Positions 1-37,920 of a stretch of DNA of 37,920 nt are shown piece after piece (positions within the stretch are counted from its first letter, which is position 1; each line of letters begins with the position of its first letter). The stretch comes from a virus. Its lineage: Duplodnaviria > Heunggongvirae > Uroviricota > Caudoviricetes. The position numbers were made by a program, and so were the translations under genes. The notes beneath the pieces were generated by a model, which saw nothing but the letters and a program-made list of their open reading frames with translations, was not told the origin of the DNA and searched no databases. The stretch lies in the IMG/VR virus record IMGVR_UViG_2737471826_000005; one strand, 5' to 3'.

Positions 1-428
1 TCTGATTGACTGTCCGTGGCACTGCTCAGCTGTACGGTGCCTTTTGCCGTCAGCGAGGCAGCAGGCACTCCCGTTATCTGACTCCACGGGTGAGTGTGGC
101 TGACGGGGGCCTTGCCGGCAGCAAGGTCATATGCAGCCTTGACGGCCTTTGGTGTGGCGGCCAGCGTTTCAGAGGTGCTGTTGGTGGCACTGCTCAGTTG
201 GGTGAACCCCTTAGCTGTCAGTGTCGCGTCCGGGTGGTTACGGGAACGTACGTGTTCAGCCAGTGACTGTGCGGCTTCCTCCGTTTTTTTCTTCAGCCAT
301 TTCGTCCTGTTTGCCAGTTGCCGGGGGGCTCGATTTGATATCCCGTCAGCACCACCCAGAACCGGATCTGATGTCTCCAGTTGATAGATTTTTTCTTCCC
401 ACTTTTCTGTTTCATTCAGGTTTCCCAT
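1..428 (-). CDS. tail fiber protein, N-terminal part (gene continues beyond left edge)
   Basis: Minus-strand ATG at 428 directly after gpI-like stop; translation MGNLNETEKWEEKIYQLE...HPDATLTAKGFTQLSSATNSTSETLAATPKAVKAAYDLAAGK matches the conserved P2 gpH/Mu S-type fiber repeat; not in the ORF track because it runs off the window. Confidence 0.7.
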   Translation of the reverse strand, partial: MGNLNETEKWEEKIYQLETSDPVLGGADGISNRAPRQLANRTKWLKKKTEEAAQSLAEHVRSRNHPDATLTAKGFTQLSSATNSTSETLAATPKAVKAAYDLAAGKAPVSHTHPWSQITGVPAASLTAKGTVQLSSATDSQS

Positions 429-430
429 AA

Positions 431-1021
431 TCAACTGCTCCCGTGGTTATAACTGCCATCATGGATGGCGGTATTGTTATAGCGAATGGCCACAGACTGA
501 TACTCCAGGCTGGCCAGATGGCAGCGGGCCGGTGCAAATGCAGCGAGCGTCTGACGCAGCATCGCGGCCTGATCGTTAGTAATGGGCTGTTTCAGAATAA
601 CGCGATAAACCGCCCAGGCGGCTGCATCTCCATGAACAAACAGTCCGTTATAGCTGCGATTGCCGTCGTAACTGAGACGACCTGTGCCTTCAATCAGATC
701 CACTTCACCAAAGCCAAAACGGCGGATAACTTCCCGGATTGACCACGGCGTCCCTTTATACCGGTGTAGTTCGATGGCTGCTTTTATAAGCATGCGGCGA
801 ACATCGTCCGATTCCGCCAGCTCCCAGCCATCGCCAGACAGTGAGAACTGCTCGCCCAGCCATGGCAGCGCAGAACTGTCGACGATATCGACGAGAAAGA
901 CCATCAGTACGCTCAGGTCGATGTTATCCAGCCGCCCTGCCAGTCTTCCCAGCGTCCTGAGACTGATATCACCCTCAAGCGGTGGCGGGAGTTGTAATGG
1001 CTCAGTCATCAGACACTCCAC
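431..1021 (-). CDS. tail protein, P2 gpI / Mu gp48-like
   Basis: 196-aa ORF between baseplate J-like gene and tail fiber; position and size typical. Confidence 0.7.
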   Translation of the reverse strand: MECLMTEPLQLPPPLEGDISLRTLGRLAGRLDNIDLSVLMVFLVDIVDSSALPWLGEQFSLSGDGWELAESDDVRRMLIKAAIELHRYKGTPWSIREVIRRFGFGEVDLIEGTGRLSYDGNRSYNGLFVHGDAAAWAVYRVILKQPITNDQAAMLRQTLAAFAPARCHLASLEYQSVAIRYNNTAIHDGSYNHGSS

Positions 1022-2105
1022 TCATGTTAAGTGTGATCGCCGTACAGTTTGCCCATTCGTTTTCTGCCACCACCCTCAGTGCCGGTGTCACCAGTTCAAC
1101 CTGGTACACCCCGGAAACGGACAATGCACTGATAATCTGGCTGGGGACAATATCACGCCCCAGCGTGGCGGCACGTGATGCCACCCAGTTCTGTATGGCG
1201 CTGTTAGCGGCATCTTTTACAGACCTGGCATCCTGATCACGATAGATCGTAATCCTGGCTTCAATGGTGTAATCCACCTTCACTGGTGTTTTAGCCCGCA
1301 CTGTATCAGTGAGTGGCCTGACTTTCTCATCAGAGCAGAAACTCTCTACCAGCGTGAGAACACCGCCGTCCGGCAGACCGGTACTGAGCAGCGGATACAG
1401 ATCTACGGTCCCGGGAACCGGGGAAAGCACAGCAACATCGACAATGTTGGGATGGGCCTGCATGGCATGAAAGCGGTATGCGCCACGGCTTCCGGCATTG
1501 GTGAATGACTCCGGGGCCAGCCTGATACGCTCCCGGAGCCTGTCATCGTCTTCCTGTTCTGAACCGCCGGAACTGGCCGTCAGATTGCTCACCAGCAGGT
1601 CGACGTTATCAATCTCATCGAGTAACTGACTGACCTGCGCAGGTTGCCAGCCGTTACCAGCGGTACCGGGTTCGGTACAGGTGGACGTGACATTGACCAG
1701 CAGCAATCCGGCCTTCAGTACCACATCTGTATCGGTGGCAAAAATAACGCTGTCGGAAGCGCTGACGCGGGTGCCTGCCGGGATCAGCACATCAATGGTC
1801 AGTGCCTCATCCACAGAGAACTGAAGTGTGGTGGTGGCAGGCTGCGCGGCAAGGCGGTATACACCAACCAGTTCTCCGAGGTAATCAATCATCGGCTCTC
1901 GTGAAAAGGCGACCAGATTCTGCTTTGCTGCCTCCTGTACCGCAACCCTGACCAGCATTTCGCGATAGGCCCACAGATCAATCAGCAGACGTTCTGCCTG
2001 TGCCGGGTACAGCGTTTTGCCGGTATCCGCTTCATACTTCGCAATCATTTCTGCCGTGATTTTGTCGGCATCGCGTTCAATAAAATCGGGTTCTGTCAGC
2101 GCCAT
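1002..2105 (-). CDS. baseplate protein J-like (P2 gpJ / Mu gp47)
   Basis: 367-aa ORF, synteny W-J-I-fiber. Confidence 0.8.
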   Translation of the reverse strand: MALTEPDFIERDADKITAEMIAKYEADTGKTLYPAQAERLLIDLWAYREMLVRVAVQEAAKQNLVAFSREPMIDYLGELVGVYRLAAQPATTTLQFSVDEALTIDVLIPAGTRVSASDSVIFATDTDVVLKAGLLLVNVTSTCTEPGTAGNGWQPAQVSQLLDEIDNVDLLVSNLTASSGGSEQEDDDRLRERIRLAPESFTNAGSRGAYRFHAMQAHPNIVDVAVLSPVPGTVDLYPLLSTGLPDGGVLTLVESFCSDEKVRPLTDTVRAKTPVKVDYTIEARITIYRDQDARSVKDAANSAIQNWVASRAATLGRDIVPSQIISALSVSGVYQVELVTPALRVVAENEWANCTAITLNMSGVSDD

Positions 2106-2443
2106 AGCAACTCCTGAGTCCGGGTCTGTCCGTCTGAGCCTTTCCAGCTCACCCGGAGCGTAAGATGTTCGCCGTCGACGGCGGGTTTAACTGACATAAG
2201 CTGGCAGCGGGGCTCCCAGCGTCGGATGGCATCGACGGATTCGCGCACCACATGCGGAATGGCCCGGTCTACAGGCCAGTCGATATAAAGATGCAGATTG
2301 CTGCCGAACTCCGGGCGATGCGGGTCGCTGCCGCGGGGAGTCCGCAGGATAATTTGAATCGCCTGCCGGATATCATCCAGCCCCCGGACAATTTCGCCGG
2401 GAGCCTGCAGGGTCGGTTGCCAGAATACTGAGGTTGTTTTCAT
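2096..2443 (-). CDS. baseplate wedge protein, GPW/gp25 family
   Basis: 115 aa, size and position between V-like and J-like genes. Confidence 0.8.
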   Translation of the reverse strand: MKTTSVFWQPTLQAPGEIVRGLDDIRQAIQIILRTPRGSDPHRPEFGSNLHLYIDWPVDRAIPHVVRESVDAIRRWEPRCQLMSVKPAVDGEHLTLRVSWKGSDGQTRTQELLWR

Positions 2444-2497
2444 GGGGGCAGTATTGCCCCCGTGCGGGAACGCTGATATTAAAGGCGTTTAAAAAGC

Positions 2498-3094
2498 TCA
2501 GTGGGAGTGGTGGCTGGAGTTTTCGCCATCAGACAACATACTGCCCGTGGCATGGGCATTCCCTTTAATCTCGATATTGCCATGGATGGTCGCGGTAACA
2601 CCTTCACCACCAGAACCCGCCATGCCTCCTTCGTAAATCAGCTTACCCCTGACACGCAGATCTCCGGTAAGTTCGGTTTCCGGTGCGTCAATCGTGGCTT
2701 TCTGTGTTTTCAATACCACATCAGCACCACACTCAATGACAATATGCTCAATGCCGCCCCGGATGATCAGAGTGTGCGTCTTCCGGTTGTAGCTGTACTC
2801 TGCACCATCAGCAAACCGGGTTCCCCGGATATTTTTGTCACTGAACGGTGGTTTATCGACGTCTGAATACACCGCGCCCAGAATAACACCATCCTCGCCG
2901 TTGGCATCGAGCAGCACCTCAACCTGCTCCCCCACGTCAGGGAGCCAGTAATCTTTGTTATCCTGGGTATTGCGCTGCAGCACGTTAAGCCAGTTTGTGC
3001 GCAGGTTATCGCATTCAGGCAGACGAACGCGGGCCTGAACCCTGTCGGCATCAACGGCACTGACCGTACCGACCTGACGAGTGACACCAGTCAT
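2498..3094 (-). CDS. baseplate spike/assembly protein V-like
   Basis: 198 aa, follows gpD-like gene, Gly-rich C-terminus. Confidence 0.75.
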   Translation of the reverse strand: MTGVTRQVGTVSAVDADRVQARVRLPECDNLRTNWLNVLQRNTQDNKDYWLPDVGEQVEVLLDANGEDGVILGAVYSDVDKPPFSDKNIRGTRFADGAEYSYNRKTHTLIIRGGIEHIVIECGADVVLKTQKATIDAPETELTGDLRVRGKLIYEGGMAGSGGEGVTATIHGNIEIKGNAHATGSMLSDGENSSHHSH

Positions 3095-4263
3095 TTTTTC
3101 TTCTCTCTTATTACTGTGGACGTGCTGCCGTCCGGTTTATAGATGGTCAGCATCCGGGTTTTGCCGATTTTTTTACCTTTCTTCGCCTTGCCCTGTGTGA
3201 TCGGCCCCCGTGCCACTTCCAGCTCTGTGGTGTAGCCGCTGTTACGGTCAAACGCATGGCGGGCAGTGGTTATGAGCCATGGCCCGGATAACTGCCCAAA
3301 ACCCACCAGTTCAATTTTGTTGCCTGCTGTCAGTTGAGGTGTTCCCGTCAGCGTCAGGGAGCCGTTCTGCTGGTATTCGTTATGTCTGGCCAGTGCTGAA
3401 TCCGCTTTAATCCGGGCACTGTCCGGGTCGCTGACGCGGCTGTTAACTTTAAGTGAGTCAGCGCTGGTAACCTTACCACCTTTGAGCTTTTTGTCGCTTT
3501 CACGGGTACCACCATCAGCTTCGTAGACGATCAGTTTTTTACTGCTGCTTTTCTGGTGTTTTACCTTTGCAGATTTATAGACCCGGTTGATGGTGTCACG
3601 CAGGGAAAAGCGGGCCACATCCTGCGGTTTTAACTGCCTGACCGGCTCCTGACTGCGCAGTGTGGCCAGATGAGAAAAAATCAGCTGGTCACTGACCACT
3701 TTCACTGCATAACCATACTCGCTGGCCAGCCGGCGCAGAAAACCCACGTCGGTTTCAGCATACTGGGTCACCCGGTCGATTCTGATGGACTCAATGCTGC
3801 CCACCAGTTTCAGCCGGTGCTTTCTGGCAATCCGCCCCGCAACAGCTGCCAGCGTGGTGTTCTCAAAACCACGACTGGTTTTAGTCCGCAGGGCACTGTT
3901 AACCGAGGTGGCCACCCCACGGATAGAAACAACGGAAGCGGGCGAACTCACTTCGATCTCGTCTATAGAGAACGTACCGCAGGACAGCAGCTTCTCGTCC
4001 TGATAGCCCATTTTCAGCGTCAGCGTGTCACCCTTGCCCGGATACCACTTATCCAGCCAGCGGCCATCGGTGTCGTCCAGCTCCACCTCAATGGTATCGG
4101 ACTCATTTTTGATGTTATCGCTCCAGGTCACACGGGTGACATAAGGCGCGATATCAGAGGTGATGTTTTTCTGCAGATACCACAGAGTGAACACCGGTGT
4201 CAGCACATCGCTGACGCCGGTTAACGCTGATGTGACTTGCGCAGTGCTGTTTATCTCAGCCAT
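3091..4263 (-). CDS. tail protein D-like (baseplate hub, P2 gpD / Mu gp44)
   Basis: 390-aa ORF after tail protein X; synteny. Confidence 0.8.
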   Translation of the reverse strand: MAEINSTAQVTSALTGVSDVLTPVFTLWYLQKNITSDIAPYVTRVTWSDNIKNESDTIEVELDDTDGRWLDKWYPGKGDTLTLKMGYQDEKLLSCGTFSIDEIEVSSPASVVSIRGVATSVNSALRTKTSRGFENTTLAAVAGRIARKHRLKLVGSIESIRIDRVTQYAETDVGFLRRLASEYGYAVKVVSDQLIFSHLATLRSQEPVRQLKPQDVARFSLRDTINRVYKSAKVKHQKSSSKKLIVYEADGGTRESDKKLKGGKVTSADSLKVNSRVSDPDSARIKADSALARHNEYQQNGSLTLTGTPQLTAGNKIELVGFGQLSGPWLITTARHAFDRNSGYTTELEVARGPITQGKAKKGKKIGKTRMLTIYKPDGSTSTVIREKKK

Positions 4264-4466
4264 GGGGCAATATCCTCTTCTGTACGGGCTTCTTCAGCCT
4301 CAATCACCGGGATCAGTAACAACAGCCCGGAGGGCAGCACCGGCGTGATGGCCACGTGCGGATTGGCGGCAATAATCCGGGGATAGCCCAGCGGGTCACC
4401 GTAGTACTGCCATGCCAGCGAATCCCAGCGCTCTCCGTCACGGGTAACATGTTCAAGAAACATCAC
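4251..4466 (-). CDS. phage tail protein X-like
   Basis: 71 aa; ...WDSLAWQYYGDP...IIAANP... resembles Phage_tail_X family. Confidence 0.7.
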   Translation of the reverse strand: MMFLEHVTRDGERWDSLAWQYYGDPLGYPRIIAANPHVAITPVLPSGLLLLIPVIEAEEARTEEDIAPWLR

Positions 4467-5347
4467 ACACTCCTCGTCAGTATTCTGGCGGCCATTGCAC
4501 TTAATCCCGGAGACATGCGGTTGAATGCTGTTCCGACGGCGTTAAGCTGCCCGGAAACGGTATCCAGAGCACCTGCAATATTTCTTTTGTCCACACCACT
4601 CAGCGCAGACTGTGCCTGCTGTACATACGTGGCTGCTTCGCTGGCTGTTCTGGCCAGACTGATGGCATCGGGCATGGATTCAGAGAGTGCGTTAAACGCC
4701 GGAACACTTTTCCCCAGAGCCCCGGAGATATTACCCAGTCCGCTCATCAGCCCCGGCACACGGGTCAGTGCGACAACGGGGTTATCCTTCATTTTCTGTG
4801 TCACCCGAACGGCGCTGATAGTGGTCTGGAGTACAGACTGCGCCTGTTTCGCATAGTTGACGCCGTTGCGGATGAACTGCGCCACCCCGGAAGGTGAAGG
4901 AATGGCACCGGAGACCGCCCCGACACCCGGGAGCTTCGTGCGTATTGCCGGTGGTTGCAGAGGATTTTTCGGGTCACCGGTGTATTCCCGGAGAGACACG
5001 GTGGCACTGACAGCCAGCACGTTGCCGGTACTGTCAGTCTGCTCGCTGGTTGCAGTCACATCGGTAATCACGAACCAGCCGCGATAGTCACCGTTGCCGA
5101 AGACCAGCGCCAGTGCCTGATGGGCTTTCATGGCTGTTCGCAGTCTCGCCAGCTCCACATCGGGTACACAATAATGCTGATGGAAAACCAGAGTTATCTG
5201 GATTTCGTCCAGCCTGTCGCCGACGAACTGCAGGCCAGGCTTACCCCCGATGCGGGCATGCTCCGCATAATCGACGCCGAACGTGGCCTCGAAGCCGTCC
5301 CAGTAGGTAATCAGCTCAAACTCAATATCACCCAGTACGGCAAACAT
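4463..5347 (-). CDS. tail protein, gpU-like N-domain with Ala/Ser/Gly-rich C-terminal extension
   Basis: 294 aa immediately downstream of tape measure; N-terminus MFAVLGDIEFELIT is gpU-like. Confidence 0.6.
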   Translation of the reverse strand: MFAVLGDIEFELITYWDGFEATFGVDYAEHARIGGKPGLQFVGDRLDEIQITLVFHQHYCVPDVELARLRTAMKAHQALALVFGNGDYRGWFVITDVTATSEQTDSTGNVLAVSATVSLREYTGDPKNPLQPPAIRTKLPGVGAVSGAIPSPSGVAQFIRNGVNYAKQAQSVLQTTISAVRVTQKMKDNPVVALTRVPGLMSGLGNISGALGKSVPAFNALSESMPDAISLARTASEAATYVQQAQSALSGVDKRNIAGALDTVSGQLNAVGTAFNRMSPGLSAMAARILTRSV

Positions 5348-8300
5348 CAGCGGTACTCCTTACGTTGTTTCTGAGCCAGCAGACGCTCCAGCATTTTTTC
5401 CAGCTCATGCAGACTCATATTCAGGGCACCAGTCAGTCCTGCAGGCGCTGTGGTTTCCCTGCCATTGAGGAAAAACTGAGGATTAAAGCTGACCTGGATA
5501 CCACCAGACGTTCCACCGCCGGTTGCAGCTGCACCACGGCCTGAATATCCGGCAGCCAGGATTTCAGGCGAGGGGATACGGGGAACATCCGGTGTCATCT
5601 CATTTGCCAGACGTTGCCCTGGTAAAATCGATGCCCGGGTGGAGAGCGGAATAACGGGCATGGAAGACAAACTATTGATTACGGCTCCGATCGCATTTTT
5701 AGCAGACGACATAAACCCATTGATATCGGGCAACGGCATACTGAAGCGAACACCTGAAGTGTTATCCCGTATTTCTGGCCCCTGAATGCTCACGGGCATT
5801 CTGGGGAGCAGTTCACTGGCCATTCGCTGCCCGGCCAGAGCTGCAAGCGGAGTGGTCCGCTGCAGGCCAATGGCGGCCCCCTGCGCGATATTGTCACCAA
5901 AGCCCATAAACACGCGGCTCGGCGAATGAATGCCCAGCTTTTCGCTGAACCAGCCACTGATGCTGTCACCCATTCCGGTTACACTGGATTTGAGCGACTC
6001 CCATTTGTTTTTGATACCGTTAATCAGACCGTCGACAAGATGGCCACCGAAGTCGGTGAACTTTGCCGGCAGATCAACACCAAGATATTTCAGCGCAGCT
6101 GCAAAGGCTTTATAGAGCAGACCTGCCGGCGACCAGTTAATCAGCAGCTTACCAGTTCCCGCGATACCGCCGTTAAAGGCTTCCTGAATGTCAGCCCAGC
6201 ACTGTTTAAACCAGCTACTGATGCTGTCACCCATTCCGGTTACACTGGATTTGAGCGACCCCCATTTGTTTTTGATACCGTTAATCAGACCGTCGATAAG
6301 ATGGCCACCGAAGTCGGTGAACTTTGCCGGCAGAGCAACGCCGAAATATTTCAGCGCAGCCGCAAAGGCTTTATAGAGCAGGCCTGCCGGCGACCAGTTA
6401 ATCAGCAACTTACCAATTCCCACAATGCCGCCGTTAAAGGCTTCCTGAATGTCAGCCCAGCGCTGTTTAAACCAGCTACTGATGCTGTCACCCATTCCGG
6501 TTACACTGGATTTGAGCGACCCCCATTTGCTTTTGATACCGTTAATCAGACCGTCGATAAGATGGCCACCGAAGTCGGTGAACTTTGCCGGCAGAGCAAC
6601 GCCGAAATATTTCAGCGCAGCCGCAAAGGCTTTATAGAGCAGGCCTGCCGGCGACCAGTTAATCAGCAACTTACCAATTCCCACAATGCCGCCGTTAAAG
6701 GCTTCCTGAATGTCAGCCCAGCGCTGTTTAAACCAACCACTGACAGCCCCCCAGTTGCGGTAGATAAGGTAAGCTGCTGTCGCGACAGCGGTGATAACGA
6801 GACCGATGGGATTCATCATCAGCGCTCGCCCAATCCAGAGAACGGCACGTGCAGCGCTCATAAAACCGCGAACGAGGCTGCCCGCCAGAACTTTGCTGAG
6901 TTTCAGTCCTCCGCTGGTCAGTCGGCTGAATCCAGTGACAAGCCAGCGTAATTTGCCACCTTCTCCGAGTGCGGTAGTCAGTCGATGCCAGTTGGTCCGG
7001 AGTAAAACAGTAGTTTTCCAGACGTTCACAAAGGGGGAAATAAGGAGATTCAGCCCCAGTTTGAGACCAATAGTCGCTATCTTAATCGCAAGGAGCGCAC
7101 TGATGAGCTTAAAAGCCCCACTGACAAATTGCGGGTGAGTCGCTACCCAGTGTTTTGTCCCCTGAATGAGTGGGAGCAGTTCCTGAGTCAGAGAAATAAA
7201 AGATGGAGCTAATTGATCGCCCAGCGTAATTGCCAGATCGCGACTGCTGACCATAAGTGTTTTAGTGGCTTCAAGGGGAGATTTCAGCCGCTGATCATAA
7301 GCACTGGCAAGCAAATCGTTATCCGCAGCCCTGAGAGCACCGGCACGGATCTCTCGATATCTGTCCATGTTGGCCAGCATCGGGCGGATAAATGCCATGA
7401 CCTGCATATCCGCGAACATATCGCCCAGACCAAAGTTTTTCGCCAGAGCCTGAAGTGCCTCATCTCTTGCCGTATCATTCTTTATTTTCATGGCTGATTT
7501 GAAGCCGGCCAGCGCTTCGGGGCTTTTGGCATTGAGGTAACGTTCTATAACACTCAACATCCCTTCAATCGGAGAGATCCCCGCAGCTTTATAACTCGCA
7601 ATAGATCCCTGCAAATCAATACCCAGATCAGCAAACTGTTTCTGAGTATCGCGGGCAAAAATTTTGGTAAGAAAGTTTTTAAAATTATTGGCTGCTTCGT
7701 CGGTGGAACCTGCACCGATTTTTGCTATCTGGAGACTGGCCCCGATTTCAGCAACAGCCTCTTTTCCACTGGCAAGACCCGCCATCATTGGGGCCAGGGA
7801 CTGCATCCACTTGACCTGATCCGGGATTTCAAATGACCCCTGGTCACCGGCATAAGCCATAATATTCTGAACGGCACCAAAATCTCTGGCCGCACCTTTC
7901 AGGGAGTTTTGCCAGACTGCGGCCACTTTTGCCCAGTCCTGAGCAGACGTGCGTGTTGCCGTTGCCGCGCGGGCAATATCCGGCATCAGAAAACCGATAT
8001 CTGACACATTATCAATATTGTCGCTGATGAGTGAACCCACCGCCTCCTGCAGCTCATCCTGATACTGATTGTATTTAAGCGCCCAGCCTTTTATCTGTCC
8101 GGCAAGTGCATCCCGCGTTTTATTGTCATATTTTGCGGTGATCGACATATCAATCATTTTGTCCTGAAAAGACATGGACTGCTGAACGGCAGGGGAAACC
8201 GTATGATAAACAGTCTGTGCCATGCCATACGCTTCAATCCCCTGACCATACAGCGCCATGCGGTTAGCTTTCAGCGCATCACTGGTAGCGGATGCCGCTG

Positions 8301-8559
8301 ACAGACGGCGCTGCTGGCGCTCAATTTGCTCCATGGTGCGGCTTACCCGCAGCAGCTCGCTGTTGAGATGCTGCATCCGGGAAGAACCCAGTTGACCATA
8401 ACGTTCTGTTGCACGGGTTAAAGCGTTCTGACGTTCCTGCAGGCGGCGTGAGGTATCGCTCAGGGAATCAAGCGCACGGCGGGTACCGCTCATTGCAGAA
8501 CGGAATGTGCTGCCAATCATCCCGCCGATAACAACGCCGACTGAAAACTGTCCCGACAT
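5347..8559 (-). CDS. tail tape measure protein
   Basis: 1070-aa ORF, GGAGG RBS, downstream of chaperone pair, internal 87-aa tandem repeats. Confidence 0.9.
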   Translation of the reverse strand: MSGQFSVGVVIGGMIGSTFRSAMSGTRRALDSLSDTSRRLQERQNALTRATERYGQLGSSRMQHLNSELLRVSRTMEQIERQQRRLSAASATSDALKANRMALYGQGIEAYGMAQTVYHTVSPAVQQSMSFQDKMIDMSITAKYDNKTRDALAGQIKGWALKYNQYQDELQEAVGSLISDNIDNVSDIGFLMPDIARAATATRTSAQDWAKVAAVWQNSLKGAARDFGAVQNIMAYAGDQGSFEIPDQVKWMQSLAPMMAGLASGKEAVAEIGASLQIAKIGAGSTDEAANNFKNFLTKIFARDTQKQFADLGIDLQGSIASYKAAGISPIEGMLSVIERYLNAKSPEALAGFKSAMKIKNDTARDEALQALAKNFGLGDMFADMQVMAFIRPMLANMDRYREIRAGALRAADNDLLASAYDQRLKSPLEATKTLMVSSRDLAITLGDQLAPSFISLTQELLPLIQGTKHWVATHPQFVSGAFKLISALLAIKIATIGLKLGLNLLISPFVNVWKTTVLLRTNWHRLTTALGEGGKLRWLVTGFSRLTSGGLKLSKVLAGSLVRGFMSAARAVLWIGRALMMNPIGLVITAVATAAYLIYRNWGAVSGWFKQRWADIQEAFNGGIVGIGKLLINWSPAGLLYKAFAAALKYFGVALPAKFTDFGGHLIDGLINGIKSKWGSLKSSVTGMGDSISSWFKQRWADIQEAFNGGIVGIGKLLINWSPAGLLYKAFAAALKYFGVALPAKFTDFGGHLIDGLINGIKNKWGSLKSSVTGMGDSISSWFKQCWADIQEAFNGGIAGTGKLLINWSPAGLLYKAFAAALKYLGVDLPAKFTDFGGHLVDGLINGIKNKWESLKSSVTGMGDSISGWFSEKLGIHSPSRVFMGFGDNIAQGAAIGLQRTTPLAALAGQRMASELLPRMPVSIQGPEIRDNTSGVRFSMPLPDINGFMSSAKNAIGAVINSLSSMPVIPLSTRASILPGQRLANEMTPDVPRIPSPEILAAGYSGRGAAATGGGTSGGIQVSFNPQFFLNGRETTAPAGLTGALNMSLHELEKMLERLLAQKQRKEYR
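5932..6735. repeat. three tandem copies of a 261-bp unit inside the tape measure gene
   Basis: Unit starts at 5950, 6211, 6472 (period 261); copies 2 and 3 nearly identical, copy 1 slightly diverged; degenerate fourth start at 6733. Confidence 0.9.
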
Positions 8560-8634
8560 AGTGGTTAACCTCCGGGGAAGGTGAAAAGACGTGAGGGGAT
8601 AACGCAGAACAGCCGCTACTGGCGGCTGTCTGTA

Positions 8635-8892
8635 CTATGATTTGTCGCCGTACTCGCTTTTGATTTGCTCTTCAGCCTGCTCCAGCCACATCTCCAGATC
8701 GTCAGTATCGAGGGCATCAATCTCCCCCGGCTGAAACCGGAACCATCTCGCCAGCAGCCCCTGCGCCTGCGTCAGCGCCCTGGTTGCTCTCACCCATCCC
8801 CGTGATGAGCTGAAATCGTTTCTGTAACTGCAGGTAATCAGCCAGATCCATATTGTCGAGATCTTCCGGGAGAAGACCAGTACTGCGGGCAA
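8635..8892 (-). CDS. C-terminal extension frame of tail assembly chaperone (E'-like), reached by programmed frameshift
   Basis: Overlapping ORF in +1 frame relative to 8717..9052, no ATG of its own, ends just before tape measure gene. Confidence 0.55.
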   Translation of the reverse strand: MPAVLVFSRKISTIWIWLITCSYRNDFSSSRGWVRATRALTQAQGLLARWFRFQPGEIDALDTDDLEMWLEQAEEQIKSEYGDKS

Positions 8893-9052
8893 TCAGCGGT
8901 TCGTCCCAGTCTGCCGGGTTTTTGCTGATTTTGCGCACCTGCTTCAGGTCTTTTACCGTCAGGCGTTTCAGTTCAACCAGCTCAATTCTGGTGCCTGCAG
9001 CAGTGGTGAAGGGATAAGACAATTTAAAAGTATCGGATGGGGTCTGTGACAT
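8717..9052 (-). CDS. tail assembly chaperone (P2 gpE / Mu gp41-like), short form
   Basis: 111-aa ORF immediately upstream of tape measure. Confidence 0.7.
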   Translation of the reverse strand: MSQTPSDTFKLSYPFTTAAGTRIELVELKRLTVKDLKQVRKISKNPADWDEPLIARSTGLLPEDLDNMDLADYLQLQKRFQLITGMGESNQGADAGAGAAGEMVPVSAGGD

Positions 9053-9149
9053 GATTGTGCTCCTGTGTAAGTTCAGGGCAGTATGTCGGGAGAAGCGCGT
9101 GACGGATATTAAAGGAGATTAAGAAGAAGGGGCCGGAGCCCCTGTGATG

Positions 9150-9431
9150 TCAGCAAGTGCGAAACCCCTTGCAGTTACGCAGGAAAGCGATGAGAAGCGT
9201 CTTTCCCTCAGATTTGCCGATGCCGGAGAACCAGTGGTCGGGAGGCTCCCATGCTTCAATCAAATCCGCCAGTTTGCGGGCCTTTGAACGTGTGCAGTCA
9301 ATCGGGTCATTGGTTTTACGGGTATTAAAAAGGGTTTCCACCCCCGGAATATCAAGGAGGGTAAACCACGTACCATTTGACATGCCCAGTGCCGCACATC
9401 GTCCTCCTTTATCCGTCAGTTCAACACTCAC
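9150..9431 (-). CDS. hypothetical protein (extra gene between tube and chaperone)
   Basis: 93-aa ORF starting 3 nt after tube stop; no homolog recognised. Confidence 0.45.
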   Translation of the reverse strand: MSVELTDKGGRCAALGMSNGTWFTLLDIPGVETLFNTRKTNDPIDCTRSKARKLADLIEAWEPPDHWFSGIGKSEGKTLLIAFLRNCKGFRTC

Positions 9432-9433
9432 CG

Positions 9434-9955
9434 TCAGCCCCCGATATTGATACGGTAGTCAGTCAGTTGATCAACACCGCCGACCCGGAAGATGTTGGCC
9501 AGATAGTCCAGTTGCAGCAGCTCTTCACCATCCAGTACCTGTCTGATATACGTGCAGGTGAAGCTACTGGAGAACTCGGCGTTCTCGTGCTGTTTGAACG
9601 TCCCCAGCGGGTTCTTCTTGAACATAATCGTCAGGAAGGTGACCAGCGGGATTTCGTCAATCAGCCCCTGCGAGCTGTAGCGCTGGACGCTGGAACGACA
9701 CTGCAGTGCCAGCGACCTGTACGGGTTCGCGGCAGACAGCATCGCATCGCGGTAAAAGCTGTTCCATTTGATTTCGCCTTCCAGCTTGTCAAAACCAGCC
9801 GGGAGTTCCACCTTACCCACCATCCCCAGCGCCTTGTGTTCCTGCATAATCATGGAGACATCGGGGAGTTTGACTTCCTCAGCCCGTCCCAGCAGGTTAG
9901 TACCATCCAGATAGATGTTGGCATTCGTGATGCGGTTTATCTCAATCTTTGACAT
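9434..9955 (-). CDS. tail tube protein
   Basis: 173 aa, ATGA overlap with sheath stop. Confidence 0.85.
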   Translation of the reverse strand: MSKIEINRITNANIYLDGTNLLGRAEEVKLPDVSMIMQEHKALGMVGKVELPAGFDKLEGEIKWNSFYRDAMLSAANPYRSLALQCRSSVQRYSSQGLIDEIPLVTFLTIMFKKNPLGTFKQHENAEFSSSFTCTYIRQVLDGEELLQLDYLANIFRVGGVDQLTDYRINIGG

Positions 9956-11382
9956 CAGTTGCCCCCTTTCAGGGTTAACAGGTATTCCGAGGTGATCTCA
10001 GTCTCAAACGTCAGTCGCTCCAGCGGCGGTGGTGGCGTATATTTGTAGCTCAGCAACAGGTGCCCGGCGGCCAGCTCCGTCTCCGGATTGCGGGCCGGAT
10101 CAAACCAGCAACGGAAGCCCAGTACCGCACCATCACCAGTCATTTTGCGACCGTAGGCGTTGACCGACTCCGTCAGTGCATCAATCAGCGCCTGAGTAAT
10201 CGGCATGTCGATGTACTGCTGGCTGAAATAACGAATGGACTCGTTGATCACATCACCGGTGCGGCGAACGTTCTCAAAGTTACGCATATGGGTGACCGTT
10301 GGCCATGCTGCCGTCCGGTTACCCCACAGACGAAGGCCGCTGCCGTAACTGCTGAATACCGTGGTGATCCCCTGTTCGTTAAGCAGGTTCACCTCACTCT
10401 GCGGGTCATCAATCATCGCGGACAGCTGGCGCTCCACGCCGGTGATCCCCAGAATCTCCTGATTGGAGGATGACCACCAGTAGCCCTTGTCCAGATCGAC
10501 TCTGGCACGCAGACCTGCTGCACGCTGGCTGAGCGGCTCCAGACGCTCTGTGTTTGTCACCGGGTCATATACCTTCACATGCGGATAGCACAGACGGACG
10601 CGGTCGGAGCTGGTATTGAAGTTGATGGTGCCTTCCGGGCCACGACCTGCCAGAGCCTGTGCAAAGGTGGTACCGACAGGCGCATCAATGTAGGTTACCG
10701 CGCCCAGCTTCTCTGCCATGGCGATAAGCTCAACTGCGACACTCTTCTGGGTGCAGAACACCGGCGCAATCAGAATTTTGGCGAAATAGCCGTACAGGTT
10801 GAAGCTGTCGTTAAGCAGCTTCATGCCGGTTCGGTTTCCGGCGCTGTTCACCCCGCCGATGATGTCCGCCGCAGTCACCTTCGACGGGTCCGCGTACTCA
10901 TAGCTCACCTTCACGCTGCCACCGGCCTCAATAGCCTTGCCCAGGTTCGTGAGCACACCCGCCTGCGCATCAACACGGTAGTCCGTGTTCGCCGTGTGGG
11001 TGGTGCTGCCTTCACTGTTTTTCACCACCACATTAGCGACAACCGGATGCGCCAGTCTGGCCTGCCCTGTCGATTTGTCAAAGGTAACCACCTCATCCTC
11101 GATCGCCGTTTTATGTTTCGCCGGGTCGAGGACGTTAATGACCAGAACGGTGCCTGCACCATGGTCATAAATCGCATCCAGCGCCTGCGGAATGGTAAAG
11201 CCGGTGAACTGGCTGCCAAATGCCGCTGCGTCTTTCTCAGACAGGCACTGTACCAGCGTATTGACATCCCCCATCGGGGCGGTACCAATCAGGCCAATAA
11301 CGGCAGATTTCACCGTTTTAACCGGGCGGGCACCGTTTTCCACCTCAATGGTTTCGGGACCATGCAGATAGTTAGCTGCCAT
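9955..11382 (-). CDS. tail sheath protein
   Basis: 475-aa ORF preceding tube gene. Confidence 0.9.
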   Translation of the reverse strand: MAANYLHGPETIEVENGARPVKTVKSAVIGLIGTAPMGDVNTLVQCLSEKDAAAFGSQFTGFTIPQALDAIYDHGAGTVLVINVLDPAKHKTAIEDEVVTFDKSTGQARLAHPVVANVVVKNSEGSTTHTANTDYRVDAQAGVLTNLGKAIEAGGSVKVSYEYADPSKVTAADIIGGVNSAGNRTGMKLLNDSFNLYGYFAKILIAPVFCTQKSVAVELIAMAEKLGAVTYIDAPVGTTFAQALAGRGPEGTINFNTSSDRVRLCYPHVKVYDPVTNTERLEPLSQRAAGLRARVDLDKGYWWSSSNQEILGITGVERQLSAMIDDPQSEVNLLNEQGITTVFSSYGSGLRLWGNRTAAWPTVTHMRNFENVRRTGDVINESIRYFSQQYIDMPITQALIDALTESVNAYGRKMTGDGAVLGFRCWFDPARNPETELAAGHLLLSYKYTPPPPLERLTFETEITSEYLLTLKGGN

Positions 11383-11626
11383 GGGTGTCCTCCGTTTTCA
11401 CTTCGCTGTCACTGCTGCTTCTGCGCTTTGGTGACTGCACAGCCGGTGTGCCGGCGGGTTTAGTCTCTTCAGGTACCGGCGTCAGATGTTTCAGCGCCAC
11501 CAGTACCTTCACGTAGTCATGCTCCTCCGGCAGGGAAACCGTCTTCCCCGGCCAGAGCAGGATTTCGGTTCCGTCCGACAGCGTGACGCCGCTGGCCGGG
11601 CCGGAATAGCGGTATTCTTTCATCAC
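11372..11626 (-). CDS. hypothetical protein, Mu gp38-like position
   Basis: 84-aa ORF between gp37-like and sheath. Confidence 0.5.
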   Translation of the reverse strand: MMKEYRYSGPASGVTLSDGTEILLWPGKTVSLPEEHDYVKVLVALKHLTPVPEETKPAGTPAVQSPKRRSSSDSEVKTEDTHGS

Positions 11627-12087
11627 TCGCTTTCCTCATAGTTCACTTCGGTTAACAGCGGGCCGGACGGTAAATCGCTGTCTTCGATAAAGACGCTTTC
11701 AGTCGCGAAGTCGAGGGCGTACTGCCACAGCCCCCTGACTTCACCGATAAACACCTCGCGGGTCAGCCAGATACGGCGGCGGCAGCCGGGCGGGGTGTGG
11801 CCACCGAGAATGCGGCGGACAGCATCCAGGACATTAATCGCCCCTTTTTTACCGTTGAGCTGGCGGAAGACCACCGTGACGCAGAGCTGGATAGTCTGAG
11901 ACTGGATCACCGCACCGGTATCATCCGGCCTGTCAAAGCGCGAACCGGCATAGCTCAACAGCAACGCGCCAACCGGATGGTTCAGGCGATATTCAGCCGG
12001 TTTCTCCGGGAAGTACTCCACCTGCAGTTGCGGCAGCTTCTCGCGTAACCGGGCCAGTACCGCATCAAGGACGGGCAGAACGTTCAT
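11623..12087 (-). CDS. Mu gp37-like virion protein
   Basis: 154 aa, synteny. Confidence 0.6.
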   Translation of the reverse strand: MNVLPVLDAVLARLREKLPQLQVEYFPEKPAEYRLNHPVGALLLSYAGSRFDRPDDTGAVIQSQTIQLCVTVVFRQLNGKKGAINVLDAVRRILGGHTPPGCRRRIWLTREVFIGEVRGLWQYALDFATESVFIEDSDLPSGPLLTEVNYEESE

Positions 12088-12533
12088 CAGTATTTCTCCA
12101 GTAAACCGTCACGACCGCCGAAAGTAGCCGGGCGACTGCGTACACGAAACTCGCCAGGCTCAGGCACATCTTTCTGAGTGGACGGCAGCCCCAGCGTGAG
12201 CCTGTTATCACGTAACTCCCTGAGTTGCCGCAGCGCTTCTTTGTGGTCATCCTTCACCGTATCCGGGAGGTCACCTTCCGGGCGGCGGGCGTAGAGCCGG
12301 TAACGGACCAGCGTGATGGCAATGTCCCGCAGAACAGTCGGTATCTCTGCCAGTGGCAGGATATAGCGTCCGCGCAGATGGGCATCAATCAGCTCGTCGG
12401 CATAGCGGATACAGCTGTCCACCACACGGGTATTCACTGTTGCAGGTGAGTCGAAGTCCATCTCTTCACTGGTGAGCTCGATAAGCGTCCGCTCCGGCAC
12501 CTGCGCAAGCAAATCCTCCAGGGTGCAGTACAT
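12087..12533 (-). CDS. Mu gp36-like protein
   Basis: ATG at 12533 overlaps upstream stop (ATGTCA); longer track ORF is an upstream extension. Confidence 0.6.
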   Translation of the reverse strand: MYCTLEDLLAQVPERTLIELTSEEMDFDSPATVNTRVVDSCIRYADELIDAHLRGRYILPLAEIPTVLRDIAITLVRYRLYARRPEGDLPDTVKDDHKEALRQLRELRDNRLTLGLPSTQKDVPEPGEFRVRSRPATFGGRDGLLEKY

Positions 12534-12534
12534 G

Positions 12535-12873
12535 TCACACCCCGCGCAGGATACGAATGACGTCGCCTTCACCCCCGGCTTCATCAAGTGCAATACCACA
12601 GGATTTACCGTCGCCGGACTGCGGCACGGCTCTGGCCTGAGCATCTGACTGAACAGCCACACCACGGCTGACAGCGGCCCCGGCCTCGACAGCAATAATG
12701 CCCAGAACGCTCACCGGCGTGCTGTCGCCGGTAACAGCATCCACTTCGGCAACCCCGAGCGCTGCGGCACCGGCTTTACAGGGGGTATTATCTGCCCCGA
12801 CAAAACGCTGCTGTGCCAGTGCTGCCCCTGCCGTTACGGTTGTGATCAGAATGACCTGCTGAGTGGTTCCCAT
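12535..12873 (-). CDS. Ala/Gly/Val-rich small structural protein (possible head decoration)
   Basis: 112 aa directly after major capsid gene. Confidence 0.5.
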   Translation of the reverse strand: MGTTQQVILITTVTAGAALAQQRFVGADNTPCKAGAAALGVAEVDAVTGDSTPVSVLGIIAVEAGAAVSRGVAVQSDAQARAVPQSGDGKSCGIALDEAGGEGDVIRILRGV

Positions 12874-12882
12874 AACGCCTCC

Positions 12883-13836
12883 TTATTTACTGATACCGGT
12901 AATGAGATACCCGGCATCGCCACCAACCACGGCGACTTTGTAGATATCGGTATAACGGCAGTACTTCACCTTGCCACCGGCTCCGTCGTATTTGTCGGCA
13001 ACAGGCATCCCCTTACGACGCAGGGTGTAGCCGAAGGACGGCTCGTTCTCGTCCGCGCTGTCCGCCCCCGGCTGCGGTTTGCCGACATAGTGCAGCATCA
13101 GATTGTCTCCCCAGATATCCGCCGGCACGCTGTTCTTATCCATTGCCGCTTTCATGGACGGCAGGGAGACTGGGGCACCGATGACGATCTCTTCGATCTG
13201 AAAGAGGTCCTGCAGGATTTCTGTGGTGATGCGCTTGCGTTCGTTGGCTCCGATGGCGGCCTGAATCGCCGGGTGGAACTTCAGCAGCGCCATCACGCCG
13301 GCCCCCATGGTCATCAGGTTAGGACGCAGCCCCGTGGCCGTACGGACCGCTTCCATACCGGCTTCAATCACCCCGATGGGGTCCCCCTTACCACCGGCCC
13401 AGCGATCACTGGCTGTCAGTTTTTTGACGTGCCCGGTACGGTAGACCTTTTCATCCTGAGCCAGACGGGCAGCGATAAGTTCACGGCGCAGGTTCACGCC
13501 ATTCGTGGCGCGACGGATGGCCTTGCTCTCTTCGTTAAACATGGACTCCGCCTGCTCGCGATAGTCCACCGGCGCAGCCAGATCGTGTTCACCCAGCACC
13601 AGGTCCAGCGTGCCTGTTTTTTCACGGACCAGAACATTGCTGTCCGCCCCGACGGCACGCTCGGTGTCATATTCCACAAAGGCGGTTTTCCCGAAGGTCG
13701 GTACACGCACGCCTTCCTTGTCCGTCAGCACGACGGGGAAAATACGTTCGCCGATGAATGCGGCATTTTTATAGCCACGGGCGATACTGGTCAGTACCGG
13801 ATCAACGACACGTTTACCTTTTAAGTAATCAGACAT
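12883..13836 (-). CDS. major capsid protein, Mu gpT-like
   Basis: 317 aa, follows protease/scaffold gene. Confidence 0.85.
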   Translation of the reverse strand: MSDYLKGKRVVDPVLTSIARGYKNAAFIGERIFPVVLTDKEGVRVPTFGKTAFVEYDTERAVGADSNVLVREKTGTLDLVLGEHDLAAPVDYREQAESMFNEESKAIRRATNGVNLRRELIAARLAQDEKVYRTGHVKKLTASDRWAGGKGDPIGVIEAGMEAVRTATGLRPNLMTMGAGVMALLKFHPAIQAAIGANERKRITTEILQDLFQIEEIVIGAPVSLPSMKAAMDKNSVPADIWGDNLMLHYVGKPQPGADSADENEPSFGYTLRRKGMPVADKYDGAGGKVKYCRYTDIYKVAVVGGDAGYLITGISK

Positions 13837-13850
13837 GCTCTCTCCTTAAA

Positions 13851-14966
13851 TTACAGGCAGCGTGCGACAGCAGCCTCATAGCTGATGCCTTCTTTTTTGG
13901 ACAGGGCCACTGCTTTCTGATGCAGGGCCAGACGCTCAGGATCGGCTTCCGCAAACTCTGCCACATCCACCTTCACCGTGTCGCCGACACGCTCTTTTGT
14001 GGCCTGTTCGGCGAAATTCATCACCGGCTCCCCGTCGGAGAGCAATGAACGAAAGGCGGTGGCCAGCGGTGTGCGGCTTTCCCCCTCAGCAAACTCCACC
14101 GGCTTGTCGCCACCGGCGACGGCATCCAGCAGGGCAACCACCACGGAGGAGGCGCGGGGAGCCAGACGGCCCTCTGCGACCAGTTTTTCTGCAAAGGCCA
14201 CATTGTCCTTATGCAGTTGCTCCTGTCTGACCTGTGCATCACGCGCATCGCGATCAGCAGCCTGCTGCTTCAGGCGGCGGTTCTCCTCCTGAAGGGCTTC
14301 AATCTCTTCTTTTGTCATCGATGATTCCTCGTTACTTGCGGAAGACGGCCCCGGGCCTGTCTCACTGAATTGTGCACCTGCTGCATCCTGCGACAGTGTG
14401 TCGCGGTACGCCTCTTCGCGCAGACTGTTGAGCTGCCATTCCGGCAGGACTTTTTCTGCCTCGTCCAGACTGAAGCGGGCGATCAGAAAATCGCGCAGCT
14501 TTCCCCACAGGGAGGCATTCGTGATGGCCTGCCAGTCGGCGAACTCCACCACACCTTCTTCCTGCTCACTGAAGGACACCTGTTTCAGCCCCTTGACGGA
14601 AGGTGGCTGTGCCCCGAGAAAGCCCACATGGCGAAGGTAGAGCACGCCGGGCTTCGGATTGGACGGTGAATCCGGGAGGTAGAAAGAGGCGGACACTTTT
14701 TTGAATCGTCCGTCGGTGACCATCTCAGCAAACTGCGGGTCCAGCTGGGCAGGCTCTGCCATCAGATCGACGCCGCTGAGCGACAGGGCTTTCACCCAGC
14801 CCCACGCCGGGTCTTCCGTTCTGGGATGACCAATCACGAGTGGTGCTTCATGGACGGACGGGTCATAGGCTTTCACGCAGGCGGCAAGATCGTCTGGCGT
14901 GAACGGCAGTTTTTTGCCGTGCATATCGGTATGAGTACCGGCTTTAAAAATGTGAATGGCTGACAT
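13851..14966 (-). CDS. head protease/scaffold, Mu gpI-like
   Basis: 371 aa with acidic coiled-coil-like C-terminal half, synteny. Confidence 0.8.
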   Translation of the reverse strand: MSAIHIFKAGTHTDMHGKKLPFTPDDLAACVKAYDPSVHEAPLVIGHPRTEDPAWGWVKALSLSGVDLMAEPAQLDPQFAEMVTDGRFKKVSASFYLPDSPSNPKPGVLYLRHVGFLGAQPPSVKGLKQVSFSEQEEGVVEFADWQAITNASLWGKLRDFLIARFSLDEAEKVLPEWQLNSLREEAYRDTLSQDAAGAQFSETGPGPSSASNEESSMTKEEIEALQEENRRLKQQAADRDARDAQVRQEQLHKDNVAFAEKLVAEGRLAPRASSVVVALLDAVAGGDKPVEFAEGESRTPLATAFRSLLSDGEPVMNFAEQATKERVGDTVKVDVAEFAEADPERLALHQKAVALSKKEGISYEAAVARCL

Positions 14967-15180
14967 TTTGCTGTCCCGCGTTATGTTGTCGGAGACAGTT
15001 TGTGAGAAATGCAGGCCCGGCGATTTTAATCTGCTTTAGAAAACATCAGGGGAGAAGGACAGGGAAAGCAATGCGGTGAACCGGAGGCGGTTATAAAACA
15101 GAGGCTGTAAAGCCTTTATAAAGGTAATACAGCCCCTCATTCGCTGGCAATGATAAATCACCCGCCTGAAGAGAGAAAAC

Positions 15181-15639
15181 TCAGCGACGGGCCGCTGATT
15201 CAAGATGGCGGACAATGGTATCGAGGATGGGGATTACCACTTCAGGCTGTAGTTCTCCATCCCCCGTCACCGGCAGGAACGGGCGGGCCGGAAGTTCAAC
15301 AGACTCATTACGCCCCGTTTTACCCCCGAACTGGTGAATGGCACCGTAAACAACGTTGGTCCCCACAACAGCCTGCCGGTCGTCATGGTCGGTTGATACT
15401 GACCCCATCAGACGCCCGGTATCCTGCAGTGTCTGCCCGTCACGTTCTTCCGCTGCCAGCGAGGGCATCCACCCCGGACGCCCCTCATCAAGAAAGTTAA
15501 ACTGTGTTTCCGCCAGCAGGGTTCCGGCGATTTTGCGCATCGCGGGCTCCAGGTCTGTGGCAGCAAGATCCAGCGCACGGAGGCTCCGGCGCAGGGACTT
15601 ATCGTTAATGGTGATACTGACCAGGTTATCGGAAGCCAT
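15181..15639 (-). CDS. virion morphogenesis protein, Mu gpG-like
   Basis: 152 aa after Mu F-like gene. Confidence 0.7.
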   Translation of the reverse strand: MASDNLVSITINDKSLRRSLRALDLAATDLEPAMRKIAGTLLAETQFNFLDEGRPGWMPSLAAEERDGQTLQDTGRLMGSVSTDHDDRQAVVGTNVVYGAIHQFGGKTGRNESVELPARPFLPVTGDGELQPEVVIPILDTIVRHLESAARR

Positions 15640-15641
15640 TG

Positions 15642-16463
15642 TTATCCTCTCAGTTCCTGTTGTGCCAGTGGCTGAAGCGTACCCTGATAGCGGGCCAGGT
15701 CGGGACGGTATGCTGCCCCCGGTGCATAAGACCAGCCGACGTCGGTGGTCACCTTCGTGGTGCCGGTATTAAAGGTGGCCACGTTCCGCATTTCGCCGGT
15801 TTTCTCTGAGACCAGTTTCAGTTCCTGGCCCATGGCAGAGCCGGAGCTGATAACCTTCAGGCCACGGGCACGGACATCCGCCGCACTCAGGGCAATCACA
15901 CTACAGCGGCAGCGCCAGCCGTTCGGCGGGTAAAATGCCTGCCAGAACGGGTCATCCCAGCGCAGCACCAGACCATGCAGCGCCAGATGGCTCCTGCGGG
16001 TATGGCTGTCGTTGATGCCGGTATACATCCAGTACGGCCTGTCGTCGACGTTTTCCATCTGCTCCGCCCAACGACCGGCGCTGTAGAGTACGGACATATT
16101 GGTGCGAAAGATGGTGTCGAGCCGCCACGGGCTGCCCTGCTGAATGGTGACCGGCTCACCCGTTACCGGGTCAGTCGTGTCACGTGGTCCCCACCATCCC
16201 TTACGCTTCAGCACCGGCTCCAGCTCCTGCCGGAACCAGCGATCGGTTTTTCCTTCATCGACAGCCTGCTGCAGTGCCCCGCGAATATCTTCCAGAATAT
16301 CCAGGCGGGTCACTTTAGCGACGGTAAAGGCGCGGGCATGGGCTTCCTGCCACATTTCTTCCCAGTCCCAGGTAATCTGATACCCTTTGGACTTCAGGTA
16401 ACTGACTGCCCGCTTCGGGGGAAGCGTCATGCAGTACGCCAGTTCAGCCGTTGTCACGCTCAT
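15642..16463 (-). CDS. head morphogenesis protein, Mu gpF-like
   Basis: Track ORF starts with TTG at 16490; ATG at 16463 has a G-rich RBS; follows portal. Confidence 0.8.
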   Translation of the reverse strand: MSVTTAELAYCMTLPPKRAVSYLKSKGYQITWDWEEMWQEAHARAFTVAKVTRLDILEDIRGALQQAVDEGKTDRWFRQELEPVLKRKGWWGPRDTTDPVTGEPVTIQQGSPWRLDTIFRTNMSVLYSAGRWAEQMENVDDRPYWMYTGINDSHTRRSHLALHGLVLRWDDPFWQAFYPPNGWRCRCSVIALSAADVRARGLKVISSGSAMGQELKLVSEKTGEMRNVATFNTGTTKVTTDVGWSYAPGAAYRPDLARYQGTLQPLAQQELRG

Positions 16464-17940
16464 GCAGACGCCCCCAGATATTTGCCACAAAGAGAATGCG
16501 GGCCAGCCGTTCCTGCAGATCGTCCGTGTTCATCTGAGGGTAGAGCTCCGCCAGTTCGCCCAGCAGCTCAGACGGGTTAACCCCGTTTTCGACCCGCTTA
16601 AACAGAGGTGCCAGGACGGGTTCCAGCGTGCCATTTAACACACCTCCGTTCATCAGAATGTCCAGCGCGTCGTCAAGCTGCTGCTGAGCCTGAATATCGG
16701 CATCAATCGCCTCGGCAAATGACAGCGGCAGCATGTTATTCTGGCGTTCCGACGGTGGTGTCTCGTCAATATCGCCGTCCTGCAGCTGGTACTCACGCTT
16801 AAAGTATTGCGGGGTCAGACGCAGACCCGCCCGGGTGAGTTTTTCGTCGCGGGTGGCGCGGGTGTCATCAATGGTCTCCTGTTCCCACATGGCCCAGACC
16901 GGACACGGCACATCGCCGAAGTTCAGGGTGACCACCGTTCTGATAACCTGATTCACTGCTGCCTGAATGATGTCCGCATCCGCATCGCGGATATCAGCCG
17001 TTACCTCCAGCCCGGCCTGTGCAGAGGCCTTGTTACTGTTCGCTTCCGTGGTCTGATTCTGACCAAGTAATGCAATGGAGATCTCACTGCGTGACAGTGT
17101 GATCAGCTCGCGGAATACCTCGCTGCTGTCCGCCTTACCATCCGCGGCTTTGAGTTCGATGCTGCTGTCATCGGGGATGGCGGCCACCGCGTCCTCCACC
17201 ATCTGCTCCATGGAGTCCAGCAGTTTTTCAATCTCTGCATCATTTGCACCCCTCGGGTGCTTACCGATCACCCACGGGGAGCCAAACTTTTCGGCAAAGC
17301 GGAGCCAGAATTTCATCCCGCCTTTCTTGAAGGCGACCGGCCAGAAGCACATGGACAGGTCCGGGAAACCGTAAGGATTGTCATACGAGGCATCCTGTGC
17401 CGGCACCACGAATTTTGACGGTGACAGCAGCTCACCCTCCACACCCGCATCACGCGCCCGGAAGCGCAGGCAGTTGTCCGTATCAAACTGAAACCACTCA
17501 GGCGGTTTGCCGACAATATCCGTCACTGCCCACGCCCTGACCGAACGGCCCCACATGATTTCACAGGGCTGATACCCGTAGAGCACGGCATCACTCATCT
17601 CACCGATGATGCGGGACAGATCCAGATCGTCGAGCATGTCGCGGATGAAACGGAAGACCCGGGCAGAAGCGTGACCGCGCTCCAGTCCACGCTCCAGTGA
17701 TTTGAGCGCTGCTTTACGTCTGCGGATACAGCCCCCGACCAGCGGGTCGGTGCGCAGTTCGCGGTAGATACGGATATCCCGTCCCTGAGCCTTGAGAATG
17801 GGATCAGGATTGGGCAGATACATGCCCAGTCCGTAAAAGTCGATCGCGCGGCTGCGGGAGGCAATCTGCGCGGTCAGTGATTTCTGAGGCTCAGAAAAAG
17901 CAACAAATTCATCGGGTGAAACCCAGATACCCCTCGCCAT
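16444..17940 (-). CDS. portal protein, Mu gp29-like
   Basis: 498 aa, between large terminase and Mu F-like gene. Confidence 0.85.
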   Translation of the reverse strand: MARGIWVSPDEFVAFSEPQKSLTAQIASRSRAIDFYGLGMYLPNPDPILKAQGRDIRIYRELRTDPLVGGCIRRRKAALKSLERGLERGHASARVFRFIRDMLDDLDLSRIIGEMSDAVLYGYQPCEIMWGRSVRAWAVTDIVGKPPEWFQFDTDNCLRFRARDAGVEGELLSPSKFVVPAQDASYDNPYGFPDLSMCFWPVAFKKGGMKFWLRFAEKFGSPWVIGKHPRGANDAEIEKLLDSMEQMVEDAVAAIPDDSSIELKAADGKADSSEVFRELITLSRSEISIALLGQNQTTEANSNKASAQAGLEVTADIRDADADIIQAAVNQVIRTVVTLNFGDVPCPVWAMWEQETIDDTRATRDEKLTRAGLRLTPQYFKREYQLQDGDIDETPPSERQNNMLPLSFAEAIDADIQAQQQLDDALDILMNGGVLNGTLEPVLAPLFKRVENGVNPSELLGELAELYPQMNTDDLQERLARILFVANIWGRLHERDNG

Positions 17941-19463
17941 CAGAATCCCTCCAGCATACGGGCCGCCTGACGACGACGGCGTGAGCTTGCCTTCACCGGC
18001 CCTTTGTTAATTTCACGGCTGGCGAAATACGCCAGCGCCAGTGCGATGGCTGAATCCCCGTGACGTTTACCACCATCAGCCTTTGCTTTTGAGCGTTGCT
18101 CCGGCACGCGGGGGACACCGTTCACCACCTGAACGGCCCGCAGGTCATCCAGTGTGTCTTCATCCTTTGGTAAGTCCACCAGGTTACCGTCTTCCAGTGC
18201 AGCTTTGACCGGAGGCATATGCTCCCGGTACCAGCCTTCGGTTGGCATCACCTGCTGAACCCGGCCGGAGCCGTAGCGCTGCATGGCGTATTCAGCCAGA
18301 TAGGCACCATTACCACGGGCATCAAACGCTGCACCCAGCAGACCGGGCAGGCCATCCATCAGATACCAGGTGATTTGCTCCTGCTGCCTGAACGGCACGT
18401 TACGCAACTCCAGTACGAATGGCACGCGTCGTATCAGGTTCTTCTCCTGCAACAACGGGTAGTCCACCGACAAATCCCCGCTACGGCCAAAGTCACGCCC
18501 CAGAAAAGAGCGGGCACCAGCGGGGAGCGCCTCCAGTAATGGTTTCAGATGCTCATCAAGCCAGTCCTGCGTCTCGCGGAAGCGAACCTCATCAGACAGC
18601 AGTTCATAACCTTCCTTGCAGGTCAGACGCAATACCGGCGTATCAGCGGACATGCGGGACTCTATCAGGGCTCGGGACAGCCAGGCACCGCCACCGTTGG
18701 CCGGAATACAGTCAAGCTCTTCGGATGCACCGGCACCGTAGAATTTGTACACCGACGCCATCCAGGCCTGCTCGGATGCCTCCGACCATTCCTTCCCGGT
18801 GCGCAGACAAACGCGCCGGAACAGCCCCTCAGATACGGCTTCCCGGAAAGTGATGCGATGTACGCTGCCTCCCTGACGTCCGGCACGGATATCCCCGATA
18901 AGCGTATTGAACGGATTGTCGTCACCGTCATGGGTGGAGATAACGCGTACCTTTCCCCCCCAGATAAGCATCGCCAGCGCCGCTTTCAGCAGTTCGTCCA
19001 GTTGCTCATGGAACGCCGCTTCGTCGATAACAATAATACCCTGACGGCCACGCAGGTTAGACGGGCGGCTGGAGAGCGCAACAATACGAAAGCCGGAGTC
19101 AGGAAATTTGATGGTGTAAGTCCTGATGTGTTTGTCGTCGTCGTCCTCTTCCCAGAATCCTTCTTCAATTTCACTGGCCGCATAGTTGAATGCCCGTGCC
19201 CACATCGCACACGCCTGAATGTATTCGACGGTCATGTCCTGGTTATAAGCGATGTAATACACATTCATCCCGCCTGCTGGCGCAGAAGAGGCGGCGGTCA
19301 GTACGTTATCGGATGCCTCAGCCCATGTAATACCGGTACGACGGCTCTTTTCTATCACCTTAAGCGGAGAGGCATCTGCCACCCAGCGCTGCTGGTAGGG
19401 CAACAGAACGGGAGGGGCCTTATAACTCGCGGTGTCAGGAATGTGCGGCGGCAGCTCCGTCAT
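17940..19463 (-). CDS. terminase large subunit, Mu gp28-like
   Basis: 507 aa, IIVIDEAAF Walker B-like motif. Confidence 0.85.
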   Translation of the reverse strand: MTELPPHIPDTASYKAPPVLLPYQQRWVADASPLKVIEKSRRTGITWAEASDNVLTAASSAPAGGMNVYYIAYNQDMTVEYIQACAMWARAFNYAASEIEEGFWEEDDDDKHIRTYTIKFPDSGFRIVALSSRPSNLRGRQGIIVIDEAAFHEQLDELLKAALAMLIWGGKVRVISTHDGDDNPFNTLIGDIRAGRQGGSVHRITFREAVSEGLFRRVCLRTGKEWSEASEQAWMASVYKFYGAGASEELDCIPANGGGAWLSRALIESRMSADTPVLRLTCKEGYELLSDEVRFRETQDWLDEHLKPLLEALPAGARSFLGRDFGRSGDLSVDYPLLQEKNLIRRVPFVLELRNVPFRQQEQITWYLMDGLPGLLGAAFDARGNGAYLAEYAMQRYGSGRVQQVMPTEGWYREHMPPVKAALEDGNLVDLPKDEDTLDDLRAVQVVNGVPRVPEQRSKAKADGGKRHGDSAIALALAYFASREINKGPVKASSRRRRQAARMLEGF

Positions 19464-20008
19464 GATACCACCCCCAGAATTTCCCGGCGCAGTGCCTGTA
19501 CGGCTTCCGCAGAGAGCCCGCCCTTACGGGCAATTTTCTCGGCGGCAGCGGCAGCACGTTCAACCCTCTCTCTGACTTCTGCCTGATAGCGCTTGAGGTT
19601 GACCGAGGCGCGGGTCAGTGTGGCGATATTTTTTGAAGCCGTTGCCAGCAGTTTTGCCCGGGCGAAGGGATCGTCGTTTTCCCGCGACTCCTGCAGGCGC
19701 ATCAGGATATCCGTCATTTCGGTCTGGACGAGGGTTATCAGCCCGGCTGAACGGTCATCAGGATCGTCTCCGGCCTCCCGGGCAAGCAGACGCGCTGCCT
19801 CGGTTGCCGCCCGCACCCGGGCCAGTTGCTGCTCCATTTTGTAGCCAAACCGCTGCAGGGAAGAGCGGGTGATGCTGTACCCCTTTTCCTTCAACAGACT
19901 TTCAAGCTCTGCATAGCCGGTGAAATTATTCTCCGTCAGTGCCCGCTCAAGCCAGCGACGGACCTCCTTCGGCAGAGAATCAATGCTGCTGCGACGTCCC
20001 ATAATCAC
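19460..20008 (-). CDS. terminase small subunit-like, Mu gp27-type
   Basis: 182 aa directly upstream of large terminase. Confidence 0.6.
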   Translation of the reverse strand: MIMGRRSSIDSLPKEVRRWLERALTENNFTGYAELESLLKEKGYSITRSSLQRFGYKMEQQLARVRAATEAARLLAREAGDDPDDRSAGLITLVQTEMTDILMRLQESRENDDPFARAKLLATASKNIATLTRASVNLKRYQAEVRERVERAAAAAEKIARKGGLSAEAVQALRREILGVVS

Positions 20009-20316
20009 TCACTCCAGTATTTTTCCGGGCGGGCAATACCGGGGCCGCATTCCACGGTGTATTCCACAATATCCACACCAAGGCGACTCAGATCGGCAAA
20101 CCAGTCACCGGAAGGCCTCTTCTCCAGTTCCACCATCTTGCGATCTGCCAGGTAATCAAGCTCACGGCGCAGCTCCAGTTGCGTGGTGTCCGGGTAGATG
20201 GCGCGGGACACTTCCAGCAGCAGCGTCTCGCTGGCGGTATAAGGGCGGGTTTTGTTCAGGGCAACCAGCAGACTCCAGCGCAGGGATTCGCGGCGTACCC
20301 GGGTAATATCGACCAT
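20005..20316 (-). CDS. hypothetical protein
   Basis: 103 aa, translationally coupled in late operon. Confidence 0.5.
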   Translation of the reverse strand: MVDITRVRRESLRWSLLVALNKTRPYTASETLLLEVSRAIYPDTTQLELRRELDYLADRKMVELEKRPSGDWFADLSRLGVDIVEYTVECGPGIARPEKYWSE

Positions 20317-20642
20317 TATTGACCTCCGGTATTGCGGTACTGCTGTACCACTTCCAGTTTGTTGTAGAGCGCGTCCAGTTTGGCCTCGATGACTGTCTGG
20401 CCACGGATATAATCCTCGCGACGGACATAATTCAGCGGTAAATCCGCTTTAAATCGCATAAATTCTTTTTCCAGTTCGCCCCAGTTGGAGGCGGACTGTT
20501 GCAGGGCCTGCTCAAGGGAGGCGAATCGTGCCGCCTGGCGTTCTTCTGTTTTACTGAACAACCATTTGGCGAGCCCTCCCACAAACCCCATGAAGGTGAG
20601 CAAAAAACTCACCACCGTCCAGAATTCAACCTGCAGTGTCAT
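20316..20642 (-). CDS. small membrane protein with one N-terminal TM helix (lysis-associated?)
   Basis: 108 aa, hydrophobic FWTVVSFLLTFMGFVGGLAKWLF, directly after spanins. Confidence 0.5.
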   Translation of the reverse strand: MTLQVEFWTVVSFLLTFMGFVGGLAKWLFSKTEERQAARFASLEQALQQSASNWGELEKEFMRFKADLPLNYVRREDYIRGQTVIEAKLDALYNKLEVVQQYRNTGGQ

Positions 20643-21250
20643 TTCTGTAATCCTTCCCGTTCATCCAGTAGCGCGTTTATCTGGTTTCGCCAGCGACGAC
20701 ATTGCCCTGCGTTGTCGATGATGTTGGCAAGGACGTCAAGCTGGGAGACACCCGAATTGCGTAACCGGGCGTCAGCGGTTTCAGGTTGCCCGGTCGCTGC
20801 GCCAGTGCCGGTGCCAGCGGCGGCAACTGAGTCTGAATGACCGGTGTCGACGGATGCGTTGTCGTATCCGAGTGCGGCGTTGTACTGGCGCACGAAACCG
20901 CGAGTAAACACGCACTCAATGGGATGGCTCTTACCTTTTTCATCAATCCAGCGCTGTGTGACATCGTTAATTTGCCCCTGTAGTTGTTTGTTCTGGTCCT
21001 CCAGTTGAGCAATCTGCTCAAGATAACCAGCTTCAGCCCGTTGCCCGGCGGCTACCTGCTCCTGATAACGCTCAGACCATGCGCGCAACGCCGCCACCTC
21101 ACGCCGGGCCTGTTCTGCCCGGTATCCGTCAAAATCCGCCTGCAGGCGGCTGAGCGCCGCCTGACCGTCAGCGGAGGCCCGGTCGTGGCCTGTGCTGTAT
21201 CCCAGCCACCAGATCGCCAGCAGGAAGGTGTTCAGGAGAATGGCCAGCAT
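20639..21250 (-). CDS. Rz-like inner-membrane spanin
   Basis: N-terminal TM then Gln/Ala-rich coiled-coil-like region; ATG at 21250 (track ORF extends upstream to 21394). Confidence 0.65.
   Translation of the reverse strand: MLAILLNTFLLAIWWLGYSTGHDRASADGQAALSRLQADFDGYRAEQARREVAALRAWSERYQEQVAAGQRAEAGYLEQIAQLEDQNKQLQGQINDVTQRWIDEKGKSHPIECVFTRGFVRQYNAALGYDNASVDTGHSDSVAAAGTGTGAATGQPETADARLRNSGVSQLDVLANIIDNAGQCRRWRNQINALLDEREGLQK
20677..20943 (-). CDS. Rz1-like outer-membrane lipoprotein spanin, embedded in Rz gene in +1 frame
   Basis: MKKVRAIPLSACLLAVSC lipoprotein-type signal then Pro-rich tail; wholly inside Rz-like ORF. Confidence 0.6.
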   Translation of the reverse strand: MKKVRAIPLSACLLAVSCASTTPHSDTTTHPSTPVIQTQLPPLAPALAQRPGNLKPLTPGYAIRVSPSLTSLPTSSTTQGNVVAGETR

Positions 21251-21278
21251 AATGACCCGCCACGGCAGCGACCGTAAC

Positions 21279-21896
21279 TTACGTACCCACACAGCTTGCC
21301 CCTCCCCATGAGAGATAACGCGGGGCCAGCGTGAACAGGATGCGCTGGGGATAATGACGGTTCTCCCGCCAGCTGGCAGTGCTGCGTCCGGCATTCACCG
21401 TGGCGACATGACCAAACCAGCGGGTGCTGTCCAGCCCTTTTTGTGATGCAAGCCGCCTGTCCCGCTGTACCCAGCCCAGACCACCGTTATAGCCCGACAG
21501 TGTCATGGCCATACGCTCGCAGTCACTGGCGGCGCTGACGCGCTGCCACAGCCAGCGGTCATAGCTGACCAGCGCCCGGATGGCCCATGCCGGATTAAAT
21601 GGCTCACGGCTGTTAAGCCCCGGCATCAACTGACTTATCCAGTCGGCGGTGGCGGGCATGAACTGCGCCAGTCCCTGAGCGCCAACCGGCGAGATCGCAT
21701 CAGGTCGCCAGCCGCTTTCCTGATGCAGTTGCGCAGCGAAATCAGCCACCGGCGCAGACAGTCCCCATTCAAGCCGGGCATTACGGATCACATCATCGCG
21801 ATACTGCAGCGCTGCCTGCGGAGGCTGCGCTGCGCGGGCCTGACTGAAGAAGCCGCCACACCAGAGCAACATTGCGACAAAGAATACCCGTGCCAT
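21279..21896 (-). CDS. endolysin, soluble lytic transglycosylase (SLT) domain
   Basis: ESGWRPDAISPVGAQGLAQFMPATA SLT motif; start taken at MARVFFVAMLLWCGGFFSQARA (signal/SAR-like); ORF could start up to 22016. Confidence 0.8.
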   Translation of the reverse strand: MARVFFVAMLLWCGGFFSQARAAQPPQAALQYRDDVIRNARLEWGLSAPVADFAAQLHQESGWRPDAISPVGAQGLAQFMPATADWISQLMPGLNSREPFNPAWAIRALVSYDRWLWQRVSAASDCERMAMTLSGYNGGLGWVQRDRRLASQKGLDSTRWFGHVATVNAGRSTASWRENRHYPQRILFTLAPRYLSWGGASCVGT

Positions 21897-22018
21897 ATGA
21901 ACCAGAAAGGTCCCGGCGCGGACTGACAGGCGTTCGGTTCTGATGAAGACCCTAAAGGCTTCGAAAGCCAGTTTCAGGGACATGCATACAATCCAGGTGA
22001 TCTGCGGCCAGTTCATGA

Positions 22019-22369
22019 TTAAAGCCCCATCGCAACAGCCAGACAGACCGCTGCAACAATCAGTGCACGGCGGATTAACGCAGCAGAAAACACCAGGTGA
22101 AGGCCGGTCTGTACCGGGAAACGCCCATCAGCCATCAGCCTGTCGTCATGTTTCAGGTACTGACCGGGACGGGCTTTGGGGAAGAGCGAACGGTCAAGCC
22201 AGTAACCCAGCACTGCTGCCAGCGTGATGAGTGCCAGCTTGTAGATCACAACAGGCAACTGCTGTGGCGAGACCAGAGCGATGGTGCCCAGCAACAGCAC
22301 TGAGGTCAGCAGCCAGCCGCTGAGGCGAGGTTTTTTAACAGGGGGAATGAATTTTTTCAGGTTTTTCAT
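22019..22369 (-). CDS. holin-like membrane protein (three predicted TM segments)
   Basis: First gene of leftward late operon, AAGGAGA RBS before ATG at 22369. Confidence 0.5.
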   Translation of the reverse strand: MKNLKKFIPPVKKPRLSGWLLTSVLLLGTIALVSPQQLPVVIYKLALITLAAVLGYWLDRSLFPKARPGQYLKHDDRLMADGRFPVQTGLHLVFSAALIRRALIVAAVCLAVAMGL

Positions 22370-22499
22370 GTGTGTCTCCTTGTCTGGTGGAGACAGCATC
22401 ACAAATACAGGGCGCGAAGGATTTTAAAGCGCGTTAAGAGAGCCGGGGATACGGGATGTGCAGGATAAACGATGAATTATTCACAGAGGAGAATACGAT

Positions 22500-23243
22500 A
22501 TGACGCAGACACTGAATCCGGTCATCACTGTCACCGTGTCCGGTCCTGTGGGCAGCGGTAAAAGTTACATATTGGCGCGGATAGAGGAAGTGGTGAAACA
22601 GGAATTCGGGGGCAGCGTCATTGTCGATGCTGCAGACGTAGATGATGAGCGGCGTATGAGTGGCGATGATCTGACGACCTGGCAGAAGCCACGGGGTGGC
22701 ACAGTGATCAGGCTGGAGGAATACACGGGACAGGGCCTGTTGTCATACGGCGAGGAGCGTATCTGTCGGACGAATGAGCTGCTGGATGTTATATGCCCCA
22801 CGGGCCGGCAACCCTGGATACTGCCCGATGCACTGCATGCCACCATTGCGGCACTGATGACAGTTTACGATCAGGAGCTGCTCATGAAGGAGCTACGTAA
22901 ACTCACCGGTCAGCCAACAGAATGTTTTTCTGCCCCGAAGTACGGGAAACAGGAACACATCCCGGTGAACACGCTCCCCGTTAACCAGCCTCCCCGGTTC
23001 TTCGACGAATACATTCTGACACCGGAAAATAAAGCTGAGCACGAAGAGATCAAAGCGGCGTTGTTCCGGGAAATCAGGAAGATTGCTGAAATGCAACTGG
23101 GGGGCGGGCTGGACAGAGTGATGGCGAGAGGAGAATGGGAGTCGCTGTTTGAAAGAGTTTCCCCGGAATTACTTCCCCTCGCACTGGCTATCGGGATTAT
23201 GCAGACAGCGGATAAACCTCACTTACGTTCATTAAACACGTAA
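22500..23243 (+). CDS. P-loop NTPase/kinase-like protein, unknown function
   Basis: Walker A GPVGSGKS at residues 15-22; GAGGAG RBS; no family assigned. Confidence 0.6.
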   Translation: MTQTLNPVITVTVSGPVGSGKSYILARIEEVVKQEFGGSVIVDAADVDDERRMSGDDLTTWQKPRGGTVIRLEEYTGQGLLSYGEERICRTNELLDVICPTGRQPWILPDALHATIAALMTVYDQELLMKELRKLTGQPTECFSAPKYGKQEHIPVNTLPVNQPPRFFDEYILTPENKAEHEEIKAALFREIRKIAEMQLGGGLDRVMARGEWESLFERVSPELLPLALAIGIMQTADKPHLRSLNT

Positions 23244-23623
23244 CGCATAATCCGGGATACGCATTCAGCGATGACTGCATTTTCACCGGTTTTTACTGCA
23301 TCCAGAAGTGACTCTTTAAATGGTGCGGGCCGGGGCTGCAGAAGGGTCGGCGTGGCATTGAGCAGACGGAGCGTTTTTTCCGTGAGGACGACATCAGCCG
23401 CTCCCACAGCCAGCAACTGAGAGTAACGAATATAGCTGTTATCCCGAAGCCATATCAGCGTATCAATAAAATACCGGCACTTTTTCTGGTCGTGATCAAC
23501 CTGGTCCGGGATATCGAAAAAACCAGAATAAATCAAAACCTGAGGTGCCGGATGCGTGTTCAGTAATCGGCAGAATATTTTGCCGGTGAGTGCATAAAAA
23601 TCATCATTTAAGGAGTGCATCAT
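23219..23623 (-). CDS. hypothetical protein, convergent with P-loop gene
   Basis: 134-aa ORF filling an otherwise 378-bp gap; weak G-rich RBS. Confidence 0.4.
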   Translation of the reverse strand: MMHSLNDDFYALTGKIFCRLLNTHPAPQVLIYSGFFDIPDQVDHDQKKCRYFIDTLIWLRDNSYIRYSQLLAVGAADVVLTEKTLRLLNATPTLLQPRPAPFKESLLDAVKTGENAVIAECVSRIMRYVFNERK

Positions 23624-23837
23624 GAATCCCCGATTAACGTTAACAGAACATCAGCGCCGTGCTGAAGCAGTGAACAATGTTCTGGAAGATATTATCCGGT
23701 TACATCGCGGAGAACTGAGTGTCTGTCGTGCCGCTTTTCATTTTCAGGGAATACAAAAGCAGTTTGATACTTCTGTTTTTGCAGAAGGTATTACTTATGC
23801 CCTGGACCGGATAAGGTCAGAAAATCGCCCCGGATAA
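23622..23837 (+). CDS. hypothetical small protein
   Basis: 71 aa, strong AAGGAG RBS 6 nt upstream of ATG. Confidence 0.5.
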   Translation: MNPRLTLTEHQRRAEAVNNVLEDIIRLHRGELSVCRAAFHFQGIQKQFDTSVFAEGITYALDRIRSENRPG

Positions 23838-24028
23838 TCCCTAAACCACATTAACAGAAATCCCACTATCCCTGCCGCATCATGAAAGAACGACCAGCCC
23901 GGTGCTTCGGACCCACCGGGCTGGCCATCGTCCCACAGAAGTGGCTGTGAGCCGACCGAGGTTCAGTCAGTCTCGCGAGACCAGACTAGCCTGCCATATT
24001 TTTAATAATTGTAAAAGGCTTACAGATT

Positions 24029-24793
24029 ATGAAAATGAAGACATTACCCATCGTTCCATGGATTGGTGGCAAACGTCGCCTGGCAAAACACATCCTGCCG
24101 CTGTTTCCGGCGCATGAATGTTATGTGGAGCCGTTTTGTGGGGCAGCAGCGCTCTATTTTCTTAAGACACCCGGCAAGATCGAAGTCATCAATGATATCA
24201 ACGGTGAACTGGTGAATCTGTACCGGGTGGTAAAGCATCACCTGGAAGAATTTGTCCGCCAGTTCAAATGGGCGCTGGTCAGCCGTCAGATCTACAAATG
24301 GCTGCAGATCACCCCGGAAGAAACACTGACGGATATCCAGCGTGCGGCACGGTTCTACTACCTTCAGAAGCAGGCGTTTGGCGGCAAGGTGGCAGAGCAC
24401 AGCTTCGGTACCTCCACCACATCCCCGCCACGCTTCAACCTGCTGCGTATTGAAGAAGAACTGTCAGCAGCACACCTGCGGCTTTCCAGAACAGTCATAG
24501 AACACATGGACTGGCAACAGTGCATTGAGCGTTATGATCGTCCGCACACACTGTTCTACTGCGACCCACCGTACCTGGGTACGGAAGGCTATGGTGTGGA
24601 TTTTCCTGAAGGGAACTACTCGCGGCTGGCAGAGCTGGCCCGGTGCATCAGAGGAAAAATGATAATTTCGGTGAACGATATCCCACAGATGCGCGAGGTG
24701 TTCACTGGACTGAACATACAGACAGTGAACATCAACTACAGTCTGGCGGGGAAATCTACGCCGCGCCGTGAACTGGTAATCTGCAACTTCTGA
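24029..24793 (+). CDS. DNA N6-adenine methyltransferase, Dam (D12 class)-like
   Basis: N-terminal WIGGKRRL and catalytic DPPY motifs. Confidence 0.85.
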   Translation: MKMKTLPIVPWIGGKRRLAKHILPLFPAHECYVEPFCGAAALYFLKTPGKIEVINDINGELVNLYRVVKHHLEEFVRQFKWALVSRQIYKWLQITPEETLTDIQRAARFYYLQKQAFGGKVAEHSFGTSTTSPPRFNLLRIEEELSAAHLRLSRTVIEHMDWQQCIERYDRPHTLFYCDPPYLGTEGYGVDFPEGNYSRLAELARCIRGKMIISVNDIPQMREVFTGLNIQTVNINYSLAGKSTPRRELVICNF

Positions 24794-24825
24794 AACAAAA
24801 CCGGAAAGCACAATGCTTTCCGGTA
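24790..24825. terminator. hairpin between convergent dam-like and repressor genes; U-run on minus strand
   Basis: ACCGGAAAGCA / TGCTTTCCGGT stem; TTTTGTTTCA follows on minus strand. Confidence 0.5.
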
Positions 24826-24909
24826 AACCAAACAACTTCCACTATGTCACTGGCGATGTTTTCTGAAAGCATCCAGATCAACCACCTGTCCTTTGTGTCC
24901 AGGTCAAAA

Positions 24910-25248
24910 TCAGCCTGCGAGTTTGCTTGGTTTGGGTTGAATGAAGACTTTGCCGACCTCAAGAATTGCCCTCCGTTGTTCGGGGCTCATTTCGTCGAAT
25001 GCATCCATTAACTCTTTCTTTTCTTGTGACACATAAGGTGCAACAACAGGCTGACTCCGCACCCCAGTAACTACATACAAAATATCTACACCGATTTCTG
25101 ATAGTGCAGATAACTGCACTGCAGTAGGAGAAGTGCGATCTTTTTCCCAATCAATGAAAGTTCTCTTTGCCACACCTATAGCATCAGCCAACCCTTGCTG
25201 TGTAAGAGATAGACGCTCTCTTTCTTCTTTAATACGTAACCCGATCAT
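24910..25248 (-). CDS. prophage repressor, HTH XRE/cI-like
   Basis: MIGLRIKEERERLSLTQQGLADAIGVAKRTFIDWE HTH; divergent from early operon; track ORF is an N-terminal extension. Confidence 0.7.
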   Translation of the reverse strand: MIGLRIKEERERLSLTQQGLADAIGVAKRTFIDWEKDRTSPTAVQLSALSEIGVDILYVVTGVRSQPVVAPYVSQEKKELMDAFDEMSPEQRRAILEVGKVFIQPKPSKLAG

Positions 25249-25272
25249 GTGAGTTTTTCTGCACTCTTTAAG

Positions 25273-25301
25273 TTGACTGGTGAGGTAATCTGCACCATAA
25301 T
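25273..25301 (+). promoter_or_regulatory. candidate sigma70 early promoter with overlapping repeated TCTGCAC operator-like motif
   Basis: TTGACT, 17-bp spacer, CATAAT; TCTGCAC at 25258 and 25289. Confidence 0.45.
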
Positions 25302-25348
25302 CTATCACACATAAGGCAAACATCATTGCATCAACAAAGGAGACAACG

Positions 25349-25537
25349 ATGACTGCAGAACAAGTCAAAGCTCTCTTCCGCCAGCGCGGGATCACTTTCA
25401 CCCGCTGGGCAGAAGAAAACGGCTACAACCGCAATGAGGTATACCGCGTTCTCAATGGGCAGACCAAAGCCCGTTACGGTAAATCCCATGAAATCGCCGT
25501 GAAGTTGGGGCTGAAATCAACAGCTCAGGCAGCCTGA
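25349..25537 (+). CDS. small DNA-binding protein, Ner/Cro-like
   Basis: 62 aa, first gene of rightward operon, AAAGGAG RBS. Confidence 0.55.
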   Translation: MTAEQVKALFRQRGITFTRWAEENGYNRNEVYRVLNGQTKARYGKSHEIAVKLGLKSTAQAA

Positions 25538-25583
25538 AGATTTTGAGTCTTTGTAAAAGGTTATCACATATCGCAAAAGAGGT

Positions 25584-25898
25584 ATGCAGATGAGTAAGAC
25601 GAATGTTTCAAGCTCCGGCAGTCGCATCCTCCGGGTACTCAAAGCGCTGCGCGGTCATGCCCTGAACGGTATTTCCAACGGTGAACTGGCGGCAGCACTG
25701 CACGAGTCACCGGCAAACATCAACCGGGCACTCAACACCCTCATTGAAGAAGGGTTGGCCCTGAAACTGGAAAACGGGCGTTTCGCGCCGGGCATCCAGT
25801 TACTGCAGATCGCTATGGCCCACAGTAACGAGATGGCACGTGCACAGGATCGCATTAACGAAATCAACCAACGTGTCATTTCAGGTAGTCGTTTGTAA
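25584..25898 (+). CDS. putative winged-helix DNA-binding protein
   Basis: 104 aa, ...NGELAAALHESPANINRALNTLIEEGL... HTH-like. Confidence 0.5.
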   Translation: MQMSKTNVSSSGSRILRVLKALRGHALNGISNGELAAALHESPANINRALNTLIEEGLALKLENGRFAPGIQLLQIAMAHSNEMARAQDRINEINQRVISGSRL

Positions 25899-25908
25899 GG
25901 AGTAATAA

Positions 25909-26820
25909 ATGGGACGCACCAAATCACCGATTAACACTGAACTGAACGCCGAGGTACCGCTGTCGGATGATCTCAATGTCAGTCTGAACGCCATGACACA
26001 GCATCGTATGGAGATCATGCAGCAGTTTGGCGATGGTCAGCCCTATGAGCGTGATCGCATAGTTCATGAGGCTCGGTTTTATATGGCACAGAGCGCTGAG
26101 GCCATGCTGGAAGCAGGTAAACGACTTATTATTCTCAAAGAAAATGAACCTCACGGGGACTTTGTTGGAATTGTAGAAGAACAACTTGGTCTGCATGTGC
26201 GCGCAGCACAACGAATGATGAAAGCATCTTTGAAATACCTTTCACCAAAACTAGAGCCAAAAGCGACAACGTTGTCGCTTTTAGGTAAGGCAAAATTATT
26301 TGAACTTGTTGCTGAAGATGACGACGACCTTGCTGAACTGGCCGACGGTGGCACAGTTGCCGGACTGACGCTTGACGATGTTGATCGCATGTCAGTACGT
26401 GAATTGCGTCAGGCCCTGCGCGAAGCGCGCGAAACCAACGCAGCACAACAGCGCGTACTCGCCGACAAAAATGAAAAAATAGACTCACTCTCCACCAGAC
26501 TGGAGAAGAAATCCCGTATTCAGCCACCTGAGCCTGATGAAGAGGTGAAGAAACTGCGGGCAGAAGTGACCGCGTTAGCGGTTGAGGCGGAATCTGCCAT
26601 CGCCGTTCGACTGTCCAGCGCTTTTGAGACGCTGTGCGCATATTGTGCTGAAAACATGATTGATACCCCCAGAGACTTCATGGCAGGCCTGGTCTGTCAA
26701 CTGGAAAGCACAGCGCGTAGCCTGCGCTCCACATTTGACCTGCCGGACGAGCCAACAGGCAATGCAGCGCCTTCATGGCTGACTGAGCCGACGCCACAGA
26801 TTAACGGGCTGGAGGCATAA
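25909..26820 (+). CDS. hypothetical protein (acidic, coiled-coil-rich)
   Basis: 303-aa ORF immediately upstream of transposase. Confidence 0.5.
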   Translation: MGRTKSPINTELNAEVPLSDDLNVSLNAMTQHRMEIMQQFGDGQPYERDRIVHEARFYMAQSAEAMLEAGKRLIILKENEPHGDFVGIVEEQLGLHVRAAQRMMKASLKYLSPKLEPKATTLSLLGKAKLFELVAEDDDDLAELADGGTVAGLTLDDVDRMSVRELRQALREARETNAAQQRVLADKNEKIDSLSTRLEKKSRIQPPEPDEEVKKLRAEVTALAVEAESAIAVRLSSAFETLCAYCAENMIDTPRDFMAGLVCQLESTARSLRSTFDLPDEPTGNAAPSWLTEPTPQINGLEA

Positions 26821-26823
26821 CCA

Positions 26824-28593
26824 ATGAATGCTGCCCTGACTGAACGACTGGTTTATGTCGCCCGCGCGGCACGTGACGCGGGGCATGGTAAACGCGGCGC
26901 AGTATACGACGCTGCCTGTGCTGAACTTGGCATGTCCCGCGCCACTCTGCTGCGCAGGCTGAAGGAGGTATCTGTGACTGATAAACGCAAAAAACGCGCC
27001 GATGCCGGGCGCAGCGCCCTGACCCGCGACGAAGCCGCGCTGATATCTGCCACACTGCGTGAGGCCACCCGCAAGAACGGTAAGCGTCTCTATTCCATCG
27101 CGGATGCAGTGGAAACCCTGCGGGCTAACGGCTTTATATCCGCAGGCAGAACAGATGAAACCACCGGTGAGTTTTTCCCGTTGTCCGAAGATGCCATCAG
27201 CCGAGCCCTGCGTAACTATGGCCTGCACCCGGAACAACTGGATGCCCCTGCGCCGCATACCGAAGTGGCCAGTCTGCATCCCAATCATGTCTGGCAGATT
27301 GACGCCTCACTCTGCACGCTTTACTACCTGAGCAATGGACATAAAGGGCTGCAGGTGATGGACAGCGCGAAGTTCTACAAGAACAAGCCCGCTAACCTTG
27401 CCCGTATCGCCAGTGACCGCGTGTGGAGTTACGAGATTACCGACCATGCCAGCGGCTGGATTTACGTTGAGTATGTGACGGGCGCGGAATCAGGTGAGAA
27501 CCTGTGTTCTGTGCTTATCAACGCCATGCAGGAGCGTGGCGGCGCAGACGTGCTGCACGGTGTGCCGAAAATACTCTATCTCGACCCCGGCTCGGCAAAC
27601 ACCGCGGGTATGACGAAAAACATGTGCCGCTCACTGGGCATCGACCTGATAGCGCACAAGCCGCATAACGCCCGCGCCACCGGACAGGTGGAAAAGGCGC
27701 GGGACATTATCGAACGCAAGCTGGAGCCGGGTCTGAAGTTCCGGCCGGTTCACAGTCTGGAAGAACTCAACGCGCTGGCCGCGAAATGGCGCAGCCACTT
27801 TAACGCCACGGCTGTTCACAGCCGCCACGGTAAAACCCGCACGGATATCTGGCTGAAGATTACTGCTGAGCAGCTGAAAAAAGCGCCTTCCGTTGAGGTA
27901 TGTCGTGAACTGGCTGTGGCGGCACCAGAACTCCGCAAAGTCACGCCAAAACTTCGTGTCTCGTTCCGGGGCACTGAATTTGACGTATCAACGGTACCGG
28001 GCGTACTGGTTGGTGAAAAACTGATGATTACCCGTAACCCGTGGCGCAGCGATGTGGCACAGGTGGTTCTGACCGGTGAGGACGGCCACGAGACGTTCTT
28101 CCTGGTCGAAGAGGTCAGAAAGAACGAGTTTGGCTTTGCTGAAGGCGCGGCGGTATTTGGCGAAAGTTACAAAGCCCTGCCGGAAACCCCGGCGCAGATG
28201 GCGGCAAAAGAAACCGAAGCGCTGGTCACCGGTACAGACAACGCCGCAGATGCAGCTGCCGCACGCAAGGCGAAGGCGCTGCCGTTCGGCGGGCGGCTTG
28301 ACCCGTATAAACATATCGACGACACCACACTTCCGGCCTATATGCCGAAGCGTGGTCAGGCCTCTGACGTACGCGGGCCGCGCACTGAACAACGTCCCAT
28401 GACTTATGTGGAGGCCGCGAAAGCCCTGCGCGATAAGTTCAGCGCCAACGGCTTTACCTGGACGCCGGAACATTACCGCCAGTTAACGGCACAGTATCCG
28501 GACGGCGTACCGGAAGCCGCACTGGATGAAGTCATGGCCACGCTGACCACGCCGGCCCGCAGCAGCGTTATCAGTATTGTTAACGGCAACTGA
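26824..28593 (+). CDS. DDE transposase, Mu A-like
   Basis: 589 aa; HPNHVWQIDASL and YLDPGS integrase-core-like motifs; followed by B-like ATPase. Confidence 0.85.
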   Translation: MNAALTERLVYVARAARDAGHGKRGAVYDAACAELGMSRATLLRRLKEVSVTDKRKKRADAGRSALTRDEAALISATLREATRKNGKRLYSIADAVETLRANGFISAGRTDETTGEFFPLSEDAISRALRNYGLHPEQLDAPAPHTEVASLHPNHVWQIDASLCTLYYLSNGHKGLQVMDSAKFYKNKPANLARIASDRVWSYEITDHASGWIYVEYVTGAESGENLCSVLINAMQERGGADVLHGVPKILYLDPGSANTAGMTKNMCRSLGIDLIAHKPHNARATGQVEKARDIIERKLEPGLKFRPVHSLEELNALAAKWRSHFNATAVHSRHGKTRTDIWLKITAEQLKKAPSVEVCRELAVAAPELRKVTPKLRVSFRGTEFDVSTVPGVLVGEKLMITRNPWRSDVAQVVLTGEDGHETFFLVEEVRKNEFGFAEGAAVFGESYKALPETPAQMAAKETEALVTGTDNAADAAAARKAKALPFGGRLDPYKHIDDTTLPAYMPKRGQASDVRGPRTEQRPMTYVEAAKALRDKFSANGFTWTPEHYRQLTAQYPDGVPEAALDEVMATLTTPARSSVISIVNGN

Positions 28594-28603
28594 GGAGGGA
28601 AAC

Positions 28604-29770
28604 ATGCTGGTACTGAAGCAGCAACTGAAAGAAGCCCGTATTCCACAGGCGGTGGTGGCGAGAGCTGTCGATGTTTCTGAGGCCACGCTGGCCCAGATTG
28701 TGAATCATAACGCGTGGCCCCGCACCAGCCCCGGAGAAGTGCGCCGGCGTCTTGCGTCCTGGCTGGAAAGTCAGGGGATTGATACAACGAAGAGTTTTGA
28801 TGCTGTACAGGGCGCGGCCACGCCCCGTACAGCGGGTACCACAGATAAAACGAGCCTCAGTGAGGAAGAGAATATGTTACTCAAAAAACAGGTGTTATTT
28901 CCAGCAACCAAAAAAGCGTTTGGTCTTTTCCGTGACCCGTTCGCCGACGAAGCCATGCAGGGTTCTGATGATGTGTTCACCACCCCGGATATTCGCTACG
29001 TGCGTGAGGCGTTGTACCAGACAGCCCGTCATGGTGGGTTTATGGCCGTCATCGGTGAGTCCGGTGCGGGTAAATCCACGCTGCGCCGCGACCTGACTGA
29101 ACGTATCAACCGCGAGAATGCGCCGGTAATTGTTATCGAGCCATACATCATCGCTATGGAAGACAACGATGTGAAAGGGAAAACCCTGAAGGCAGCAGCG
29201 ATTGCCGAAGCCATTATCAGTACCATCGCACCACTGGAAAGCATCAGACGCAGTCAGGACGCCCGCTTTCGCCAGTTGCATCGCGTCCTGAAAGACAGCA
29301 GCCAGGCGGGGTTCAGCCACGTTCTGGTGATTGAGGAGGCCCACAGTCTGCCCATTCCGACACTGAAACACCTCAAACGCTTTTTTGAGCTGGAGTCCGG
29401 TTTCAAAAAACTGCTGTCCATCGTGCTGATTGGCCAGCCGGAACTGGCGACAAAACTGTCTGAACGCAATATGGAAGTCCGTGAAGTCGTTCAGCGCTGT
29501 GAGGTGGTCGAACTTCTGCCTCTGGACAATAACCTTGAAGAGTTTCTGACGTTCAAACTGCAACGGGCCGGTAAACAACTGACGGACATTATGGACGCCA
29601 GCGCAGTGGATGCCATACGTGCCCGCCTGAGCAATCCGGGAAGTCATCGTAAAAATATGGTCAGCCTGCTGTATCCGCTGGCCGTCAGTAACCTGGTAAT
29701 AGCCGCCATGAATCTGGCCGCTGAAATCGGGGTTCCACAGGTCAACGCTGACGTTGTCAAAGGGGTTTAA
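28604..29770 (+). CDS. transposition ATPase, Mu B-like
   Basis: Walker A GESGAGKST, Walker B-like HVLVIEEAH; GAGGAG RBS before ATG at 28604. Confidence 0.85.
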   Translation: MLVLKQQLKEARIPQAVVARAVDVSEATLAQIVNHNAWPRTSPGEVRRRLASWLESQGIDTTKSFDAVQGAATPRTAGTTDKTSLSEEENMLLKKQVLFPATKKAFGLFRDPFADEAMQGSDDVFTTPDIRYVREALYQTARHGGFMAVIGESGAGKSTLRRDLTERINRENAPVIVIEPYIIAMEDNDVKGKTLKAAAIAEAIISTIAPLESIRRSQDARFRQLHRVLKDSSQAGFSHVLVIEEAHSLPIPTLKHLKRFFELESGFKKLLSIVLIGQPELATKLSERNMEVREVVQRCEVVELLPLDNNLEEFLTFKLQRAGKQLTDIMDASAVDAIRARLSNPGSHRKNMVSLLYPLAVSNLVIAAMNLAAEIGVPQVNADVVKGV

Positions 29771-29772
29771 TA

Positions 29773-30042
29773 ATGAAATCCACCACAGGTATCAACCAGC
29801 AAATCAGCAAAGTGCAGTCAGCCATTATGGCGCTTAAGGCGACGAACACGGATGTACAAAGCATCACCATCAGGGGTAACAAACCTGTCATCCGCGTTTC
29901 CCGGAGTGCGCATTGCATGCGCATGCTTGAGCAGGGAAAGGCCTGTTATCTGTATACCGGTCATGACCACAGGGGACATTTCCGTCAGGGCGTTTTCGAA
30001 CTGCACGGCTGTCGCGTCGTGTGGCCGGAATCTTTGTGGTAA
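29773..30042 (+). CDS. hypothetical protein
   Basis: 89 aa, coupled to B stop. Confidence 0.5.
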   Translation: MKSTTGINQQISKVQSAIMALKATNTDVQSITIRGNKPVIRVSRSAHCMRMLEQGKACYLYTGHDHRGHFRQGVFELHGCRVVWPESLW

Positions 30043-30069
30043 TCAGCACAACAGGAGGAGTCATAAAAT

Positions 30070-30600
30070 ATGGCAAAAAGTACAAAAGGGGCAAAACGTA
30101 TCAAAGCCGCAGCAGCACTCTGGGTGCCGGGGACACGCGAAGAGGTCATTGAGGGAATCAGACTGCTTGGTGACGCGCAACGTGAACTGGTCAGGGCTGA
30201 AACAGAAATGAATGACACCATTGGCGACATCACCGCACGTTATGCCCCGCTCACCGAGAGCCTGAAAAAACGCATGGCCGAACTGCAGTCCGGTATTCAG
30301 ACATGGTGTGAGGCACACCGTGATGAACTGACCGGCAACGGGAAGGTGAAGTTCGCTAACCTCACCACCGGCGAGGTGCAGTGGCGAAACCGTCCGCCGT
30401 CAGTCAGTATCCGTGGGGCGGATAATGTTATTGAATTACTGAGACGTCTGGGGCTTGAGCGCTTTATCCGTGTAAAGGAGGAAATAAATAAAGACGCCAT
30501 CCTGAATGAAAAGGACGCCGTGAAAAATATTCCCGGTATTACCATAAAAAGTGATATTGAGGATTTTTCAATAATTCCTTTTGAGCAGAATGTGCAGTAA
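30070..30600 (+). CDS. gam: host-nuclease inhibitor Gam-like (Mu Gam family)
   Basis: 176 aa, coiled-coil N-terminal half, position after B; GGAGG RBS. Confidence 0.75.
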   Translation: MAKSTKGAKRIKAAAALWVPGTREEVIEGIRLLGDAQRELVRAETEMNDTIGDITARYAPLTESLKKRMAELQSGIQTWCEAHRDELTGNGKVKFANLTTGEVQWRNRPPSVSIRGADNVIELLRRLGLERFIRVKEEINKDAILNEKDAVKNIPGITIKSDIEDFSIIPFEQNVQ

Positions 30601-30696
30601 AAACAGCATATAAGCTATTTAAAACAGCCTTTTCTTTTTTATTCCGGCATCAGCGCCGTGGGCTTCTGCACGCCGGAAACAGAGGAGAATTAAATC

Positions 30697-30891
30697 ATGA
30701 TATTTAAATGTATTCAGTGCGAGAGGGATATAACAGCCCTGCGTTTTCACAGCGCCATCGCCGTGATGTCCGGTAAGTACCACGTACCTGCAGTACGCGT
30801 CACCCTGGTCTGTCCGTACTGCAGTCAGCATTTTTCGGCAGACGTGCCCGTCATGGAATTCTCCCGCCCTGACAGGGAGGACTCGCAATGA
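30697..30891 (+). CDS. small zinc-ribbon protein (CxxC...CxxC)
   Basis: 64 aa, Cys at 5, 8, 39, 42. Confidence 0.5.
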   Translation: MIFKCIQCERDITALRFHSAIAVMSGKYHVPAVRVTLVCPYCSQHFSADVPVMEFSRPDREDSQ

Positions 30892-31160
30892 TTACCCCAC
30901 AGGAAGCACGACAGCGCACCCGAACCCTTGTTGAACACTATGTCAACGAGTGTGAATGCCGCGACCTCACCGATGTGAAGCACGTCCTGACGGCGCTAAT
31001 CAGCATGACCGCTCAGGCCATTGTGGCGACCAACGGAAAGGCGGCTGCCCTGCAGGTACTGGTGAACACACTCACCCACACGGCAGAGCACGATGTGCCG
31101 TACCGGATGGAAACCACTGCAGAAGGCGGCCTGAACATCACCGTCGACCGGAAACACTGA
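30888..31160 (+). CDS. hypothetical protein
   Basis: 90 aa, ATGA overlap with upstream gene. Confidence 0.5.
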   Translation: MITPQEARQRTRTLVEHYVNECECRDLTDVKHVLTALISMTAQAIVATNGKAAALQVLVNTLTHTAEHDVPYRMETTAEGGLNITVDRKH

Positions 31161-31169
31161 GGGCGCGGC

Positions 31170-31475
31170 ATGACACGGAACACCGAACTCACCCGCACCG
31201 CCCTCTACCGTCTGGCCCTGCAGCGTTTCGGGCCGGACGCACAGGCCCTGAAACTGACAGAAGAGGCCGCTGAACTGGCGGCCAGTGCCGCCCGCAACCT
31301 GAACGGACAGGGCAGCGAAAGTGACCTCGCGGCAGAGCTGGCAGACGTGGAAATCATGACAGAGCAGCTGCGCCTTCAGGGAATGGACCGGCTGATTGAC
31401 TTCCACAAACAGAAAAAACTGGAACGCCTTGCCGCACGGCTGGGCGTCATGTACACCGGAGATACTGAACAATGA
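31170..31475 (+). CDS. MazG-like nucleotide pyrophosphohydrolase (small all-alpha type)
   Basis: 101 aa with LKLTEEAAELAA...AAELADVEIM acidic helix pattern. Confidence 0.6.
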   Translation: MTRNTELTRTALYRLALQRFGPDAQALKLTEEAAELAASAARNLNGQGSESDLAAELADVEIMTEQLRLQGMDRLIDFHKQKKLERLAARLGVMYTGDTEQ

Positions 31476-32155
31476 CAGACCAGGATAAACACATTGAGAA
31501 ACTGAAAAAGTTGCTGGCGCTGGCCGCATCCGGCAACCCTCACGAGGCCGCTCTGGCACTGCGCCGTGCCCGTAAACTGATGGATGTTCACGGCATCACA
31601 CATTCCGACATCGCCATGAGTGATATTGATGAAACCATCAGTCACTACTGGCCGACAGGCAGCCTCCGTCCACCGCGCTACATGCTGGGCCTGATGAACA
31701 TCATCCGCGAGGCATTTGGTGTTAACTCCATCATTCACCCCGGCACATATCCGGGTGTGGGGTTCTACGGCAACCGGGAACGGGCTGCACTGGCTGCGTA
31801 CACCTGGGAAGTGCTGGCCCGCCAGCTGAAAAAGGCGCGTCAGCAATATATCAGCGCACAGAACAAAAGAATAAAAACTGCCACCCGTACCAGCCGTGGT
31901 GACCAGTTTGCTGAAGGCTGGGTGCTGGCCGTTATCAGTGAAATACAGTCCTTCGCCCTGACCGATGACGAACGTGAACTGATGCAGCAGTGGCTGGAAC
32001 ATAAATACCCGCAGACGCAAACCACCAGGGCGCGTAAACCGGGAAGAAGCCGCAATGGCGACGCCTCGCGCTATGCGGGGTTTCTTGAAGGGCAGAACGT
32101 CAGACTGCACCGCCCGGTCAGTGGGCAGGAACAACAGAAACTGGAGGCCAGATGA
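31472..32155 (+). CDS. conserved phage protein (DUF2786-like N-terminus)
   Basis: IEKLKKLLALAASGNPHEAALALRRARKLM motif. Confidence 0.55.
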   Translation: MTDQDKHIEKLKKLLALAASGNPHEAALALRRARKLMDVHGITHSDIAMSDIDETISHYWPTGSLRPPRYMLGLMNIIREAFGVNSIIHPGTYPGVGFYGNRERAALAAYTWEVLARQLKKARQQYISAQNKRIKTATRTSRGDQFAEGWVLAVISEIQSFALTDDERELMQQWLEHKYPQTQTTRARKPGRSRNGDASRYAGFLEGQNVRLHRPVSGQEQQKLEAR

Positions 32156-32382
32156 TTACGCTATCAGGTAAAAGCCGGAAATTAAAAGCCTGCCGAATAT
32201 CTGCCAGATACCTTTTTGCCCGCGCCTTTTTTAAGAACGTCAGGCCGGGGATCACAATTGGTGTTATTGCCGGACGCGAACAGGTTGAAAAATACATGTC
32301 AGGTGCATGGTGGAATAACGACCCTGTCATTGCTGCCCGTAATATTCATATCAGTTGGGGGGATATTCAGAATGACGGCTGA
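32152..32382 (+). CDS. hypothetical protein
   Basis: 76-aa ORF, coupled. Confidence 0.4.
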   Translation: MITLSGKSRKLKACRISARYLFARAFFKNVRPGITIGVIAGREQVEKYMSGAWWNNDPVIAARNIHISWGDIQNDG

Positions 32383-32587
32383 ATCTGTTGTATGTGCCCT
32401 GTTCTGGTATTGTTTTGTCGGTTGGTGTACTGCTGAACTGCACCGCCGTTCAGGGTTTTATTCACGTTACAGTGGTGCTGGCTACTGGATTAGCTGGTCG
32501 GTGATGTTCCTGTGCTGGCCTGTGGCGCTTCCTTTATATGTCGATTATATCGGTGGCGCAGGTAAAAGGAGCAACGATGATGACTAA
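32372..32587 (+). CDS. small hydrophobic/membrane protein
   Basis: 71 aa from internal ATG of track ORF 32216..32587; AATGACGGCTGA overlap with upstream stop. Confidence 0.4.
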   Translation: MTAESVVCALFWYCFVGWCTAELHRRSGFYSRYSGAGYWISWSVMFLCWPVALPLYVDYIGGAGKRSNDDD

Positions 32588-33029
32588 ACAACGTCTTATC
32601 CAGCTCATTCATATTGCCCGTAATGAACTGGGTATGGATGAAGACACCTACCGCCAGATGTTACAGGGGCTGACCGGTAAAGCCTCAACCAAAGGAATGG
32701 ATACCACACAACTAAACTGCGTGCTGGAATCCATGAAAAGGAAAGGCTTTCGCGTTAAGCCTGCCGGAAAAGCCAGCTCCGGTTTACCGCTGGATAACCA
32801 TCCGCAGTCCAGGAAAATCCGTGCGCTATGGCTTGAAATGGCTGCTGCCGGCATTGTTCGTGACCGTTCAGAAAATGCATTAGCGCGGTGGATCAAGCGG
32901 GAAACGGGCATCAGCGCCCTGCGCTGGCTCAGTACTGAACAGGCAAGCAGTGTTATTGAGAAACTGAAGAAGTGGCAGCGCAGAGCTGCGGGAGTCAAAC
33001 ATGAGCGACCTGAATCAGTTTCGAAGTAA
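32577..33029 (+). CDS. GemA-like protein (Mu gp16 family)
   Basis: Position immediately upstream of mor; RLIQLIHIARNELGMDEDTYRQ motif. Confidence 0.65.
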   Translation: MMTKQRLIQLIHIARNELGMDEDTYRQMLQGLTGKASTKGMDTTQLNCVLESMKRKGFRVKPAGKASSGLPLDNHPQSRKIRALWLEMAAAGIVRDRSENALARWIKRETGISALRWLSTEQASSVIEKLKKWQRRAAGVKHERPESVSK

Positions 33030-33399
33030 AGGGCCGGAACTCCTGGTGGAGCTGGCACAGCATACCTCTGAGACCGTTCGCGAGATTATTGATATTGAGC
33101 CCGCAATTGCCGACCAGATTGGTCAGGCCGTCGCGAACCGAATGATGCAGGTCTGGGGCGGGCAAAACGTTTATTTCCCGATGGGCATGGTATGGAAGGT
33201 CAGTCAGCGCGACCGGGAAATCTTCAGGGAGTTTAACGGACGCAACCACCACGAACTGGCCCGCAAGTTTGGTGTTTCGCTTCAGTGGGTCTACAGCGTG
33301 GTTAAGCGGGTCAGAAAAGAAGAACTGGATCGGATGCAGGGCAGGTTGTTTGATGAAGATCTGCCAGAGGAGACGAAAGACGTTAACAAATCCAGATAA
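33001..33399 (+). CDS. mor: Mor/C-family transcription activator
   Basis: C-terminal FNGRNHHELARKFGVSLQWVYSVVKRVRK matches Mu Mor NDFNGRNVSELTTRYGVTFNTVYKAIRRMRR. Confidence 0.85.
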   Translation: MSDLNQFRSKGPELLVELAQHTSETVREIIDIEPAIADQIGQAVANRMMQVWGGQNVYFPMGMVWKVSQRDREIFREFNGRNHHELARKFGVSLQWVYSVVKRVRKEELDRMQGRLFDEDLPEETKDVNKSR

Positions 33400-33442
33400 T
33401 TCCTGCTTGTTAAAGTCCTTTCAAAAATCTCCTTATTGTATA

Positions 33443-33477
33443 AAAGCACGGTAGACCCCTTACCGTGCTTTTTTTAT
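33443..33477 (+). terminator. rho-independent terminator after mor
   Basis: AAAGCACGGTA / TACCGTGCTTT stem, 7-nt loop, T7 run. Confidence 0.8.
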
Positions 33478-33513
33478 GCTCTCTCTTTAGTATTCAGGAT
33501 GCAGGGAGAAAAT

Positions 33514-33948
33514 ATGTTTGACGTTTCGTTGTTAAATCTGCCATGGGCAACACTGGTGACCCTGACCAGTGGCTATATTGGGTATTTTATTGCGAATGTG
33601 GGACTGAAGGATCACCACAAGCCCATTGAGGTGACTTTTTCTTCGCTGATTTTTGGCCTGACAGCAATGATGGCTTACCAGGCTGTTATGTGGGCAGGTC
33701 TGAATGCCTGGCTGGCAACACCACCAGCACTTCTGTGTGCCGTTACATGCGGTGCGTGGTGGCGCAGGTACGGTCGCAAATGGATGTACAGATTACTGTG
33801 GAATAATGATATTTCATGGTCTGACGATACCAGCTCAGCATGGCAGGCAATGTTTGATCAAACAGGCTTCAGCGTTACCGAGGTCAGAGTGATTCTTCGC
33901 GATGGTTCCGGTATGATGTCACGGCTGCCAGGGAACTTTGAAGAGTAG
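33514..33948 (+). CDS. three-TM membrane protein; reading frame continues past an in-frame TAG to 34146
   Basis: GGAG RBS before ATG 33514; three hydrophobic segments; TAG at 33946-33948 followed by 66 further in-frame sense codons. Confidence 0.5.
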   Translation: MFDVSLLNLPWATLVTLTSGYIGYFIANVGLKDHHKPIEVTFSSLIFGLTAMMAYQAVMWAGLNAWLATPPALLCAVTCGAWWRRYGRKWMYRLLWNNDISWSDDTSSAWQAMFDQTGFSVTEVRVILRDGSGMMSRLPGNFEE

Positions 33949-34496
33949 CCTAACGGTCCGTTTACCCTGGGGAATAAAGGCGATATGGTTCTTTACGTCA
34001 CGCACAGCAGCCCTTCAGGCAGTAACGAATGGGAAGAGTATAAAGGCGTGGTTGATAAGTACTGGGGAGCTCTGGCAACCTATATTCCAGCAGATCAGAT
34101 TGCCAGAGTGGAGATCAGGCGCGTTCGTGCAACGAACGATGAATGATGTTTATTTTTTCCCTGGGGCAGGGGCTGCCGGCATAGTGGTTTTATTGGCAGA
34201 GGAAGACGATTCTCCTTTTCTACCGGAATCGCGCTCGAACGTCACGATGTGCTTGCTTTTGGGCTTTTCTGAGTAATCCAGGCTATCATGCTTATTGTTT
34301 TGAGTAGTCATTGGAATCATCCTTTTTGTTGCGGGTCATGTTTCAGCAAACTCGATTCTAAGTTGCCAGGAAGGATGATTTCAATGCCCGACTTATCTAT
34401 CGTATAGCGGAAAAGAATTTCAGTTCTGTTCACCAGAACCCATGTTAACCCACTCCAATTCGTTATTTATCTCACGGATCCCCCTTCATTTATCTC

Positions 34497-35264
34497 ATGT
34501 CTGATCATCTGGGCTTTCGTTCGTCACTGCTGCAAGCGAGCTTTAACTACGAAAGGATGCAGGCGGGCGGTTTTACCTGGGCGATGTTGCCGATCCTGAA
34601 AAAGATTTATAAGGACGACAAACCGGGCCTAAGCGCGGCGATGAAAGATAACCTCGAATTTATTAATACCCACCCGAATCTGGTCGGATTCCTGATGGGG
34701 TTATTAATTTCGATGGAAGAAAAAGGAGAAAACCGCGACACCATTAAAGGCCTCAAAGTGGCACTGTTTGGCCCAATCGCCGGGATTGGCGATGCGATTT
34801 TCTGGTTTACCTTATTGCCGATTATGGCGGGAATTTGCTCATCATTTGCCAGCCAGGGAAACTTGCTGGGGCCGATTCTATTTTTCGCCGTTTACCTGCT
34901 TATCTTCTTCCTGCGCGTCGGCTGGACCCACGTCGGTTATTCAGTCGGCGTGAAGGCGATCGATAAAGTGCGAGAGAACTCGCAGATGATTGCTCGTTCG
35001 GCAACCATCCTCGGGATCACGGTAATCGGCGGGCTGATCGCTTCGTATGTGCATATTAACGTGGTGACATCGTTTGCCATCGACAGTACCCACAGCGTCG
35101 CGCTGCAGCAGGATTTCTTCGATAAAGTCTTCCCGAATATTTTACCGATGGCCTACACCCTGCTGATGTATTACTTCCTGCGGGTGAAAAAAGCGCATCC
35201 GGTGCTGTTAATCGGCGTGACGTTTGTTCTTTCTATTGTTTGTTCTGCATTCGGCATTTTGTAA
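34497..35264 (+). CDS. agaD: PTS N-acetylgalactosamine-specific IID component, 5'-truncated/altered by prophage insertion
   Basis: Body of protein matches AgaD as I recall it, but N-terminus MSDHLGFRSS replaces native MGSEISKKDITRLGFRSS. Confidence 0.8.
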   Translation: MSDHLGFRSSLLQASFNYERMQAGGFTWAMLPILKKIYKDDKPGLSAAMKDNLEFINTHPNLVGFLMGLLISMEEKGENRDTIKGLKVALFGPIAGIGDAIFWFTLLPIMAGICSSFASQGNLLGPILFFAVYLLIFFLRVGWTHVGYSVGVKAIDKVRENSQMIARSATILGITVIGGLIASYVHINVVTSFAIDSTHSVALQQDFFDKVFPNILPMAYTLLMYYFLRVKKAHPVLLIGVTFVLSIVCSAFGIL

Positions 35265-36032
35265 ATGGAACGAGGCACCGCGTCTGGCGGTGCCTCTTTA
35301 CTTAAGGAATTTCATCCTGTGCAAACCCTTCAACAAGTTGAAAACTATACGGCGTTAAGTGAACGTGCCAGCGAATATTTATTGGCCGTGATCCGTAGCA
35401 AACCGGATGCCGTGATTTGCCTGGCGACCGGAGCCACGCCATTACTGACGTATCATTATCTGGTAGAAAAAATCCACCAGCAGCAGGTTGATGTCAGCCA
35501 GCTCACCTTCCTGAAGCTCGACGAATGGGTGGATCTGCCATTAACGATGCCTGGCACCTGCGAAACTTTCCTACAACAGCATATCGTGCAGCCGCTGGGG
35601 CTGCGTGAAGACCAGCTCATCAGCTTTCGCTCCGAAGAGATAAATGAGACAGAGTGCGAACGGGTAACGAACCTGATTGCGCGCAAAGGCGGTCTGGATT
35701 TATGCGTTCTCGGATTGGGGAAAAACGGTCATCTTGGGCTGAACGAACCGGGAGAAAGCCTGCAACCGGCCTGCCATATCAGTCAACTTGATGCCAGAAC
35801 ACAGCAACATGAGATGTTAAAAGCCGCGGGCCGTCCCGTGACTCGTGGGATCACCTTAGGCCTGAAGGATATTCTCAATGCCCGCGAAGTTTTGTTACTG
35901 GTGACTGGCGAAGGAAAGCAGGATGCGACAGAACGTTTTCTCACGGCTAAAGTCTCTACCGCTACCCCGGCTTCATTTTTATGGCTGCATAACTATTTCA
36001 CATGCATGATTGATGAGATGTGTCGTCGTTAA
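35265..36032 (+). CDS. agaI: putative galactosamine-6-phosphate deaminase/isomerase
   Basis: 255-aa NagB-like protein in aga locus. Confidence 0.8.
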   Translation: MERGTASGGASLLKEFHPVQTLQQVENYTALSERASEYLLAVIRSKPDAVICLATGATPLLTYHYLVEKIHQQQVDVSQLTFLKLDEWVDLPLTMPGTCETFLQQHIVQPLGLREDQLISFRSEEINETECERVTNLIARKGGLDLCVLGLGKNGHLGLNEPGESLQPACHISQLDARTQQHEMLKAAGRPVTRGITLGLKDILNAREVLLLVTGEGKQDATERFLTAKVSTATPASFLWLHNYFTCMIDEMCRR

Positions 36033-36041
36033 CTCGCCTGG

Positions 36042-36080
36042 TACAGGCGTTGCAACGCTATTCCTGCTGCAACGCCTGTA
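36042..36080. terminator. palindromic hairpin between convergent agaI and rsmI
   Basis: ACAGGCGTTGC ... GCAACGCCTGT arms with internal palindrome GCGTTGCAACGC. Confidence 0.4.
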
Positions 36081-36081
36081 A

Positions 36082-36945
36082 TCACTCTCCCTGCTGCTCC
36101 AGCGCATACTTATACAGCGCATTTTTCTTCACGCCGTGAATTTCTGCTGCCAGCGCCGCCGCTTTTTTCAGCGGCAGTTCTGCCTGCAACAGCGCCAGTG
36201 TGCGCAGTGCATCGGCGGGTAAGTCTTCTTCCTGTGCTTTATGGCCTTCAACAATCAGCACCATTTCGCCTTTACGACGGTTTTCATCTTCTTTGACCCA
36301 CGCCAGCAGCTCGCCAACGGGCGCGCCGTGAATGGTTTCCCAGGTTTTGGTCAGCTCACGCGCCAGAACCACGTAGCGGGATTCGCCTAATACCGCAACG
36401 ATATCTTCCAGGCTATCTAACAGACGGTGGGTAGATTCATAAAAAATCAGCGTACGCGGCTCCGCTTCAATGGCTTTTAGCGCATCACGGCGGCCTTTTG
36501 ATTTGGCAGGTAAAAATCCTTCATAACAAAAACGATCGGATGGTAAACCCGCGGCGCTTAACGCAGTGATAGCAGCACACGGCCCGGGTAGCGGCACCAC
36601 GCGAATCCCCGCTTCACGGCAGGTACGCACCAGATGGTAGCCAGGATCGTTAATTAGCGGCGTTCCGGCATCGGAAACCAGCGCAATGTTTTGCCCCTCT
36701 TGCAGCTTCGCCAGCAGCGTTTCGGCTTTTTGTTGTTCGTTATGGTCGTGCAGCGCAAACAACCGAGCATTAATCCCAAAATGTTGCAGCAATAAACCGG
36801 TGTGACGCGTATCCTCGGCGGCAATCAGATCAACGGCCTGTAATACCTCCAACGCACGCTGGGTGATATCCGCCAGATTGCCGATTGGCGTCGGTACAAT
36901 GTAAAGCTGGCCCTGAGAATTATCCGCCGATTGGTGTTGTTTCAT
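36082..36945 (-). CDS. rsmI: 16S rRNA 2'-O-ribose C1402 methyltransferase
   Basis: 287-aa protein recognised as RsmI (YraL). Confidence 0.9.
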
Positions 36946-37009
36946 TGTGTCGTCCGTATTGCCGATTTAATATTGAGCATTGCGTAAAAAAAATATCACT
37001 GGATACATT

Positions 37010-37920
37010 ATGGTACCCTCAACATTTTCTCGTTTGAAAGCCGCGCGTTGTCTGCCTGTTGTTCTGGCAGCCCTGATTTTCGCCGGTTGTGGCACCCATA
37101 CTCCCGATCAGTCCACTGCTTATATGCAGGGCACGGCGCAGGCTGATTCTGCCTTTTACCTGCAACAGATGCAGCAAAGTTCTGATGATACCAGGATCAA
37201 CTGGCAATTACTCGCCATTCGTGCACTGGTGAAAGAAGGTAAAACCGGACAGGCGGTGGAGTTGTTTAACCAACTACCGCAAGAACTGAACGATTCTCAG
37301 CGTCGCGAGAAAACACTGCTGGCGGCAGAGATTAAACTGGCGCAGAAAGATTTTGCTGGCGCGCAAAACTTGCTGGCGAAAATCACACCTGCCGATTTAG
37401 AACAAAACCAGCAAGCCCGTTACTGGCAGGCAAAAATCGATGCCAGCCAGGGGCGTCCTTCCATTGATTTACTGCGCGCGTTAATTGCTCAGGAACCGCT
37501 GCTTGGCGCGAAAGAAAAACAGCAGAATATTGATGCCACCTGGCAGGCGCTCTCCTCCATGACTCAGGAACAGGCGAATACGCTGGTGATCAATGCCGAC
37601 GAAAATATTCTGCAAGGCTGGCTGGATCTGCAGCGCATCTGGTTTGATAACCGTAACGATCCCGACATGATGAAAGCTGGGATCGCCGACTGGCAGAAAC
37701 GTTATCCGAACAACCCGGGCGCGAAAATGCTGCCAACGCAGTTGGTTAACGTAAAAGCGTTTAAACCCGCATCGACCAACAAAATCGCCCTGCTGTTGCC
37801 ACTGAATGGCCAGGCAGCGGTATTTGGTCGCACTATTCAGCAAGGCTTTGAAGCGGCGAAAAATATCGGCACTCAGCCAGTGGCGGCTCAGGTAGCTGCC
37901 GCACCTGCCGCAGACGTAGC
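37010..37920 (+). CDS. lpoA: penicillin-binding protein activator LpoA, N-terminal part (continues beyond window)
   Basis: ATG at 37010; MVPSTFSRLKAARCLPVVLAALIFAGCGTH lipoprotein signal; not in track because it runs off the edge. Confidence 0.9.
   Translation, partial: MVPSTFSRLKAARCLPVVLAALIFAGCGTHTPDQSTAYMQGTAQADSAFYLQQMQQSSDDTRINWQLLAIRALVKEGKTGQAVELFNQLPQELNDSQRREKTLLAAEIKLAQKDFAGAQNLLAKITPADLEQNQQARYWQAKIDASQGRPSIDLLRALIAQEPLLGAKEKQQNIDATWQALSSMTQEQANTLVINADENILQGWLDLQRIWFDNRNDPDMMKAGIADWQKRYPNNPGAKMLPTQLVNVKAFKPASTNKIALLLPLNGQAAVFGRTIQQGFEAAKNIGTQPVAAQVAAAPAADV

Follow-up and report, generated by a model that had tools for sequence, protein, structure and literature searches.

The window analyzed here, a 37,920-nucleotide stretch of tailed-virus DNA, quite probably represents a functional BcepMu-like transposable myophage that lysogenizes E. 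coli, and, as part of the same joint reading, its tape measure gene carries a naturally variable in-frame tandem repeat whose number of units would set the length of the tail. Intact alleles with three, two or one unit occur in complete E. coli genomes, two being the commonest number, and the window holds the three-unit form.

Position and structure of the array

The array lies in an intact gene of 1070 codons (5347..8559, minus strand), assigned to the tape measure protein from the open reading frame list, Pfam, PHROG and RefSeq. PF10145 (PhageMin_Tail) matches residues 159-340 with an E-value of 1.3e-20, at 74.6 bits (cut-off 33.2). The family phrog_28, named tail length tape measure protein, matches with an E-value of 2e-135, and more than 15 other PHROG families of that name also match. 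An identical protein, WP_001529030.1, is annotated in RefSeq as a phage tail tape measure protein. The sequence-only reading had called the gene a tape measure, and the Pfam and PHROG matches, along with the tail-gene neighborhood, uphold that call; its location on the minus strand was a point absent from that reading.

The gene occupies the conserved position after the sheath, tube and chaperone genes and before the GpU, X, D and V genes, all of the following being on the minus strand. The contractile tail sheath protein (9955..11382; PF04984 and PF17482) precedes the FII-type tail tube protein (9434..9955; PF04985, E-value 2.9e-53), the stacking of which is limited by the tape measure, and a GpE-like tail assembly chaperone (8717..9052; PF10109, Phage_TAC_7, E-value 5.5e-21), which RefSeq annotates at the homologous positions in L007 and L012. 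A GpE'-type frame overlaps the chaperone at 8635-8793, and no frameshift site of the E/E' pair was identified in the window. Directly downstream of the tape measure gene lies a GpU-like tail protein (4463..5347; PF06995, E-value 7.4e-39). Across the window as a whole, the set of genes for head, tail, lysis, transposase and regulators appears complete.

Around the tape measure repeat, Tandem Repeats Finder called a single array at 5948..6743 (minus strand), with a period of 261 bp, 3.0 head-to-tail copies (3.05 x 261 bp), 96% matches, 0% indels and a score of 1466; the call takes in about 11 nt that are partly homologous and lie upstream of the first unit when read along the gene. An ungapped repeat finder placed the copies at 5948, 6209 and 6470, with spacings of 261 and 261, and in the earlier register of 5950, 6211 and 6472 the three units align without gaps. 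A repeat of such length and identity is far beyond chance, and this self-comparison confirms the three head-to-tail 261-bp units that had been noticed from the sequence alone. As had also been proposed, mapping to the open reading frame places them in frame, at codons 610-696, 697-783 and 784-870 of the uninterrupted 1070-codon gene; since each unit is 261 nt, or 3 x 87, the gain or loss of units never disturbs the reading frame.

In gene order, on the minus strand, the near-identical pair comes first (6472, then 6211) and the divergent 5950 unit last. Unit 1 (6472..6732, codons 610-696) is of the first type, here termed alpha, with a private G at unit site 203 (Ser). Unit 2 (6211..6471, codons 697-783) is alpha throughout and differs from unit 1 at that one position of 261 (Asn/Ser), with a dS of 0, so that the earlier impression of two copies about one base apart proves exact; unit 2 is the recent extra copy. 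Unit 3 (5950..6210, codons 784-870) is of the last type, termed omega, and differs by 15 nt from unit 2 and by 16 nt from unit 1. When the unit was compared by sensitive BLASTP with a form of the protein reduced to one unit, no older, degenerate copies turned up elsewhere in the protein.

The array begins 10 residues past a hydrophobic segment directly upstream of it (residues 580-599, 6763..6822, minus strand), which was detected by a Kyte-Doolittle scan with a window of 19 and a threshold of >= 1.6; the same type of scan gave another segment at residues 478-508 (7036..7128, minus strand). At the other end, the C-terminal half of unit 3 runs into a widely conserved GIHSPS region, and many PHROG tape measure families match residues ~829-950. 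Because the unit overlaps a conserved tape measure motif in its C-terminal half and the array follows a hydrophobic segment, the unit may be a functional module rather than a pure spacer. A single-sequence AlphaFold2 model of residues 590-890 has about 90% helix with a mean pLDDT of only 42.8, which is weakly consistent with an extended helical ruler.

Copy-number classes and history of the array

About 12% of complete E. coli genomes carry this prophage family, JJ1887 and an O25b:H4-ST131 isolate among them. In an evenly spaced systematic sample, rather than a full census, of 60 of the 636 positive genomes among 5426 complete E. coli genomes, the gene spans 3213 nt (three units) in 14 genomes, 2952 nt (two units) in 38 and 2691 nt (one unit) in 2, corresponding to proteins of 1070, 983 and 896 residues. 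The complete genomes behind these classes are mostly long-read, and the open reading frame is uninterrupted in all 10 alleles fetched. At least 27 complete E. coli genomes, independent of one another, repeat the structure of the array base for base, the identical 3213-nt gene coming from different laboratories, hosts and countries, and 89 genomes are at least 99% identical to the window gene over its full length. The comparison of tape measure lengths among related prophages that the sequence-only reading had suggested thus yielded genes of three lengths, and its expectation that the array could vary between isolates is borne out by intact one-, two- and three-unit alleles and by chimeric units.

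A synthetic four-unit query found no single-piece match in the 5426 complete E. coli genomes, and no protein longer than 1084 residues was present among the best 120 homologs. The IMG/VR record L019 hints at arrays of more than three units and cannot be trusted; its apparent seven-unit array consists of 3.4 and 4 units joined across N, with the pre-array flank recurring in mid-array, and was rejected as a misassembly. PhiKM, the only isolated-phage record, has a 100-N gap within the array, and RefSeq labels three intact alleles as pseudogenes. Arrays of this kind defeat short-read assembly and automated annotation, so database tape measure lengths for this group should be treated with care. 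Other duplications of the array region, with different boundaries, occur in distant relatives and span 188 residues in L044, 235 in L089 and 101 in P0001. Those of L044 and L089 (periods of 564 and 705 nt) were found with a direct-repeat finder and an offset scan, as their periods exceed the 500-nt limit of Tandem Repeats Finder, which was blank on both.

The prophages that encode WP_001529030.1 have their tail-fiber end abutting barA, yqhA/yghA, yccA/tRNA-Ser or a phoX-like gene, and the identical three-unit allele resides at five or more chromosomal insertion sites. Such differing junctions mark independent insertions of a mobile phage, and an allele shared by at least five sites is no product of faulty assembly and no dead gene. 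None of the 5426 complete E. coli genomes contains the window's own junction, beside an agaD-like gene. Prophages with two and three units also occur side by side in polylysogens.

The alleles retain traces of how units were gained and lost. TUM14759 (one unit) and JJ1887 (two units) have identical flanks, with 0 differences in 2430 nt, and the TUM14759 unit consists of the 5' end of JJ1887 unit 1 joined to the remainder of unit 2; the TUM14759 allele is evidently a clean deletion product. MLI114 (one unit), MS1657 (two) and AVS0973 and AVS0744 (three) are 5-19 nt apart in the 5' flank. At 16 diagnostic positions, the middle unit of the three-unit alleles AVS0973, AVS0744, AHB1 and L018 is a chimera with an omega 5' part and an alpha 3' part, while the single units of MLI114, L029 and L047 are alpha-5'/omega-3' chimeras. 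The two chimera types are the reciprocal products expected of unequal exchange. At least three different three-unit structures exist, on two flank haplotypes, and the argument for recurrence rests on these different chimera structures together with the shared flanks.

The single units of the close clade were considered as the ancestral form, because the MLI114 protein resembles distant alleles, and were rejected, as they consist of two contiguous blocks, in contrast to the interleaved alpha and omega states of about 45 single-unit distant relatives. These interleaved outgroup states indicate that alpha and omega both derive from one ancestral unit and that the block-chimeric singles are secondary. 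A division into two deep lineages was likewise discarded: the two haplotype groups differ at roughly 70 flank positions, which cluster in a single patch (gene nt 1533-1734) and mark a recombination mosaic rather than deep divergence. Alpha and omega are 15-20 nt apart, with a dS of 0.13-0.17 and a dN/dS of 0.2-0.36; the flank dN/dS of 0.2-0.3 indicates purifying selection. By synonymous divergence, then, the first duplication is old and the third copy recent, and of the "recent triplication" proposed earlier the youth of the third copy stands (dS 0), whereas a single triplication event does not, given the dS of ~0.13-0.17 of the first duplication.

Sequence comparison shows a wider family with one 87-codon unit, which an old tandem duplication turned into two that diverged into alpha (first) and omega (last). 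In the E. coli clade, misaligned homologous exchange, through unequal crossing-over, gene conversion or slipped replication, has repeatedly added a unit to give three or removed one to give one. The window array is alpha-alpha-omega, with a very young extra alpha. Its middle unit is fully alpha, and for one unequal crossover between alpha-omega arrays to have given it, the exchange would have to fall within ~20 nt at the boundary between units; a route in two steps (a chimera followed by gene conversion, or contraction followed by re-expansion) or slipped replication is as likely as a single crossover to have produced it.

Expected tail length and competing explanations

The tape measure would lie as an extended helical protein in the lumen of the tube and stop polymerization of tube and sheath at its end. 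With a ruler that fills the lumen, each unit should lengthen the tail by ~13 nm (87 residues at ~0.15 nm), which would be roughly three more rings of tube and sheath, and the alleles of 896, 983 and 1070 residues would have predicted tails of ~134, 147 and 160 nm. Copy number probably changes tail length in steps of ~13 nm, by analogy with other phages. In a deletion series of TP901-1, removal of 347 residues shortened the tail from 118 nm to 65 nm, or 0.153 nm per residue (PMC5099701), and a rule of 0.15 nm per residue has been used elsewhere (PMC9928086). The ~13 nm per unit that had been predicted for this phage agrees with these published ratios. In KS10, a transposable myophage, a tape measure of 811 residues goes with a tail about 140 nm long (PMC2628397), and in the myovirus T4 tail length is described as tracking tape measure size (Abuladze, 1994, as cited in PMC13585406).

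Some regions of the TP901-1 tape measure serve infection and not length (PMC5099701), and the repeat could similarly vary in number outside the length-setting part, as a module for membrane insertion or DNA-channel formation, or as a segment that is folded back or processed, so that extra copies alter infection or nothing. The proximity of the array to the hydrophobic segment at residues 580-599, 10 residues away, and the matches of many otherwise unrelated PHROG tape measure families to the C-terminal half of the unit and the GIHSPS region agree with such a module, as do the purifying selection on both old copies (dN/dS 0.2-0.36) and the infection-serving regions of TP901-1. On the other hand, in-frame deletions and duplications over most of the protein shifted tail length proportionally in lambda, T4 and TP901-1, and the proportional deletions of TP901-1 included some in a hydrophobic region (PMC5099701). 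The unit is predicted to be helical, at low confidence, and distant relatives tolerate other duplications in the region (L044, L089, P0001), the varied boundaries of which are more in keeping with a spacer-like region tolerant of changes in length than with a module sensitive to dosage. A repeat outside the length-setting part is considered unlikely.

It is barely conceivable that the third unit was introduced by assembly into a gene that really has two: assemblies do fail at the repeat arrays of this family (the 100-N gap of PhiKM, the N-join of L019), and RefSeq flagged three intact alleles as pseudogenes, but the identical gene in at least 27 complete genomes, the 89 full-length matches at >= 99% identity and the existence of three structurally distinct three-unit alleles with informative differences between units all speak against it. 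The units of the window also differ from one another, and so do not represent simple reiteration of one unit. That the changes in copy number are neutral debris in a disused gene of a decaying remnant is very improbable; many E. coli prophages are defective, but here 10 of 10 alleles are intact under a flank dN/dS of 0.2-0.3, the gene set appears complete from head to regulator, the same allele occupies at least five insertion sites in unrelated isolates, and the group member PhiKM was isolated as a phage.

The reading of the array as a variable repeat in a tail ruler matters because the length of the tail is basic to the design of tailed phages, and the tape measure rule rests on a handful of engineered mutants, mostly of non-contractile phages. 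This prophage family offers a natural allelic series (896, 983 and 1070 residues), partly on identical flanks, in a contractile-tailed phage. The series allows tests that need no engineering, such as whether the ruler steps in whole tube rings, what a change in tail length costs or gains in infection, and at what rate the array changes. A bolder and rather improbable extension would make the array a contingency locus for virion geometry, in which frequent, reversible gain and loss of units gives lysogen populations mixed tail lengths, and the host envelope (O-antigen or capsule depth, periplasm width) selects a copy number for each E. coli lineage. The recurrent changes in copy number, the intactness and mobility of all classes and the polylysogens with two and three units are compatible with this; if it held, the tail length of a contractile-tailed phage would be a host-range trait open to rapid tuning.

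Comparison with known systems

BcepMu-like transposable phages combine Mu-type transposition with a P2-type tail module. PhiKM, the closest phage record, is classified as Bcepmuvirus, and the window resembles that genus in its order of sheath, tube, chaperone E/E', tape measure, U, X, D, V, W, J, I and fiber genes and in its transposase, B-like ATPase, Gam, GemA and Mor genes. No description of a tape measure repeat polymorphism in the BcepMu-like group, or in this prophage specifically, was found in the literature searched.

Tape measure length mutants were reportedly obtained by Katsura and Hendrix in 1984 for lambda gpH, by Abuladze et al. in 1994 for T4 gp29 and by Pedersen in 2000 for the TP901-1 TMP; those of TP901-1 are also the subject of Mahony 2016 (PMC5099701). 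As in the mutants of lambda gpH, T4 gp29 and TP901-1 TMP, the change in this prophage is an in-frame internal duplication or deletion with an expected effect of ~0.15 nm per residue. Those mutants came from laboratory engineering or selection and have measured tails, whereas here a natural series of one, two and three units among near-identical prophages is known from sequence. A likeness also exists to the tape measures with 11-residue aromatic spacing, TP901-1 included, in which tandem units are also gained and lost and the duplication history can be reconstructed (Belcaid, Bergeron and Poisson, 2011, PMC3271669). The present unit, in a contractile-tailed phage, has 87 residues, a number not divisible by 11. 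The aromatic residues of the unit, at positions 1, 5, 12, 26, 33, 36, 42, 43, 51, 54, 70 and 87, have no 11- or 18-residue period, and the array falls outside that type, in which a unit of 11 or 18 residues carries regular Trp or Phe.

The copies are 93-99.6% identical in DNA, so that homologous recombination can act on them, and the array is a clear instance of variation of an established type rather than a new mechanism. The streptococcal alpha C protein and staphylococcal adhesins contain long in-frame variable-number tandem repeats (VNTRs) that expand and contract by unequal recombination. The tape measure array shares with these a unit of hundreds of nucleotides that is a multiple of three, near-identical copies, chimeras at crossovers and a copy number that depends on the isolate. 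Two hallmarks of a VNTR were found directly, namely different unit numbers on the same flank haplotype (TUM14759 and JJ1887) and chimeric units in contiguous blocks that are distinct from the interleaved ancestral pattern. The difference lies in the gene, which in this prophage is a viral assembly ruler, so that the expected phenotype is the geometry of the virion and not the size of an antigen.

A copy-number polymorphism in the tape measure gene

The tail ruler of an E. coli myophage that is both common and mobile carries one, two or three 87-codon units, a natural and well-documented polymorphism that recurrent unequal exchange appears to have generated. In the window, the tape measure ORF (5347..8559, minus strand, 1070 codons) is the sole long ORF spanning the array region. 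Its product hits Pfam PF10145 at aa 159-340 (E 1.3e-20) and many PHROG families named 'tail length tape measure protein', in agreement with the gene's initial naming. Tandem Repeats Finder, run over 4000-10000, returns one array only (5948-6743; period 261, 3.0 copies, 96% matches, 0 indels, score 1466), and with an ungapped repeat finder there are three copies, 261 + 261 nt apart. The units starting at 5950, 6211, and 6472 align without gaps; those at 6211 and 6472 differ at 1 position, and the unit at 5950 differs from the other two at 15 and 16. On the minus strand, unit 1 (6732-6472), unit 2 (6471-6211), and unit 3 (6210-5950) correspond to codons 610-696, 697-783, and 784-870, so that the array is in frame, with the near-identical pair first in gene order and the divergent unit last. 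The sequence-only reading, which had described three in-frame 261-bp units of 87 codons with two copies about one base apart, was therefore correct on each of these points; it had left only the strand unstated, and the gene runs on the minus strand. An antisense ORF of 341 codons (5926-6951, plus strand) crosses the array, and shorter ORFs of ~62 aa reappear with every unit; both are almost certainly incidental to a repeated sequence free of stops, and do not mark genes.

The tape measure gene is present in 636 of 5426 complete E. coli genomes, and copy number was scored in 60 of the positive genomes, evenly spaced. Two units (span 2952 nt), the class to which JJ1887 belongs, were found in 38, three units (3213 nt) in 14, and one unit (2691 nt) in 2; the remaining 6 hold partial or distant alleles that give no unit count. 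The full 3213 nt of the window's gene is matched at ≥99% identity in a further 89 genomes, and at 100% in at least 27 of these. All ten fetched alleles, with three units (window, SCU-105, AHB1, AVS0973, AVS0744), two (JJ1887, PKF4, MS1657) or one (TUM14759, MLI114), are unbroken ORFs of 1070, 983 or 896 codons. The protein database contains the same length classes, the biggest cluster being 983 aa. The proposal that the array could vary between isolates, for which a comparison of tape measure length in relatives had been advised, is thus upheld in complete genomes. A synthetic 4-unit query detected no 4-unit allele in complete E. coli genomes. RefSeq/PGAP splits or truncates the genes of AVS0973, MS1657, and AHB1 (2- and 3-unit alleles) and labels them pseudogenes ('incomplete; partial in the middle of a contig'), although each ORF is actually unbroken (983 or 1070 codons); the labels look like an annotation artefact of the repeat.

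A mobile BcepMu-like prophage

Upstream of the tape measure in gene order lie a contractile sheath (9955-11382), an FII-type tube (9434-9955), and a GpE-type tail chaperone (8717-9052, minus strand). The latter is overlapped by a second chaperone frame, E' (minus strand, ending at 8635), which RefSeq annotates as 'GpE family phage tail protein' in relatives. This overlap (8635-9052) is the usual E/E' frameshift arrangement, and no obvious P2-type slippery heptamer was found within it. GpU (4463-5347) follows downstream, then X, D, V, W, J, and I. The minus strand elsewhere carries the genes for head, portal, terminase, and lysis. The early region is divergent and lies on the plus strand; it encodes an rve-type transposase (26824-28593) as well as an AAA+ B-like protein. 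The window also holds genes for a methylase of the Dam type and for an HTH repressor. Among phage records the closest is Escherichia phage PhiKM, a Bcepmuvirus by classification, which shares this gene order; together with the window's gene content, this identifies the element as a BcepMu-like transposable prophage whose contractile tail is of the P2 type. The window begins inside the prophage, and the fibre region lies beyond its left edge. In four loci (L013-L016), a Gin-like recombinase-family gene adjoins the tail-fibre and fibre-assembly genes at the tail-fibre end, and fibre-gene orientation and fibre C-termini differ between genomes; the region resembles an invertible host-range switch of the Mu G-segment type.

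The array is one that breaks assemblies. In PhiKM (PQ738613), a 100-N gap (12853-12952) falls within it, and in IMG/VR record UViG_2740892433_000005 (L019, 6600-6830), 3.4 and 4 units are joined over a single N, with the pre-array flank coming back mid-array; the latter hints at more than three units, but the record is unreliable. That the window's own array is such an artefact, the alternative raised with the sequence-only reading, is excluded by the occurrence of one three-unit allele at five insertion sites. In prophages encoding the identical three-unit protein WP_001529030.1, the tail-fibre end adjoins a different host gene in each of four cases: barA in 2016C-3878 (USA), a disrupted yqhA beside yghA in EC11 (cow dung, China), yccA/tRNA-Ser in M-17 (Belarus), and a phoX-like gene, also disrupted, in GF43 (chicken meat, Switzerland). 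In the window, the early-gene (Mor) end adjoins an agaD-like PTS IID gene (34497-35264) at ~34507/34508, where host genes begin, followed by an agaI-like gene and rsmI; this junction occurs in 0 of the 5426 complete E. coli genomes and is so far unique among them. The five sites imply repeated transposition by a three-unit phage and very probably reflect infection by a phage carrying three units. The gene itself is in use, judging from these insertions and from dN/dS values of 0.20-0.28 in the flanks between alleles and 0.21-0.36 between alpha (first-type) and omega (last-type) units; the flank value for the window and JJ1887 is 0.45, from a very close pair with only 12 differences.

Ancestry of the units and exchange between them

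In ~45 distant single-unit relatives used as outgroups (each with 19-30 private differences per unit), alpha and omega states are interleaved along the unit. Both types therefore go back to a single ancestral unit and diverged from it separately, by ~8-9 derived changes in alpha and ~7 in omega. Single units within the E. coli clade, being block chimeras where the outgroups are interleaved, were rejected as the ancestral form and are secondary losses. At synonymous sites, alpha and omega diverge by 0.13-0.17 and units 1 and 2 of the window by 0, which points to an old duplication followed by a recent extra copy. The 'recent triplication' proposed earlier thus holds for the extra copy and fails as a single event.

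At sixteen diagnostic sites that tell alpha from omega, several units are chimeric. TUM14759 (one unit) and JJ1887 (two units) have 0 differences in 2430 nt of flank, and the TUM14759 unit carries JJ1887 unit-1 states at sites 9-10 and unit-2 states, private ones included, from site 90 on, as expected of a single-crossover deletion product. The single units of MLI114 and two IMG/VR loci (L029, L047) are alpha at the first seven diagnostic sites and omega at the other nine. The middle units of AVS0973, AVS0744, AHB1, and locus L018 are of the reciprocal type (omega 5' end, alpha 3' end) with differing crossover points, and the last unit of AVS0744 is partly converted. In the window, SCU-105, and locus L017, the middle unit is all alpha. 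Taken together, these alleles show at least three different three-unit structures. Flank haplotypes are common to 1-, 2-, and 3-unit alleles. These patterns point to unequal exchange between units as the source of copy-number variation. SCU-105 has one substitution (site 56) in both alpha copies, apparently a concerted change, as from conversion or contraction and re-expansion. One unequal crossover between alpha-omega arrays could have given the window's all-alpha middle unit only if it fell in the ~20 nt at the unit boundary; slipped replication, or a route in two steps, is just as possible.

AR_0081 (NZ_CP027534.1) and CD306 (NZ_CP013831.1) each hold two related prophages at different loci with 3 + 2 units (matches H2/H112 and H29/H113), and several genomes have 8-15 matching places, which suggests 2-3 prophage copies per genome. 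Such polylysogens would let prophage arrays recombine with each other. Just upstream of the array, two haplotype groups differ by ~60 substitutions in ~200 nt (window 6826-7027, gene nt 1533-1734, aa 511-578), and the second group's patch resembles a distant allele of the L012 type. The patch is a recombination mosaic within the gene.

Tail length and comparison with known systems

In lambda, T4, and TP901-1, tail length changes proportionally with in-frame changes in tape-measure length, as cited in a 2026 survey (PMC13585406). The TP901-1 tail shortens from 118 nm to 65 nm upon removal of 347 aa, or 0.153 nm/aa (PMC5099701), and 0.15 nm/aa has been applied to E. coli prophages (PMC9928086). 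For the transposable myophage KS10, whose tape measure of 811 aa goes with a tail of ~140 nm, the ratio is 0.17 nm/aa (PMC2628397). At 0.15 nm/aa, 87 residues would add ~13 nm of tail per unit, the same figure as in the sequence-only reading, and tails of ~134, 147, and 160 nm are predicted for 1-, 2-, and 3-unit alleles. The rings of contractile-tail tubes rise ~4 nm, so that one unit would add about three. Weak direct support comes from a single-sequence AlphaFold2 model of aa 590-890, which has ~90% helix but a mean pLDDT of 42.8.

The main rival to such a spacer is that the unit is a functional module: its C-terminal half, with the adjacent GIHSPS region, is the part matched by many unrelated tape-measure families, and the array comes after a hydrophobic segment. 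However, relatives tolerate other duplications in the unit region, including 564 nt (188 aa x2, ~97% nucleotide identity) in locus L044 (5508-6673), 705 nt (235 aa x2, ~90%) in locus L089 (5499-6801), 101 aa (EGGKLRW...GTGKLL) in the E. coli protein P0001, and 12 aa in protein P0089. A 68-aa deletion between LGD microhomologies elsewhere in protein P0106 is likewise tolerated, and length change in general seems to be accepted from the centre of the tape measure to its C-terminal part. The distant 821-aa alleles L009 and L012 are without a 71-aa segment present in the window (5602-5817, minus strand; aa ~915-986). It is bordered by the repeated motif GQR[ML]A[SN]E...P..P...PEI, which suggests that an old duplication or insertion, degenerate by now, lies downstream of the array.

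A literature search found no paper on this polymorphism or on this prophage's tape measure. Tandem units that change in number within tape measures have been described as 11-residue units by Belcaid et al. (PMC3271669) and in TP901-1 (PMC5099701). Tandem repeats add to tape-measure length variation mainly in siphoviruses, and myovirus tape measures are typically without them (PMC13585406). That the array acts as a contingency-type, selectable tail-length switch is improbable. The mechanism and expected consequence of the variation belong to a known kind. In contrast to the 11-residue type, the unit here is 87 aa, with irregular aromatic spacing; as in bacterial surface-protein genes, the repeat is long, near-identical, and recombination-prone.

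Follow-up and report, generated by a model that had tools for sequence, protein, structure and literature searches.

Frameshifted tail assembly chaperones, forward shifts included, are an already established principle, and the chaperones of different phages use -1, -2 or +1 changes of frame (PMC5009743). The P2 and Mu genes offer the closest comparisons for the locus described here. In P2 (GenBank AF063097), the gene lies between those of the tail tube and the tape measure and encodes gpE, a PF10109 protein of 91 aa, together with gpE+E' (142 aa), in which a -1 shift on the U-rich heptamer G_GTT_TTT_TG, close to the E stop, adds a GpE-like extension (PF06528). In Mu, the corresponding pair gp41/gp41-42 depends on a verified -2 frameshift (Xu, Hendrix & Duda 2004, PMID 15469818). 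The Mu shift takes place on CGG_GGG_CGA, where slipping back by two bases gives perfect GGG re-pairing. Forward shifts have been annotated in 350 of the 2718 SEA-PHAGES chaperone slippery-site cases (PMC10274946) and in the chaperone of the haloarchaeal virus HSTV-2 (PMC5009743). These forward cases share both device and direction with the gene studied here, but their chaperone sequences are unrelated and their hosts are different.

The tail chaperone locus and its +1 extension

The window that we analysed, 37,920 nucleotides of viral DNA (IMGVR_UViG_2737471826_000005), is a BcepMu-like (Bcepmuvirus) prophage of E. coli carrying P2-type tail genes, that is, a Mu/P2 hybrid. It shares 99.9% identity with Escherichia phage PhiKM (Bcepmuvirus), and the prophage was found in 641 of 5426 complete E. 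coli genomes (~12%). Its tail genes around the chaperone are the following:

9955-11382, minus strand, sheath gene.
9434-9955, minus strand, tail tube gene (FII-like), upstream neighbour of the chaperone (PF04985, E 2.9e-53).
9150-9431, minus strand, 93-aa ORF between the tube gene and the E gene.
8717..9052, minus strand, E-like tail assembly chaperone ORF, 0-frame product of 111 aa starting with ATG (PF10109, Phage_TAC_7).
8635..8892, minus strand, E' extension ORF in the open +1 frame, 85 codons (phrog_8286, E 7.9e-34).
5347-8559, minus strand, tape measure gene, 1070 aa, downstream neighbour (PF10145, E 1.3e-20; phrog_28).

The tube, E and tape measure genes are all on the minus strand, with E between the other two, and the E protein matches PF10109 (E 5.5e-21, 74.8 bits against a cutoff of 25), the family that also includes P2 gpE and Mu gp41. 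Position and family match bear out the first-pass annotation of this stretch as a tail chaperone pair. The E protein also matches phrog_166 ('tail protein') and is named 'phage tail assembly protein' in RefSeq; no NCBIfam model matched it or the fusion product.

Several other features of the region were recorded. The 93-aa ORF belongs to phrog_1239, with a sub-threshold match to DUF7739 (E 3.5e-5), and occupies the gap between tube and chaperone genes, a slot that holds no gene in P2 or BcepMu. A terminator-like hairpin (9128-9143, minus strand; AGGGGC-TCCG-GCCCCT followed by TCTTCTTAAT) separates this ORF from the E gene, midway through the tail operon. A second, stable hairpin (8603-8627, minus strand; region ACAGCCGC-CAGUA-GCGGCUGU; -18.9 kcal/mol, z -3.0), uncalled by a simple terminator scan, is found within the 75-nt gap from the E' stop to the tape measure start. 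In E. coli ABU 83972 (NC_017631; L002, 2442-4101), RefSeq divides the tape measure gene between a 135-aa 'hypothetical protein' and a tape measure CDS lying downstream, which suggests that the tape measure gene is disrupted in this strain. An 8.2-kb contig (L084, NZ_PJIO01000028.1, coverage ~7) labelled 'Arthrobacter sp. GMC3' also encodes an E protein, which shares 99% identity with the one from the E. coli prophage; the contig is very likely a contamination of this actinobacterial assembly.

The ORF listing and three-frame translation place the E' ORF one base downstream of the E frame (codon starts p mod 3 of 1 for E and 0 for the extension), with an overlap of 176 nt between both ORFs. This is the +1 relationship, equivalent to -2, that the first-pass annotation had described. 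Its headline, a +1 instead of a -1 geometry, is therefore correct and unusual, although not new in kind given the forward and Mu -2 chaperone shifts already known. It had also considered the -1 frame as closed by a stop within the overlap, which holds only in part: stops do exist in the 176 nt, but the frame reopens over the last 52 nt of E and continues for 33 codons past the E stop, so that stops alone do not exclude a -1 event. A -1 extension is excluded because this frame has no coding signature (synonymous differences ~0) and no homology.

Three scans of sequence collections yielded ~190 related loci, and the +1 geometry was present in 119 distinct sequences ranging from Enterobacterales to Burkholderia and Pseudomonas. 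The groups with a +1 extension comprised every enterobacterial relative, a Pseudomonas MAG, Paraburkholderia, Burkholderia (BcepMu included) and several uncultured clades; when 79 further viral contigs were also scanned, the arrangement held in all the BcepMu-type relatives found. The suggested comparison with homologous chaperone pairs thus returned the same geometry throughout these 119 sequences, which means that the +1 relationship is not an indel artefact of the window, and an indel restoring a -1 relationship, which had been proposed as a possible refutation, did not materialise. Overall, an extension reachable solely through a +1/-2 change of frame, with its geometry kept across the family, is supported.

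An origin of the +1 relationship in a sequencing indel or a decaying pseudogene might be suspected from the indels or premature stops seen in the chaperone gene of seven loci (L022, L078, L082, L083, L094, L102 and L103). These cases are sporadic; over 1.1 kb, many complete E. coli genomes match the region with 100% identity, and the 119 distinct sequences come from several bacterial orders and have a strong coding signature in both frames. Such an artefact, to which we assign a negligible probability, can be regarded as already refuted by the comparative data. One of the premature stops is a common variant: in L022 and L023, 98% identical to the window, CAG becomes TAG at codon 91 (equivalent to 8782-8780), leaving an E protein of 90 aa and an intact +1 frame, and the 90-aa variant protein cluster (P0014) occurs on 914 contigs.

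The +1 ORF is a real coding region and not a chance ORF. Its peptide QAQGLLARWFRFQPGEIDALDTDDLEMWLEQAEEQIK is nearly invariant among enterobacterial relatives (~64 unique sequences), in which most DNA changes are synonymous.

A candidate +1 site at an invariant UUU_C

The candidate junctions within the overlap, and the domain encoded by the extension, are located as follows:

8812..8818, minus strand, proposed +1 shift site CGA_UUU_C, with CGA (8818-8816) in the ribosomal E site, UUU (8815-8813) in the P site and C at 8812.
8797..8803, minus strand, secondary, less likely candidate ACG_GGG_A, a +1 slip of tRNA-Gly just before an invariant +1-frame Trp.
8724..8728, minus strand, G5 run, candidate of the first-pass annotation, rejected; part of P-G-E in the +1 frame.
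8656..8754, minus strand, GpE-like (P2 gpE') domain LARWFRFQPGEIDALDTDDLEMWLEQAEEQIKS, residues 100-132 of the predicted 138-aa product.

Comparison of the sequences leads us to propose that a long E+E' chaperone is probably made by a +1 slip of the P-site tRNA-Phe at CGA_UUU_C. Most ribosomes would finish at the E stop and yield the 111-aa E protein, and a minority would shift at CGA_UUU_C (8818-8812). With UUU (Phe80) in the P site, the peptidyl-tRNA-Phe (anticodon GAA) would move one base onto the fully cognate UUC (8814-8812); reading would then resume at AGC (8811-8809) and end at TAG (8637-8635), and the translated part of E' would be 8638-8811, or 58 codons. The predicted product of 138 aa, with ...LQKRF|SSSRGWVR as favoured junction peptide, would comprise the E domain (residues 1-80), a variable linker, SSSRGWVRATRALT, and a helical domain of the GpE-like type. 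If the pair works as lambda gpG/gpGT and P2 gpE/gpE+E' do, the tape measure protein would be coated by both forms, and the long, less abundant one would bring in the tube subunits. A frameshift of a few percent would suffice, since the efficiency of the Mu shift is ~2.2% (PMC3498833) and the lambda G:GT ratio is ~30:1 (PMC5009743).

The proposed site is situated ~30 codons upstream of the G-run and 31 codons before the E stop, which implies that ~95 nt are read in two frames. Stop codons in the relatives delimit the shift, provided that its position is homologous across the family. In the +1 frame, a stop precedes TTT by only 4 codons in four loci (L108, L134, L138 and L140) and by 6 codons in an enterobacterial one (L086); in the 0 frame, a stop follows TTT after 5 codons in L156, 6 in L145 and 10 in L022/L023. 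Under that assumption, these bounds place the shift within ~9 codons, where the sole invariant feature is an in-frame TTT followed by C.

All 119 TTT-bearing unique +1 sequences have TTT_C, at loci whose GC content goes from 47 to 68%. The motif takes the form TTT_CGN (CGC/CGU/CGG) in Burkholderia, Pseudomonas and other clades, including the exact UCC_UUU_CG[C/U] in several relatives, and CGA_TTT_CAR/CAT in the whole enterobacterial clade. TTT makes up between 5 and 79% of the Phe codons in the flanking genes, and only 1 of 21 in a BcepMu-type locus. At the TTT codon itself, no synonymous change was seen in any of four clades, and at the Asp and Arg codons next to it 37-54% of sequence pairs differ synonymously. 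Similarly, the enterobacterial CGA, a rare Arg codon, and TTT are both nucleotide-invariant in 64 unique sequences in which neighbouring codons vary synonymously. In the E protein, Phe80 and the next Arg are themselves conserved, which accounts for part of the motif but not for the codon choice.

TTT_C is missing from Mu (-2), from P2 (-1) and from the members of the family that shift by -1 and carry G_GGA_AAG. In the latter (L142, L149, L154 and L194), the extension is in the -1 frame and this lambda-type heptamer lies shortly before the E stop. One locus with +1 geometry but no Phe (L161, IMGVR_UViG_3300003320_000475) has CTT_C, with a prfB-type shifty codon, at that place. This locus (1201-1740) contains a tandemly duplicated PF10109-like domain (~180 aa) and has kept the +1 extension, with CTT_CAG and CTT_CTT_CGG in place of the TTT_C of its relatives.

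In the +1 frame, the third T of TTT serves as second base of the codon TTC, and its invariance would be expected as well from a slightly upstream shift combined with selection for the +1 Phe. However, the +1-frame stops just 4-6 codons upstream leave little room for this possibility. On the downstream side, the four +1 residues after Phe80 are variable and the 0 frame is conserved there (Q-x-[IVL]-T-G), so that slips at codons 80 and 85 cannot be told apart by conservation alone.

A slip at the latter position would be that of tRNA-Gly by +1 at ACG_GGG_A (8803-8797), giving ...FQLITG|WVRATR.... Synonymous variation affects both the 0-frame Thr84 codon and the +1 'GGN', the +1 Trp is invariant, and the switch in selection becomes visible at codons 85-86. 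The position also agrees with that of G_GGA_AAG in the -1 relatives and is near the P2 site, and Mu likewise has a Trp right after its shift site (GG|EWLR). Nevertheless, several enterobacterial relatives have GGC, GGT or AGC instead of GGG, and the next base can be any of the four, so that there is no conserved re-pairing at ACG_GGG_A. The site has no equivalent in Burkholderia, Pseudomonas and other clades, and in non-enterobacterial clades either the Trp comes just 3 codons after the Phe or a 0-frame stop comes 5-6 codons after TTT. As it also leaves the invariance of CGA and TTT unexplained, we consider a shift at ACG_GGG_A unlikely.

The sequence context of CGA_UUU_C yielded no stimulator of the shift. 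prfB-type +1 sites combine a shift codon, a stop codon in frame right after it and an SD-like element placed 3 nt upstream; here, the A-site codon is CAG in the window, CAG or CAA, neither of them rare, in the enterobacterial sequences and CGN in other relatives, and no SD-like element was found upstream of UUU. Downstream of the site, RNAalifold predicted a structure of -9 kcal/mol with no covariation. The one notable pairing, of AACGAUUUC with GAGRUGGUU 63 nt downstream, joins two invariant segments and is hence uninformative. As for the direction of the shift, a Mu-type -2 event is unsupported: -2 re-pairing at CGA_UUU would fall on GAU and cannot work in the window, nor in the relatives apart from the two that have UUU_UUU_CGN.

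Other junctions, the G-run and independent initiation

The first-pass annotation had proposed as slip site the G-run located two codons before the E stop, where the mRNA reads TCA GCC GGG GGA GAT TGA in the E frame (stop at 8719-8717). A shift there, by +1 (GGG to GGG) or by -2 (GGA to GGG), would give a product ending ...VSAG(G)EIDAL..., with the junction ...MVPVSAG(G)|EIDALDTDDLEMWLEQAEEQIK, i.e., MVPVSAG(G)-EIDALDTDD. The attraction of this site lies in the perfect re-pairing possible on GGG_GG, its proximity to a stop codon, the G5 run used by the verified -2 shift of Mu, and the existence of several database proteins fused exactly at this point (P0003-P0005, P0007; L083, L094). The comparative evidence goes in the opposite direction. 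The E gene of most enterobacterial relatives (the 102- to 106-aa type) ends with GTG GTT TAG, 7 codons before the run, which places the run outside their E frame. The run itself is not conserved, becoming CCT/CCA GGG GAG or CCG AGT GAG, changes that are synonymous or conservative in the +1 frame. The run is, in addition, preceded by at least 12-25 codons under purifying selection in the +1 frame: starting around codon 89-97, changes are synonymous in +1 and non-synonymous in 0, as exemplified by GGG GCT GCT becoming GGG TCT CCT or GGG ACT GCT.

The domain structure of the product points the same way. The window fusion product aligns with positions 4-36/37 of PF06528 (E 0.0015, 18.4 bits, below the gathering score of 23), 8 of the 18 family fusion products match this model at E <= 0.01, and P2 FHWPPSELYPMSLTELITWREKA is in register with FRFQPGEIDALDTDDLEMWLEQA of the window in the alignment, pointing to homology of the extension with P2 gpE'. 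The PF06528 match is kept by the products joined upstream and lost by those joined at the G-run, in the +1 or the -2 version. The P-G-E encoded by the run lies midway along the GpE-like domain, and joining at this point would deprive the product of the N-terminal third of that domain, with its conserved ARWFRF.

As for the fused database proteins, they result from sporadic deletions of one base, most of them in singleton Logan assemblies, and other fusions occur at unrelated positions. The deletions (P0003-P0005, P0007, L083, L094 and L078) affect or adjoin the G5/CC run (equivalent to 8724-8731) and put the C-terminal half of E' in frame with E; they may be either homopolymer sequencing errors or decaying prophages, and such alleles would truncate the true E+E' product. 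More generally, natural in-frame E-E' fusions were uninformative as a guide to the junction, since the indels occur at scattered positions. A Mu-type -2 shift at the window G5 was rejected as well: the run is read GGG_GGA, is inside the GpE-like domain, past the E stop in most relatives, and unconserved. With most E genes ending upstream, synonymous +1 variation in the run and the PF06528 match lost, the G-run proposal was not sustained, and we regard a shift at this point as very improbable. If the shift occurs at UUU_C, the silent change CCGGGGGAG to CCAGGTGAG would leave E+E' synthesis unaffected.

Two additional sites were discarded. GCA_GGG_G (8764-8758) would allow a +1 slip in the window, but relatives have T, A or C as fourth base, or GGC as the codon, all these changes being synonymous in +1, and the site is downstream of the premature E stop of L022/L023. 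A prfB-like GUU_UAG with an SD-like GAGGUG just upstream is present in the relatives of the 104-aa type; this stop is absent from the window, and a product joined at that point would be devoid of the conserved QAQGLLARW.

Finally, E' might involve no recoding at all, being translated from an internal start such as the GTG at 8793-8791, the choice of gene callers and phrog_8286, or not being expressed. Stand-alone ORFs of this kind have indeed been annotated (the KP12 'hypothetical protein'; phrog_8286), and a GGGG motif lies upstream of the GTG. However, this GTG becomes GCA, CTG or CTA in relatives, the SD-like GGGGA is just 3 nt away from it, and the relatives share no conserved start codon anywhere in the +1 frame, which makes it unlikely that E' is initiated on its own. 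Moreover, in lambda, P2 and Mu the extension functions solely when fused to the chaperone domain (PMC5009743). The absence of recoding would also leave the invariance of TTT_C unexplained, and we judge it quite improbable.

Comparison with known recoding systems and significance

Like P2, the window has the tube-chaperone-tape measure order and a PF10109 E protein followed by a GpE-like extension, and the products, predicted for the window, are of similar size (91/142 aa in P2, 111/138 aa in the window). In the alignment, the P2 junction comes within 3-5 residues of the one proposed for the window, GGT_TTT_TTG being 3-5 residues from window F80. The two differ in the direction of the shift (-1 in P2, +1 in the window), in the site, which is a single UUU_C 31 codons before the stop instead of a U-rich heptamer close to it, and in the PF06528 score of the extension, which in the window stays below the gathering threshold (18.4 versus 23 bits). 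Mu and the window share a PF10109 chaperone at the same position, and an extension in the same relative frame (+1 = -2) that begins with a Trp-hydrophobic motif and ends with a GpE-like helix pattern. However, the G5 of the window is in a different register from that of Mu, inside the extension domain and unconserved, and the homologous Phe codon is TTC in Mu and TTT in the window.

UUU_CGN is the +1 motif of influenza PA-X and the amalgaviruses (PMC3498833). As in influenza A PA-X (UCC_UUU_CGU) and the amalgaviruses, the P-site tRNA-Phe would move here from UUU to UUC, and most relatives of the window carry UUU_CGN. These are, by contrast, eukaryotic viruses in which a slowly decoded CGN codon in the A site is thought to help, whereas the window has CGA_UUU_CAG. 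CGC is a common codon in Burkholderia. In E. coli, Schwartz and Curran (1997; cited in PMC3789692) reportedly recognised UUU followed by a pyrimidine as a +1 shift-prone site. On balance, we lean towards the idea that the BcepMu/P2-type chaperone family uses a conserved +1 signal, [U/C]UU_C, as UUU_CGN in most lineages and CGA_UUU_CAR in enterobacteria, that is, the core motif of PA-X and the amalgaviruses operating on bacterial ribosomes.

In BcepMu (AY539836), gp41 corresponds to the window E protein and gp42 to its +1 ORF. The record (L004, 4603-5364) presents gp42 as lambda-G-like and gp43 as a slippage product (-1 relative to gp42), with gp41 unlinked to gp42. Homology with P2 E+E' supports a different assignment, in which gp41 would be extended into gp42 by a +1 shift; as to gp43, located in the 275-nt gap that precedes the tape measure gene, it may be a spurious high-GC ORF.

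What appears to have gone unannotated so far is the +1 link between E and E' in the BcepMu-type family. No joined E-E' feature was found in the PhiKM, KP12 or RefSeq annotations, RefSeq being devoid of any extension, and literature text searches, whose scope left out the BcepMu genome paper, retrieved no published +1 model for BcepMu-type chaperones. Looking for an in-frame TTT_C ~8 codons past the DLAD motif in the PF10109 domain would, as a rule for the whole family, allow annotators to join E and E' correctly. The gene is also a possible bacterial example of a UUU_C(GN) forward shift. Together with its relatives it forms a comparative series, +1 at UUU_C, -1 at G_GGA_AAG and -2 at G5, with nearly the same protein junction; if true, a single protein junction would be served by three different recoding mechanisms, constituting a natural series.

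Follow-up and report, generated by a model that had tools for sequence, protein, structure and literature searches.

The closest described relatives of the gene analyzed here are gene 22 of phage Sf6, HkaH of HK620, and gp27 of HK75. These proteins of 93-99 amino acids belong to the same family as its product and share with it the elements NGTWF, TNDP, W-PP-W, and C-x-GF-T. To our knowledge, no member of this family, DUF7739/PHROG 1239, has a known function. The Sf6, HK620, and HK75 genes are among the accessory genes of the early-left (PL) region in P22-like and lambdoid phages, whereas the gene described below would be the final cistron of a late unit encoding sheath and tube in a transposable BcepMu-like phage. 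Small cargo genes at the ends of late units are represented by the morons of phages lambda and HK97 and by Z/fun of phage P2, which is located between G and FI. The late units of phage Mu (Plys, PI, PP, and Pmom) are driven by activators of the Mor/C family. We consider it fairly probable that the gene is genuine cargo, dispensable to the phage, that it belongs to the Sf6 gene 22/HkaH family, and that it forms the last cistron of the first late unit ahead of an older terminator; its product may bind a host or competitor protein.

The window, i.e. the whole stretch of 37,920 nucleotides that was analyzed, is a BcepMu-like transposable prophage combining a head and early region of the Mu type (GemA, Mor) with a P2-type tail. 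Escherichia phage PhiKM, a phage assigned to Bcepmuvirus, shares 99.8% identity with the region, and Klebsiella phage KP12 shares 88%. The 93-aa open reading frame (ORF) is labelled 'hypothetical protein' in both records. The tail genes surrounding this ORF are all located on the minus strand, with the following features in the order of transcription.

9955-11382, minus strand: tail sheath gene.
9434-9955, minus strand: tail tube gene of the P2 FII type (Pfam Phage_tube, E = 3e-53).
9150-9431, minus strand: 93-aa putative cargo gene of the Sf6 gene 22/HK620 HkaH family (PHROG 1239; divergent DUF7739).
9128-9143, minus strand: GC-rich hairpin AGGGGC-UCCG-GCCCCU, detected by the terminator scan.
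9115-9127, minus strand: U-rich tract UCUUCUUAAUCUC, the 3' part of which overlaps the upstream half of a promoter-like motif.
8717-9052, minus strand: tail assembly chaperone gene of the P2 E type (Phage_TAC_7, E = 5e-21).
8635-8892, minus strand: putative P2 E'-like frameshift extension of the chaperone (weak match to P2 GpE, E = 0.022).
5347-8559, minus strand: tape-measure gene (1070 aa).

The chaperone gene, which starts at position 9052, is the first gene downstream from the hairpin and the promoter-like motif. The chaperone frame (8717-9052) and the overlapping downstream frame (8635-8892) are consistent with the programmed frameshift (E/E+E') that is usual in P2-type tails. A second stable hairpin, CAGACAGCCGC-CAGUA-GCGGCUGUUCUG (8605-8632, minus strand, -18 kcal/mol), is located between the stop codon of the frameshift extension and the start of the tape-measure gene, and its U-tract is poor. 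The tape-measure gene itself contains 3.0 copies of a 261-bp unit at 96% identity (5948-6743, minus strand), which specify three 87-aa repeats. This gene is interrupted by a sequencing gap in the PhiKM record, and the tape-measure gene of KP12 is shorter (2466 nt). The copy number of the repeat may vary, and such variation could alter tail length.

A first-pass annotation, made from the letters of the sequence, had placed a 93-aa gene 3 nt after the tube stop codon, between the tube and chaperone genes. This gene call was borne out (9150-9431, minus strand, GTG start). The GTG codon at position 9431 lies two bases past the TGA stop codon of the tube gene (9436-9434), and the C-terminal glycine codons of the tube provide a G-rich stretch ahead of it. 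The translated ORF matched PHROG 1239 (function unknown) over its full length (residues 1-93 to profile positions 1-96, E = 4.7e-48) and gp22 of Shigella phage Sf6, also over the full length (43% identity, E = 3e-24). The Pfam search returned only a sub-threshold match to DUF7739 (24.7 bits, just below the gathering score of 27 bits). A relative of Sf6 gp22 matched DUF7739 with a score of 72 bits (5e-20), thus tying the ORF to this family. None of the PADLOC and NCBIfam models matched the ORF at an E value of 1 or better. Nothing relevant was found in the literature on the DUF7739/PHROG 1239 family, and a paper on tail-assembly interference by Tai and Ati (PMC11364771) concerns other phages and other genes.

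A scan of a library of 1.8 billion representative proteins returned 73 homologues of the ORF, most of which were 90-100 aa long and aligned from residue 1. Conservation of MxVE at the N-terminus of the homologues supports the GTG start. All the residues conserved in the family according to a 46-sequence alignment (N19, W67, F83, C87, G89, and F90), together with the NGTWF and TNDP motifs, were present in the ORF protein. Purifying selection acts on the 93-aa ORF, which is a genuine gene: its median dN/dS was 0.116 for 45 orthologue pairs located in the tail slot, with values of 0.033 for the tube and 0.215 for the chaperone. The other ORFs overlapping positions 9119-9450 on either strand had no support and were taken as spurious.

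Residues 9-47 of the ORF protein (stretch NGTWFTLLDIPGVETL) match a 16-residue motif, NGTWxTAIEVPGTKxL, which occurs in five to seven copies in long proteins, including one with an NlpC/P60 domain. Long actinobacterial repeat proteins (P0042, P0066, and P0075) were considered as domain homologues and rejected, the match looking like a coincidence of the 16-residue motif (NGTWxTxxxxPG). Two family members, P0048 and P0081, were called as fusions (DUF2737 and DUF7739, 153 aa; a DUF7739-like N-terminus and a YopX C-terminus, 187 aa). In Sf6, DUF2737 likewise lies directly upstream of the homologue, and in HK75 it is found two genes upstream. The fusion and the adjacency hint that DUF2737 and DUF7739 may form a functional pair.

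In order to survey the slot between the tube and chaperone genes, the gap between them was measured in 80 IMG/VR loci encoding tube proteins 91-100% identical to that of the window. The slot (loci designated by L numbers) was occupied as follows.

Gap of about 385 nt, ORF present: most of the 80 loci.
Gap of about 668 nt, ORF and an added Phage_gp49_66 gene ahead of it: 11 loci.
Gap of 91-132 nt, no gene: eight loci (L058, L070, L073, L074, L075, L078, L079, and L086).
Unrelated 66-aa orphan ORF with a strong hairpin of its own: L084 (4523-4723).
In-frame internal deletion of the ORF: L069.
Frameshifted copies of the ORF: L007, L009, L030, and L077.

Some of the frameshifted copies may be due to sequencing errors in G-runs. 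The added slot gene encodes a protein of 97-99 aa belonging to the N4 gp49/Sf6 gene 66 family (PF13876, E = 5e-12). It was found at about 4519-4818 in L035, L040, L043, L047, L052, L056, L057, L062, L064, and L072, and is frameshifted in L040. No gene was present at the slot in BcepMu, the type phage of the group, in which the gap is 121 bp, or in Ralstonia phage YO107_2. A Pseudomonas relative (L088, 3016-3410) had a 384-bp gap containing different small ORFs, including one of 63 aa on the opposite strand. In complete E. coli genomes, the ORF was detected at 687 places for 704 places of the tube gene, indicating that it has nearly reached fixation in the prophage lineage; its carriers accounted for 629 of the 5,426 genomes (about 12%). 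Near-fixation in E. coli is also compatible with a useful, lineage-specific role in the virion.

The absence of the ORF from relatives whose tube is 94-96% identical, and from the plaque-forming phage BcepMu, indicates that it is dispensable for tail building. The ORF was not conserved in all related tail modules, as a structural or assembly component of the tail would be (the tube is 91-96% identical in the eight loci with an empty slot), and it was present or absent at the same site among close relatives, as morons are. As judged from this comparison of loci, the ORF is optional cargo and not a part of the tail. The initial proposal of a moron-like accessory gene was thus supported by presence and absence among near-identical tail modules, with a slot that is empty, occupied by the ORF with or without the gp49/66 gene, occupied by another ORF, or decayed, by the lack of the gene in BcepMu and in the Ralstonia relative, and by the early accessory location of homologues.

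This location was established by tblastn searches of phage records, in which matches were found at 39-54% identity. In Sf6 (gene 22) and HK75 (gp27), the homologue follows abc2 in the early-left operon, among genes encoding Lar-like, Ea22-like, and DUF2737 proteins. The match in CUS-3 lay under hkaH and a neighboring hypothetical gene, and the homologue of Edwardsiella phage EPP-1 was located in the early region. Homologues were also carried by SSU5-like phage-plasmids of 92-100 kb. In Yersinia phage fHe-Yen8-01, the homologue (gp123, 39% identity) is labelled 'particle associated protein' in GenBank, as are the products of the adjacent genes. On the evidence of these contexts, the DUF7739 family is mobile among unrelated phage types. 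The second slot gene also belongs to a family named after a gene of a P22-like phage (Sf6 gene 66), indicating that small genes are traded between the slot and other temperate phages of enterobacteria.

The label of the Yersinia homologue raised the possibility that the ORF protein is associated with the virion, as a minor tail protein or as cargo packaged in the particles, perhaps for delivery to the next host. Such a role would explain why the protein is encoded and expressed alongside the sheath and the tube. It would also fit with the location of the ORF inside the tail module, coupled to the tube gene and devoid of a promoter of its own, and with its near-fixation in the E. coli lineage of the prophage. 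However, the ORF is absent from BcepMu and from relatives with nearly the same tube, the Sf6 and HK75 homologues are early-left-operon genes in the company of abc2 and of Lar-like and Ea22-like genes rather than virion genes, and the literature search for fHe-Yen8-01 found no paper on which the GenBank label rests. We consider that association with the virion is unlikely. A proposal that appears quite unlikely is that DUF7739 proteins are uncharacterised inhibitors acting in counter-defence or host takeover and needed at the very start of infection, at which time they would be supplied by early transcription from PL or by the virion. P22-like and lambdoid phages would rely on PL, and BcepMu-like and SSU5-like phages would produce the protein late, load it into the virion, and deliver it with the DNA, in a manner resembling that of P1 Dar or T4 IPI*. 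If true, this proposal would reconcile the position of the ORF in a late tail operon with the 'particle associated' homologue of the Yersinia phage.

According to the reading that we favor, the product of the cargo gene would bind and block a host or competitor protein, thereby contributing to host takeover or counter-defence and not to tail building. This role, which we regard with low confidence as the most likely one, is preferred because the neighbors of the homologues are abc2, Lar-like, and Ea22-like genes. The ORF protein is predicted to be a soluble 10-kDa alpha/beta domain devoid of any catalytic signature, and no signal peptide or membrane segment was detected in its sequence. AlphaFold2, used with the family alignment, produced a confident single-domain model (pLDDT 93.3, pTM 0.84), in which the elements are predicted in the order strand, strand, helix, loop, helix, helix, and strand. 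The profile and structure searches that had been suggested for the 93-aa protein returned the full-length PHROG 1239 match described above and no significant structural match, whether by Foldseek comparison of the model with the PDB and BFVD or by a profile search of PDB sequences, which gave nothing at an E value of 1 or better. The modelled fold weakly resembles those of small inhibitor and immunity proteins. The similarity detected by Foldseek to DMP12, a DNA mimic from Neisseria (PDB 3w1o), and to a CdiI immunity protein (5j4a_D) was not significant, and sequence identity to the ORF protein was only 7-8%. The ORF protein has a pI of 8.4 and a net charge of +2; members of the tail-slot clade are near-neutral or basic (pI 7.7-8.4), whereas most of the family is acidic. 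Since pI values span 4.05 to 9.7 in the family, no charge-based mechanism is conserved. DNA mimicry was ruled out on the basis of charge, the ORF protein not being acidic.

The first-pass annotation had also reported a GC hairpin and a U-rich tract downstream from the ORF, and both were recovered by the terminator scan. The hairpin (9143-9128) starts six bases past the stop codon of the ORF, comprises six pairs, including five G-C pairs, and a 4-nt loop, has a predicted energy of -12.8 kcal/mol, and is followed by the tail UCUUCUUAAU. The U-tract is interrupted (UCUUCUU), and termination may therefore be weak. An Rfam scan of the whole window returned nothing. In relatives lacking the ORF, a hairpin and a T-run were found at the same site, directly after the tube stop codon and before the same downstream sequence. 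The following stems were found in relatives.

GGGGGCC-GCAA-GGCUCCC: loci L058 and L074.
GGGAGC-CUUACC-GCUCCC: locus L070.
GAGGGGCC-UGGU-GGCCCCUU: locus L078.
GGCCCGC-UUCG-GCGGGCC: BcepMu.
GGCCCAC-UUCG-GUGGGC: Ralstonia relative.
UUCGGGGC-UACG-GCCCCGAA: ECO95 1-6-1.

The hairpins of the relatives fold at -9 to -24 kcal/mol, and the hairpin was absent only from L079 and L086. At least seven distinct stem sequences occupy the same position, each forming a hairpin followed by a T-run. Compensating changes in the stems indicate that the structure is under selection, as expected for an intrinsic terminator closing the tube gene. A GC-rich stem-loop followed by a U-rich tract, with conservation of structure rather than of sequence in the relatives, is characteristic of intrinsic terminators, and the hairpin looks like a conserved terminator of this type located after the tube gene. 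Its presence together with the T-tract in relatives lacking the ORF indicates that the element belongs to the tube-chaperone boundary and predates the ORF. The comparison therefore did not reveal a moron that had brought in its own terminator, and the initial description of the hairpin as belonging to the ORF had to be abandoned: on the comparative evidence, the cargo gene is inserted upstream of a pre-existing terminator-like hairpin.

No sigma-70-like promoter was found upstream of the ORF or near it. At the level of sequence, the ORF therefore does not have the promoter that a moron would carry and is not a self-contained cassette consisting of a promoter, a gene, and a terminator. The intergenic DNA that follows the hairpin was more conserved than the surrounding coding DNA and contained two conserved blocks, CTTTAATATC and GACATACTGC, separated by a variable spacer. 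The motif TTAA-N5-TTTAATAT-N21-ATACT was found three times in the window, for 0.02 expected occurrences (with up to three mismatches), and the form TTAA-N5-TTTAAWAT-N21-ATRCT covers all three copies. These are all intergenic, located on the minus strand, and ahead of late genes. Their positions and that of the candidate factor are as follows.

22437-22395, minus strand: motif copy 1, before the first late gene, encoding the holin (ATG at 22367).
9122-9080, minus strand: motif copy 2, before the chaperone and tape-measure genes.
2492-2450, minus strand: motif copy 3, between the baseplate V-type and gp25/W-type genes.
33001-33399, plus strand: Mor-family late transcription activator, candidate factor for the three motifs.

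The copy preceding the chaperone gene was exact in 74 related loci, whether or not these contained the ORF, and the baseplate copy (V-/W-type) was also present in KP12. The motif consists of an upstream repeat centered near -42 and a -10-like element, ATACT, and has no -35 element. The three copies are probably Mor-dependent late promoters; nothing relevant was found in the literature on late promoters of BcepMu. Only 6 nt separate the end of the baseplate copy from the ATG codon of the gp25-type gene; this spacing is unexpected for a promoter, and the motif may have another role. This copy also overlaps a hairpin, GGGGGCA-AUAC-UGCCCCC. On this reading, the late region would be composed of three units, the first of which would be closed by the hairpin and would contain the ORF as its last cistron. 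The location of a promoter-like motif directly after the hairpin implies that expression of the chaperone and tape-measure genes may require re-initiation in addition to read-through. The idea put forward at first that the hairpin attenuates expression of these two genes was therefore retained in part: the terminator-like hairpin is conserved, but the promoter-like motif downstream may restart their transcription.

The ORF could alternatively be a classical moron, i.e. a lysogenic-conversion or superinfection-exclusion gene flanked by its own promoter and terminator and expressed from the repressed prophage. Presence or absence at a fixed slot, mobility between unrelated phage types, and the terminator-like hairpin located immediately downstream from the ORF would be expected in such a case, as would the GC3 of the ORF (0.54), which differs from that of the sheath and tube genes (0.68-0.71). 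The same GC3 value is however found for the downstream chaperone and tape-measure genes (0.54-0.56), the hairpin was part of the locus before the ORF and was not imported with it, and the start codon lies next to the tube stop codon with no sigma-70-like promoter upstream. In addition, many exclusion proteins carry a signal peptide or a membrane segment, whereas the ORF protein carries neither. We regard a classical moron as very unlikely. Finally, a lineage-specific helper of tail assembly that is beneficial but non-essential, such as an extra chaperone for the tube or the tape measure, is highly improbable since the location between the tube and chaperone genes and a very weak match to the tail assembly chaperone family phrog_1442 (E = 0.41) are outweighed by the lack of significance of this match, by the occurrence of homologues among the early genes of podoviruses and siphoviruses, which have no contractile tail, and by the unrelated cargo genes housed by the same slot in relatives.

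Returning to the late cargo gene that we favor, we infer from the sequence late expression, activity of the terminator and of the promoters, and an inhibitor function, which could be combined as follows. An enterobacterial BcepMu-like prophage would have acquired the gene at a site flanked by the tube stop codon and by an intrinsic terminator that was already there. This terminator would close the first late unit, which extends from the holin to the tube gene. The lack of a promoter of its own and the GTG codon located two bases past the tube stop codon suggest that the ORF is expressed late and by translational coupling, as the final cistron on the abundant message for sheath and tube. The hairpin would end or attenuate this message, and transcription of the chaperone, tape-measure, and baseplate genes would probably be restarted from the Mor-dependent late promoter located just downstream.

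The ORF resembles morons in being optional among near-identical genomes, in its fixed junction by a terminator, and in its exchange among unrelated phages. It differs from them in lacking its own promoter and in that the adjacent terminator appears to be that of the operon, of which the ORF would be a passenger. The tube-chaperone junction of BcepMu-like prophages is a cargo slot with which P22-like, lambdoid, and SSU5-like phages exchange small genes, and the DUF7739 family and its slot-mates are reasonable candidates for counter-defence screens. As in Mu, a Mor-family activator is encoded, and copies of a motif consisting of an upstream repeat and a -10-like element with no -35 element, three in the window, precede the lysis, tail, and baseplate blocks. 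Unlike the situation in Mu, the predicted motif sequence is specific to the BcepMu-like group, and one copy is located 6 nt from a start codon. The three promoter-like motifs and the putative terminator provide a testable map of late transcription for this group of phages. Our understanding of such phages is unchanged by this routine mosaic accessory content. In comparison with known systems, the gene represents a new context for a known protein family with no assigned function, and it occupies an ordinary mosaic accessory slot rather than adding a new component to the tail.

What the first reader, a model, noticed from the sequence alone, without database searches (positions are those of the whole stretch)
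22403..23837. Uncharacterised three-gene accessory cluster (P-loop protein plus two small ORFs) between the lysis operon and dam/repressor
This is the divergence point of the late and early operons, and its genes are oriented independently of both. It encodes a 247-aa protein with an N-terminal Walker A (GPVGSGKS) but no recognisable family, a convergent 134-aa ORF overlapping its 3' end by 25 nt, and a 71-aa ORF with a strong RBS whose start overlaps the 134-aa ORF start back-to-back. Neither compact pairing nor any member matches a system I recognise. It could be a kinase-based anti-phage/exclusion module, a toxin-antitoxin-like pair, or a DNA-modification accessory working with the adjacent Dam.
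Basis: inference. Interest (0 to 1): 0.65.

Follow-up and report, generated by a model that had tools for sequence, protein, structure and literature searches.

The report
Two unrelated prophage accessory modules, not one
The three genes are real but form two independent, uncharacterised accessory units of a Mu-like E. coli prophage, one of which is an unusual head-to-head gene pair (a DNA-binding-type protein and a tiny partner with touching start codons) that also occurs in P2-like phages.

Summary
All three ORFs, the Walker A motif and both overlaps are at the stated coordinates. The window is a BcepMu-like transposable prophage (EC958 "Phi2" type) inserted in ssuB. The three genes lie in its variable slot between holin and repressor.

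They are not one system. orfA belongs to a prophage family that shares only a ~75-aa N-terminal domain with a Walker-A-like GxxxxGK[S/N]. Its C-termini are mosaic. Relatives occupy the same slot without orfB/orfC. Fold searches found no P-loop NTPase, so "kinase" is unsupported.

orfB/orfC is a separate cassette. orfB is predicted to be a winged-helix protein, and orfC is a 63-86-aa partner encoded divergently. Their start codons share CATG in all 63 loci examined. These include P2-like prophages, where the cassette lies in the gpA-gpQ hotspot. Both genes are under purifying selection there (dN/dS 0.08 and 0.15).

Published TraDIS data for EC958 show that all three genes tolerate insertions, whereas the repressor does not. 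This argues against a classical toxin-antitoxin pair.

The function is unknown. My best inference is a self-regulating B/C cassette with antisense-coupled expression and an accessory, possibly phage-conflict, role. Interest is moderate.

The parts
22403..22499 (.). Intergenic control region between the holin gene (leftward late/lysis operon) and orfA (rightward). GAGGAG lies 8 nt upstream of the orfA ATG.
   Evidence: Sequence. Only weak consensus promoter matches. No transcription start site was determined.
22500..23243 (+). orfA, 247 aa. Residues 1-75 (22500-22724) form a small conserved domain with the Walker-A-like GPVGSGKS. Residues 76-247 are a mosaic, poorly predicted helical region.
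   Evidence: ORF. Matches phrog_3787. Exhaustive HMMER found 55 hits that share only residues 1-75 (alignment A3; G20 and K21 invariant). AF2 pLDDT is 84-93 for residues 11-70 and below 50 for most of the rest. No fold match. Homologues occupy the same slot in other BcepMu-like prophages.
23219..23623 (-). orfB, 134 aa (133 aa if the second ATG at 23620 is used). Predicted winged-helix protein with a C-terminal helical extension. Its 3' end overlaps the orfA 3' end by 25 nt.
23622..23837 (+). orfC, 71 aa. Small partner gene divergent from orfB.
   Evidence: ORF. Matches phrog_4490. A divergent 63-86-aa ORF starts at the same CATG in 63 of 63 loci. dN/dS is 0.15 for the P2-type partner. The Serratia-type version (L018) is 29% identical.
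23610..23631 (.). Reciprocal translation-start region. The orfC Shine-Dalgarno AAGGAG (23610-23615, + strand) lies in orfB codons 3-5. CATG (23621-23624) holds both start codons. The orfB Shine-Dalgarno GGGGA (complement of 23627-23631) lies in orfC codons 2-4.
   Evidence: Sequence. In the P2 clade, the corresponding codons (B Leu5 and C Ser4) show zero synonymous variation among 38 unique sequences.
23894..23924 (.). Perfect 11-bp stem with a 9-nt loop between orfC and dam. It may be a terminator or a module boundary.
   Evidence: Repeat I3. RNA fold -29.5 kcal/mol, z -3.2. Flagged as a terminator-like site on the minus strand.

Best explanation
The segment is the variable accessory slot of a BcepMu-like transposable prophage. 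It holds two evolutionarily independent units.

Unit 1 is orfA. It belongs to a prophage-restricted family that occupies the first position rightward of the holin gene. The family is defined by a ~75-aa N-terminal domain with a Walker-A-like loop (possibly nucleotide- or phosphate-binding), joined to shuffled C-terminal modules.

Unit 2 is the orfB/orfC cassette. It encodes a winged-helix (nucleic-acid-binding type) protein and a small partner, arranged head to head. Each gene's ribosome-binding site lies inside the first five codons of the other. Each mRNA must therefore start inside or beyond the partner gene, so the two mRNAs are antisense to each other over both start regions.

I infer that B binds DNA and autoregulates the cassette. 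I also infer that the forced antisense overlap makes B and C expression mutually antagonistic, as in a compact switch. The cassette would serve a dispensable accessory role, most plausibly in phage-phage or phage-host conflict, because it sits in the P2 gpA-gpQ hotspot.

Shown: the composite nature, the winged-helix fold prediction, the conserved architecture, purifying selection, and dispensability in the lysogen. Inferred: DNA binding, antisense coupling, and the biological role.
For: Composite nature:
- orfA homologues P0037 and P0045 lie between holin and dam with no B/C.
- B/C lies in P2-like phages between gpA/DinI and the portal gene, next to varying cargo such as Fic or a nucleotidyltransferase-like gene.
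- Slot content varies among E. coli prophages and in KP12 and BcepMu.

Architecture:
- CATG plus a divergent 63-86-aa ORF is present in 63 of 63 loci, although orfB is only ~30% identical between clades.
- L076 has the partner ORF even though it is unannotated there.

Both genes are real:
- dN/dS is 0.08 (B) and 0.15 (C) at dS of about 1.

Embedded signals:
- There is zero synonymous variation at B Leu5 and C Ser4.
- Synonymous variability is lower in the first 62 codons of B than in the rest (0.82 vs 1.20 bits, p = 0.006).
- A weak C-sense promoter-like motif sits at a fixed position inside B in 30 of 41 sequences.

Dispensability: EC958 TraDIS (PMC3789825, supplementary file 2).

Hotspot location: PMC9122126 defines the gpA-gpQ region as the P2 defence hotspot.
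Against: - No transcription start sites are known, and the promoter matches are weak and at chance frequency.
- No operator-like repeat is conserved.
- A winged-helix fold also occurs in protein-binding and RNA-binding domains, so DNA binding is not established.
- Mu-type and P2-type orfC show no detectable homology. The partner may therefore have been replaced, or the shared architecture could be partly coincidental, for example a compact arrangement inherited with B.
- Nothing matches a known defence or anti-defence family. The alternative cargo of the BcepMu slot is also mostly unknown, so a conflict role is not shown.
- In the Mu-type the second ATG of orfB may be the real start, in which case there is no literal overlap.
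Confidence: 0.5

Rival explanations
1. One three-gene anti-phage or exclusion system, in which the P-loop protein orfA is the NTPase/kinase sensor or effector and orfB/orfC are its partners.
For: The three genes are contiguous and tightly packed. They co-occur in about 483 of 5426 E. coli genomes. The slot is variable, like a defence hotspot.
Against: - orfA relatives occur without B/C (L071), and B/C occurs without orfA in P2-like phages.
- Natural variants keep A and C but delete B (L059 and L060), or carry an A with a deletion inside the N-terminal domain (L072).
- No PADLOC hit reaches significance; the best is mad8 at E 0.0046.
- There is no NTPase fold match.
Confidence: 0.08
2. orfB/orfC is a toxin-antitoxin or addiction pair, with B toxic and C its antidote.
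For: It is a compact two-gene unit of the right sizes. In two independent lineages B is deleted while C is kept (L059/L060; L077). B is interrupted in L016. I saw no case of C lost with B kept.
Against: - In EC958 TraDIS, orfC (EC958_1100) carries 27 insertion sites in 200 bp and orfB 39 sites, and both are scored non-essential. The prophage repressor has 1 site and is scored essential.
- The genes are divergent rather than co-transcribed.
- B has a winged-helix fold, not a known toxin fold.
- Nothing matches in PADLOC, Pfam or NCBIfam.
Confidence: 0.1
3. orfB/orfC is a phage regulatory module with no conflict function of its own. It could be, for example, a repressor/anti-repressor-like pair controlling neighbouring moron genes, dam, or a step of phage development.
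For: - B has a winged-helix fold.
- The layout resembles divergent regulator pairs with overlapping 5' transcripts, as in the P2 C/Cox and 186 CI/Apl switches (my own knowledge).
- The cassette stays at a fixed position near cos in P2-like phages while the cargo beside it changes.
Against: - It is present in only about 94 E. coli genomes, against about 2860 with a P2-type portal gene, so it is not a core regulator.
- The neighbouring cargo is heterogeneous and is sometimes absent, as in L006.
- It is dispensable in the EC958 lysogen.
Confidence: 0.22
4. orfA is an accessory factor of the adjacent Dam methyltransferase, and the two form a DNA-modification module.
For: orfA-family genes are followed directly by dam on the same strand in several BcepMu-like prophages.
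Against: - orfA occurs without dam in L071.
- dam occurs without orfA in L073 and KP12.
- In this window, B/C and a strong hairpin separate orfA from dam.
- The orfA C-termini are mosaic, which is not expected for a dedicated partner.
Confidence: 0.07

Closest known systems
Winged-helix transcription regulators (MarR/PadR/IclR-type) and Z-alpha/Z-beta nucleic-acid-binding domains
   Different: Sequence identity is 7-19% and no Pfam or NCBIfam family is matched. orfB has a distinctive conserved C-terminal helix pair (A109, K111, G113, V117-A119). DNA binding is untested.
Face-to-face promoter switches of P2-family phages (P2 C/Cox, 186 CI/Apl)
   Same: A divergent pair of small regulators whose transcripts must overlap at their 5' ends, giving transcriptional or antisense interference. 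The comparison rests on my own knowledge of these switches and on the anatomy.
   Different: There is no sequence homology. Here the coding sequences themselves abut or overlap and each ribosome-binding site lies inside the partner's coding region, so any promoters must be intragenic. The cassette is an accessory element in a hotspot, not the phage's immunity region, which here is the separate HTH repressor at 24910-25248.
P2 gpA-gpQ hotspot cargo (old, tin, Rst systems; Rousset et al. 2022, PMC9122126)
   Same: The P2-type B/C cassette lies in that hotspot. The BcepMu slot is similarly variable.
   Different: B/C and orfA match no PADLOC model. Signature peptides of B, C and A are absent from the protein sequences in that paper's supplementary tables. 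No defence phenotype is known.
P-loop NTPases / 'ABC transporter ATPase' (the name some sources give to truncated orfA variants)
   Same: A GxxxxGK[ST] loop following a hydrophobic strand-like segment, with G20 and K21 invariant across the family.

Membership tests
P-loop NTPase (kinase/ATPase) | Walker A motif GxxxxGK[ST] | tested here: met
   GPVGSGKS at residues 15-22. G20 and K21 are invariant and S22 is at least 90% conserved in 33 family members, but some members have GAESSGKN.
P-loop NTPase (kinase/ATPase) | Complete alpha/beta NTPase core with Walker B, recognisable by profile or fold | tested here: not met
ABC transporter ATPase (source name for the 141-158-aa variants) | Match to the ABC_tran domain, including the signature motif | tested here: not met
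   ABC_tran E 0.11, 13.6 bits against a cut-off of 25, covering residues 4-52 only.
Type II toxin-antitoxin module | Loss of the antitoxin is deleterious while the toxin is intact | tested here: not met
   Published EC958 TraDIS: EC958_1099 (orfB) 39 sites and EC958_1100 (orfC) 27 sites, both non-essential. The repressor EC958_1102 has 1 site and is essential.
Type II toxin-antitoxin module | Co-transcribed bicistronic operon with a recognisable toxin or antitoxin domain | tested here: not met
   The genes are divergent. There are no Pfam, NCBIfam or PADLOC domains.
Known anti-phage defence systems (PADLOC-DB v2) | Significant match of any component to a defence-protein model | tested here: not met
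   orfA: mad8 E 0.0046 and SngB E 0.028, both confined to the P-loop region. orfB and orfC: no hits.
Winged-helix DNA-binding regulators | Winged-helix fold | tested here: met
Winged-helix DNA-binding regulators | Sequence-specific DNA binding and an operator | not testable with these tools
   No conserved palindrome was found. EMSA or ChIP is required.
DUF2513 (the UniRef name of the Serratia homologue P0031) | Match to the Pfam DUF2513 model | tested here: not met
   hmmscan of orfB, the Midge homologue and P0031 at E up to 1-5 returns no DUF2513 hit.
Face-to-face promoter switch (P2 C/Cox-like) | Convergent promoters giving 5'-overlapping transcripts | not testable with these tools
   This is implied by the reciprocal embedding of the ribosome-binding sites, but no start sites are known and the promoter matches are weak.

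The most novel reading that the evidence does not exclude
orfB/orfC may represent an undescribed class of mobile two-gene cassette. A winged-helix protein and an exchangeable small partner would be locked head to head, so that their mRNAs mutually occlude each other's ribosome-binding sites. This would give a minimal bistable or trigger-type switch that moves between unrelated temperate phage families (Mu-like and P2-like) and acts in phage defence or counter-defence. Separately, the 75-aa orfA N-terminal domain could be a naturally occurring minimal P-loop module.
Probability: 0.2. Interest if true: 0.7.

Novelty: new variant of a known kind. Interest (0 to 1): 0.42.

Why it matters
This prophage (Phi2 of EC958) is carried by a large share of pandemic ST131 E. 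coli, and its accessory genes are candidates for traits that affect phage susceptibility. The B/C cassette is a conserved example of divergent genes with touching start codons, which to my knowledge is the rarest class of gene overlap in bacteria. It is maintained at about 30% protein identity across two unrelated phage families. If the antisense coupling is real, it would be a very compact natural switch and a new occupant of prophage hotspots. The practical result is that experiments should test orfA and orfB/orfC separately, not as one system, and should not assume that orfA is a kinase.

Tried and rejected
- Pfam, NCBIfam, PADLOC and PDB sequence searches of all three proteins gave only sub-threshold Walker-A-level hits for orfA and nothing for B or C.
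- Profile-profile comparison of Mu-type and P2-type orfC gave probability 0.1%, so homology is not shown.
- A candidate long-range stem inside the P2-type orfC region appeared as an inverted repeat at the same position with different sequence in three loci. I rejected it. RNAalifold gives -2.3 kcal/mol with no such helix. Pair counts equal the shuffled controls, 66.7% against 67.0%.
- An Rfam scan of 22300-24100 returned only chance-level hits.
- Consensus promoter scans returned matches at chance frequency. I do not rely on them.
- Searches for the protein accessions and for 'overlapping start codons' in the literature found no papers.
- A search of the Rousset 2022 supplements for B, C and A peptides found none.
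- PADLOC and Pfam scans of alternative cargo in the BcepMu slot returned mostly unknowns: one weak KwaA-like hit, one NA37 nucleoid protein and one DUF2441. The slot cannot be called a proven defence hotspot.
- The genome-contig scan for orfB relatives returned only two loci.

Full report
**Observation**

orfA is at 22500-23243 (+, 247 aa, GPVGSGKS at residues 15-22). orfB is at 23219-23623 (-, 134 aa). orfC is at 23622-23837 (+, 71 aa).

The A/B 3' overlap is 25 nt. The B and C start codons share the palindrome CATG at 23621-23624. AAGGAG precedes the orfC ATG by 6 nt.

There is one refinement. orfB begins with two ATGs, at 23623 and 23620. Its GGGGA Shine-Dalgarno is 3 nt from the first and 6 nt from the second, so the real start in this prophage may be the second. 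In that case the two starts are 1 nt apart rather than overlapping. Either way, each ribosome-binding site lies inside the first five codons of the other gene.

**Context**

- The window is 100% identical over this segment to many E. coli chromosomes of the ST131 type, and 95.7% identical to Escherichia phage PhiKM, which is classified in Bcepmuvirus.
- RefSeq shows a Mu-like transposable prophage. Its tail, head and lysis genes lie on one strand. Its repressor, Ner-like gene, transposase, ExeA-like gene, Gam and Mor lie on the other. It is inserted in ssuB.
- In EC958 this prophage is called Phi2. Its dam gene is M.EcoMIV (EC958_1101), which is poorly transcribed in the lysogen (PMC4659465).
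- All three ORFs are annotated as hypothetical proteins. Each falls in a PHROG of unknown function: phrog_3787, phrog_2266 and phrog_4490.

**orfA**

- The word-indexed search of 5.8 billion proteins found only close E. coli relatives and truncated variants. Some of the truncated variants are named 'ABC transporter ATPase'.
- The exhaustive HMMER search found 55 representatives. They share only residues 1-75 at 35-60% identity. Their C-terminal regions, which bring total lengths to 92-364 aa, are unrelated or mosaic.
- In the alignment, G20 and K21 are invariant. V13, G15, G18, S22, I28, E50, W61 and P64 are nearly invariant. Some members have GK-N.
- Two homologues whose contigs I fetched lie in the same position in other BcepMu-like prophages: divergent from the holin gene and followed directly by dam, with no orfB or orfC.
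- Pfam and NCBIfam hits are restricted to the Walker A region and are below cut-off.

orfA is therefore a syntenic but rapidly remodelled gene of this phage group, with a small Walker-A-like domain. Calling it a kinase or ATPase is not justified. Some lineages carry versions that are truncated (158 aa, L071) or have a deletion inside the N-terminal domain (182 aa, L072).

**orfB/orfC**

- orfB has ~30%-identical homologues (143-145 aa) in P2-like phages: Midge, FSL SP-004 and Klebsiella ST147-VIM1phi7.1. There each homologue is paired with a divergent 63-64-aa ORF whose start overlaps its own by 2 nt.
- I collected 62 loci plus the window. In all 63, the orfB ATG is preceded by C, giving CATG, and a 63-86-aa ORF runs divergently from it. 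This includes a genome in which the small ORF is not annotated (L076).
- In the P2 clade the pair lies in the gpA-gpQ region, usually about 0.5 kb from the portal gene. Variable cargo of 0-3.5 kb lies on either side. PMC9122126 describes that region as a defence hotspot.
- The cassette is rare there. It occurs in about 94 of 5426 E. coli genomes, against about 2860 with a P2-type portal gene.
- Both genes are under purifying selection in the P2 clade. dN/dS is 0.08 for B and 0.15 for C, at dS of about 1. orfC is therefore a real gene.
- The Mu-type and P2-type small partners fall in different PHROGs and show no profile-profile similarity. The Serratia-type partner (L018) is 29% identical to the window's orfC.
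- The orfB family has 85 members. All are from Enterobacterales, all are unnamed and none has a Pfam domain. A solo, more distant paralogue occurs between dam and orfC in L011.

**Evidence for embedded signals**

- At amino-acid-conserved four-fold or six-fold degenerate codons, B Leu5 and C Ser4 show zero synonymous variation among 38 unique P2-type sequences. These are the codons that carry the partner's Shine-Dalgarno.
- The first 62 codons of orfB have lower synonymous variability than the rest (0.82 vs 1.20 bits, Mann-Whitney p = 0.006).
- A weak C-sense promoter-like motif sits at a fixed place inside orfB in 30 of 41 sequences. I treat this only as a lead.
- Because both genes have Shine-Dalgarno sequences inside the partner's coding region, their mRNAs must overlap in antisense across both start regions. 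This step follows from the anatomy. Its consequence, mutual interference, is inference.

**Experimental data from the literature**

In the EC958 TraDIS library (PMC3789825, supplementary file 2), the insertion counts were:

| Locus tag | Gene | Insertion sites | Scored |
|---|---|---|---|
| EC958_1098 | part of orfA | 30 | non-essential |
| EC958_1099 | orfB | 39 | non-essential |
| EC958_1100 | orfC | 27 | non-essential |
| EC958_1101 | dam | 78 | non-essential |
| EC958_1102 | prophage repressor | 1 | essential |

Serum-selection log fold changes for 1098-1101 are about 0. This argues against a classical toxin-antitoxin pair with an essential antidote, at least in LB.

Natural variants delete orfB while keeping orfC in two independent clades (L059/L060; L077). 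I saw no converse case. The sample is small and I give this little weight.

**Slot variability**

Among E. coli BcepMu-like prophages, the holin-to-repressor interval takes several forms:
- A-B-C-dam, in about 483 genomes.
- A(182 aa)-B-C-dam.
- A(158 aa) plus two unrelated genes, with no B, C or dam.
- dam plus a 401-aa protein and an NA37 nucleoid-associated protein, with no A, B or C.

KP12 and BcepMu itself carry other genes in the slot. Most of this alternative cargo is also unknown.

**Conclusion**

The interpretation as a single three-gene system is not. The segment is a mosaic accessory slot with two independent units. The more interesting unit is the orfB/orfC cassette, a conserved head-to-head pair of a winged-helix protein and a small partner, shared between Mu-like and P2-like temperate phages.

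My preferred mechanism is a self-regulating cassette with antisense-coupled expression and an accessory role in phage conflict. It rests on anatomy, fold prediction and location, and it needs transcript mapping and phenotypic tests.

I rate the finding as a new variant of a known kind (divergent small-regulator pairs and prophage hotspot cargo), with moderate interest.

Noticed in passing
window 34728-35240 (from L001 32429-32941): The prophage's right end abuts a truncated ssuB (ATP-binding cassette pseudogene), followed by ssuC, ssuD and ssuA. The Mu-like prophage is therefore inserted in, and disrupts, the aliphatic sulfonate transporter gene ssuB.
   Followed up: no
window ~5794-8559 (from L001 3495-6260): RefSeq flags the tail tape measure gene of the identical prophage in strain SK1144 as an incomplete pseudogene missing its C-terminus. 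The prophage may therefore be defective.
   Followed up: no
window 24910-25248 and related loci L002, L010, L013-L017: Prophages that are otherwise 95-100% identical carry repressor alleles only 33-34% identical to the one in the window. The adjacent Ner-like gene is either 100% or 73% identical. These are heteroimmune variants created by swapping of the immunity region.
   Followed up: partly
L011 5154-5537: One related prophage has a second, distant orfB-like paralogue (28% identity) inserted between dam and orfC. It has no start-overlapping small partner, and the insertion is flanked by a duplicated copy of the orfC-dam intergenic sequence.
   Followed up: partly
window 23894-23924: A perfect 11-bp GC-rich hairpin lies between orfC and dam (-29.5 kcal/mol, z -3.2). 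It has no T-tract on the plus strand and a weak one on the minus strand. It may be a bidirectional terminator or a recombination boundary of the B/C insertion.
   Followed up: partly
P2-type loci, orfB codons 46-66 (e.g. L006 6115-6180): This stretch has almost no synonymous variation: entropy is 0-0.3 bits at Leu46, Ser48, Ser59, Val60, Val61 and Thr64. That suggests an embedded element inside orfB, such as a promoter, an operator or an RNA signal. No palindrome or conserved helix was found.
   Followed up: partly
L073 4405-6620: In another E. coli BcepMu-like prophage the slot carries a 401-aa protein with a weak KwaA-like match (E 8e-5) next to an NA37 nucleoid-associated protein. This is an unrecognised gene pair that might be a defence candidate.
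   Followed up: no
window 22019-22402: The holin ORF can be extended to a GTG at 22402 (127 aa), whereas RefSeq starts it at 22369 (116 aa). The finding's left boundary of 22403 assumes the longer form.
   Followed up: no

Follow-up and report, generated by a model that had tools for sequence, protein, structure and literature searches.

How can a transposable prophage switch on its late genes when its only Mor/C-family activator is encoded far away, on the opposite strand? This question is raised by a 37,920-nt stretch of DNA (the window), which comprises most of a BcepMu-type transposable prophage inserted in E. coli agaD, with late promoters that are probably driven by Mor. The left prophage end lies outside the window, whose first base falls within a tail-fibre gene. 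Divergent early and late arms are the normal, already published architecture of BcepMu-type phages, a prophage family common enough to occur in hundreds of E. coli genomes. What is added here is a conserved set of promoter sites offering a route by which the distant Mor could turn on the late genes.

An initial annotation had described an early-rightward and late-leftward split, had likened it to BcepMu-type phages and had set it against collinear Mu. The split is borne out by ORF layout, by Pfam, PHROG and NCBIfam scans and by tblastn synteny (Table 1); the likeness is supported by gene order and strands relative to BcepMu (NC_005882) and by the published two-cluster description, and the contrast with Mu is correct. 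Cumulative GC skew reverses at about 22 kb. The late block runs from a lysis cassette (holin, SLT endolysin, Rz-like spanin) through TerS, TerL, portal, Mu F/G-like proteins, protease/scaffold and capsid to a P2-like sheath, tube, tape measure and baseplate, which is the BcepMu-type order of lysis cassette (holin, SLT endolysin, Rz/Rz1), Mu-like head and P2-like tail. The sole Mor/C homologue does lie on the strand opposite to these genes, its start and the first late promoter being 10.6 kb apart. As a description of layout the reported 11 kb separation stands; as a mechanistic puzzle it was overstated, because Mor is a diffusible activator, for which neither distance nor strand is an obstacle.

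Some boundaries and labels were revised. The interval 22403-33399, previously read as a single early operon, is a rightward operon from 25349 onwards, and 22500-24793 is a separate accessory block, set apart because the minus-strand repressor gene and a terminator hairpin intervene. The labels A and B hold for functional analogues, the proteins not being homologues of MuA and MuB (no Mu match by tblastn at E<=1e-3, and no detectable similarity of the transposase to MuA). Ner-like suits the position of the first early gene, whose product is itself a BcepMu gp16-family HTH protein. The early operon is directed toward the prophage end as described, and that end is at 34507, 1.1 kb past mor. The holin start, formerly placed at 22402, was replaced by an ATG at 22369 with a GGAGA ribosome-binding site, so that the gap between late and accessory genes is 22370-22499.

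Table 1. Features of the window, with positions counted from its first base.
Feature	Position	Strand	Details
Late block, 28 consecutive genes	431-22369	-	ORF layout; Pfam/PHROG/NCBIfam scans; tblastn synteny
P_L4, candidate promoter upstream of gpW baseplate gene	2447-2494	-	dyad 2478-2493; -10 AATACT 2450-2455
P_L3, candidate promoter upstream of gpE-like tail chaperone and tape measure	9077-9124	-	dyad 9108-9123; -10 CATACT 9080-9085
P_L2, candidate promoter upstream of protease/scaffold gene	14994-15041	-	dyad 15025-15040; -10 CAAACT 14997-15002
P_L1, candidate promoter of operon from holin to G-like gene	22392-22439	-	-10 GATGCT 22395-22400, preceded by TG (extended -10)
Junction dyad CTTAA-CGCGCT-TTAAA, candidate Mor site of P_L1	22423-22438		readable both ways
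P_R1, reverse reading of junction dyad	22422-22469	+	-10-like CAGGAT 22461-22466; predicted start near 22473, toward 247-aa gene
247-aa P-loop protein (GPVGSGKS), phrog_3787, accessory	22500-23243	+	profile matches
134-aa protein, phrog_2266	23219-23623	-	overlaps both plus-strand neighbours; PGAP-annotated in a relative (L005)
71-aa protein, phrog_4490	23622-23837	+	PHROG match
P_dam, weaker Mor-type candidate site	23839-23886	+	dyad CCTAA-ACCACA-TTAAC 23840-23855; -10 CATCAT 23878-23883
D12-class DNA adenine methyltransferase (Dam-like)	24029-24793	+	PF02086 E=6e-29; PADLOC MTase_II E=6e-113
11-bp hairpin between convergent Dam and repressor genes	24800-24824		T-run on minus strand
HTH_3 (Cro/CI-type) repressor, BcepMu gp17 homologue	24910-25248	-	profile matches
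Early control region	25249-25301	+	two GTGAG-N6-CTGCAC repeats (25249-25264, 25280-25295) and Pe
Early operon, transposition and regulation	25349-33399	+	starts from candidate promoter 25273-25301
First early gene, BcepMu gp16-family small HTH	25349-25537	+	TIGR04111 97.4 bits (cutoff 34); phrog_925
IclR-like winged HTH, like gp12	25584-25898	+	profiles, tblastn
DUF3102 protein, like gp10	25909-26820	+	profiles, tblastn
DDE transposase, rve core	26824-28593	+	68% identity to BcepMu gp09 (Tn552/IS1604-type)
AAA_22/ExeA-like transposition ATPase	28604-29770	+	59% identity to BcepMu gp08; functional analogue of MuB
Gam host-nuclease inhibitor	30070-30600	+	62% identity to Mu Gam; no BcepMu counterpart
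NTP-pyrophosphohydrolase-like protein	31170-31475	+	PHROG match only
DUF2786/DUF7168 protein	31472-32155	+	profile match
GemA	32538-33029	+	PF06252 E=1e-40
Mor/C-family activator, final early-operon gene	33001-33399	+	PF08765 E=1e-43
Intrinsic-terminator-like hairpin, 13-bp stem and T-run	33442-33472	+	43 nt past mor; predicted early-transcript end
Membrane-protein gene, phrog_12870, 210 aa in relatives	33514-34146	+	interrupted here: TGG-to-TAG at 33946-33948
Prophage right end ...TGATCA	34465-34507	+	two ATTTATCTCA repeats 23 nt apart, candidate transposase sites

The gap beside the holin gene, to which the initial annotation had pointed as the place for a Mor/C-type late promoter, contains the candidate P_L1. 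The window contains exactly four copies of a 16-bp dyad (nnTAA-N6-TTAAn) with a variable 19-nt spacer and a -10-like hexamer behind it, and YTAA-N6-TTAAWATC, even with one mismatch tolerated, is likewise found exactly four times in the 37.9 kb, always on the late strand. Each late cluster has one copy, placed in the gap ahead of its first gene (holin, protease, gpE-like or gpW). The count within the window is partly circular, because the motif was first derived from these four gaps; it was controlled by the absence of the motif elsewhere and by a position weight matrix (PWM) trained on relatives only. This matrix gave the four sites 40-49 bits (44.4 bits for P_L1), the next match 13.3 bits and the shuffles maxima of <=3.9 bits. 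At all four sites an nAnnCT hexamer stands 19 nt on from the dyad, and the closest approach to a -35 hexamer agrees at 1-3 of 6 positions; P_L1 has no -35 hexamer and a predicted start near 22388, and a sigma-70 scan of the window called none of the four.

The motif is conserved in about 100 relatives, BcepMu among them. Across 80 IMG/VR relatives together with KP12 and BcepMu, dyad, 3' flank and hexamer are retained, and the 19-nt spacer varies in sequence and is constant in length. P_L1 is conserved in 38 distinct variants, and of 94 distinct variants 91 have A2 and T6 at the fixed offset, counts that come from phylogenetically related elements and so are not independent events. In BcepMu itself, the starts of the homologous late operons carry dyad-type sites, the one at the gpE position being weak. 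Terminator hairpins lie directly upstream of P_L3 (9128-9143) and, in terminator-like form, just upstream of P_L2 (15102-15115); at P_L4 the -10 is 6 nt from the ATG.

Read in reverse, the junction dyad presents a second candidate, P_R1, whose hexamer (CAGGAT or CAGAAT) keeps a fixed spacing in lineages with differing spacers. P_R1 in the window scores -0.9 PWM bits, and its support consists of one conserved hexamer; BcepMu, unlike the window, lacks a rightward -10 where its holin dyad is read in reverse. The 13.3-bit match is P_dam, which ranks fifth in the window and outscores every one of the 20 shuffles, and an 11-bp leader hairpin is predicted by folding downstream of it (23894-23924). 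In relatives, it is the holin dyad, read in reverse, that Dam uses, and the leader is the one seen in the window. The repressor-holin interval differs among relatives, and by tblastn the 247-aa gene has no counterpart in BcepMu or KP12.

The window Mor is 56% identical to BcepMu gp1, 31% to Mu Mor and 35% to Mu C, and by these identities is equally far from the two Mu proteins. With the window protein, both Mu proteins and BcepMu gp1 as tblastn queries, we found a single Mor/C locus in each BcepMu-type element, against two for Mu, and no second activator of this family in the window element; Mor is conserved in every relative examined. The Pm site for Mu Mor reads AGTAA-AGCCGG-TTAAT (9173-9188 in the Mu sequence, L003), its numbering checked against the published -57G and -54A (PMC4390567). 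Pm and the window sites share TAA-N6-TTA half-sites, a G/C-rich 6-bp spacer and a distance of 30 nt from dyad centre to -10. Mu late promoters have no -35 hexamer, and the centre of their 16-bp dyad is at -43.5 (PMC2582627). In the window the element encodes a single activator of its own, and all four sites combine a 5-N6-5 dyad, centred 30 nt from the -10 hexamer as in Mu Pm and near -43.5 relative to the predicted starts, with a recognisable -10 and no -35. On the sequence level the resemblance to Pm is confined to half-sites and geometry rather than extending to the whole site, and among the sites of the Mu genome Pm ranks no higher than seventh by the relatives' PWM. We infer that Mor would act in trans on all candidate late promoters.

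Could the dyad promoters be real but answer to another factor, such as the IclR-like protein, GemA or a host protein, with Mor acting elsewhere or being redundant? The early operon does code for further DNA-binding proteins, and Mu Pm is not strongly picked by the relatives' PWM. Even so, the 5-N6-5 dyad with its G/C-rich spacer, the missing -35 and the 30-nt distance to the -10 are the established Mor/C architecture (PMC4390567, PMC2582627), the half-sites agree with the Mu Mor site, and Mor is the sole family member present and is retained in every relative examined, which makes a different activator unlikely. More improbable still is that the plus-strand genes of 22500-24793 belong to the early operon and are read from an early promoter in the 22403-22499 gap. 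They share its strand and begin where the late genes diverge, yet the convergent repressor gene and hairpin precede the first early gene, the gap carries a Mor-type dyad rather than a sigma-70 promoter, and Dam has a Mor-type site conserved in relatives. The sole strong sigma-70-like promoter is at 25273-25301, adjoining the repressor and operator-like repeats, and in BcepMu the equivalent interval is filled by genes co-oriented with the late genes. The genes between holin and repressor are an accessory block distinct from the early operon.

A further concern, already named by the initial annotation, was that the early and late halves might come from two elements or from an assembly chimera joined near 22.4 kb. 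The genes at 22500-23837 are missing from BcepMu and KP12, and variability of the repressor-to-holin region between relatives would suit such a join. Against it, the junction (20500-27500) was found in 638 complete E. coli genomes, with >=80% coverage in 497 of 5426 and at many chromosomal positions; at least 25 complete genomes carry it uninterrupted at 100% identity, and it is spanned in PhiKM, a KP12_2 contig and Phi06_2974 B, and BcepMu has the identical two-arm order. With the junction contiguous across relatives, a chimeric origin is next to impossible. Both arms also lie within one element bounded by matching terminal repeats: a complete copy in strain AR_0081 has TGAT...ATCA ends, each with two GATAAATG repeats, and shows a 6-bp duplication of its target, ACGCAC. 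The duplication made by Mu is 5 bp. In the window, host agaD resumes at 34508, and the right end borders different host genes in different genomes. Many insertion sites, TG...CA termini, repeats and a short duplication are those of transposition-type insertion.

We propose a regulatory cascade for this BcepMu-type prophage. The repressor start corresponds to M52 of a long ORF, as backed by the gp17 alignment, and the repressor/early divergence point is 25249-25348. Here the candidate early promoter Pe (TTGACT-17-CATAAT) contains the second GTGAG-N6-CTGCAC repeat within its spacer. In the lysogen, the repressor would act on the two repeats overlapping Pe; upon induction, Pe would drive a single 8-kb rightward transcript from the gp16-like HTH gene to mor, predicted to end at hairpin 33442-33472. 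Mor would then diffuse to the 16-bp dyads, about 43 bp upstream of the four -35-less promoters, and activate leftward transcription of lysis and packaging genes (P_L1), head and proximal tail (P_L2), tape measure and baseplate hub (P_L3) and baseplate/fibre genes (P_L4). The accessory genes probably have a rightward promoter that shares the 22.4-kb junction dyad, and Dam may use its own weaker site. Because Mor is the only Mor/C homologue, such a cascade would have two tiers (early, late) as opposed to the three of Mu (early, Mor, C).

In the published description of BcepMu (PMC2771037), the genes form two clusters on opposite strands that meet at the lysogeny control region, and the transposase is of the Tn552-IS1604 type. 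The window likewise has opposite-strand clusters with lysogeny control between them and with regulators and transposase on one arm; the transposase matches Pfam rve alone, with weak IS481/IS21 similarity. In NC_005882, one strand carries genes 1-16, which include those for Mor (gp1, last before the genome end), GemA (gp2), ATPase (gp8), transposase (gp9) and HTH protein (gp16), and the repressor (gp17), lysis cassette and head/tail genes 21-52 lie on the other. By tblastn, 27 of the 28 window late genes are collinear with BcepMu genes 21-51, and the early genes with gp16, gp12, gp10, gp9, gp8, gp2 and gp1 on the strand opposite to the late genes. The two mirror each other: divergent arms, repressor and small HTH at the interface, Mor terminal in the early arm, a holin/SLT endolysin/Rz cassette, and Mu-like head and P2-like tail in equal order, with proteins 30-76% identical. 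Unlike BcepMu, the window has Gam, DUF2786 and further early genes, and its repressor-holin interval holds Dam and three others, mostly on the early strand, in place of gp18-20 on the late strand. A DNA invertase and invertible fibre segment, present in the E. coli relatives, are absent from BcepMu (PMC2771037). Megablast of the whole window gave no BcepMu nucleotide match, which places the element outside genus Bcepmuvirus in the strict sense of genome-wide nucleotide similarity to BcepMu.

Over almost its full length, the element is 95-99% identical in nucleotide sequence to Escherichia phage PhiKM (PQ738613) and to the prophages of E. coli genomes such as AR_0081 and DA33135. GenBank nonetheless places PhiKM, whose record is a permuted partial assembly, in Bcepmuvirus. 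Gene order, the four late-promoter sites and the Dam site are as in the window in PhiKM and in the prophages of AR_0081 and DA33135; PhiKM differs in its immunity repressor (33% identity), TerS (59%) and the DNA past mor.

Mu (NC_000929) is likewise a transposable myovirus; its TerL, portal, F, G, Gam, GemA and Mor have homologues in the window, and its first two late units also begin at the lysis and protease genes (Plys, PI), PI occupying the position equivalent to P_L2. In contrast to the window, Mu is collinear, all its tblastn matches to window genes falling on its plus strand; mor, Pm and C lie directly upstream of the late genes, starting at lys, an organisation (Muvirus) that the window does not share. 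Mu further differs in its two activators and three phases, its MuA/MuB unrelated in sequence and its tail module, which is not P2-like. Burkholderia phage KS10 resembles the window in being transposable, with an early region inverted relative to Mu and a single Mor, but divides its head module between both arms, whereas the late genes of the window all lie in one.

The divergent arrangement proposed in the initial annotation, with early genes running rightward and late genes leftward, is real, since it is borne out by the gene strands in the ORF list, the family scans and a turning point in the cumulative GC skew at ~22 kb. The late arm comprises 28 minus-strand genes (431-22369; ORF list and family scans), with a tail-fibre gene cut by the window start, and the early arm is a plus-strand gene run at 25349-33399. 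We set the holin start at 22369 from its PHROG profile register and the PGAP annotation, dropping the mechanical start at 22402, and so the gap between the holin and 247-aa genes is 22370-22499. The interval 22403-33399 is not a single early operon, as a minus-strand gene, an 11-bp hairpin and a minus-strand repressor gene interrupt it. Of the annotated early genes, family scans recovered Gam, MazG-like (by PHROG only), GemA and Mor; the Ner-like gene is a small HTH of the BcepMu gp16 family, and A and B are an rve-core transposase and an AAA_22 ATPase, for which tblastn against Mu found no match to MuA or MuB. The window as a whole gave no Rfam match at the gathering threshold and no tRNA.

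Features of the two arms, the junction and the control regions
Feature	Position	Strand	Remarks
Late arm, lysis/packaging		minus	holin, SLT endolysin, Rz-like spanin, two small membrane or lipoprotein genes, TerS, TerL, portal
Late arm, head		minus	Mu F- and G-like proteins, protease/scaffold, major capsid, head-tail connectors
Late arm, tail		minus	P2-like sheath, tube, chaperone, tape measure, gpU/X/D, baseplate V/W/J/I
P_L1 (holin), YTAA-N6-TTAAWATC	22420-22437	minus	comparison of four late-arm gaps
P_L2 (protease/scaffold), same motif	15022-15039	minus	same comparison
P_L3 (gpE-like/tape measure), same motif	9105-9122	minus	same comparison
P_L4 (gpW), same motif	2475-2492	minus	same comparison
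Late-site dyads			CTTAA-CGCGCT-TTAAA, TCTAA-AGCAGA-TTAAA, CTTAA-TCTCCT-TTAAT, TTTAA-ACGCCT-TTAAT
247-aa P-loop protein	22500-23243	plus	phrog_3787
134-aa gene	23219-23623	minus	phrog_2266; antisense within rightward accessory block
Accessory gene (71 aa)	23622-23837	plus
Fifth matrix match, upstream of Dam	23839-23886	plus	dyad CCTAA-ACCACA-TTAAC, hexamer CATCAT, canonical spacing
Dam	24029-24793	plus
Hairpin after Dam	24800-24824		11 bp
Repressor	24910-25248	minus	start set by alignment to BcepMu gp17
Small HTH, BcepMu gp16 family		plus	TIGR04111, 97 bits
IclR-like winged HTH; DUF3102 protein		plus	family scans
rve-core DDE transposase; AAA_22/ExeA-like ATPase		plus	family scans
Gam		plus	PF07352, 8e-41
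Nucleoside-triphosphate-pyrophosphohydrolase-like protein		plus	PHROG match only, none in Pfam or NCBIfam
DUF2786/DUF7168 protein		plus	family scans
GemA		plus	1e-40
Mor		plus	PF08765, 1e-43
Terminator-like hairpin after mor	33442-33472		13-bp stem

The initial annotation had named in advance what would overturn its reading, namely that the halves belong to two different elements or to an assembly chimera. Instead, 638 of the 5426 complete E. coli genomes contain the junction region (20500-27500), at many chromosomal positions; it is contiguous at a coverage of at least 80% in 497 of them and 100% identical in at least 25. The 1.1 kb past mor is part of the element in 118 genomes, where the match always ends at 34507; the equivalent DNA beyond this point holds host genes that differ from genome to genome, here agaD, agaI, rsmI and lpoA from 34508. 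A complete copy in E. coli AR_0081, inserted within yjjI, has matching termini TGAT...ATCA, two GATAAATG repeats per end, 23 nt apart, and a 6-bp target duplication, ACGCAC; the same GATAAATG repeats occur at the right end in the window. Given the spread of the junction, the fixed end and the AR_0081 termini, repeats and duplication, both arms are a single mobile element.

The host side of the window (34508-37920) begins in agaD, whose 5' end is interrupted by the prophage, so that it now reads MSDHLGFRSS...; the uninterrupted site is present, at 100% identity, in E. coli strain C4, and none of the 5426 complete E. coli genomes has the prophage at this position. The membrane-protein gene after mor (33514-34146, phrog_12870, 210 aa) is truncated at codon 145 by a TGG-to-TAG change (33946-33948) and is intact in AR_0081. 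A 261-nt unit repeated three times in tandem (5948-6743, 96% matches) makes the tape-measure gene longer than in KP12. Left of position 1, outside the window, the late-arm end of E. coli and Klebsiella relatives holds a DNA invertase and what appears to be an invertible segment of the tail fibre (770-3020 in the AR_0081 copy, L005; 24-1116 in L004); BcepMu is described as being without a fibre inversion system (PMC2771037).

The resemblance to BcepMu, which the initial annotation had suggested, proved correct on alignment. By megablast, PhiKM (PQ738613, filed under Bcepmuvirus) is 95-99% identical across both halves, and the Klebsiella KP12_2 contig and Phi06_2974 B are ~85-87% identical. In the BcepMu record, one strand carries Mor (gene 1, at the genome end), GemA (gene 2), the ATPase (gene 8), the transposase (gene 9) and the small HTH (gene 16), and the other carries repressor gp17, the lysis cassette and genes 27-52. 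By tblastn, 27 of the 28 late genes are collinear with BcepMu genes 21-51 (30-76% identity), and the early genes are collinear, on the opposite strand, with gp16, gp12, gp10, gp9 (transposase, 68%), gp8 (ATPase, 59%), gp2 and gp1 (Mor, 56%). The BcepMu transposase is of the Tn552-IS1604 type, and the BcepMu genome is described as two clusters on opposite strands that meet at a lysogeny control region, with the lysis cassette next to it (PMC2771037). The divergent layout is thus the published BcepMu-type architecture, in a common element, and is not new. Genes with matches in Mu (TerL, portal, F, G, baseplate protein, Gam, GemA and Mor) all match its plus strand, so that Mu, as its record also indicates and as had been annotated, is collinear, whereas this element is not. 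Two signs of mosaicism were seen: Gam (30070-30600) is 62% identical to Mu Gam and has no BcepMu counterpart, and TerS (19460-20008) is 59% identical to that of PhiKM/KP12 between neighbours at >90%.

The annotation had proposed searching 22403-22499 for a Mor/C-dependent promoter, and a candidate dyad site was found there on the late strand. Its motif, YTAA-N6-TTAAWATC, has exactly four occurrences in the window, a count that stays the same when one mismatch is allowed; all are on the late strand, with an nAnnCT hexamer 19 nt on and a usable -35 hexamer at none of the four sites. As the motif was derived from these four gaps, we checked it on other sequences. Homologous gaps in 80 IMG/VR relatives, KP12 and BcepMu have the same dyad, spacer and hexamer architecture; information content over 94 distinct variants is 1.3-1.85 bits per position in the dyad flanks and hexamer and 0-0.5 bits in the spacer, whose length is constant, and A2/T6 stands at the fixed offset in 91. 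A weight matrix trained on the relatives only, leaving the window out, scored the four sites at 40-49 bits and the next match at 13.3, against maxima of -6 to 3.9 in 20 shuffles. Given four sites, and terminator-like hairpins immediately upstream of sites 2 and 3, the late arm probably consists of four transcription units. The -10 hexamer of P_L4 (2443-2455 region) ends 6 nt ahead of the gpW ATG; the predicted start lies at or beside the start codon, and the mRNA is possibly leaderless.

The intergenic stretch that separates the G-like and protease genes also holds a 16-nt element, TTTATAAAGGCTTTAC (15102-15133, core 15107-15122, minus), which is unique in the window and lies mid-genome. It recurs in BcepMu (~18735-18765), and relatives ranging from those of E. 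coli to those of Burkholderia keep it nearly unchanged amid divergent intergenic DNA. The strong gyrase site of Mu occupies the same gene gap, and TTTATAAAGGCTTTAC may be more than a terminator.

For early control, the promoter scan gave TTGACT-17-CATAAT (25273-25301) as the sole strong sigma-70-like promoter of the central region. Two GTGAG-N6-CTGCAC repeats (25249-25295), 31 nt apart, flank and overlap it, the second within the promoter spacer. This is likely the early promoter and operator set, with the repeats probably serving the HTH_3 repressor as operators. On the gp17 alignment we set the start of this repressor at 25248 and dropped the two that would make it longer, 25401 (mechanical ORF) and 25368 (PGAP).

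The late sites resemble those of Mu. The Mu Mor site, two 5-bp inverted repeats with 6 bp of G/C-rich sequence between them, has its centre at -43.5 and takes the place of a -35 element (PMC4390567); for Mu C we relied solely on the published statement of a 16-bp dyad at -43.5 in late promoters without -35 hexamers (PMC2582627). From the published numbering (-57G, -54A) we placed the Mu Pm site at 9173-9188 of the Mu reference (AGTAA-AGCCGG-TTAAT), with 30 nt from dyad centre to the -10 hexamer TATCCT, and the four window sites share both half-sites and this distance. Pm ranks only seventh (-0.4 bits) in a matrix scan of Mu, and we therefore claim agreement in half-sites and geometry, not a general Mor-site detector. 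As annotated, there is a single Mor/C homologue on the opposite strand; it lies 10.6 kb from the first late promoter. tblastn found exactly one here and two in Mu, and the window protein is about as far from Mu Mor as it is from Mu C. A two-tier cascade is the most likely mechanism: Mor, the last early gene product, would act in trans on all late promoters, so that distance and strand would be irrelevant. A full-text literature search for BcepMu late promoters, with the original BcepMu and B3 genome papers outside its scope, returned nothing relevant.

The Mor-type sites may also serve the rightward accessory genes. Folding places an 11-bp leader hairpin downstream of the fifth matrix match. 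In many enterobacterial relatives Dam is directly divergent from the holin, at the reverse side of the holin dyad, and on that side the spacer varies, CATGAT is conserved and the leader sequence matches that of the window. The window lineage has a three-gene module between holin and Dam, and the reverse side of the junction dyad (22423-22438) carries CAGGAT at canonical spacing, with the 247-aa gene 33 nt further on; this hexamer is kept in lineages with differing spacers and is absent from the reverse side in the Burkholderia group. The 134-aa gene shares 25 nt with the 3' end of the 247-aa gene and 2 nt with the start of the 71-aa gene, so that separate promoters would not fit between them. 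PADLOC gave the methyltransferase as the sole useful match among the accessory proteins, a mad8 match of the 247-aa protein (E=0.005) having no value. With moderate confidence only, these data suggest that the junction dyad is used both ways and that the accessory genes to its right belong to the late class. The centrosymmetric dyad would then serve two back-to-back promoters. The full model is tentative, and we put it slightly below an even chance: a single Mor-type activator would run a two-tier cascade through six Pm-like promoters, with 22423-22438 firing the holin leftward and the accessory genes rightward, and with 22500-24793, including Dam, under Mor control as late rather than early genes.

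Roughly a tenth of complete E. coli genomes carry the same prophage, which has been deposited as phage PhiKM. The result is a testable regulatory map for a very common, little-studied family, comprising a candidate early promoter (start predicted near 25308) with operator-like repeats, the predicted early transcript end, four conserved candidate Mor-type late promoters (predicted starts near 22388, 14990, 9073 and 2443) and two weaker rightward ones (near 22473 and 23890). What may be new is limited to this map and to a Mor site that is possibly bidirectional. If the model is true, one Mor dyad can be common to divergent promoters and Mu-like regulatory logic is run here by one activator, not two. 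The modification gene mom of Mu is C-dependent, and a Mor-controlled late Dam, if confirmed, would be its parallel.

Follow-up and report, generated by a model that had tools for sequence, protein, structure and literature searches.

A solitary D12-class adenine methyltransferase gene beside the repressor of a BcepMu-type prophage in Escherichia coli

Genomic context and identity of the methyltransferase gene

The analyzed stretch of DNA (37,920 nucleotides, in the following "the window") is E. coli chromosome that carries a BcepMu-type transposable prophage in agaD. From position 34508 onward, the sequence is 100% identical to the agaD-agaI-rsmI-lpoA region of many strains, and the right prophage/chromosome junction (34507..34508) is located inside agaD. 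The window starts within the prophage and includes only its right end. The late arm is encoded on the minus strand and comprises a holin gene, an SLT endolysin gene, Mu-type head genes and P2-type tail genes. The early arm contains the repressor gene on the minus strand, genes for Ner-like, IclR-like, DUF3102, Mu-type DDE transposase, Gam, GemA and Mor proteins on the plus strand, and an ExeA-like gene. Divergent early and late arms define the BcepMu type (Bcepmuvirus) and are found here. Among phage records, Escherichia phage PhiKM (genus Bcepmuvirus) is nearest, with 92% nucleotide identity in this region and 98.8% protein identity for the methyltransferase.

The methyltransferase gene (24029..24793, plus strand) encodes 254 aa from an ATG start codon. 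It lies centrally in the prophage, between the lysis cassette and the repressor, and not at the mom-equivalent genome end. The reading frame has no in-frame upstream extension, because the ORF call starts at the first start codon past a stop. In a sequence-only reading of the locus, the product had been described as a D12-class N6-adenine methyltransferase with a DPPY motif on a prophage, and both the profile matches and the surrounding Mu-type genes bear this out. The protein matches Pfam PF02086 (MethyltransfD12) over residues 11-234 of 254 (E-value 5.9e-29, 102 bits, cut-off 22) and PHROG 56 "DNA methyltransferase" (6e-101). Its best PADLOC match is the "Type II MTase" model, which is covered over the full length (5.9e-113).

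The characteristic motifs were located in an alignment of 120 sequences, i.e. the query and 119 close homologs. Motif I, which binds SAM (residues 34-41, EPFCGAAA; 24128..24151, plus strand), contains F36 in 118 and G38 in all 120 sequences. The catalytic motif IV, DPPY (residues 179-182; 24563..24574, plus strand), is present in 120/120 sequences as well as in EcoDam, T4 Dam and DpnM, and the Asp of motif II is likewise retained throughout. Motif I is N-terminal to motif IV and both are intact, which is the criterion for the alpha class. Codon changes relative to the copy in E. coli EC958 (see below) are mostly silent, with 12 synonymous and 3 non-synonymous changes, a ratio that points to purifying selection. 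The gene is intact and, judged by its motifs, encodes an active-looking enzyme. An AlphaFold2 model (pLDDT 52.7, pTM 0.47), built from a 14-sequence alignment in which all members are at least 85% identical, was of too low quality for fold search and for mapping of the recognition loop.

The region between the lysis cassette and the methyltransferase gene (22500..23837) is a variable cargo slot. It contains ORFs 22500-23243 (plus strand, 247 aa, weak P-loop match), 23219-23623 (minus strand, 134 aa) and 23622-23837 (plus strand, 71 aa), for which no function is predicted. These genes are swapped for others in related prophages. In prophages of Klebsiella KP12, Serratia, Yersinia and Erwinia, other genes or none are found between holin and methyltransferase as well as between methyltransferase and repressor, but the methyltransferase gene and its leader are kept. 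BcepMu encodes gp18-gp20 in the same slot and has no methyltransferase. Searches of Pfam, NCBIfam, PHROGs and PADLOC gave no match to nuclease or defence models for any of the flanking ORFs (cargo-slot ORFs, repressor, lysis genes), in agreement with the earlier description of a methyltransferase that lacks an adjacent restriction endonuclease. Since the gene persists while both flanks vary and no nuclease is found nearby, the term "orphan" is justified. The methyltransferase gene belongs to the fixed core of BcepMu-type transposable prophages in enterobacteria and, from these comparisons, is a self-contained unit between two variable cargo slots.

Regulatory elements flanking the gene

The 85 bp preceding the start codon (23944..24028, plus strand) show hardly any variation across the range of E. 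coli to Erwinia, over which the coding sequence has diverged to ~81%. This upstream block contains a perfect 12-bp palindrome, GTCTCGCGAGAC (23970-23981, plus strand), that occurs once in the window and overlaps the -35 position. It is followed by an extended -10-like element, TGcCATATT (23992-24000, plus strand), recognized by its match to the consensus, and the block also includes an AAGG ribosome-binding site. A simple promoter scan listed no plus-strand promoter in the block. The lack of covariation in so constant a block favours a protein-bound promoter/operator over an RNA structure, and the block is the probable promoter/operator of the methyltransferase gene. An invariant block with a palindrome suggests dedicated regulation.

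An RNA leader was considered as well, as the region folds with a z-score of -4.3 and the helix could mask the ribosome-binding site. This reading was rejected, since the 5' arm is invariant and the 3' arm shows one-sided changes and one break (L016). It is further weakened by the likeliest -10 element, which would start the transcript past the 5' arm, with the plus-strand start predicted near 24007. Rfam families were not matched in the leader.

The prophages encode different types of repressor, HTH_3 in this one and Phage_CI_repr in those of Yersinia and Erwinia, whereas the upstream block is constant. The immunity repressor is thus unlikely to bind the block, and a conserved phage regulator is the more likely candidate. 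A Mor-family transcription activator, a candidate late activator identified by profile match, is encoded at 33001..33399 (plus strand); no sequence link from Mor to the methyltransferase promoter was found. The IclR-like HTH protein (25584-25898) is a further conserved regulator of the phage. A shared late-promoter motif was also considered and rejected: the conserved promoter block of the holin gene is unrelated in sequence, no motif common to both blocks was found, and the palindrome has no second copy in the window. Membership of the methyltransferase gene in the late regulon is not supported by any motif shared with the holin promoter region.

Two hairpins surround the gene. The upstream one (23894..23924, minus strand) is GC-rich with an 11-bp stem, is followed by UCGUUCUUUCA on the minus strand, and was classified from its fold and from comparison as a leftward intrinsic terminator, antisense to the methyltransferase gene. 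In the minus-strand RNA, the stem is perfect in 7/7 relatives (-24.2 to -25.7 kcal/mol), including one compensatory change from T-A to C-G, whereas C·A mismatches are present in the plus-strand RNA of 5 relatives (-17.1 to -20.2). The downstream hairpin (24800..24824, minus strand) also has an 11-bp stem, with a T tail on the minus strand. From its fold and its position between the convergent genes, it is the putative terminator of the repressor transcript. Its stem is equally stable on both strands and may also end the methyltransferase transcript.

The repressor gene itself is HTH_3/DicA-like according to profile matches. Its longest ORF spans 24910..25401 on the minus strand, with a probable start at 25248 that yields 112 aa, and a Ner-like HTH gene (25349-25537, plus strand) is divergent from it. 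Methyltransferase and repressor genes are convergent, as noted from the sequence before, and separated by a spacer of 116 bp. With two leftward terminators, the methyltransferase gene is bracketed against antisense transcription, an arrangement that would be compatible with interference from repressor-side transcription in the lysogen but is no proof of it. A promoter-like site on the minus strand (24035-24008) is not conserved in other genera, and no antisense sRNA is claimed from it. The invariant block with its palindrome and the two bracketing terminators are new, if minor, details of the regulatory anatomy.

Relatives, distribution and target sequence

The methyltransferase is the same enzyme as REBASE M.EcoMIV (EC958_1101 / WP_000783854.1) from prophage Phi2 of E. 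coli ST131 EC958. Both proteins have equal length and share 251/254 residues (99%), with K4Q, S243P and V250L as the three substitutions. EC958_RS05075 was equated with EC958_1101 on the grounds that it matches the prophage D12 methyltransferase described in PMC4659465. The gene order is also the same, namely holin, SLT, three small genes, methyltransferase, HTH repressor, Ner-like, IclR-like, DUF3102 and DDE transposase. Differences concern the insertion site, which is agaD here and adjoins ycaL in EC958, and the loop of the upstream hairpin, which differs slightly. M.EcoMIV was named by Forde et al. 2015 as an orphan D12 type II enzyme of Phi2, for which no homolog of >65% identity with a known recognition site existed as of 2015 (PMC4659465). 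A later assignment of its recognition site was not found in the literature searched, and prophage "Dam-like" orphans of E. coli ST101 yielded no motif in 2020, their specificity still being unassigned. The earlier statement that the target motif cannot be read from the sequence is supported.

The gene is widespread. It is carried by 527-556 of 5426 complete E. coli genomes (~10%), including the pandemic ST131, and is located at many chromosomal sites. At least 80% of the gene is spanned by 516/527 E. coli copies, and the E. coli copies are always annotated as "DNA adenine methylase". Relatives with 85-95% identity are common in Salmonella, Citrobacter, Enterobacter, Klebsiella, Yersinia, Serratia and other genera.

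More distant relatives are found in other phages. The "Dam" protein of Pseudomonas phage B3 (ORF48), a transposable Mu-like phage, is 63% identical over its full length, also a solitary D12 enzyme, and has the same clade-specific loop motif. In B3, however, the gene lies in the tail gene cluster and is preceded and overlapped by ORF47, which encodes a genuine Com translational activator (PF10122, 4e-22) as in the control of Mu mom, whereas the prophage described here has the palindrome-bearing block instead. No Com-like ORF was found in this prophage and tblastn gave no match (best E-value 0.67); the sole ORF with a double CxxC (30697-30891) does not match PF10122, unlike B3 ORF47. Translational control of the com/mom type known from Mu was rejected, as the Com zinc-ribbon ORF is absent. 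Lone D12 enzymes of 64-66% identity are encoded by the temperate phages phiE125 (Burkholderia, gp27), KS9 (gp25) and VP882 (Vibrio, Dam). These are lambda-like or telomere phages and not transposable, and the gene is located on the same strand after the lysis cassette (phiE125, KS9) or among tail genes (VP882), so that the homologs at ~65% identity, including B3 ORF48, sit with late genes. The virion DNA of phiE125 reportedly contains N6-methyladenine, as Woods and co-workers are said to have observed in 2002. The specificity of VP882 Dam was not found in papers citing VP882.

The sequence-only reading had also called the enzyme "Dam-like". This holds at the level of fold and family but does not extend to the residues by which GATC is read. 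Matches to solved structures were obtained for DpnM (M1.DpnII; 4e-17), EcoDam (3e-14), 7M6B (5e-12) and T4 Dam (4e-3). The three GATC enzymes share fold family, motif order, DPPY, the intercalating aromatic residue and the equivalents of R137/Y138 with the query, but only 21-33% identity. The recognition loop was compared by sequence alignment at this level of identity, and the residue equivalences to EcoDam agree between phmmer and MAFFT alignments (the latter with EcoDam, T4 Dam and DpnM). Residues 117-136, FGGKVAEHSFGTSTTSPPRF (24377..24436, plus strand), align with the DNA-recognition beta-hairpin of EcoDam, and this segment has a conserved motif of its own.

In EcoDam, Y119 intercalates, L122 and P134 touch the third base pair, K9 and Y138 read the first base pair, and R124 recognizes G in the fourth base pair, with discrimination of C:G being lost in R124A (PMC4417163). 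The corresponding query residues are F117 (Y119), G118 (N120), K120 (L122), A122 (R124), S132 (P134), R135/F136 (R137/Y138) and P10 (K9). F117, R135 and F136 are invariant (120/120) and G118, K120, S132 and P10 are fixed among close homologs. The position of R124 is occupied by Ala in the query and in 118/120 aligned sequences, and by D/E/T/H in B3, phiE125, VP882 and KS9. In the methyltransferase clade, F-G-G-[KR]-x5-G-T-[SA]-T-T stands in place of the motif common to EcoDam, T4 Dam and DpnM, [FY]-[NS]-x-[LM]-x-R-x-N...P-[FY]-G-[RK].

The GATC content of the prophage was evaluated as well. GATC is the most under-represented 4-bp palindrome, with 97 observed sites where a Markov model predicts 168.5 (O/E 0.58, z -7.9). 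The corresponding O/E values are 0.81-0.91 for the EC958 chromosome and 1.02 for BcepMu, which has a Dam-less host. Avoidance of GATC under counter-selection by MutH has been reported in enterobacterial phages (Deschavanne and Radman 1991, as cited in PMC8541194). So strong an avoidance would not be expected if the phage itself ensured methylation of its GATC sites.

These data bear on the main alternative to an enzyme with a different target, i.e. a true GATC methylase of the Dam type that tops up host Dam during rapid replicative transposition, so that phage DNA stays fully methylated and is shielded from MutH or from DpnII/MboI-type restriction. Such a role in GATC protection has been proposed for the Dam proteins of T2 and T4. 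The alternative is consistent with the public annotation of relatives as "Dam", with the conserved intercalating aromatic and R135/F136, with DpnM, EcoDam and T4 Dam as best solved-structure matches, and with a score above the cut-off of NCBIfam TIGR00571 "Dam family". The latter is passed marginally, however, by less than 3 bits (117.4 vs 114.85), and the EcoDam equivalog NF008152 is missed by far (68.3 bits vs 441). The structural matches are likewise not specific to GATC enzymes, as 7M6B, which matches the query almost as well as EcoDam, is the N4-cytosine enzyme M.CbeI, an alpha-class protein with the same fold. The exchanges at the positions of R124, L122, P134 and K9 and the GATC depletion of the prophage relative to host DNA and BcepMu argue against this alternative, as does the REBASE label of M.EcoMIV, a provisional one, as putative type IIA, i.e. 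asymmetric-site (PMC4659465). The label and the annotation of the phiE125 homolog as similar to M.AlwI agree with the loop divergence in pointing away from GATC. Given the replaced GATC-reading residues and the avoidance of GATC in the prophage, both of them indirect indications, a GATC target is not to be assumed; the recognition sequence is probably not canonical GATC, and a genuine Dam-type activity, while having a real chance, is considered unlikely.

Proposed role in the phage life cycle

For an intact, conserved and solitary alpha-class gene with a diverged recognition loop, we consider it fairly probable that the enzyme is off in the lysogen, on during lytic growth, and methylates phage DNA against restriction. 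The first step has a basis in the literature on M.EcoMIV, whose transcript was significantly below that of dam in the EC958 lysogen (mid-log, LB) and for which no motif could be assigned in the SMRT methylome of EC958 (PMC4659465). In lytic development, the conserved promoter/operator of the gene would then switch on the enzyme, which would mark replicating phage DNA before packaging, and the packaged genomes may resist adenine-methylation-sensitive restriction in the next host. Protection of phage DNA from restriction, one of two functions suggested from the sequence before, is plausible in lytic growth. The enzyme would be a functional analogue of Mu mom and presumably of the Com-controlled B3 "Dam". 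Mu Mom itself is not a methyltransferase.

The lytic anti-restriction reading is supported by the silence of the gene in EC958, by its persistence between varying flanks, by the location of the ~65% homologs with late genes, by the Com gene of B3 and by the model proposed for M.EcoGII, "silent in lysogen, on at induction" (PMC5778455). M.EcoGII and M.EcoGI, two non-specific adenine methyltransferases of E. coli, are likewise orphans, borne by prophages and silent in the lysogen (PMC5778455); they differ in being beta-class (DPPY before FxGxG), 349 aa long and encoded by an unrelated prophage type. Non-specific adenine-modifying enzymes of the alpha class with DPPY are also known from Mu-like transposable prophages, namely Hia5, Hin1523 and Nma1821 (PMC3299994). 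An anti-restriction role is ascribed to mom in Mu and to Hia5-type genes in FluMu-like prophages, and Mu-like prophages carry such adenine methyltransferases in place of mom (PMC3299994). The Hia5-type enzymes form a distinct D12 subfamily according to the published list of relatives, as the clade member B3 ORF48 is outside the 1000 closest relatives of Hia5. Their genes lie at the end of the genome, in the position of mom, whereas the methyltransferase gene here is central and adjoins the repressor.

A more detailed scheme can be put forward tentatively. It would make the clade of M.EcoMIV, B3 ORF48 and phiE125 gp27 a mom-equivalent with a non-GATC, asymmetric or relaxed adenine target (e.g. 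GAT-N-like, cf. EcoDam R124A). A regulator binding GTCTCGCGAGAC would restrict expression to the lytic phase, and antisense or convergent transcription, with its end at the two leftward terminators, would silence the gene in the lysogen.

Epigenetic regulation of host or prophage genes in the lysogen, the second function suggested from the sequence, is disfavoured and appears improbable. The gene does adjoin the immunity region, and the orphan methyltransferases Dam and CcrM act as epigenetic regulators. The proposed check of such a function, methylome sequencing of a lysogen, has in effect been done with EC958, where the 99% identical M.EcoMIV is transcribed below dam and leaves no attributable SMRT motif (PMC4659465). 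The "Dam-like" orphans of ST101 prophages are motif-less as well, and leftward terminators together with convergent repressor transcription suit silencing better. It is hardly conceivable that the enzyme provides the modification activity of a restriction or defence module with the neighbours at 22500-23837, as the best PADLOC match to "Type II MTase" and the weak P-loop match of the 247-aa neighbour might suggest. None of these neighbours resembles a nuclease or defence protein in the model searches, they differ or are absent in Klebsiella, Serratia, Yersinia and Erwinia where methyltransferase and leader are kept, and the relatives in phiE125, KS9, VP882 and B3 stand alone, too.

The gene is already known and otherwise routine, a correctly annotated prophage gene, and its practical interest is modest. 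Roughly 10% of complete E. coli genomes harbour it, and no recognition sequence has been assigned to it in the literature searched, which is relevant when restriction barriers are predicted or methylomes interpreted. Should the target not be GATC, prophage induction would release phage DNA with an uncharted methylation pattern. Mu-type phages package flanking host DNA, so that some host DNA would carry this pattern, too.

Conserved sequences flanking the methyltransferase gene

The D12-class methyltransferase gene (24029-24793, plus strand) is preceded by a block at 23944-24028 that sequence comparison shows to be near-invariant in prophages of E. coli, Klebsiella, Serratia, Yersinia and Erwinia. 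This block is more strongly conserved than the methyltransferase coding sequence itself. Within it, the 12-bp sequence GTCTCGCGAGAC (23970-23981) is a perfect palindrome that occurs only once in the window; it overlaps the -35 position belonging to an extended -10-like element, TGcCATATT. The block is a candidate operator that is probably bound by some conserved phage regulator.

Two leftward-facing intrinsic terminators enclose the gene, one upstream on the minus strand (23894-23924) and a second on the other side (24800-24824). The substitutions seen in relatives, which give G·U wobbles and in one case a compensatory pair, leave the stem at 23894-23924 perfect in minus-strand RNA only. This pattern implies that there is transcription antisense to the methyltransferase gene and that it is halted at this point.

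The annotated length of the enzyme varies. The counterpart in Escherichia phage PhiKM, the nearest phage record (L001 29908-30762; P0001), is annotated with 285 aa because its N-terminus is extended by 30 codons; an nr entry of 320 aa also exists. RefSeq and a conserved ribosome-binding site with ATG favour 254-256 aa.

GATC depletion in the prophage

Relative to expectation, GATC is the lowest 4-bp palindrome in the prophage part of the window (1-34507), with 97 sites observed versus 168.5 expected (O/E 0.58, z -7.9). The corresponding O/E values are 0.54 in PhiKM, 0.81-0.91 in the chromosome of E. coli EC958 and 1.02 in BcepMu. CTAG (2 sites) and AATT are likewise depleted in the prophage part, and CCGG is in excess.

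Cargo slots and neighbouring genes

The slots to the left and right of the methyltransferase gene are cargo hot spots (window 22500-23837; related loci L013, L014, L015 and L017). The left slot holds three genes without assigned function in E. coli (22500-23837) and a DUF2441 gene in the Klebsiella, Serratia and Yersinia elements, and is empty in one Erwinia element. Among these relatives, KP12 is classified under Vequintavirinae, yet its contig is a BcepMu-like element. On the right, between methyltransferase and repressor, several elements encode additional minus-strand genes of 114-312 aa. Two small genes of the left slot, 23219-23623 (minus strand, PHROG 2266) and 23622-23837 (plus strand, PHROG 4490), begin at overlapping start codons and run in opposite directions, and the former shares 25 nt with the 3' end of the 247-aa gene. 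This unusually tight packing is also present in EC958.

For the adjacent holin, ATG at 22369 is more probably the start than GTG at 22402; it yields a 116-aa protein, matching RefSeq. The holin leader (about 22367-22394, minus strand) carries a conserved inverted repeat, GTCTCC...GGAGAC, predicted to pair the Shine-Dalgarno sequence in a short hairpin. Upstream, a promoter block is conserved as well, TTAACGCGCTTTAAAATCC...CATTTGTGATGCT.

Early operon and insertion site

Directly after gam, the early operon encodes a zinc-ribbon-like 64-aa ORF with two CxxC pairs (30697-30891, plus strand). It has no match to Com (PF10122), the Mu mom-type translational activator, and its EC958 counterpart is annotated as hypothetical.

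With its chromosome junction at 34507/34508, the prophage interrupts agaD (galactosamine PTS) in the 5' part of the gene, and this transporter subunit is therefore probably inactivated in the strain carrying the prophage. Related prophages occupy many other chromosomal sites, as expected of a transposable phage.

Follow-up and report, generated by a model that had tools for sequence, protein, structure and literature searches.

A membrane-protein gene at the end of a BcepMu-like Escherichia coli prophage is very probably interrupted by a private nonsense mutation

In the BcepMu-like phages (Bcepmuvirus: BcepMu, phiE255 and PhiKM) the early operon ends with GemA and Mor near the end of the phage, and in BcepMu and PhiKM mor is the terminal gene, about 180-365 nt from that end. 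The prophage in the window, by which we mean the whole stretch of 37,920 nt analysed here, is of this type. Its early-operon order is the same, and the transposases of Escherichia phage PhiKM and BcepMu (gp09) are 98% and 68% identical to its own, respectively. It adds a pair of convergent genes, here called X and Y, and because BcepMu and PhiKM end after mor, a segment of about 1 kb (roughly 33400-34440) has been inserted here, with mor on one side and the terminal repeats on the other. Two other kinds of described system come close to X. Prophage morons with inner-membrane exclusion or abortive-infection proteins are represented by lambda RexB, P22 SieA, HK97 gp15 and T4 Imm. Like these, X is the gene of a small membrane protein that the phage can do without. 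A terminator insulates it, and it likewise sits at the prophage end or at a head/tail junction and is patchy among close relatives; X differs in having no sequence or profile similarity to them and in the conserved convergent small ORF alongside. MscS has three transmembrane (TM) helices, an N-terminus outside, a C-terminus inside and a cytoplasmic beta domain that is classed as Sm-like (SCOP, MscS structure), and the architecture predicted for X, three TM helices and a cytoplasmic Sm-like domain, is similar to that of MscS-type channels. In the window, X is very probably a single gene that is broken by a stop codon.

In ABU 83972, rstB is interrupted by a prophage that shares 99.45% identity with the window prophage over 34.5 kb. 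The end of the window prophage lies at 34507; its identity with the copies in two other genomes extends up to this point, and agaD sequence comes next. The terminal segment (34465..34507, no strand assigned) carries the direct repeat ATTTATCTCA twice and ends in ...TGATCA before the host agaD, and the last 40 nt of the prophage are homologous to the PhiKM end. The host context of the near-identical prophage ends is different in each genome examined (agaD here, rstB, and the inside of a P2-like prophage), as would be produced by a transposable phage. Mor-X loci were recovered from Citrobacter, Serratia, Salmonella diarizonae, Symbiopectobacterium, Pantoea persica, Arsenophonus, Phlomobacter and some 30 IMG/VR contigs. 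The order Tnp-MuB-...-GemA-Mor-X was found in every Enterobacterales locus recovered, with X identities down to 34-60% among these loci, and the order Mor-X-Y-end is present in Citrobacter, Serratia, Salmonella, Symbiopectobacterium and other genera. The search of phage DNA with the region gave no match, and the search of phage proteins with X returned only Synechococcus phage Ssp-JY41, in which a protein of 30% identity is encoded at the genome end.

The gene mor (33001..33399, plus strand; Pfam PF08765 Mor, E 1.1e-43) encodes a Mor-family late transcription activator, named 'Mor transcription activator family protein' by RefSeq in identical copies, and is the last early-operon gene of this BcepMu-like transposable prophage. 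The terminator scan placed a terminator-like hairpin with a 13-bp stem and a T-run between mor and X (33442..33472, plus strand). This hairpin contains a perfect 12-nt inverted repeat; it is the same in two Serratia loci and similar in Citrobacter and Salmonella, and in other genera its place is taken by a different hairpin, again with a T-run. Gene X (33514..34146, plus strand, 210 codons), as delimited by RefSeq, PHROG, homologs and dN/dS, has a GGAG ribosome binding site, read from the sequence, 5 nt upstream of its ATG (33505..33508, plus strand). Its frame runs through 144 codons to a TAG at 33946-33948, continues with 65 sense codons and stops at the TGA of 34144-34146. The earlier note had described a terminator-insulated gene for a three-TM protein at the prophage end, interrupted by an in-frame amber codon, and this description was borne out: the ribosome binding site, the ATG at 33514, both stop codons and an internal ATG at 33985 that opens a 53-aa ORF are all present, three hydrophobic helices were recognized by inspection and in the AlphaFold model, the hairpin follows mor, and the prophage ends at 34507. 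As to transcription, the search for Mor-dependent promoters showed that two late intergenic regions have TCCCC-N18-20-TTAAAATC in common. Upstream of X, ACCCC-N15-TATGCT lies inside the terminator hairpin and weakly resembles this late intergenic motif, and a weak sigma-70 candidate, TAGACC-17-TATGCT, matches at 8/12 positions.

The relatives of X indicate that the frame on the two sides of the TAG belongs to one gene. In AR_0085 and ABU 83972 the intact gene is annotated by RefSeq as a 633-nt CDS (WP_000460689.1, 210 aa) with bounds matching 33514-34146. This 'hypothetical protein' of Enterobacteriaceae, also PHROG 12870, is X itself, from which the window copy differs only by Trp145>stop; with Trp145 restored, X matches PHROG 12870 over residues 1-210 of 210 (E 6.3e-134). 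The homolog search with X gave 72 clusters at 90% identity, nearly all of 204-219 aa with full query coverage, together with some fragments. An exhaustive profile search extended the family to 520 clusters at 50% identity (430 with E<=1e-10), most of them of about 200-220 aa and covering profile positions 1-205. The earlier note had proposed to look whether homologs are uninterrupted across the TAG, and they are: none of the 35 aligned sequences, which reach down to 32% identity, is broken at position 145, and the downstream frame carries a coding signal. In this alignment G148, G153, D157, Y161, T163, G185, I196 and R202 are invariant and P146, H164 and P192 nearly so, all of them downstream of codon 145, and position 145 itself is variable. 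By the Nei-Gojobori method, comparison of the window with four diverged X copies gave a dN/dS of 0.09-0.21 upstream of the TAG (codons 1-144) and of 0.13-0.27 downstream of it (codons 146-210). An open run of 65 codons would arise by chance with a probability of about 4%, (61/64)^65, but the homologs and the dN/dS values show that codons 146-210 are truly coding, under purifying selection in the same frame. By these comparisons X is one gene, and its TAG neither a recoding signal nor a gene boundary.

The interrupted allele itself is rare. Of 5,426 complete E. coli genomes searched by megablast with positions 33400-34450, 133 contain the region, 91 of these at 99% identity or more. Compared with AR_0085 and ABU 83972, the sole mismatch in 1051 nt is position 33947, which is A here and G there. 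A 61-nt probe centred on the TAG recovered 121 copies in 114 complete E. coli genomes, none of which matched perfectly. The exact intact 210-aa sequence of X is found on at least 1000 contigs, and the exact 144-aa product on two, of which only that of SRR2239608 ends at the stop codon; this contig matches the window without a difference for 6435 nt and has the same agaD insertion. The other contig (L004) was considered as a second carrier of the TAG and was rejected, its allele being intact and cut by the contig end (...GAGTG). Because of the single mismatch, the absence of a perfect match among 121 copies and the one stop-terminated read set, the TAG allele is private to this isolate or its lineage. 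It is known from a single isolate or read set, and there is a small probability that it is a consensus base error.

Our preferred explanation, which we consider very probably correct, is that X is in this prophage a single gene with a nonsense mutation. A recent G>A transition at 33947 in this lineage would have turned the Trp145 codon (TGG) of X into the premature TAG (33946..33948, plus strand), and the gene would be a pseudogene here, interrupted at codon 145. This was one of three options of the earlier note, and it is supported by the privacy of the TGG>TAG change and by the relatives, all of which have X intact and without interruption. The truncated protein of 144 residues would keep the membrane helices and lose most strands of the Sm-like domain together with the eight invariant residues, and owing to this loss it could hardly fold and would most probably be non-functional. 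Judged from conservation and the structure model, the TAG allele is most probably a loss-of-function allele. The three-TM stub might keep some activity, and low-level natural read-through of UAG would yield some full-length X, in which any residue inserted at the variable position 145 would probably be tolerated. The ORF of 53 codons from the internal ATG (33985..34146, plus strand), which corresponds to the C-terminal residues 158-210 of X and is not a gene, would be the orphaned tail.

Broken copies of X also occur elsewhere, and they raise the question whether the loss was selected. Further disrupted copies were retrieved via lookup of the 53-aa ORF, and among them were W145* through TGG>TGA in ERR14106515, E144* (GAG>TAG) in SRR36257362 and S136* (TCA>TGA) in ERR11812668, so that E. 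coli has four nonsense alleles in codons 136-145 (the window, L009, L010 and L013). These alleles are independent, since they affect different bases in different allele backgrounds. Two broken alleles differ from the reference by 7-8 synonymous changes, including codons 153 and 169, and by at most one amino-acid change besides the stop, and this mostly synonymous divergence therefore points to constraint on the full X frame. Three NCBI assemblies (L005, L006 and L008) have several indels of 1-2 nt in X, which are probably long-read errors, and frameshifted or fragmentary copies were found in Bradyrhizobium and Phlomobacter (L034-L038) and also on Bradyrhizobium plasmids. A sub-case of the preferred explanation would be adaptive inactivation, in which loss of X was favoured because the intact protein is costly or toxic to the host. 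The four independent E. coli alleles and the broken copies in Bradyrhizobium, in Phlomobacter and on the plasmids are compatible with such selection, and holin-like three-TM proteins are often toxic, though the holin fold matches of X are weak. We nevertheless regard adaptive inactivation as improbable. That the alleles cluster in codons 136-145 is a matter of ascertainment, because gene callers emit the 53-aa ORF only for stops between Met134/135 and Met158; they call it only in genomes with an upstream break in X or on contigs that begin inside X, and a nonsense hotspot at these codons was rejected accordingly. The intact gene, moreover, is present on at least 1000 contigs and is under purifying selection, and a few broken copies among thousands are expected from neutral decay of an accessory gene. 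Recurrent nonsense mutations in X do not demonstrate selection for its loss.

A sequencing or assembly error, with TGG as the true base and X intact in this strain, is less probable still. The privacy of the allele, which is absent from the 121 other E. coli copies, and the record of its stop-terminated product from one read set only are compatible with such an error, as are the other broken public copies (L005, L006 and L008) with indels that resemble long-read errors. The change in the window, however, is a clean single-base substitution and no homopolymer indel, the independent Logan assembly of SRR2239608 has the same base within its 6435 identical nucleotides, and real nonsense alleles of X (W145* through TGA, E144* and S136*) do arise elsewhere on different backgrounds.

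Functional recoding is very improbable indeed. In that case the UAG would be read through by design and X would be made on purpose in forms of 144 and 210 residues. The frame is open for 65 codons past the TAG, and a read-through product would probably work because position 145 tolerates many residues. However, the only stop at codon 145 among the relatives is the independent TGA allele of one read set, and the near-identical copies that were checked have TGG, so the read-through or suppression site that the earlier note had also considered has no conserved stop behind it. The scan for a suppressor found no tRNA gene within the 37,920-nt window, and Rfam gave only chance-level matches on 33300-34600, none below E 0.5. 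That the downstream frame is still open follows from a very recent mutation, the only difference in 1051 nt. Just as improbable are two genuine small genes, a 144-residue membrane protein and a 53-residue gene from the ATG at 33985, which the earlier note had listed as well and for which gene callers provide the split annotation of this genome (WP_244462203.1 and WP_244462204.1) and the sequence a weak AAGG 4 nt upstream of that ATG: no homolog ends at residue 144 besides other nonsense alleles, residue 158 is Met in close E. coli alleles alone, most homologs having Ile, Val or Leu there, so that the start codon of the small ORF is not conserved, residues 146-157 between the two would-be genes hold the invariant G148, G153 and D157, purifying selection continues downstream, and both pieces form one folded domain in the AlphaFold model.

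The structure of X was modelled with AlphaFold from the 35-sequence alignment, with a mean pLDDT of 84.5. The model contains TM helices at residues 11-27, 37-60 and 65-97, a short helix at 109-115 and a beta-rich domain at 119-205. Basic residues are located in the loop 28-36 (KDHHK) and after helix 3 (RRYGRK), from which we infer, by the positive-inside rule, that the N-terminus is outside and the C-terminal domain cytoplasmic. This cytoplasmic domain appears, on the model, to have an Sm/LSm-like fold: it consists of an N-terminal helix and a strongly bent five-stranded beta sheet and superposes on Sm domains, and in the Foldseek comparison of the model with the PDB the Sm-like family ranked first, with a probability up to 1.0 and an E value of about 0.08. 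X differs from the known proteins of the Sm/LSm/Hfq fold by its three-TM membrane anchor, by an insertion between strands and by the lack of detectable sequence similarity, and the PDB sequence search with the X family profile gave only chance-level matches (best E 0.6). Homology to MscS was rejected: the hhalign probability was 0.1 and PF00924 matched neither X nor its relatives. Because this profile comparison was negative, the likeness to MscS is an architectural analogy only. Against the viral fold library the model had one significant match, to an uncharacterised protein. Matches to holin folds were weak (E 0.05-0.6) and probably reflect the TM bundle only. A holin was taken to be a protein of about 70-150 aa with mainly TM helices and an endolysin neighbour; X lies away from the lysis cassette and carries in addition some 110 residues of soluble domain, and this identity was rejected. 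In the near-identical prophage of ABU 83972, holin and transglycosylase are annotated far from X, at a place equivalent to about 21.3-22.4 kb in the window.

Pfam gave no match to X at E<=1, DUF6338 included, and no usable match to Y, and NCBIfam gave none to either protein. DUF6338 (PF19865) did match 19 of the 35 X family members weakly (best E 8.5e-6), and X appears weakly related to this family, yet it is no formal member, being below the Pfam gathering threshold. The two are similar in size (about 200 aa), and the DUF6338 matches point to an N-terminal membrane part and a soluble C-terminal part, as in X. DUF6338 itself is uncharacterised and is mentioned in passing in one paper.

Gene Y (34150..34311, minus strand; RefSeq WP_001571575.1; PHROG 15726, E 1e-41) is a small hydrophilic ORF of 53 aa that is convergent with X, their stop codons being 3 nt apart in a tail-to-tail arrangement; an alternative ATG at 34320 would give 56 aa. 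This gene of the X cassette had been overlooked in the earlier note. The promoter scan predicted a sigma-70-like promoter for Y (34355..34384, minus strand; TTGAAA-18-TAGAAT, 10/12 matches), which is flanked by a 16-nt inverted repeat (34309-34324 and 34371-34386). As there is no terminator between the convergent genes, the transcripts of X and Y may overlap. In 12 of 14 genome loci a Y-like ORF of 40-66 aa abuts or overlaps the 3' end of X with a gap of -20 to +7 nt, and such an ORF is also present in nearly all viral X loci with enough flank. Y-like ORFs occur in Enterobacterales and in Alphaproteobacteria (Bradyrhizobium, Afipia, Devosia and Rhizobiaceae), where X is 36-46% identical. The enteric versions have MTxxNNxxDxxDYSExPK in common, and most versions of both groups end in a proline-rich C-terminus of the TPTT...PxPPxKK type with terminal lysines (…PAAPAPGKK, …TPTTNERPSTPPPSPKKK). 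An obligatory toxin-antitoxin pair was considered for X and Y and was rejected, because X is intact where Y is frameshifted, as in one E. coli allele group (L044), or deleted, as in the Arsenophonus/Pantoea persica lineage (L027 and L028).

The pair is not confined to the Mor-X loci. In distant, unrelated alphaproteobacterial prophage contigs (L079 and L080) X-Y is located between head and tail genes, and it adjoins recombinases in L031, L033 and the Rhodobacteraceae plasmid CP081163. In Afipia a serine recombinase (resolvase) gene precedes the pair, and Abi_alpha is encoded two genes past Y; in Devosia the pair adjoins the gene of a DUF4145 protein and in a Rhizobiaceae MAG a Dam methylase. 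Since X-Y is absent from the functional relatives BcepMu and PhiKM, it is accessory, and since the same pair recurs in unrelated prophages and beside recombinases, it behaves as mobile and moron-like. As far as its distribution goes, X-Y behaves as a moron or accessory cassette of about 1 kb, and this mobility fits a function that benefits the lysogen without demonstrating one.

For the function of the pair we can offer tentative proposals. X would oligomerise via its Sm-like domain into a membrane-anchored ring at the inner membrane. This ring would act for the lysogen, e.g., by exclusion or abortive infection or by modification of the envelope, with Y as a partner or regulator. Such a ring with an exclusion, abortive-infection or envelope role, and Y as partner or regulator, is possible but doubtful. 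Still more doubtful is the fuller proposal that X-Y is an undescribed two-gene module of temperate phages, in which X forms a membrane-anchored Sm-like ring of a minimal MscS type with three TM helices in each subunit, Y is its small, convergently transcribed partner with a tail of prolines and lysines, and the module protects the lysogen by exclusion or abortive infection or alters its envelope. A role in exclusion or defence is a guess from context, namely the moron behaviour of the cassette and the Abi_alpha and DUF4145 genes that are sometimes near. The PADLOC-DB 2.0 defence models gave no family at E<=1 for X or Y, and the literature search found no paper on protein X or the X-Y cassette.

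For annotation, the 'hypothetical proteins' of 144 aa and 53 aa should be corrected to one pseudogene. The finding itself is of little weight: an accessory gene of a prophage carries a nonsense allele that is private. A modestly interesting by-product is the X-Y cassette, which would combine a three-helix membrane anchor with an Sm-like domain and is widely distributed (520 clusters at 50% identity) in Mu-like and other prophages of Gamma- and Alphaproteobacteria. Should X-Y turn out to serve in defence or exclusion, the strain would offer a natural X-null control in which Y is intact.

Gene Y, a small hydrophilic ORF on the minus strand at 34150-34320 of the window, encodes 40-66 aa across the loci compared, and its conservation reaches from Enterobacterales to Alphaproteobacteria. 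Y and gene X, the three-TM membrane-protein gene, are convergent in the window, in L015, L018, L023-L026 and L029-L033, and in many of L047-L084, with the stop codon of Y adjoining or overlapping that of X. The C-terminus of Y is a proline- and lysine-rich motif (...TPTT..E..PxPPxKK). A candidate sigma-70-like promoter of Y, separate from X, is found on the minus strand at 34384-34355, and the promoter and start region are flanked by a 16-nt inverted repeat with 94% complementarity (34309-34324 and 34371-34386), which could be an operator. Following Y on the same minus strand is an ORF of 156-183 aa (6789-7313 in L031; 6791-7342 in L033; 6802-7272 in L015), which is conserved in Afipia and Bradyrhizobium and contains ...FDDLPLGGFFM.... 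No Pfam match was obtained for this ORF in the three loci, and it may be a third member of the X-Y cassette in Alphaproteobacteria.

Independent nonsense alleles of X were present in the E. coli read-set assemblies L009, L010 and L013, namely S136* (TGA), E144* (TAG) and W145*, the last of which was made by TGA, not TAG. The clustering of these alleles at codons 136-145 is an ascertainment effect. The X copies of L005, L006 and L008 carry multiple small indels, which look like long-read errors. An extra small gene of 80-95 aa lies between X and mor, the gene of the Mor-family activator, in other allele groups of the prophage, L041-L044 (3663-3905) and L018 (5690-5977). The window copy lacks this gene, so what occupies the position behind mor varies.

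Ahead of late operons on the minus strand, the two intergenic regions at 22403-22520 and 14967-15180 of the window share TCCCC(G/T)G-N18-20-TTAAAATC; they are possible Mor-dependent late promoters for the BcepMu-like phage group. Alignment of the window with the prophage of E. coli ABU 83972 revealed internal repeats at 5948-6743, about 96% identical at an offset of 261 nt, within a minus-strand ORF of 1070 codons (5347-8559) whose position suggests that it encodes the tail tape measure protein. At 17-200 of the window there are also repeats, about 184 nt long, that match several sites among the tail-fibre sequences of the ABU prophage.

The prophage terminus carries two direct copies of ATTTATCTCA, 23 nt apart (34465-34474 and 34488-34497), which probably mark transposase-binding sites. 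The terminal 11 nt of the prophage (34497-34507) contribute an in-frame ATG at 34497 that reads into the truncated host agaD, giving an ORF of 255 codons (34497 to 35264) in which codons 1-3 and two bases of codon 4 are phage-derived; an AgaD shortened at its N-terminus could thus have a chimeric start here. Among near-identical copies (window, L001, L002, L006, L009, L011 and L041-L044), the host DNA at the 34507 junction differs per genome: the neighbour is agaD in the window, rstB in ABU 83972 and the interior of a P2-like prophage in E. coli AR_0085, and in other genomes the prophage end adjoins fimbrial, TonB-receptor and BMC genes. Such differing host DNA beside near-identical prophage ends indicates that an active BcepMu-like phage has recently transposed in, or infected, E. 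coli.

Follow-up and report, generated by a model that had tools for sequence, protein, structure and literature searches.

A probable insertion of a BcepMu-like transposable prophage into agaD of Escherichia coli

The window, i.e. the whole stretch of 37,920 nucleotides that was analysed, is the entire draft contig JUCU01000073.1 (GCA_000798415.1). We are highly confident that its positions 1-34507 represent most of a BcepMu-like transposable prophage of about 38.3 kb, the Mor-proximal end of which is inserted in agaD. For annotation, the analysis supplies a base-exact boundary of this prophage.

The junction with agaD

The junction is surrounded by the following features:

34504-34507, plus strand: terminus of the element, ...ATCA-3'; read inward, both ends of the element start with 5'-TGAT
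34508-35264, plus strand: 3' part of agaD (nt 36-792, codons 13-263), 100% identical to strain 20AR0192; Pfam EIID-AGA
35265-37920: host flank with agaI (35265-36032, plus strand), rsmI (36082-36945, minus strand) and the start of lpoA (37010-37920, plus strand)

An earlier note on this DNA had placed the end of the element (...TGATCA) at 34507, inside agaD, which was correct to the base. In the pairwise DNA alignment with an uninterrupted agaC-agaD sequence, which the note had proposed, 34508 is the first base that matches the native locus (TCTGGGCTTTCG...), no identity is present upstream, and the exact junction is 34507/34508. The break falls at a single base: native agaD reads ...GATATCACCCG/TCTGGGCTTTCG, the window ...CATGTCTGATCA/TCTGGGCTTTCG. 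Everything to the left of this point is prophage, and its Mor-proximal terminus, ...CATTTATCTCATGTCTGATCA-3', is joined to nt 36 of agaD, the third base of codon 12. Homology to agaD from window position 34508 onwards is found in more than 5,000 of 5,426 complete E. coli genomes, none of which spans the junction of agaD with the prophage. The host flank beyond agaD is collinear with the uninterrupted locus of strain 20AR0192 (L002); its genes were called in locus L014.

As had also been noticed before, the agaD reading frame of the window (34497-35264) starts with MSDHLGFRSS. The native N-terminus is MGSEISKKDITRLGFRSS, as found in strain 20AR0192, where the gene is uninterrupted and otherwise 100% identical. 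The MSDH prefix arises because an ATG at 34497 in the foreign DNA, within the terminal candidate transposase site described below, happens to be in frame with agaD. Thus the ORF beginning with MSDH is an accidental fusion, and the chimeric 'agaD' that gene callers report as a 255-aa protein is now explained. An outward promoter was looked for, and no promoter-like site was found upstream of the chimeric ORF on the plus strand; expression of the fusion from such a promoter was therefore rejected. Direct reading of the sequence gave no Shine-Dalgarno sequence before the ATG. It is possible, though unlikely, that on induction read-through from the early operon of the phage uses this ATG to express the shortened AgaD together with AgaI.

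Exactly this chimeric protein of 255 aa is found in five contigs from independent assemblies, among them a 155-kb contig of GCA_021110135.1 and the Logan assembly of SRR16011167. When two of the junction-bearing loci were compared with the window over 13.4 kb, each differed by a single base. Since several assemblies share this junction, an assembly artefact is excluded and the insertion is passed on within a small lineage. In place of a chromosomal prophage one could suspect a chimeric assembly, or a virion DNA molecule with packaged host DNA at its end, as the window is a draft contig broken off within tail-fibre repeats and transposable phages package host DNA at their ends. However, the identical junction in these five contigs (two NCBI assemblies and the assembly of the Logan run included) and the 3.4 kb of collinear chromosome that follow the end of the element argue against this. 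Moreover, each particle packages different host flanks, from which no single consensus would be assembled. We consider the probability of such an artefact to be close to nil.

Insertion sites and target-site duplication

The 608 bp that end at 34507 are present with 99.7-99.8% identity in at least 118 of the 5,426 complete E. coli genomes. In most of these 118 genomes the match ends exactly at the equivalent of 34507 and the flanks differ. The genes found beyond the terminus number in the dozens and include rstB, fadM, gcl, mdfA, irp1, kefF, ptsP, clbG, tdh and ybhJ. A fixed terminus at many unrelated loci indicates a transposable element and not an att-site prophage. With its many insertion sites, TG...CA termini and short target duplications the element is a transposable phage in the broad sense. 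A site-specific prophage with integrase and att site was rejected as the insertion loci vary and no tRNA lies at the junction; neither a tRNA nor an Rfam family was found at the junction or in the A+T-rich terminal stretch. The sole recombinase in the complete copies is a 190-aa Gin-like invertase located beside an invertible tail-fibre segment.

Both junctions were read for five complete sister copies (L001, L003-L010). All five are flanked by 6-bp direct duplications:

G749, in gabP: GGAATG
3347558, in phnP: GCGAGG
Esc31, in malE: GAAGGT
N61, in a cysteine hydrolase gene: GCTATC
OZ040015, in ybhJ: GTGATT

The empty malE site, rebuilt with a single GAAGGT, was found at 100% identity over 44 nt and gap-free in more than 1,000 genomes. 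Since it matches without a gap when only one GAAGGT is kept, the duplication is 6 bp long and not 5 bp as in Mu. The 5-bp target duplication that had been expected from the Mu rule is thus not what this family of elements produces. For the insertion in agaD the duplication is predicted to be TCTGGG, with the left copy outside the window:

34508-34513, plus strand: TCTGGG, predicted right-hand copy of the duplication, agaD nt 36-41

All five sister duplications begin with G in the orientation of the window and the predicted TCTGGG does not; the initial G may reflect a target preference or a small-sample effect.

If the insertion was simple, agaD's ...GATATCACCCGTCTGGG would precede the other prophage end, TGATGCGCCGCGCGATAAATG..., and the other junction would read ...AAAGATATCACCCGTCTGGG/TGATGCGCCGCGCGATAAATG... 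with TCTGGG duplicated. Alternatively, the prophage could have mediated a rearrangement (an adjacent deletion or inversion through replicative transposition) after which its other end does not abut the 5' end of agaD. Transposable phages such as Mu are known to cause adjacent deletions and inversions. Furthermore, the left junction lies outside the window, and it was not found in the genome and metagenome collections, where it was looked for as agaD nt 22-35 followed after 0-12 nt by the other end; the right junction, used as the control, was likewise absent there, so that these scans say nothing either way. Against a rearrangement stands that each of the five complete sister copies is a simple insertion flanked by a clean duplication of 6 bp, that the junction is stably inherited in several isolates, and that the right host flank is collinear with the normal locus. 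A rearrangement is thus very unlikely, and we infer a simple insertion with duplication of TCTGGG.

Repeated motifs at the prophage end

The last part of the prophage contains the following features:

34312-34507: non-coding, A+T-rich terminal region at the Mor-proximal end, equivalent to the left end of BcepMu; no called gene
34462-34476, minus strand: inner candidate transposase site, core GAGATAAAT at 34465-34473, nt 35-43 from the terminus
34485-34499, minus strand: terminal candidate transposase site, core GAGATAAAT at 34488-34496, nt 12-20 from the terminus; supplies the ATG at 34497

The G+C content is 40.6% over 34277-34510 and 41.7% over 34321-34507, compared with 55% for the prophage. 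The DNA upstream of agaD is therefore A+T-rich, as described before, but the description of all of it as non-coding does not hold, since 34277-34311 is coding on the minus strand, where it forms the 5' part of the small gene at 34150-34311.

The window contains exactly two copies of the 10-mer ATTTATCTCA (34465-34474 and 34488-34497), which share a strand and are spaced by 23 bp. The repeats are real, although the positions first given for them (34466 and 34490) were off by one to two nucleotides. The motif GNGATAAAT has three matches in 37.9 kb (0.72 expected), two of which are located in the last 43 bp of the element. Read inward from the terminus, the ends of the E. coli element and of BcepMu are:

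Window end: TGATCAGACAT GAGATAAAT GAAGGGGGATCCGT GAGATAAAT AAC (cores GAGATAAAT)
Other E. coli end (G749): TGATGCGCCGC GCGATAAAT GCACTCTATCTTGT GCGATAAAT GGC (cores GCGATAAAT)
BcepMu left end: TGAAGAGAGGT GAGATATTT CCAAGGGAGAACGC GCGATATTT CCG (cores GAGATATTT and GCGATATTT)
BcepMu right end: TGAAGCGCGGC GCGATATTT CAGCACGTCGACGC GCGATAAAT TCG (cores GCGATATTT and GCGATAAAT)

G[AC]GATAWWT is present at nt 12-20 and 35-43 in all four of these ends, and its orientation is inverted between the two ends of an element. Both ends of phage B3 have similar motifs in nearly the same register. With a matrix made from BcepMu only, the terminal site ranks 84 and the inner site 34 among 75,812 positions in the window; for two positions specified beforehand, the probability of reaching such ranks jointly is of the order of 1e-6. 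As this matrix does not place the sites at the top, their case rests on the conserved register. Judged by this register, the two ATTTATCTCA repeats are probably transposase-binding sites, as the earlier note had suggested. The TTATCT at 34392, which the note had listed together with them, was rejected as a third or internal site: its score of about 6 bits is at chance level, as the window contains 78 hits of this strength, and neither BcepMu nor the other end of the element has a matching motif.

Traces of the prophage ends are also present on plasmids. A relic with both ATTTATCTCA sites and about 91% identity to the prophage end of the window is found on about 70 large conjugative plasmids; ColV-type plasmids of avian pathogenic E. 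coli are among them, as are a few from Klebsiella and Citrobacter. In p1ColV5155 (L018, NZ_CP005931.1) the relic at about 3480-3625 corresponds to window 34365-34498, with an alignable stretch of about 135 bp; it is located amid IS fragments, and phage genes are absent nearby. The relic probably derives from the end of a related element that has since decayed. From the other prophage end, the final ~464 bp are found on about a dozen P1-like plasmids of 89-98 kb; the homology reaches exactly to the terminus ...GCGCATCA, after which the sequences diverge. This sequence is a solo transposon end within the P1-like tail-fibre/invertase module. The one P1-like plasmid that was examined, the phage-plasmid L017 (NZ_CP028585.2; stretch 3814-4464, compared with L001 40113-40763), encodes a Gin-like recombinase identical to that of the prophage (WP_000904922.1). 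Such an arrangement suggests that the phage once inserted into a P1-like plasmid and that the homologous tail-fibre regions then recombined.

Gene content of the prophage

The prophage and those of its genes that matter here are:

1-34507: very probable BcepMu-like transposable prophage, left-incomplete; the window starts inside the tail-fibre gene
26824-28593, plus strand: TnpA transposase, rve-type DDE, 589 aa; Pfam rve only; PHROG 310 'transposase'
28577-29770 (annotated start 28604), plus strand: TnpB transposition ATPase, ExeA-type AAA+; Pfam AAA_22; PHROG 296 'DNA transposition protein'; named 'ExeA family' by PGAP
32538/32577-33029, plus strand: gemA, near the end of the early arm; Pfam GemA 1e-40
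33001-33399, plus strand: mor, with gemA the last conserved genes of the early arm; Pfam Mor 1e-43
33514-34146, plus strand: accessory phage gene of 210 aa, phrog_12870 (both halves match), broken by an in-frame amber codon at 33946-33948
34150-34311, minus strand: small conserved phage gene of 53 aa, phrog_15726 at 1e-41; annotated in G749 and called in L012-L014

The late genes (head and P2-like tail) occupy the minus strand at about 1-22400 and the early arm the plus strand at about 24000-34150, diverging from the region of about 22400-24000. Strain G749 has a complete prophage of 38,335 bp in gabP, from which window 1-34507 differs by 9 mismatches without gaps (99.97% identity). About 3.8 kb are absent from the window, namely the 3' end of the tail-fibre gene, an assembly gene, the invertible segment, the Gin-like recombinase and the other terminus. 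Window positions 1-200 recur three to four times at 89-98.5% identity in the tail-fibre gene of G749, and these repeats probably caused the contig to end at the left edge of the window. Internal repeats of about 260-535 bp are also found in the tape-measure gene (window 5948-6743).

The amber codon in the 210-aa gene is a change of TGG to TAG (G to A at 33947) relative to locus L012 and splits the gene into 33436/33514-33948 and 33985-34146. In two sister isolates carrying the same agaD insertion the gene is intact, and the amber codon alone distinguishes the window from them over 13.4 kb. Either a private mutation or an error in sequencing could account for it.

The 53-aa gene points inward, away from the prophage end, and is preceded by the promoter-like sequence TTGAAA-18-TAGAAT (34384-34355, minus strand). 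In a 16-nt inverted repeat (34309-34324 and 34371-34386) the -35 region pairs with the Shine-Dalgarno sequence and the ATG start codon of this gene. Compared with shuffled sequences, the RNA fold of the region is no more than modestly better (z = -2.1). One possibility is that the repeat blocks the translation of transcripts that read in from the host.

Relationship to BcepMu and Mu

TnpA is 68% identical to BcepMu gp09 over 98% of its length, and tblastn gave 68-69% identity to BcepMu and phiE255. The transposases of Escherichia phage PhiKM and Pseudomonas phage B3 share 98% and 56% identity with TnpA, respectively. TnpB is 59% identical to BcepMu gp08 (E=1e-167). The gene order runs from Mor and GemA by the terminus through the ATPase, the transposase, the repressor region and the lysis genes to a Mu-like head and a P2-like sheath, tube and baseplate. 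gemA and mor have the same place next to the terminus as BcepMu genes 02 and 01, and the gene map of the G749 annotation mirrors that of the BcepMu annotation.

The element could nevertheless be a true Mu-family prophage (Muvirus: Mu, D108, SfMu) with MuA and MuB, Mu-type att sites and a 5-bp duplication. Its TG...CA termini and insertion at many loci would fit, as would its homologues of Gam, GemA and Mor, which were detected with Pfam and are common to Mu. However, BLASTP detected no similarity between TnpA and MuA (E=0.48) or between TnpB and MuB (E=2.5), and the MuA and MuB Pfam domains were not found. Among the tblastn matches of the transposase BcepMu and B3 are present and phage Mu is absent. 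A PDB sequence search with TnpA gave only weak matches to retroviral integrases (rve), without any MuA chain; with TnpB it gave generic P-loop matches. Likewise, the inversion of the early arm relative to the late genes, the P2-like tail, the 6-bp duplication in all five copies, and the two candidate binding sites per end with their different consensus argue against Mu-family membership. With MuA, MuB, a 5-bp duplication and a collinear early operon all lacking, membership in Muvirus is refuted at the family level, and a true Mu-family prophage is extremely improbable. The element is best described as working like Mu yet belonging to the BcepMu/B3 lineage. Its former designation as a Mu-type transposon therefore holds for the Mu-like way of working and fails for membership in the Mu family, given a transposase and ATPase unlike MuA and MuB and a BcepMu-like map.

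Consequences for galactosamine uptake

The ~38 kb prophage would separate codons 13-263 of agaD and agaI from agaC and the agaS promoter, and the insertion should abolish the galactosamine enzyme II AgaBCD. AgaBCD is the galactosamine transporter, whereas N-acetylgalactosamine is taken up by another enzyme II; the agaI gene is dispensable (PMC3668189; correction PMC4049405). In O157:H7, an amber codon in agaC results in a Gam- phenotype and the strain is still Aga+ (PMC3668189); in the corrected figure, Aga uptake is assigned to the separate enzyme II (PMC4049405). As the two sugars use different enzymes II, the expected defect is Gam- and not Aga-. The prediction that PTS function for N-acetylgalactosamine would be lost as well was thus too broad. 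Our prediction for this small E. coli lineage is a simple phenotype, loss of galactosamine uptake with N-acetylgalactosamine uptake unaffected; the window, from which it is made, holds only part of the aga cluster.

In strain 20AR0192, whose uninterrupted agaC-agaD locus is the closest one, an IS1 (L002 881-2134) is located inside agaB, which is an independent knock-out of the same transporter. K-12, which has a 2.3-kb deletion in the aga cluster, is also Gam-. Because of these two cases and the agaC amber codon of O157:H7, the insertion in agaD might be seen as one of several independent AgaBCD knock-outs that reflect recurrent selection against the transporter and not a neutral accident. We regard this as unlikely.

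Proposed mechanism

By analogy with other DDE transposases of this class, the following course of events can be proposed. The rve-type DDE transposase (26824-28593) would bind the two 23-bp-spaced sites at each end, pair the ends and nick them at the terminal CA, exposing the 3'-OH. Its ExeA-type AAA+ partner (28577-29770) would choose the target DNA, and the ends would then be joined to target positions staggered by 6 bp. Repair, or replication in lytic growth, would leave the 6-bp duplication, here presumably TCTGGG.

The analysis documents a widespread transposable prophage of E. coli as a member of the BcepMu/B3 transposase lineage. Because of the 6-bp duplications and the two 23-bp-spaced end sites, its boundaries would be misplaced by annotators who assume Mu rules. 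The kind of phage is already known: near-identical prophages are annotated in RefSeq genomes and the relative PhiKM has been deposited. The result is thus a correct but ordinary piece of annotation, and the current understanding of transposable phages is unchanged.

Comparison with known systems

Burkholderia phage BcepMu (Bcepmuvirus; NC_005882) resembles the element in its transposase (68%), its ExeA-type ATPase (59%) and the location of Mor and GemA beside one terminus. In both, the early and late arms diverge, the endolysin is of the SLT type, the head genes are Mu-like and the contractile tail is P2-like; the termini are TG...CA, and each end has two copies of G[AC]GATAWWT, at nt 12-20 and at nt 35-43. 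In contrast to BcepMu, the host of the element is E. coli, its DNA is not alignable with BcepMu outside genes, it has two extra small genes between mor and the terminus (33514-34146 and 34150-34311) and it carries a Dam-type methylase. At the far end, in the complete copies of the element, the acyltransferase of BcepMu is replaced by the invertible tail-fibre segment and the Gin-like recombinase.

The nearest deposited phage genomes are PhiKM (PQ738613), Escherichia phage Phi06_2974 B and Klebsiella phage KP12. PhiKM shares 95% DNA identity over 83% of the early arm; the alignment ends at window position 33359, and the Mor-distal accessory genes and the terminal region are unaligned in that record. 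Pseudomonas phage B3 (Beetrevirus) has a 56% identical transposase and similar end motifs. It differs in its siphovirus tail and in its end sites, which are more diverged and of which one is displaced by a base.

Escherichia phage Mu is likewise temperate, integrates by transposition at near-random sites and has TG...CA ends with several transposase sites each, Gam, GemA and Mor regulators and Mu-type head genes. Its transposase and ATPase, however, are unrelated in sequence, its duplication measures 5 bp and that of the element 6 bp, and early and late genes are collinear in Mu, whereas the early arm of the element is inverted relative to the late genes. Mu has three transposase sites per end, the element two candidate sites.

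Tn552 makes duplications of 6-7 bp and has two adjacent transposase sites of about 23 bp at each end, which would fit the pattern seen here. Unlike the element, it is a small resistance transposon and not a phage. The BcepMu record labels its own transposase 'Tn552/IS1604 rve transposase', and the relationship to Tn552 as well as the TG...CA termini have been described for BcepMu-related prophages (PMC2628397).
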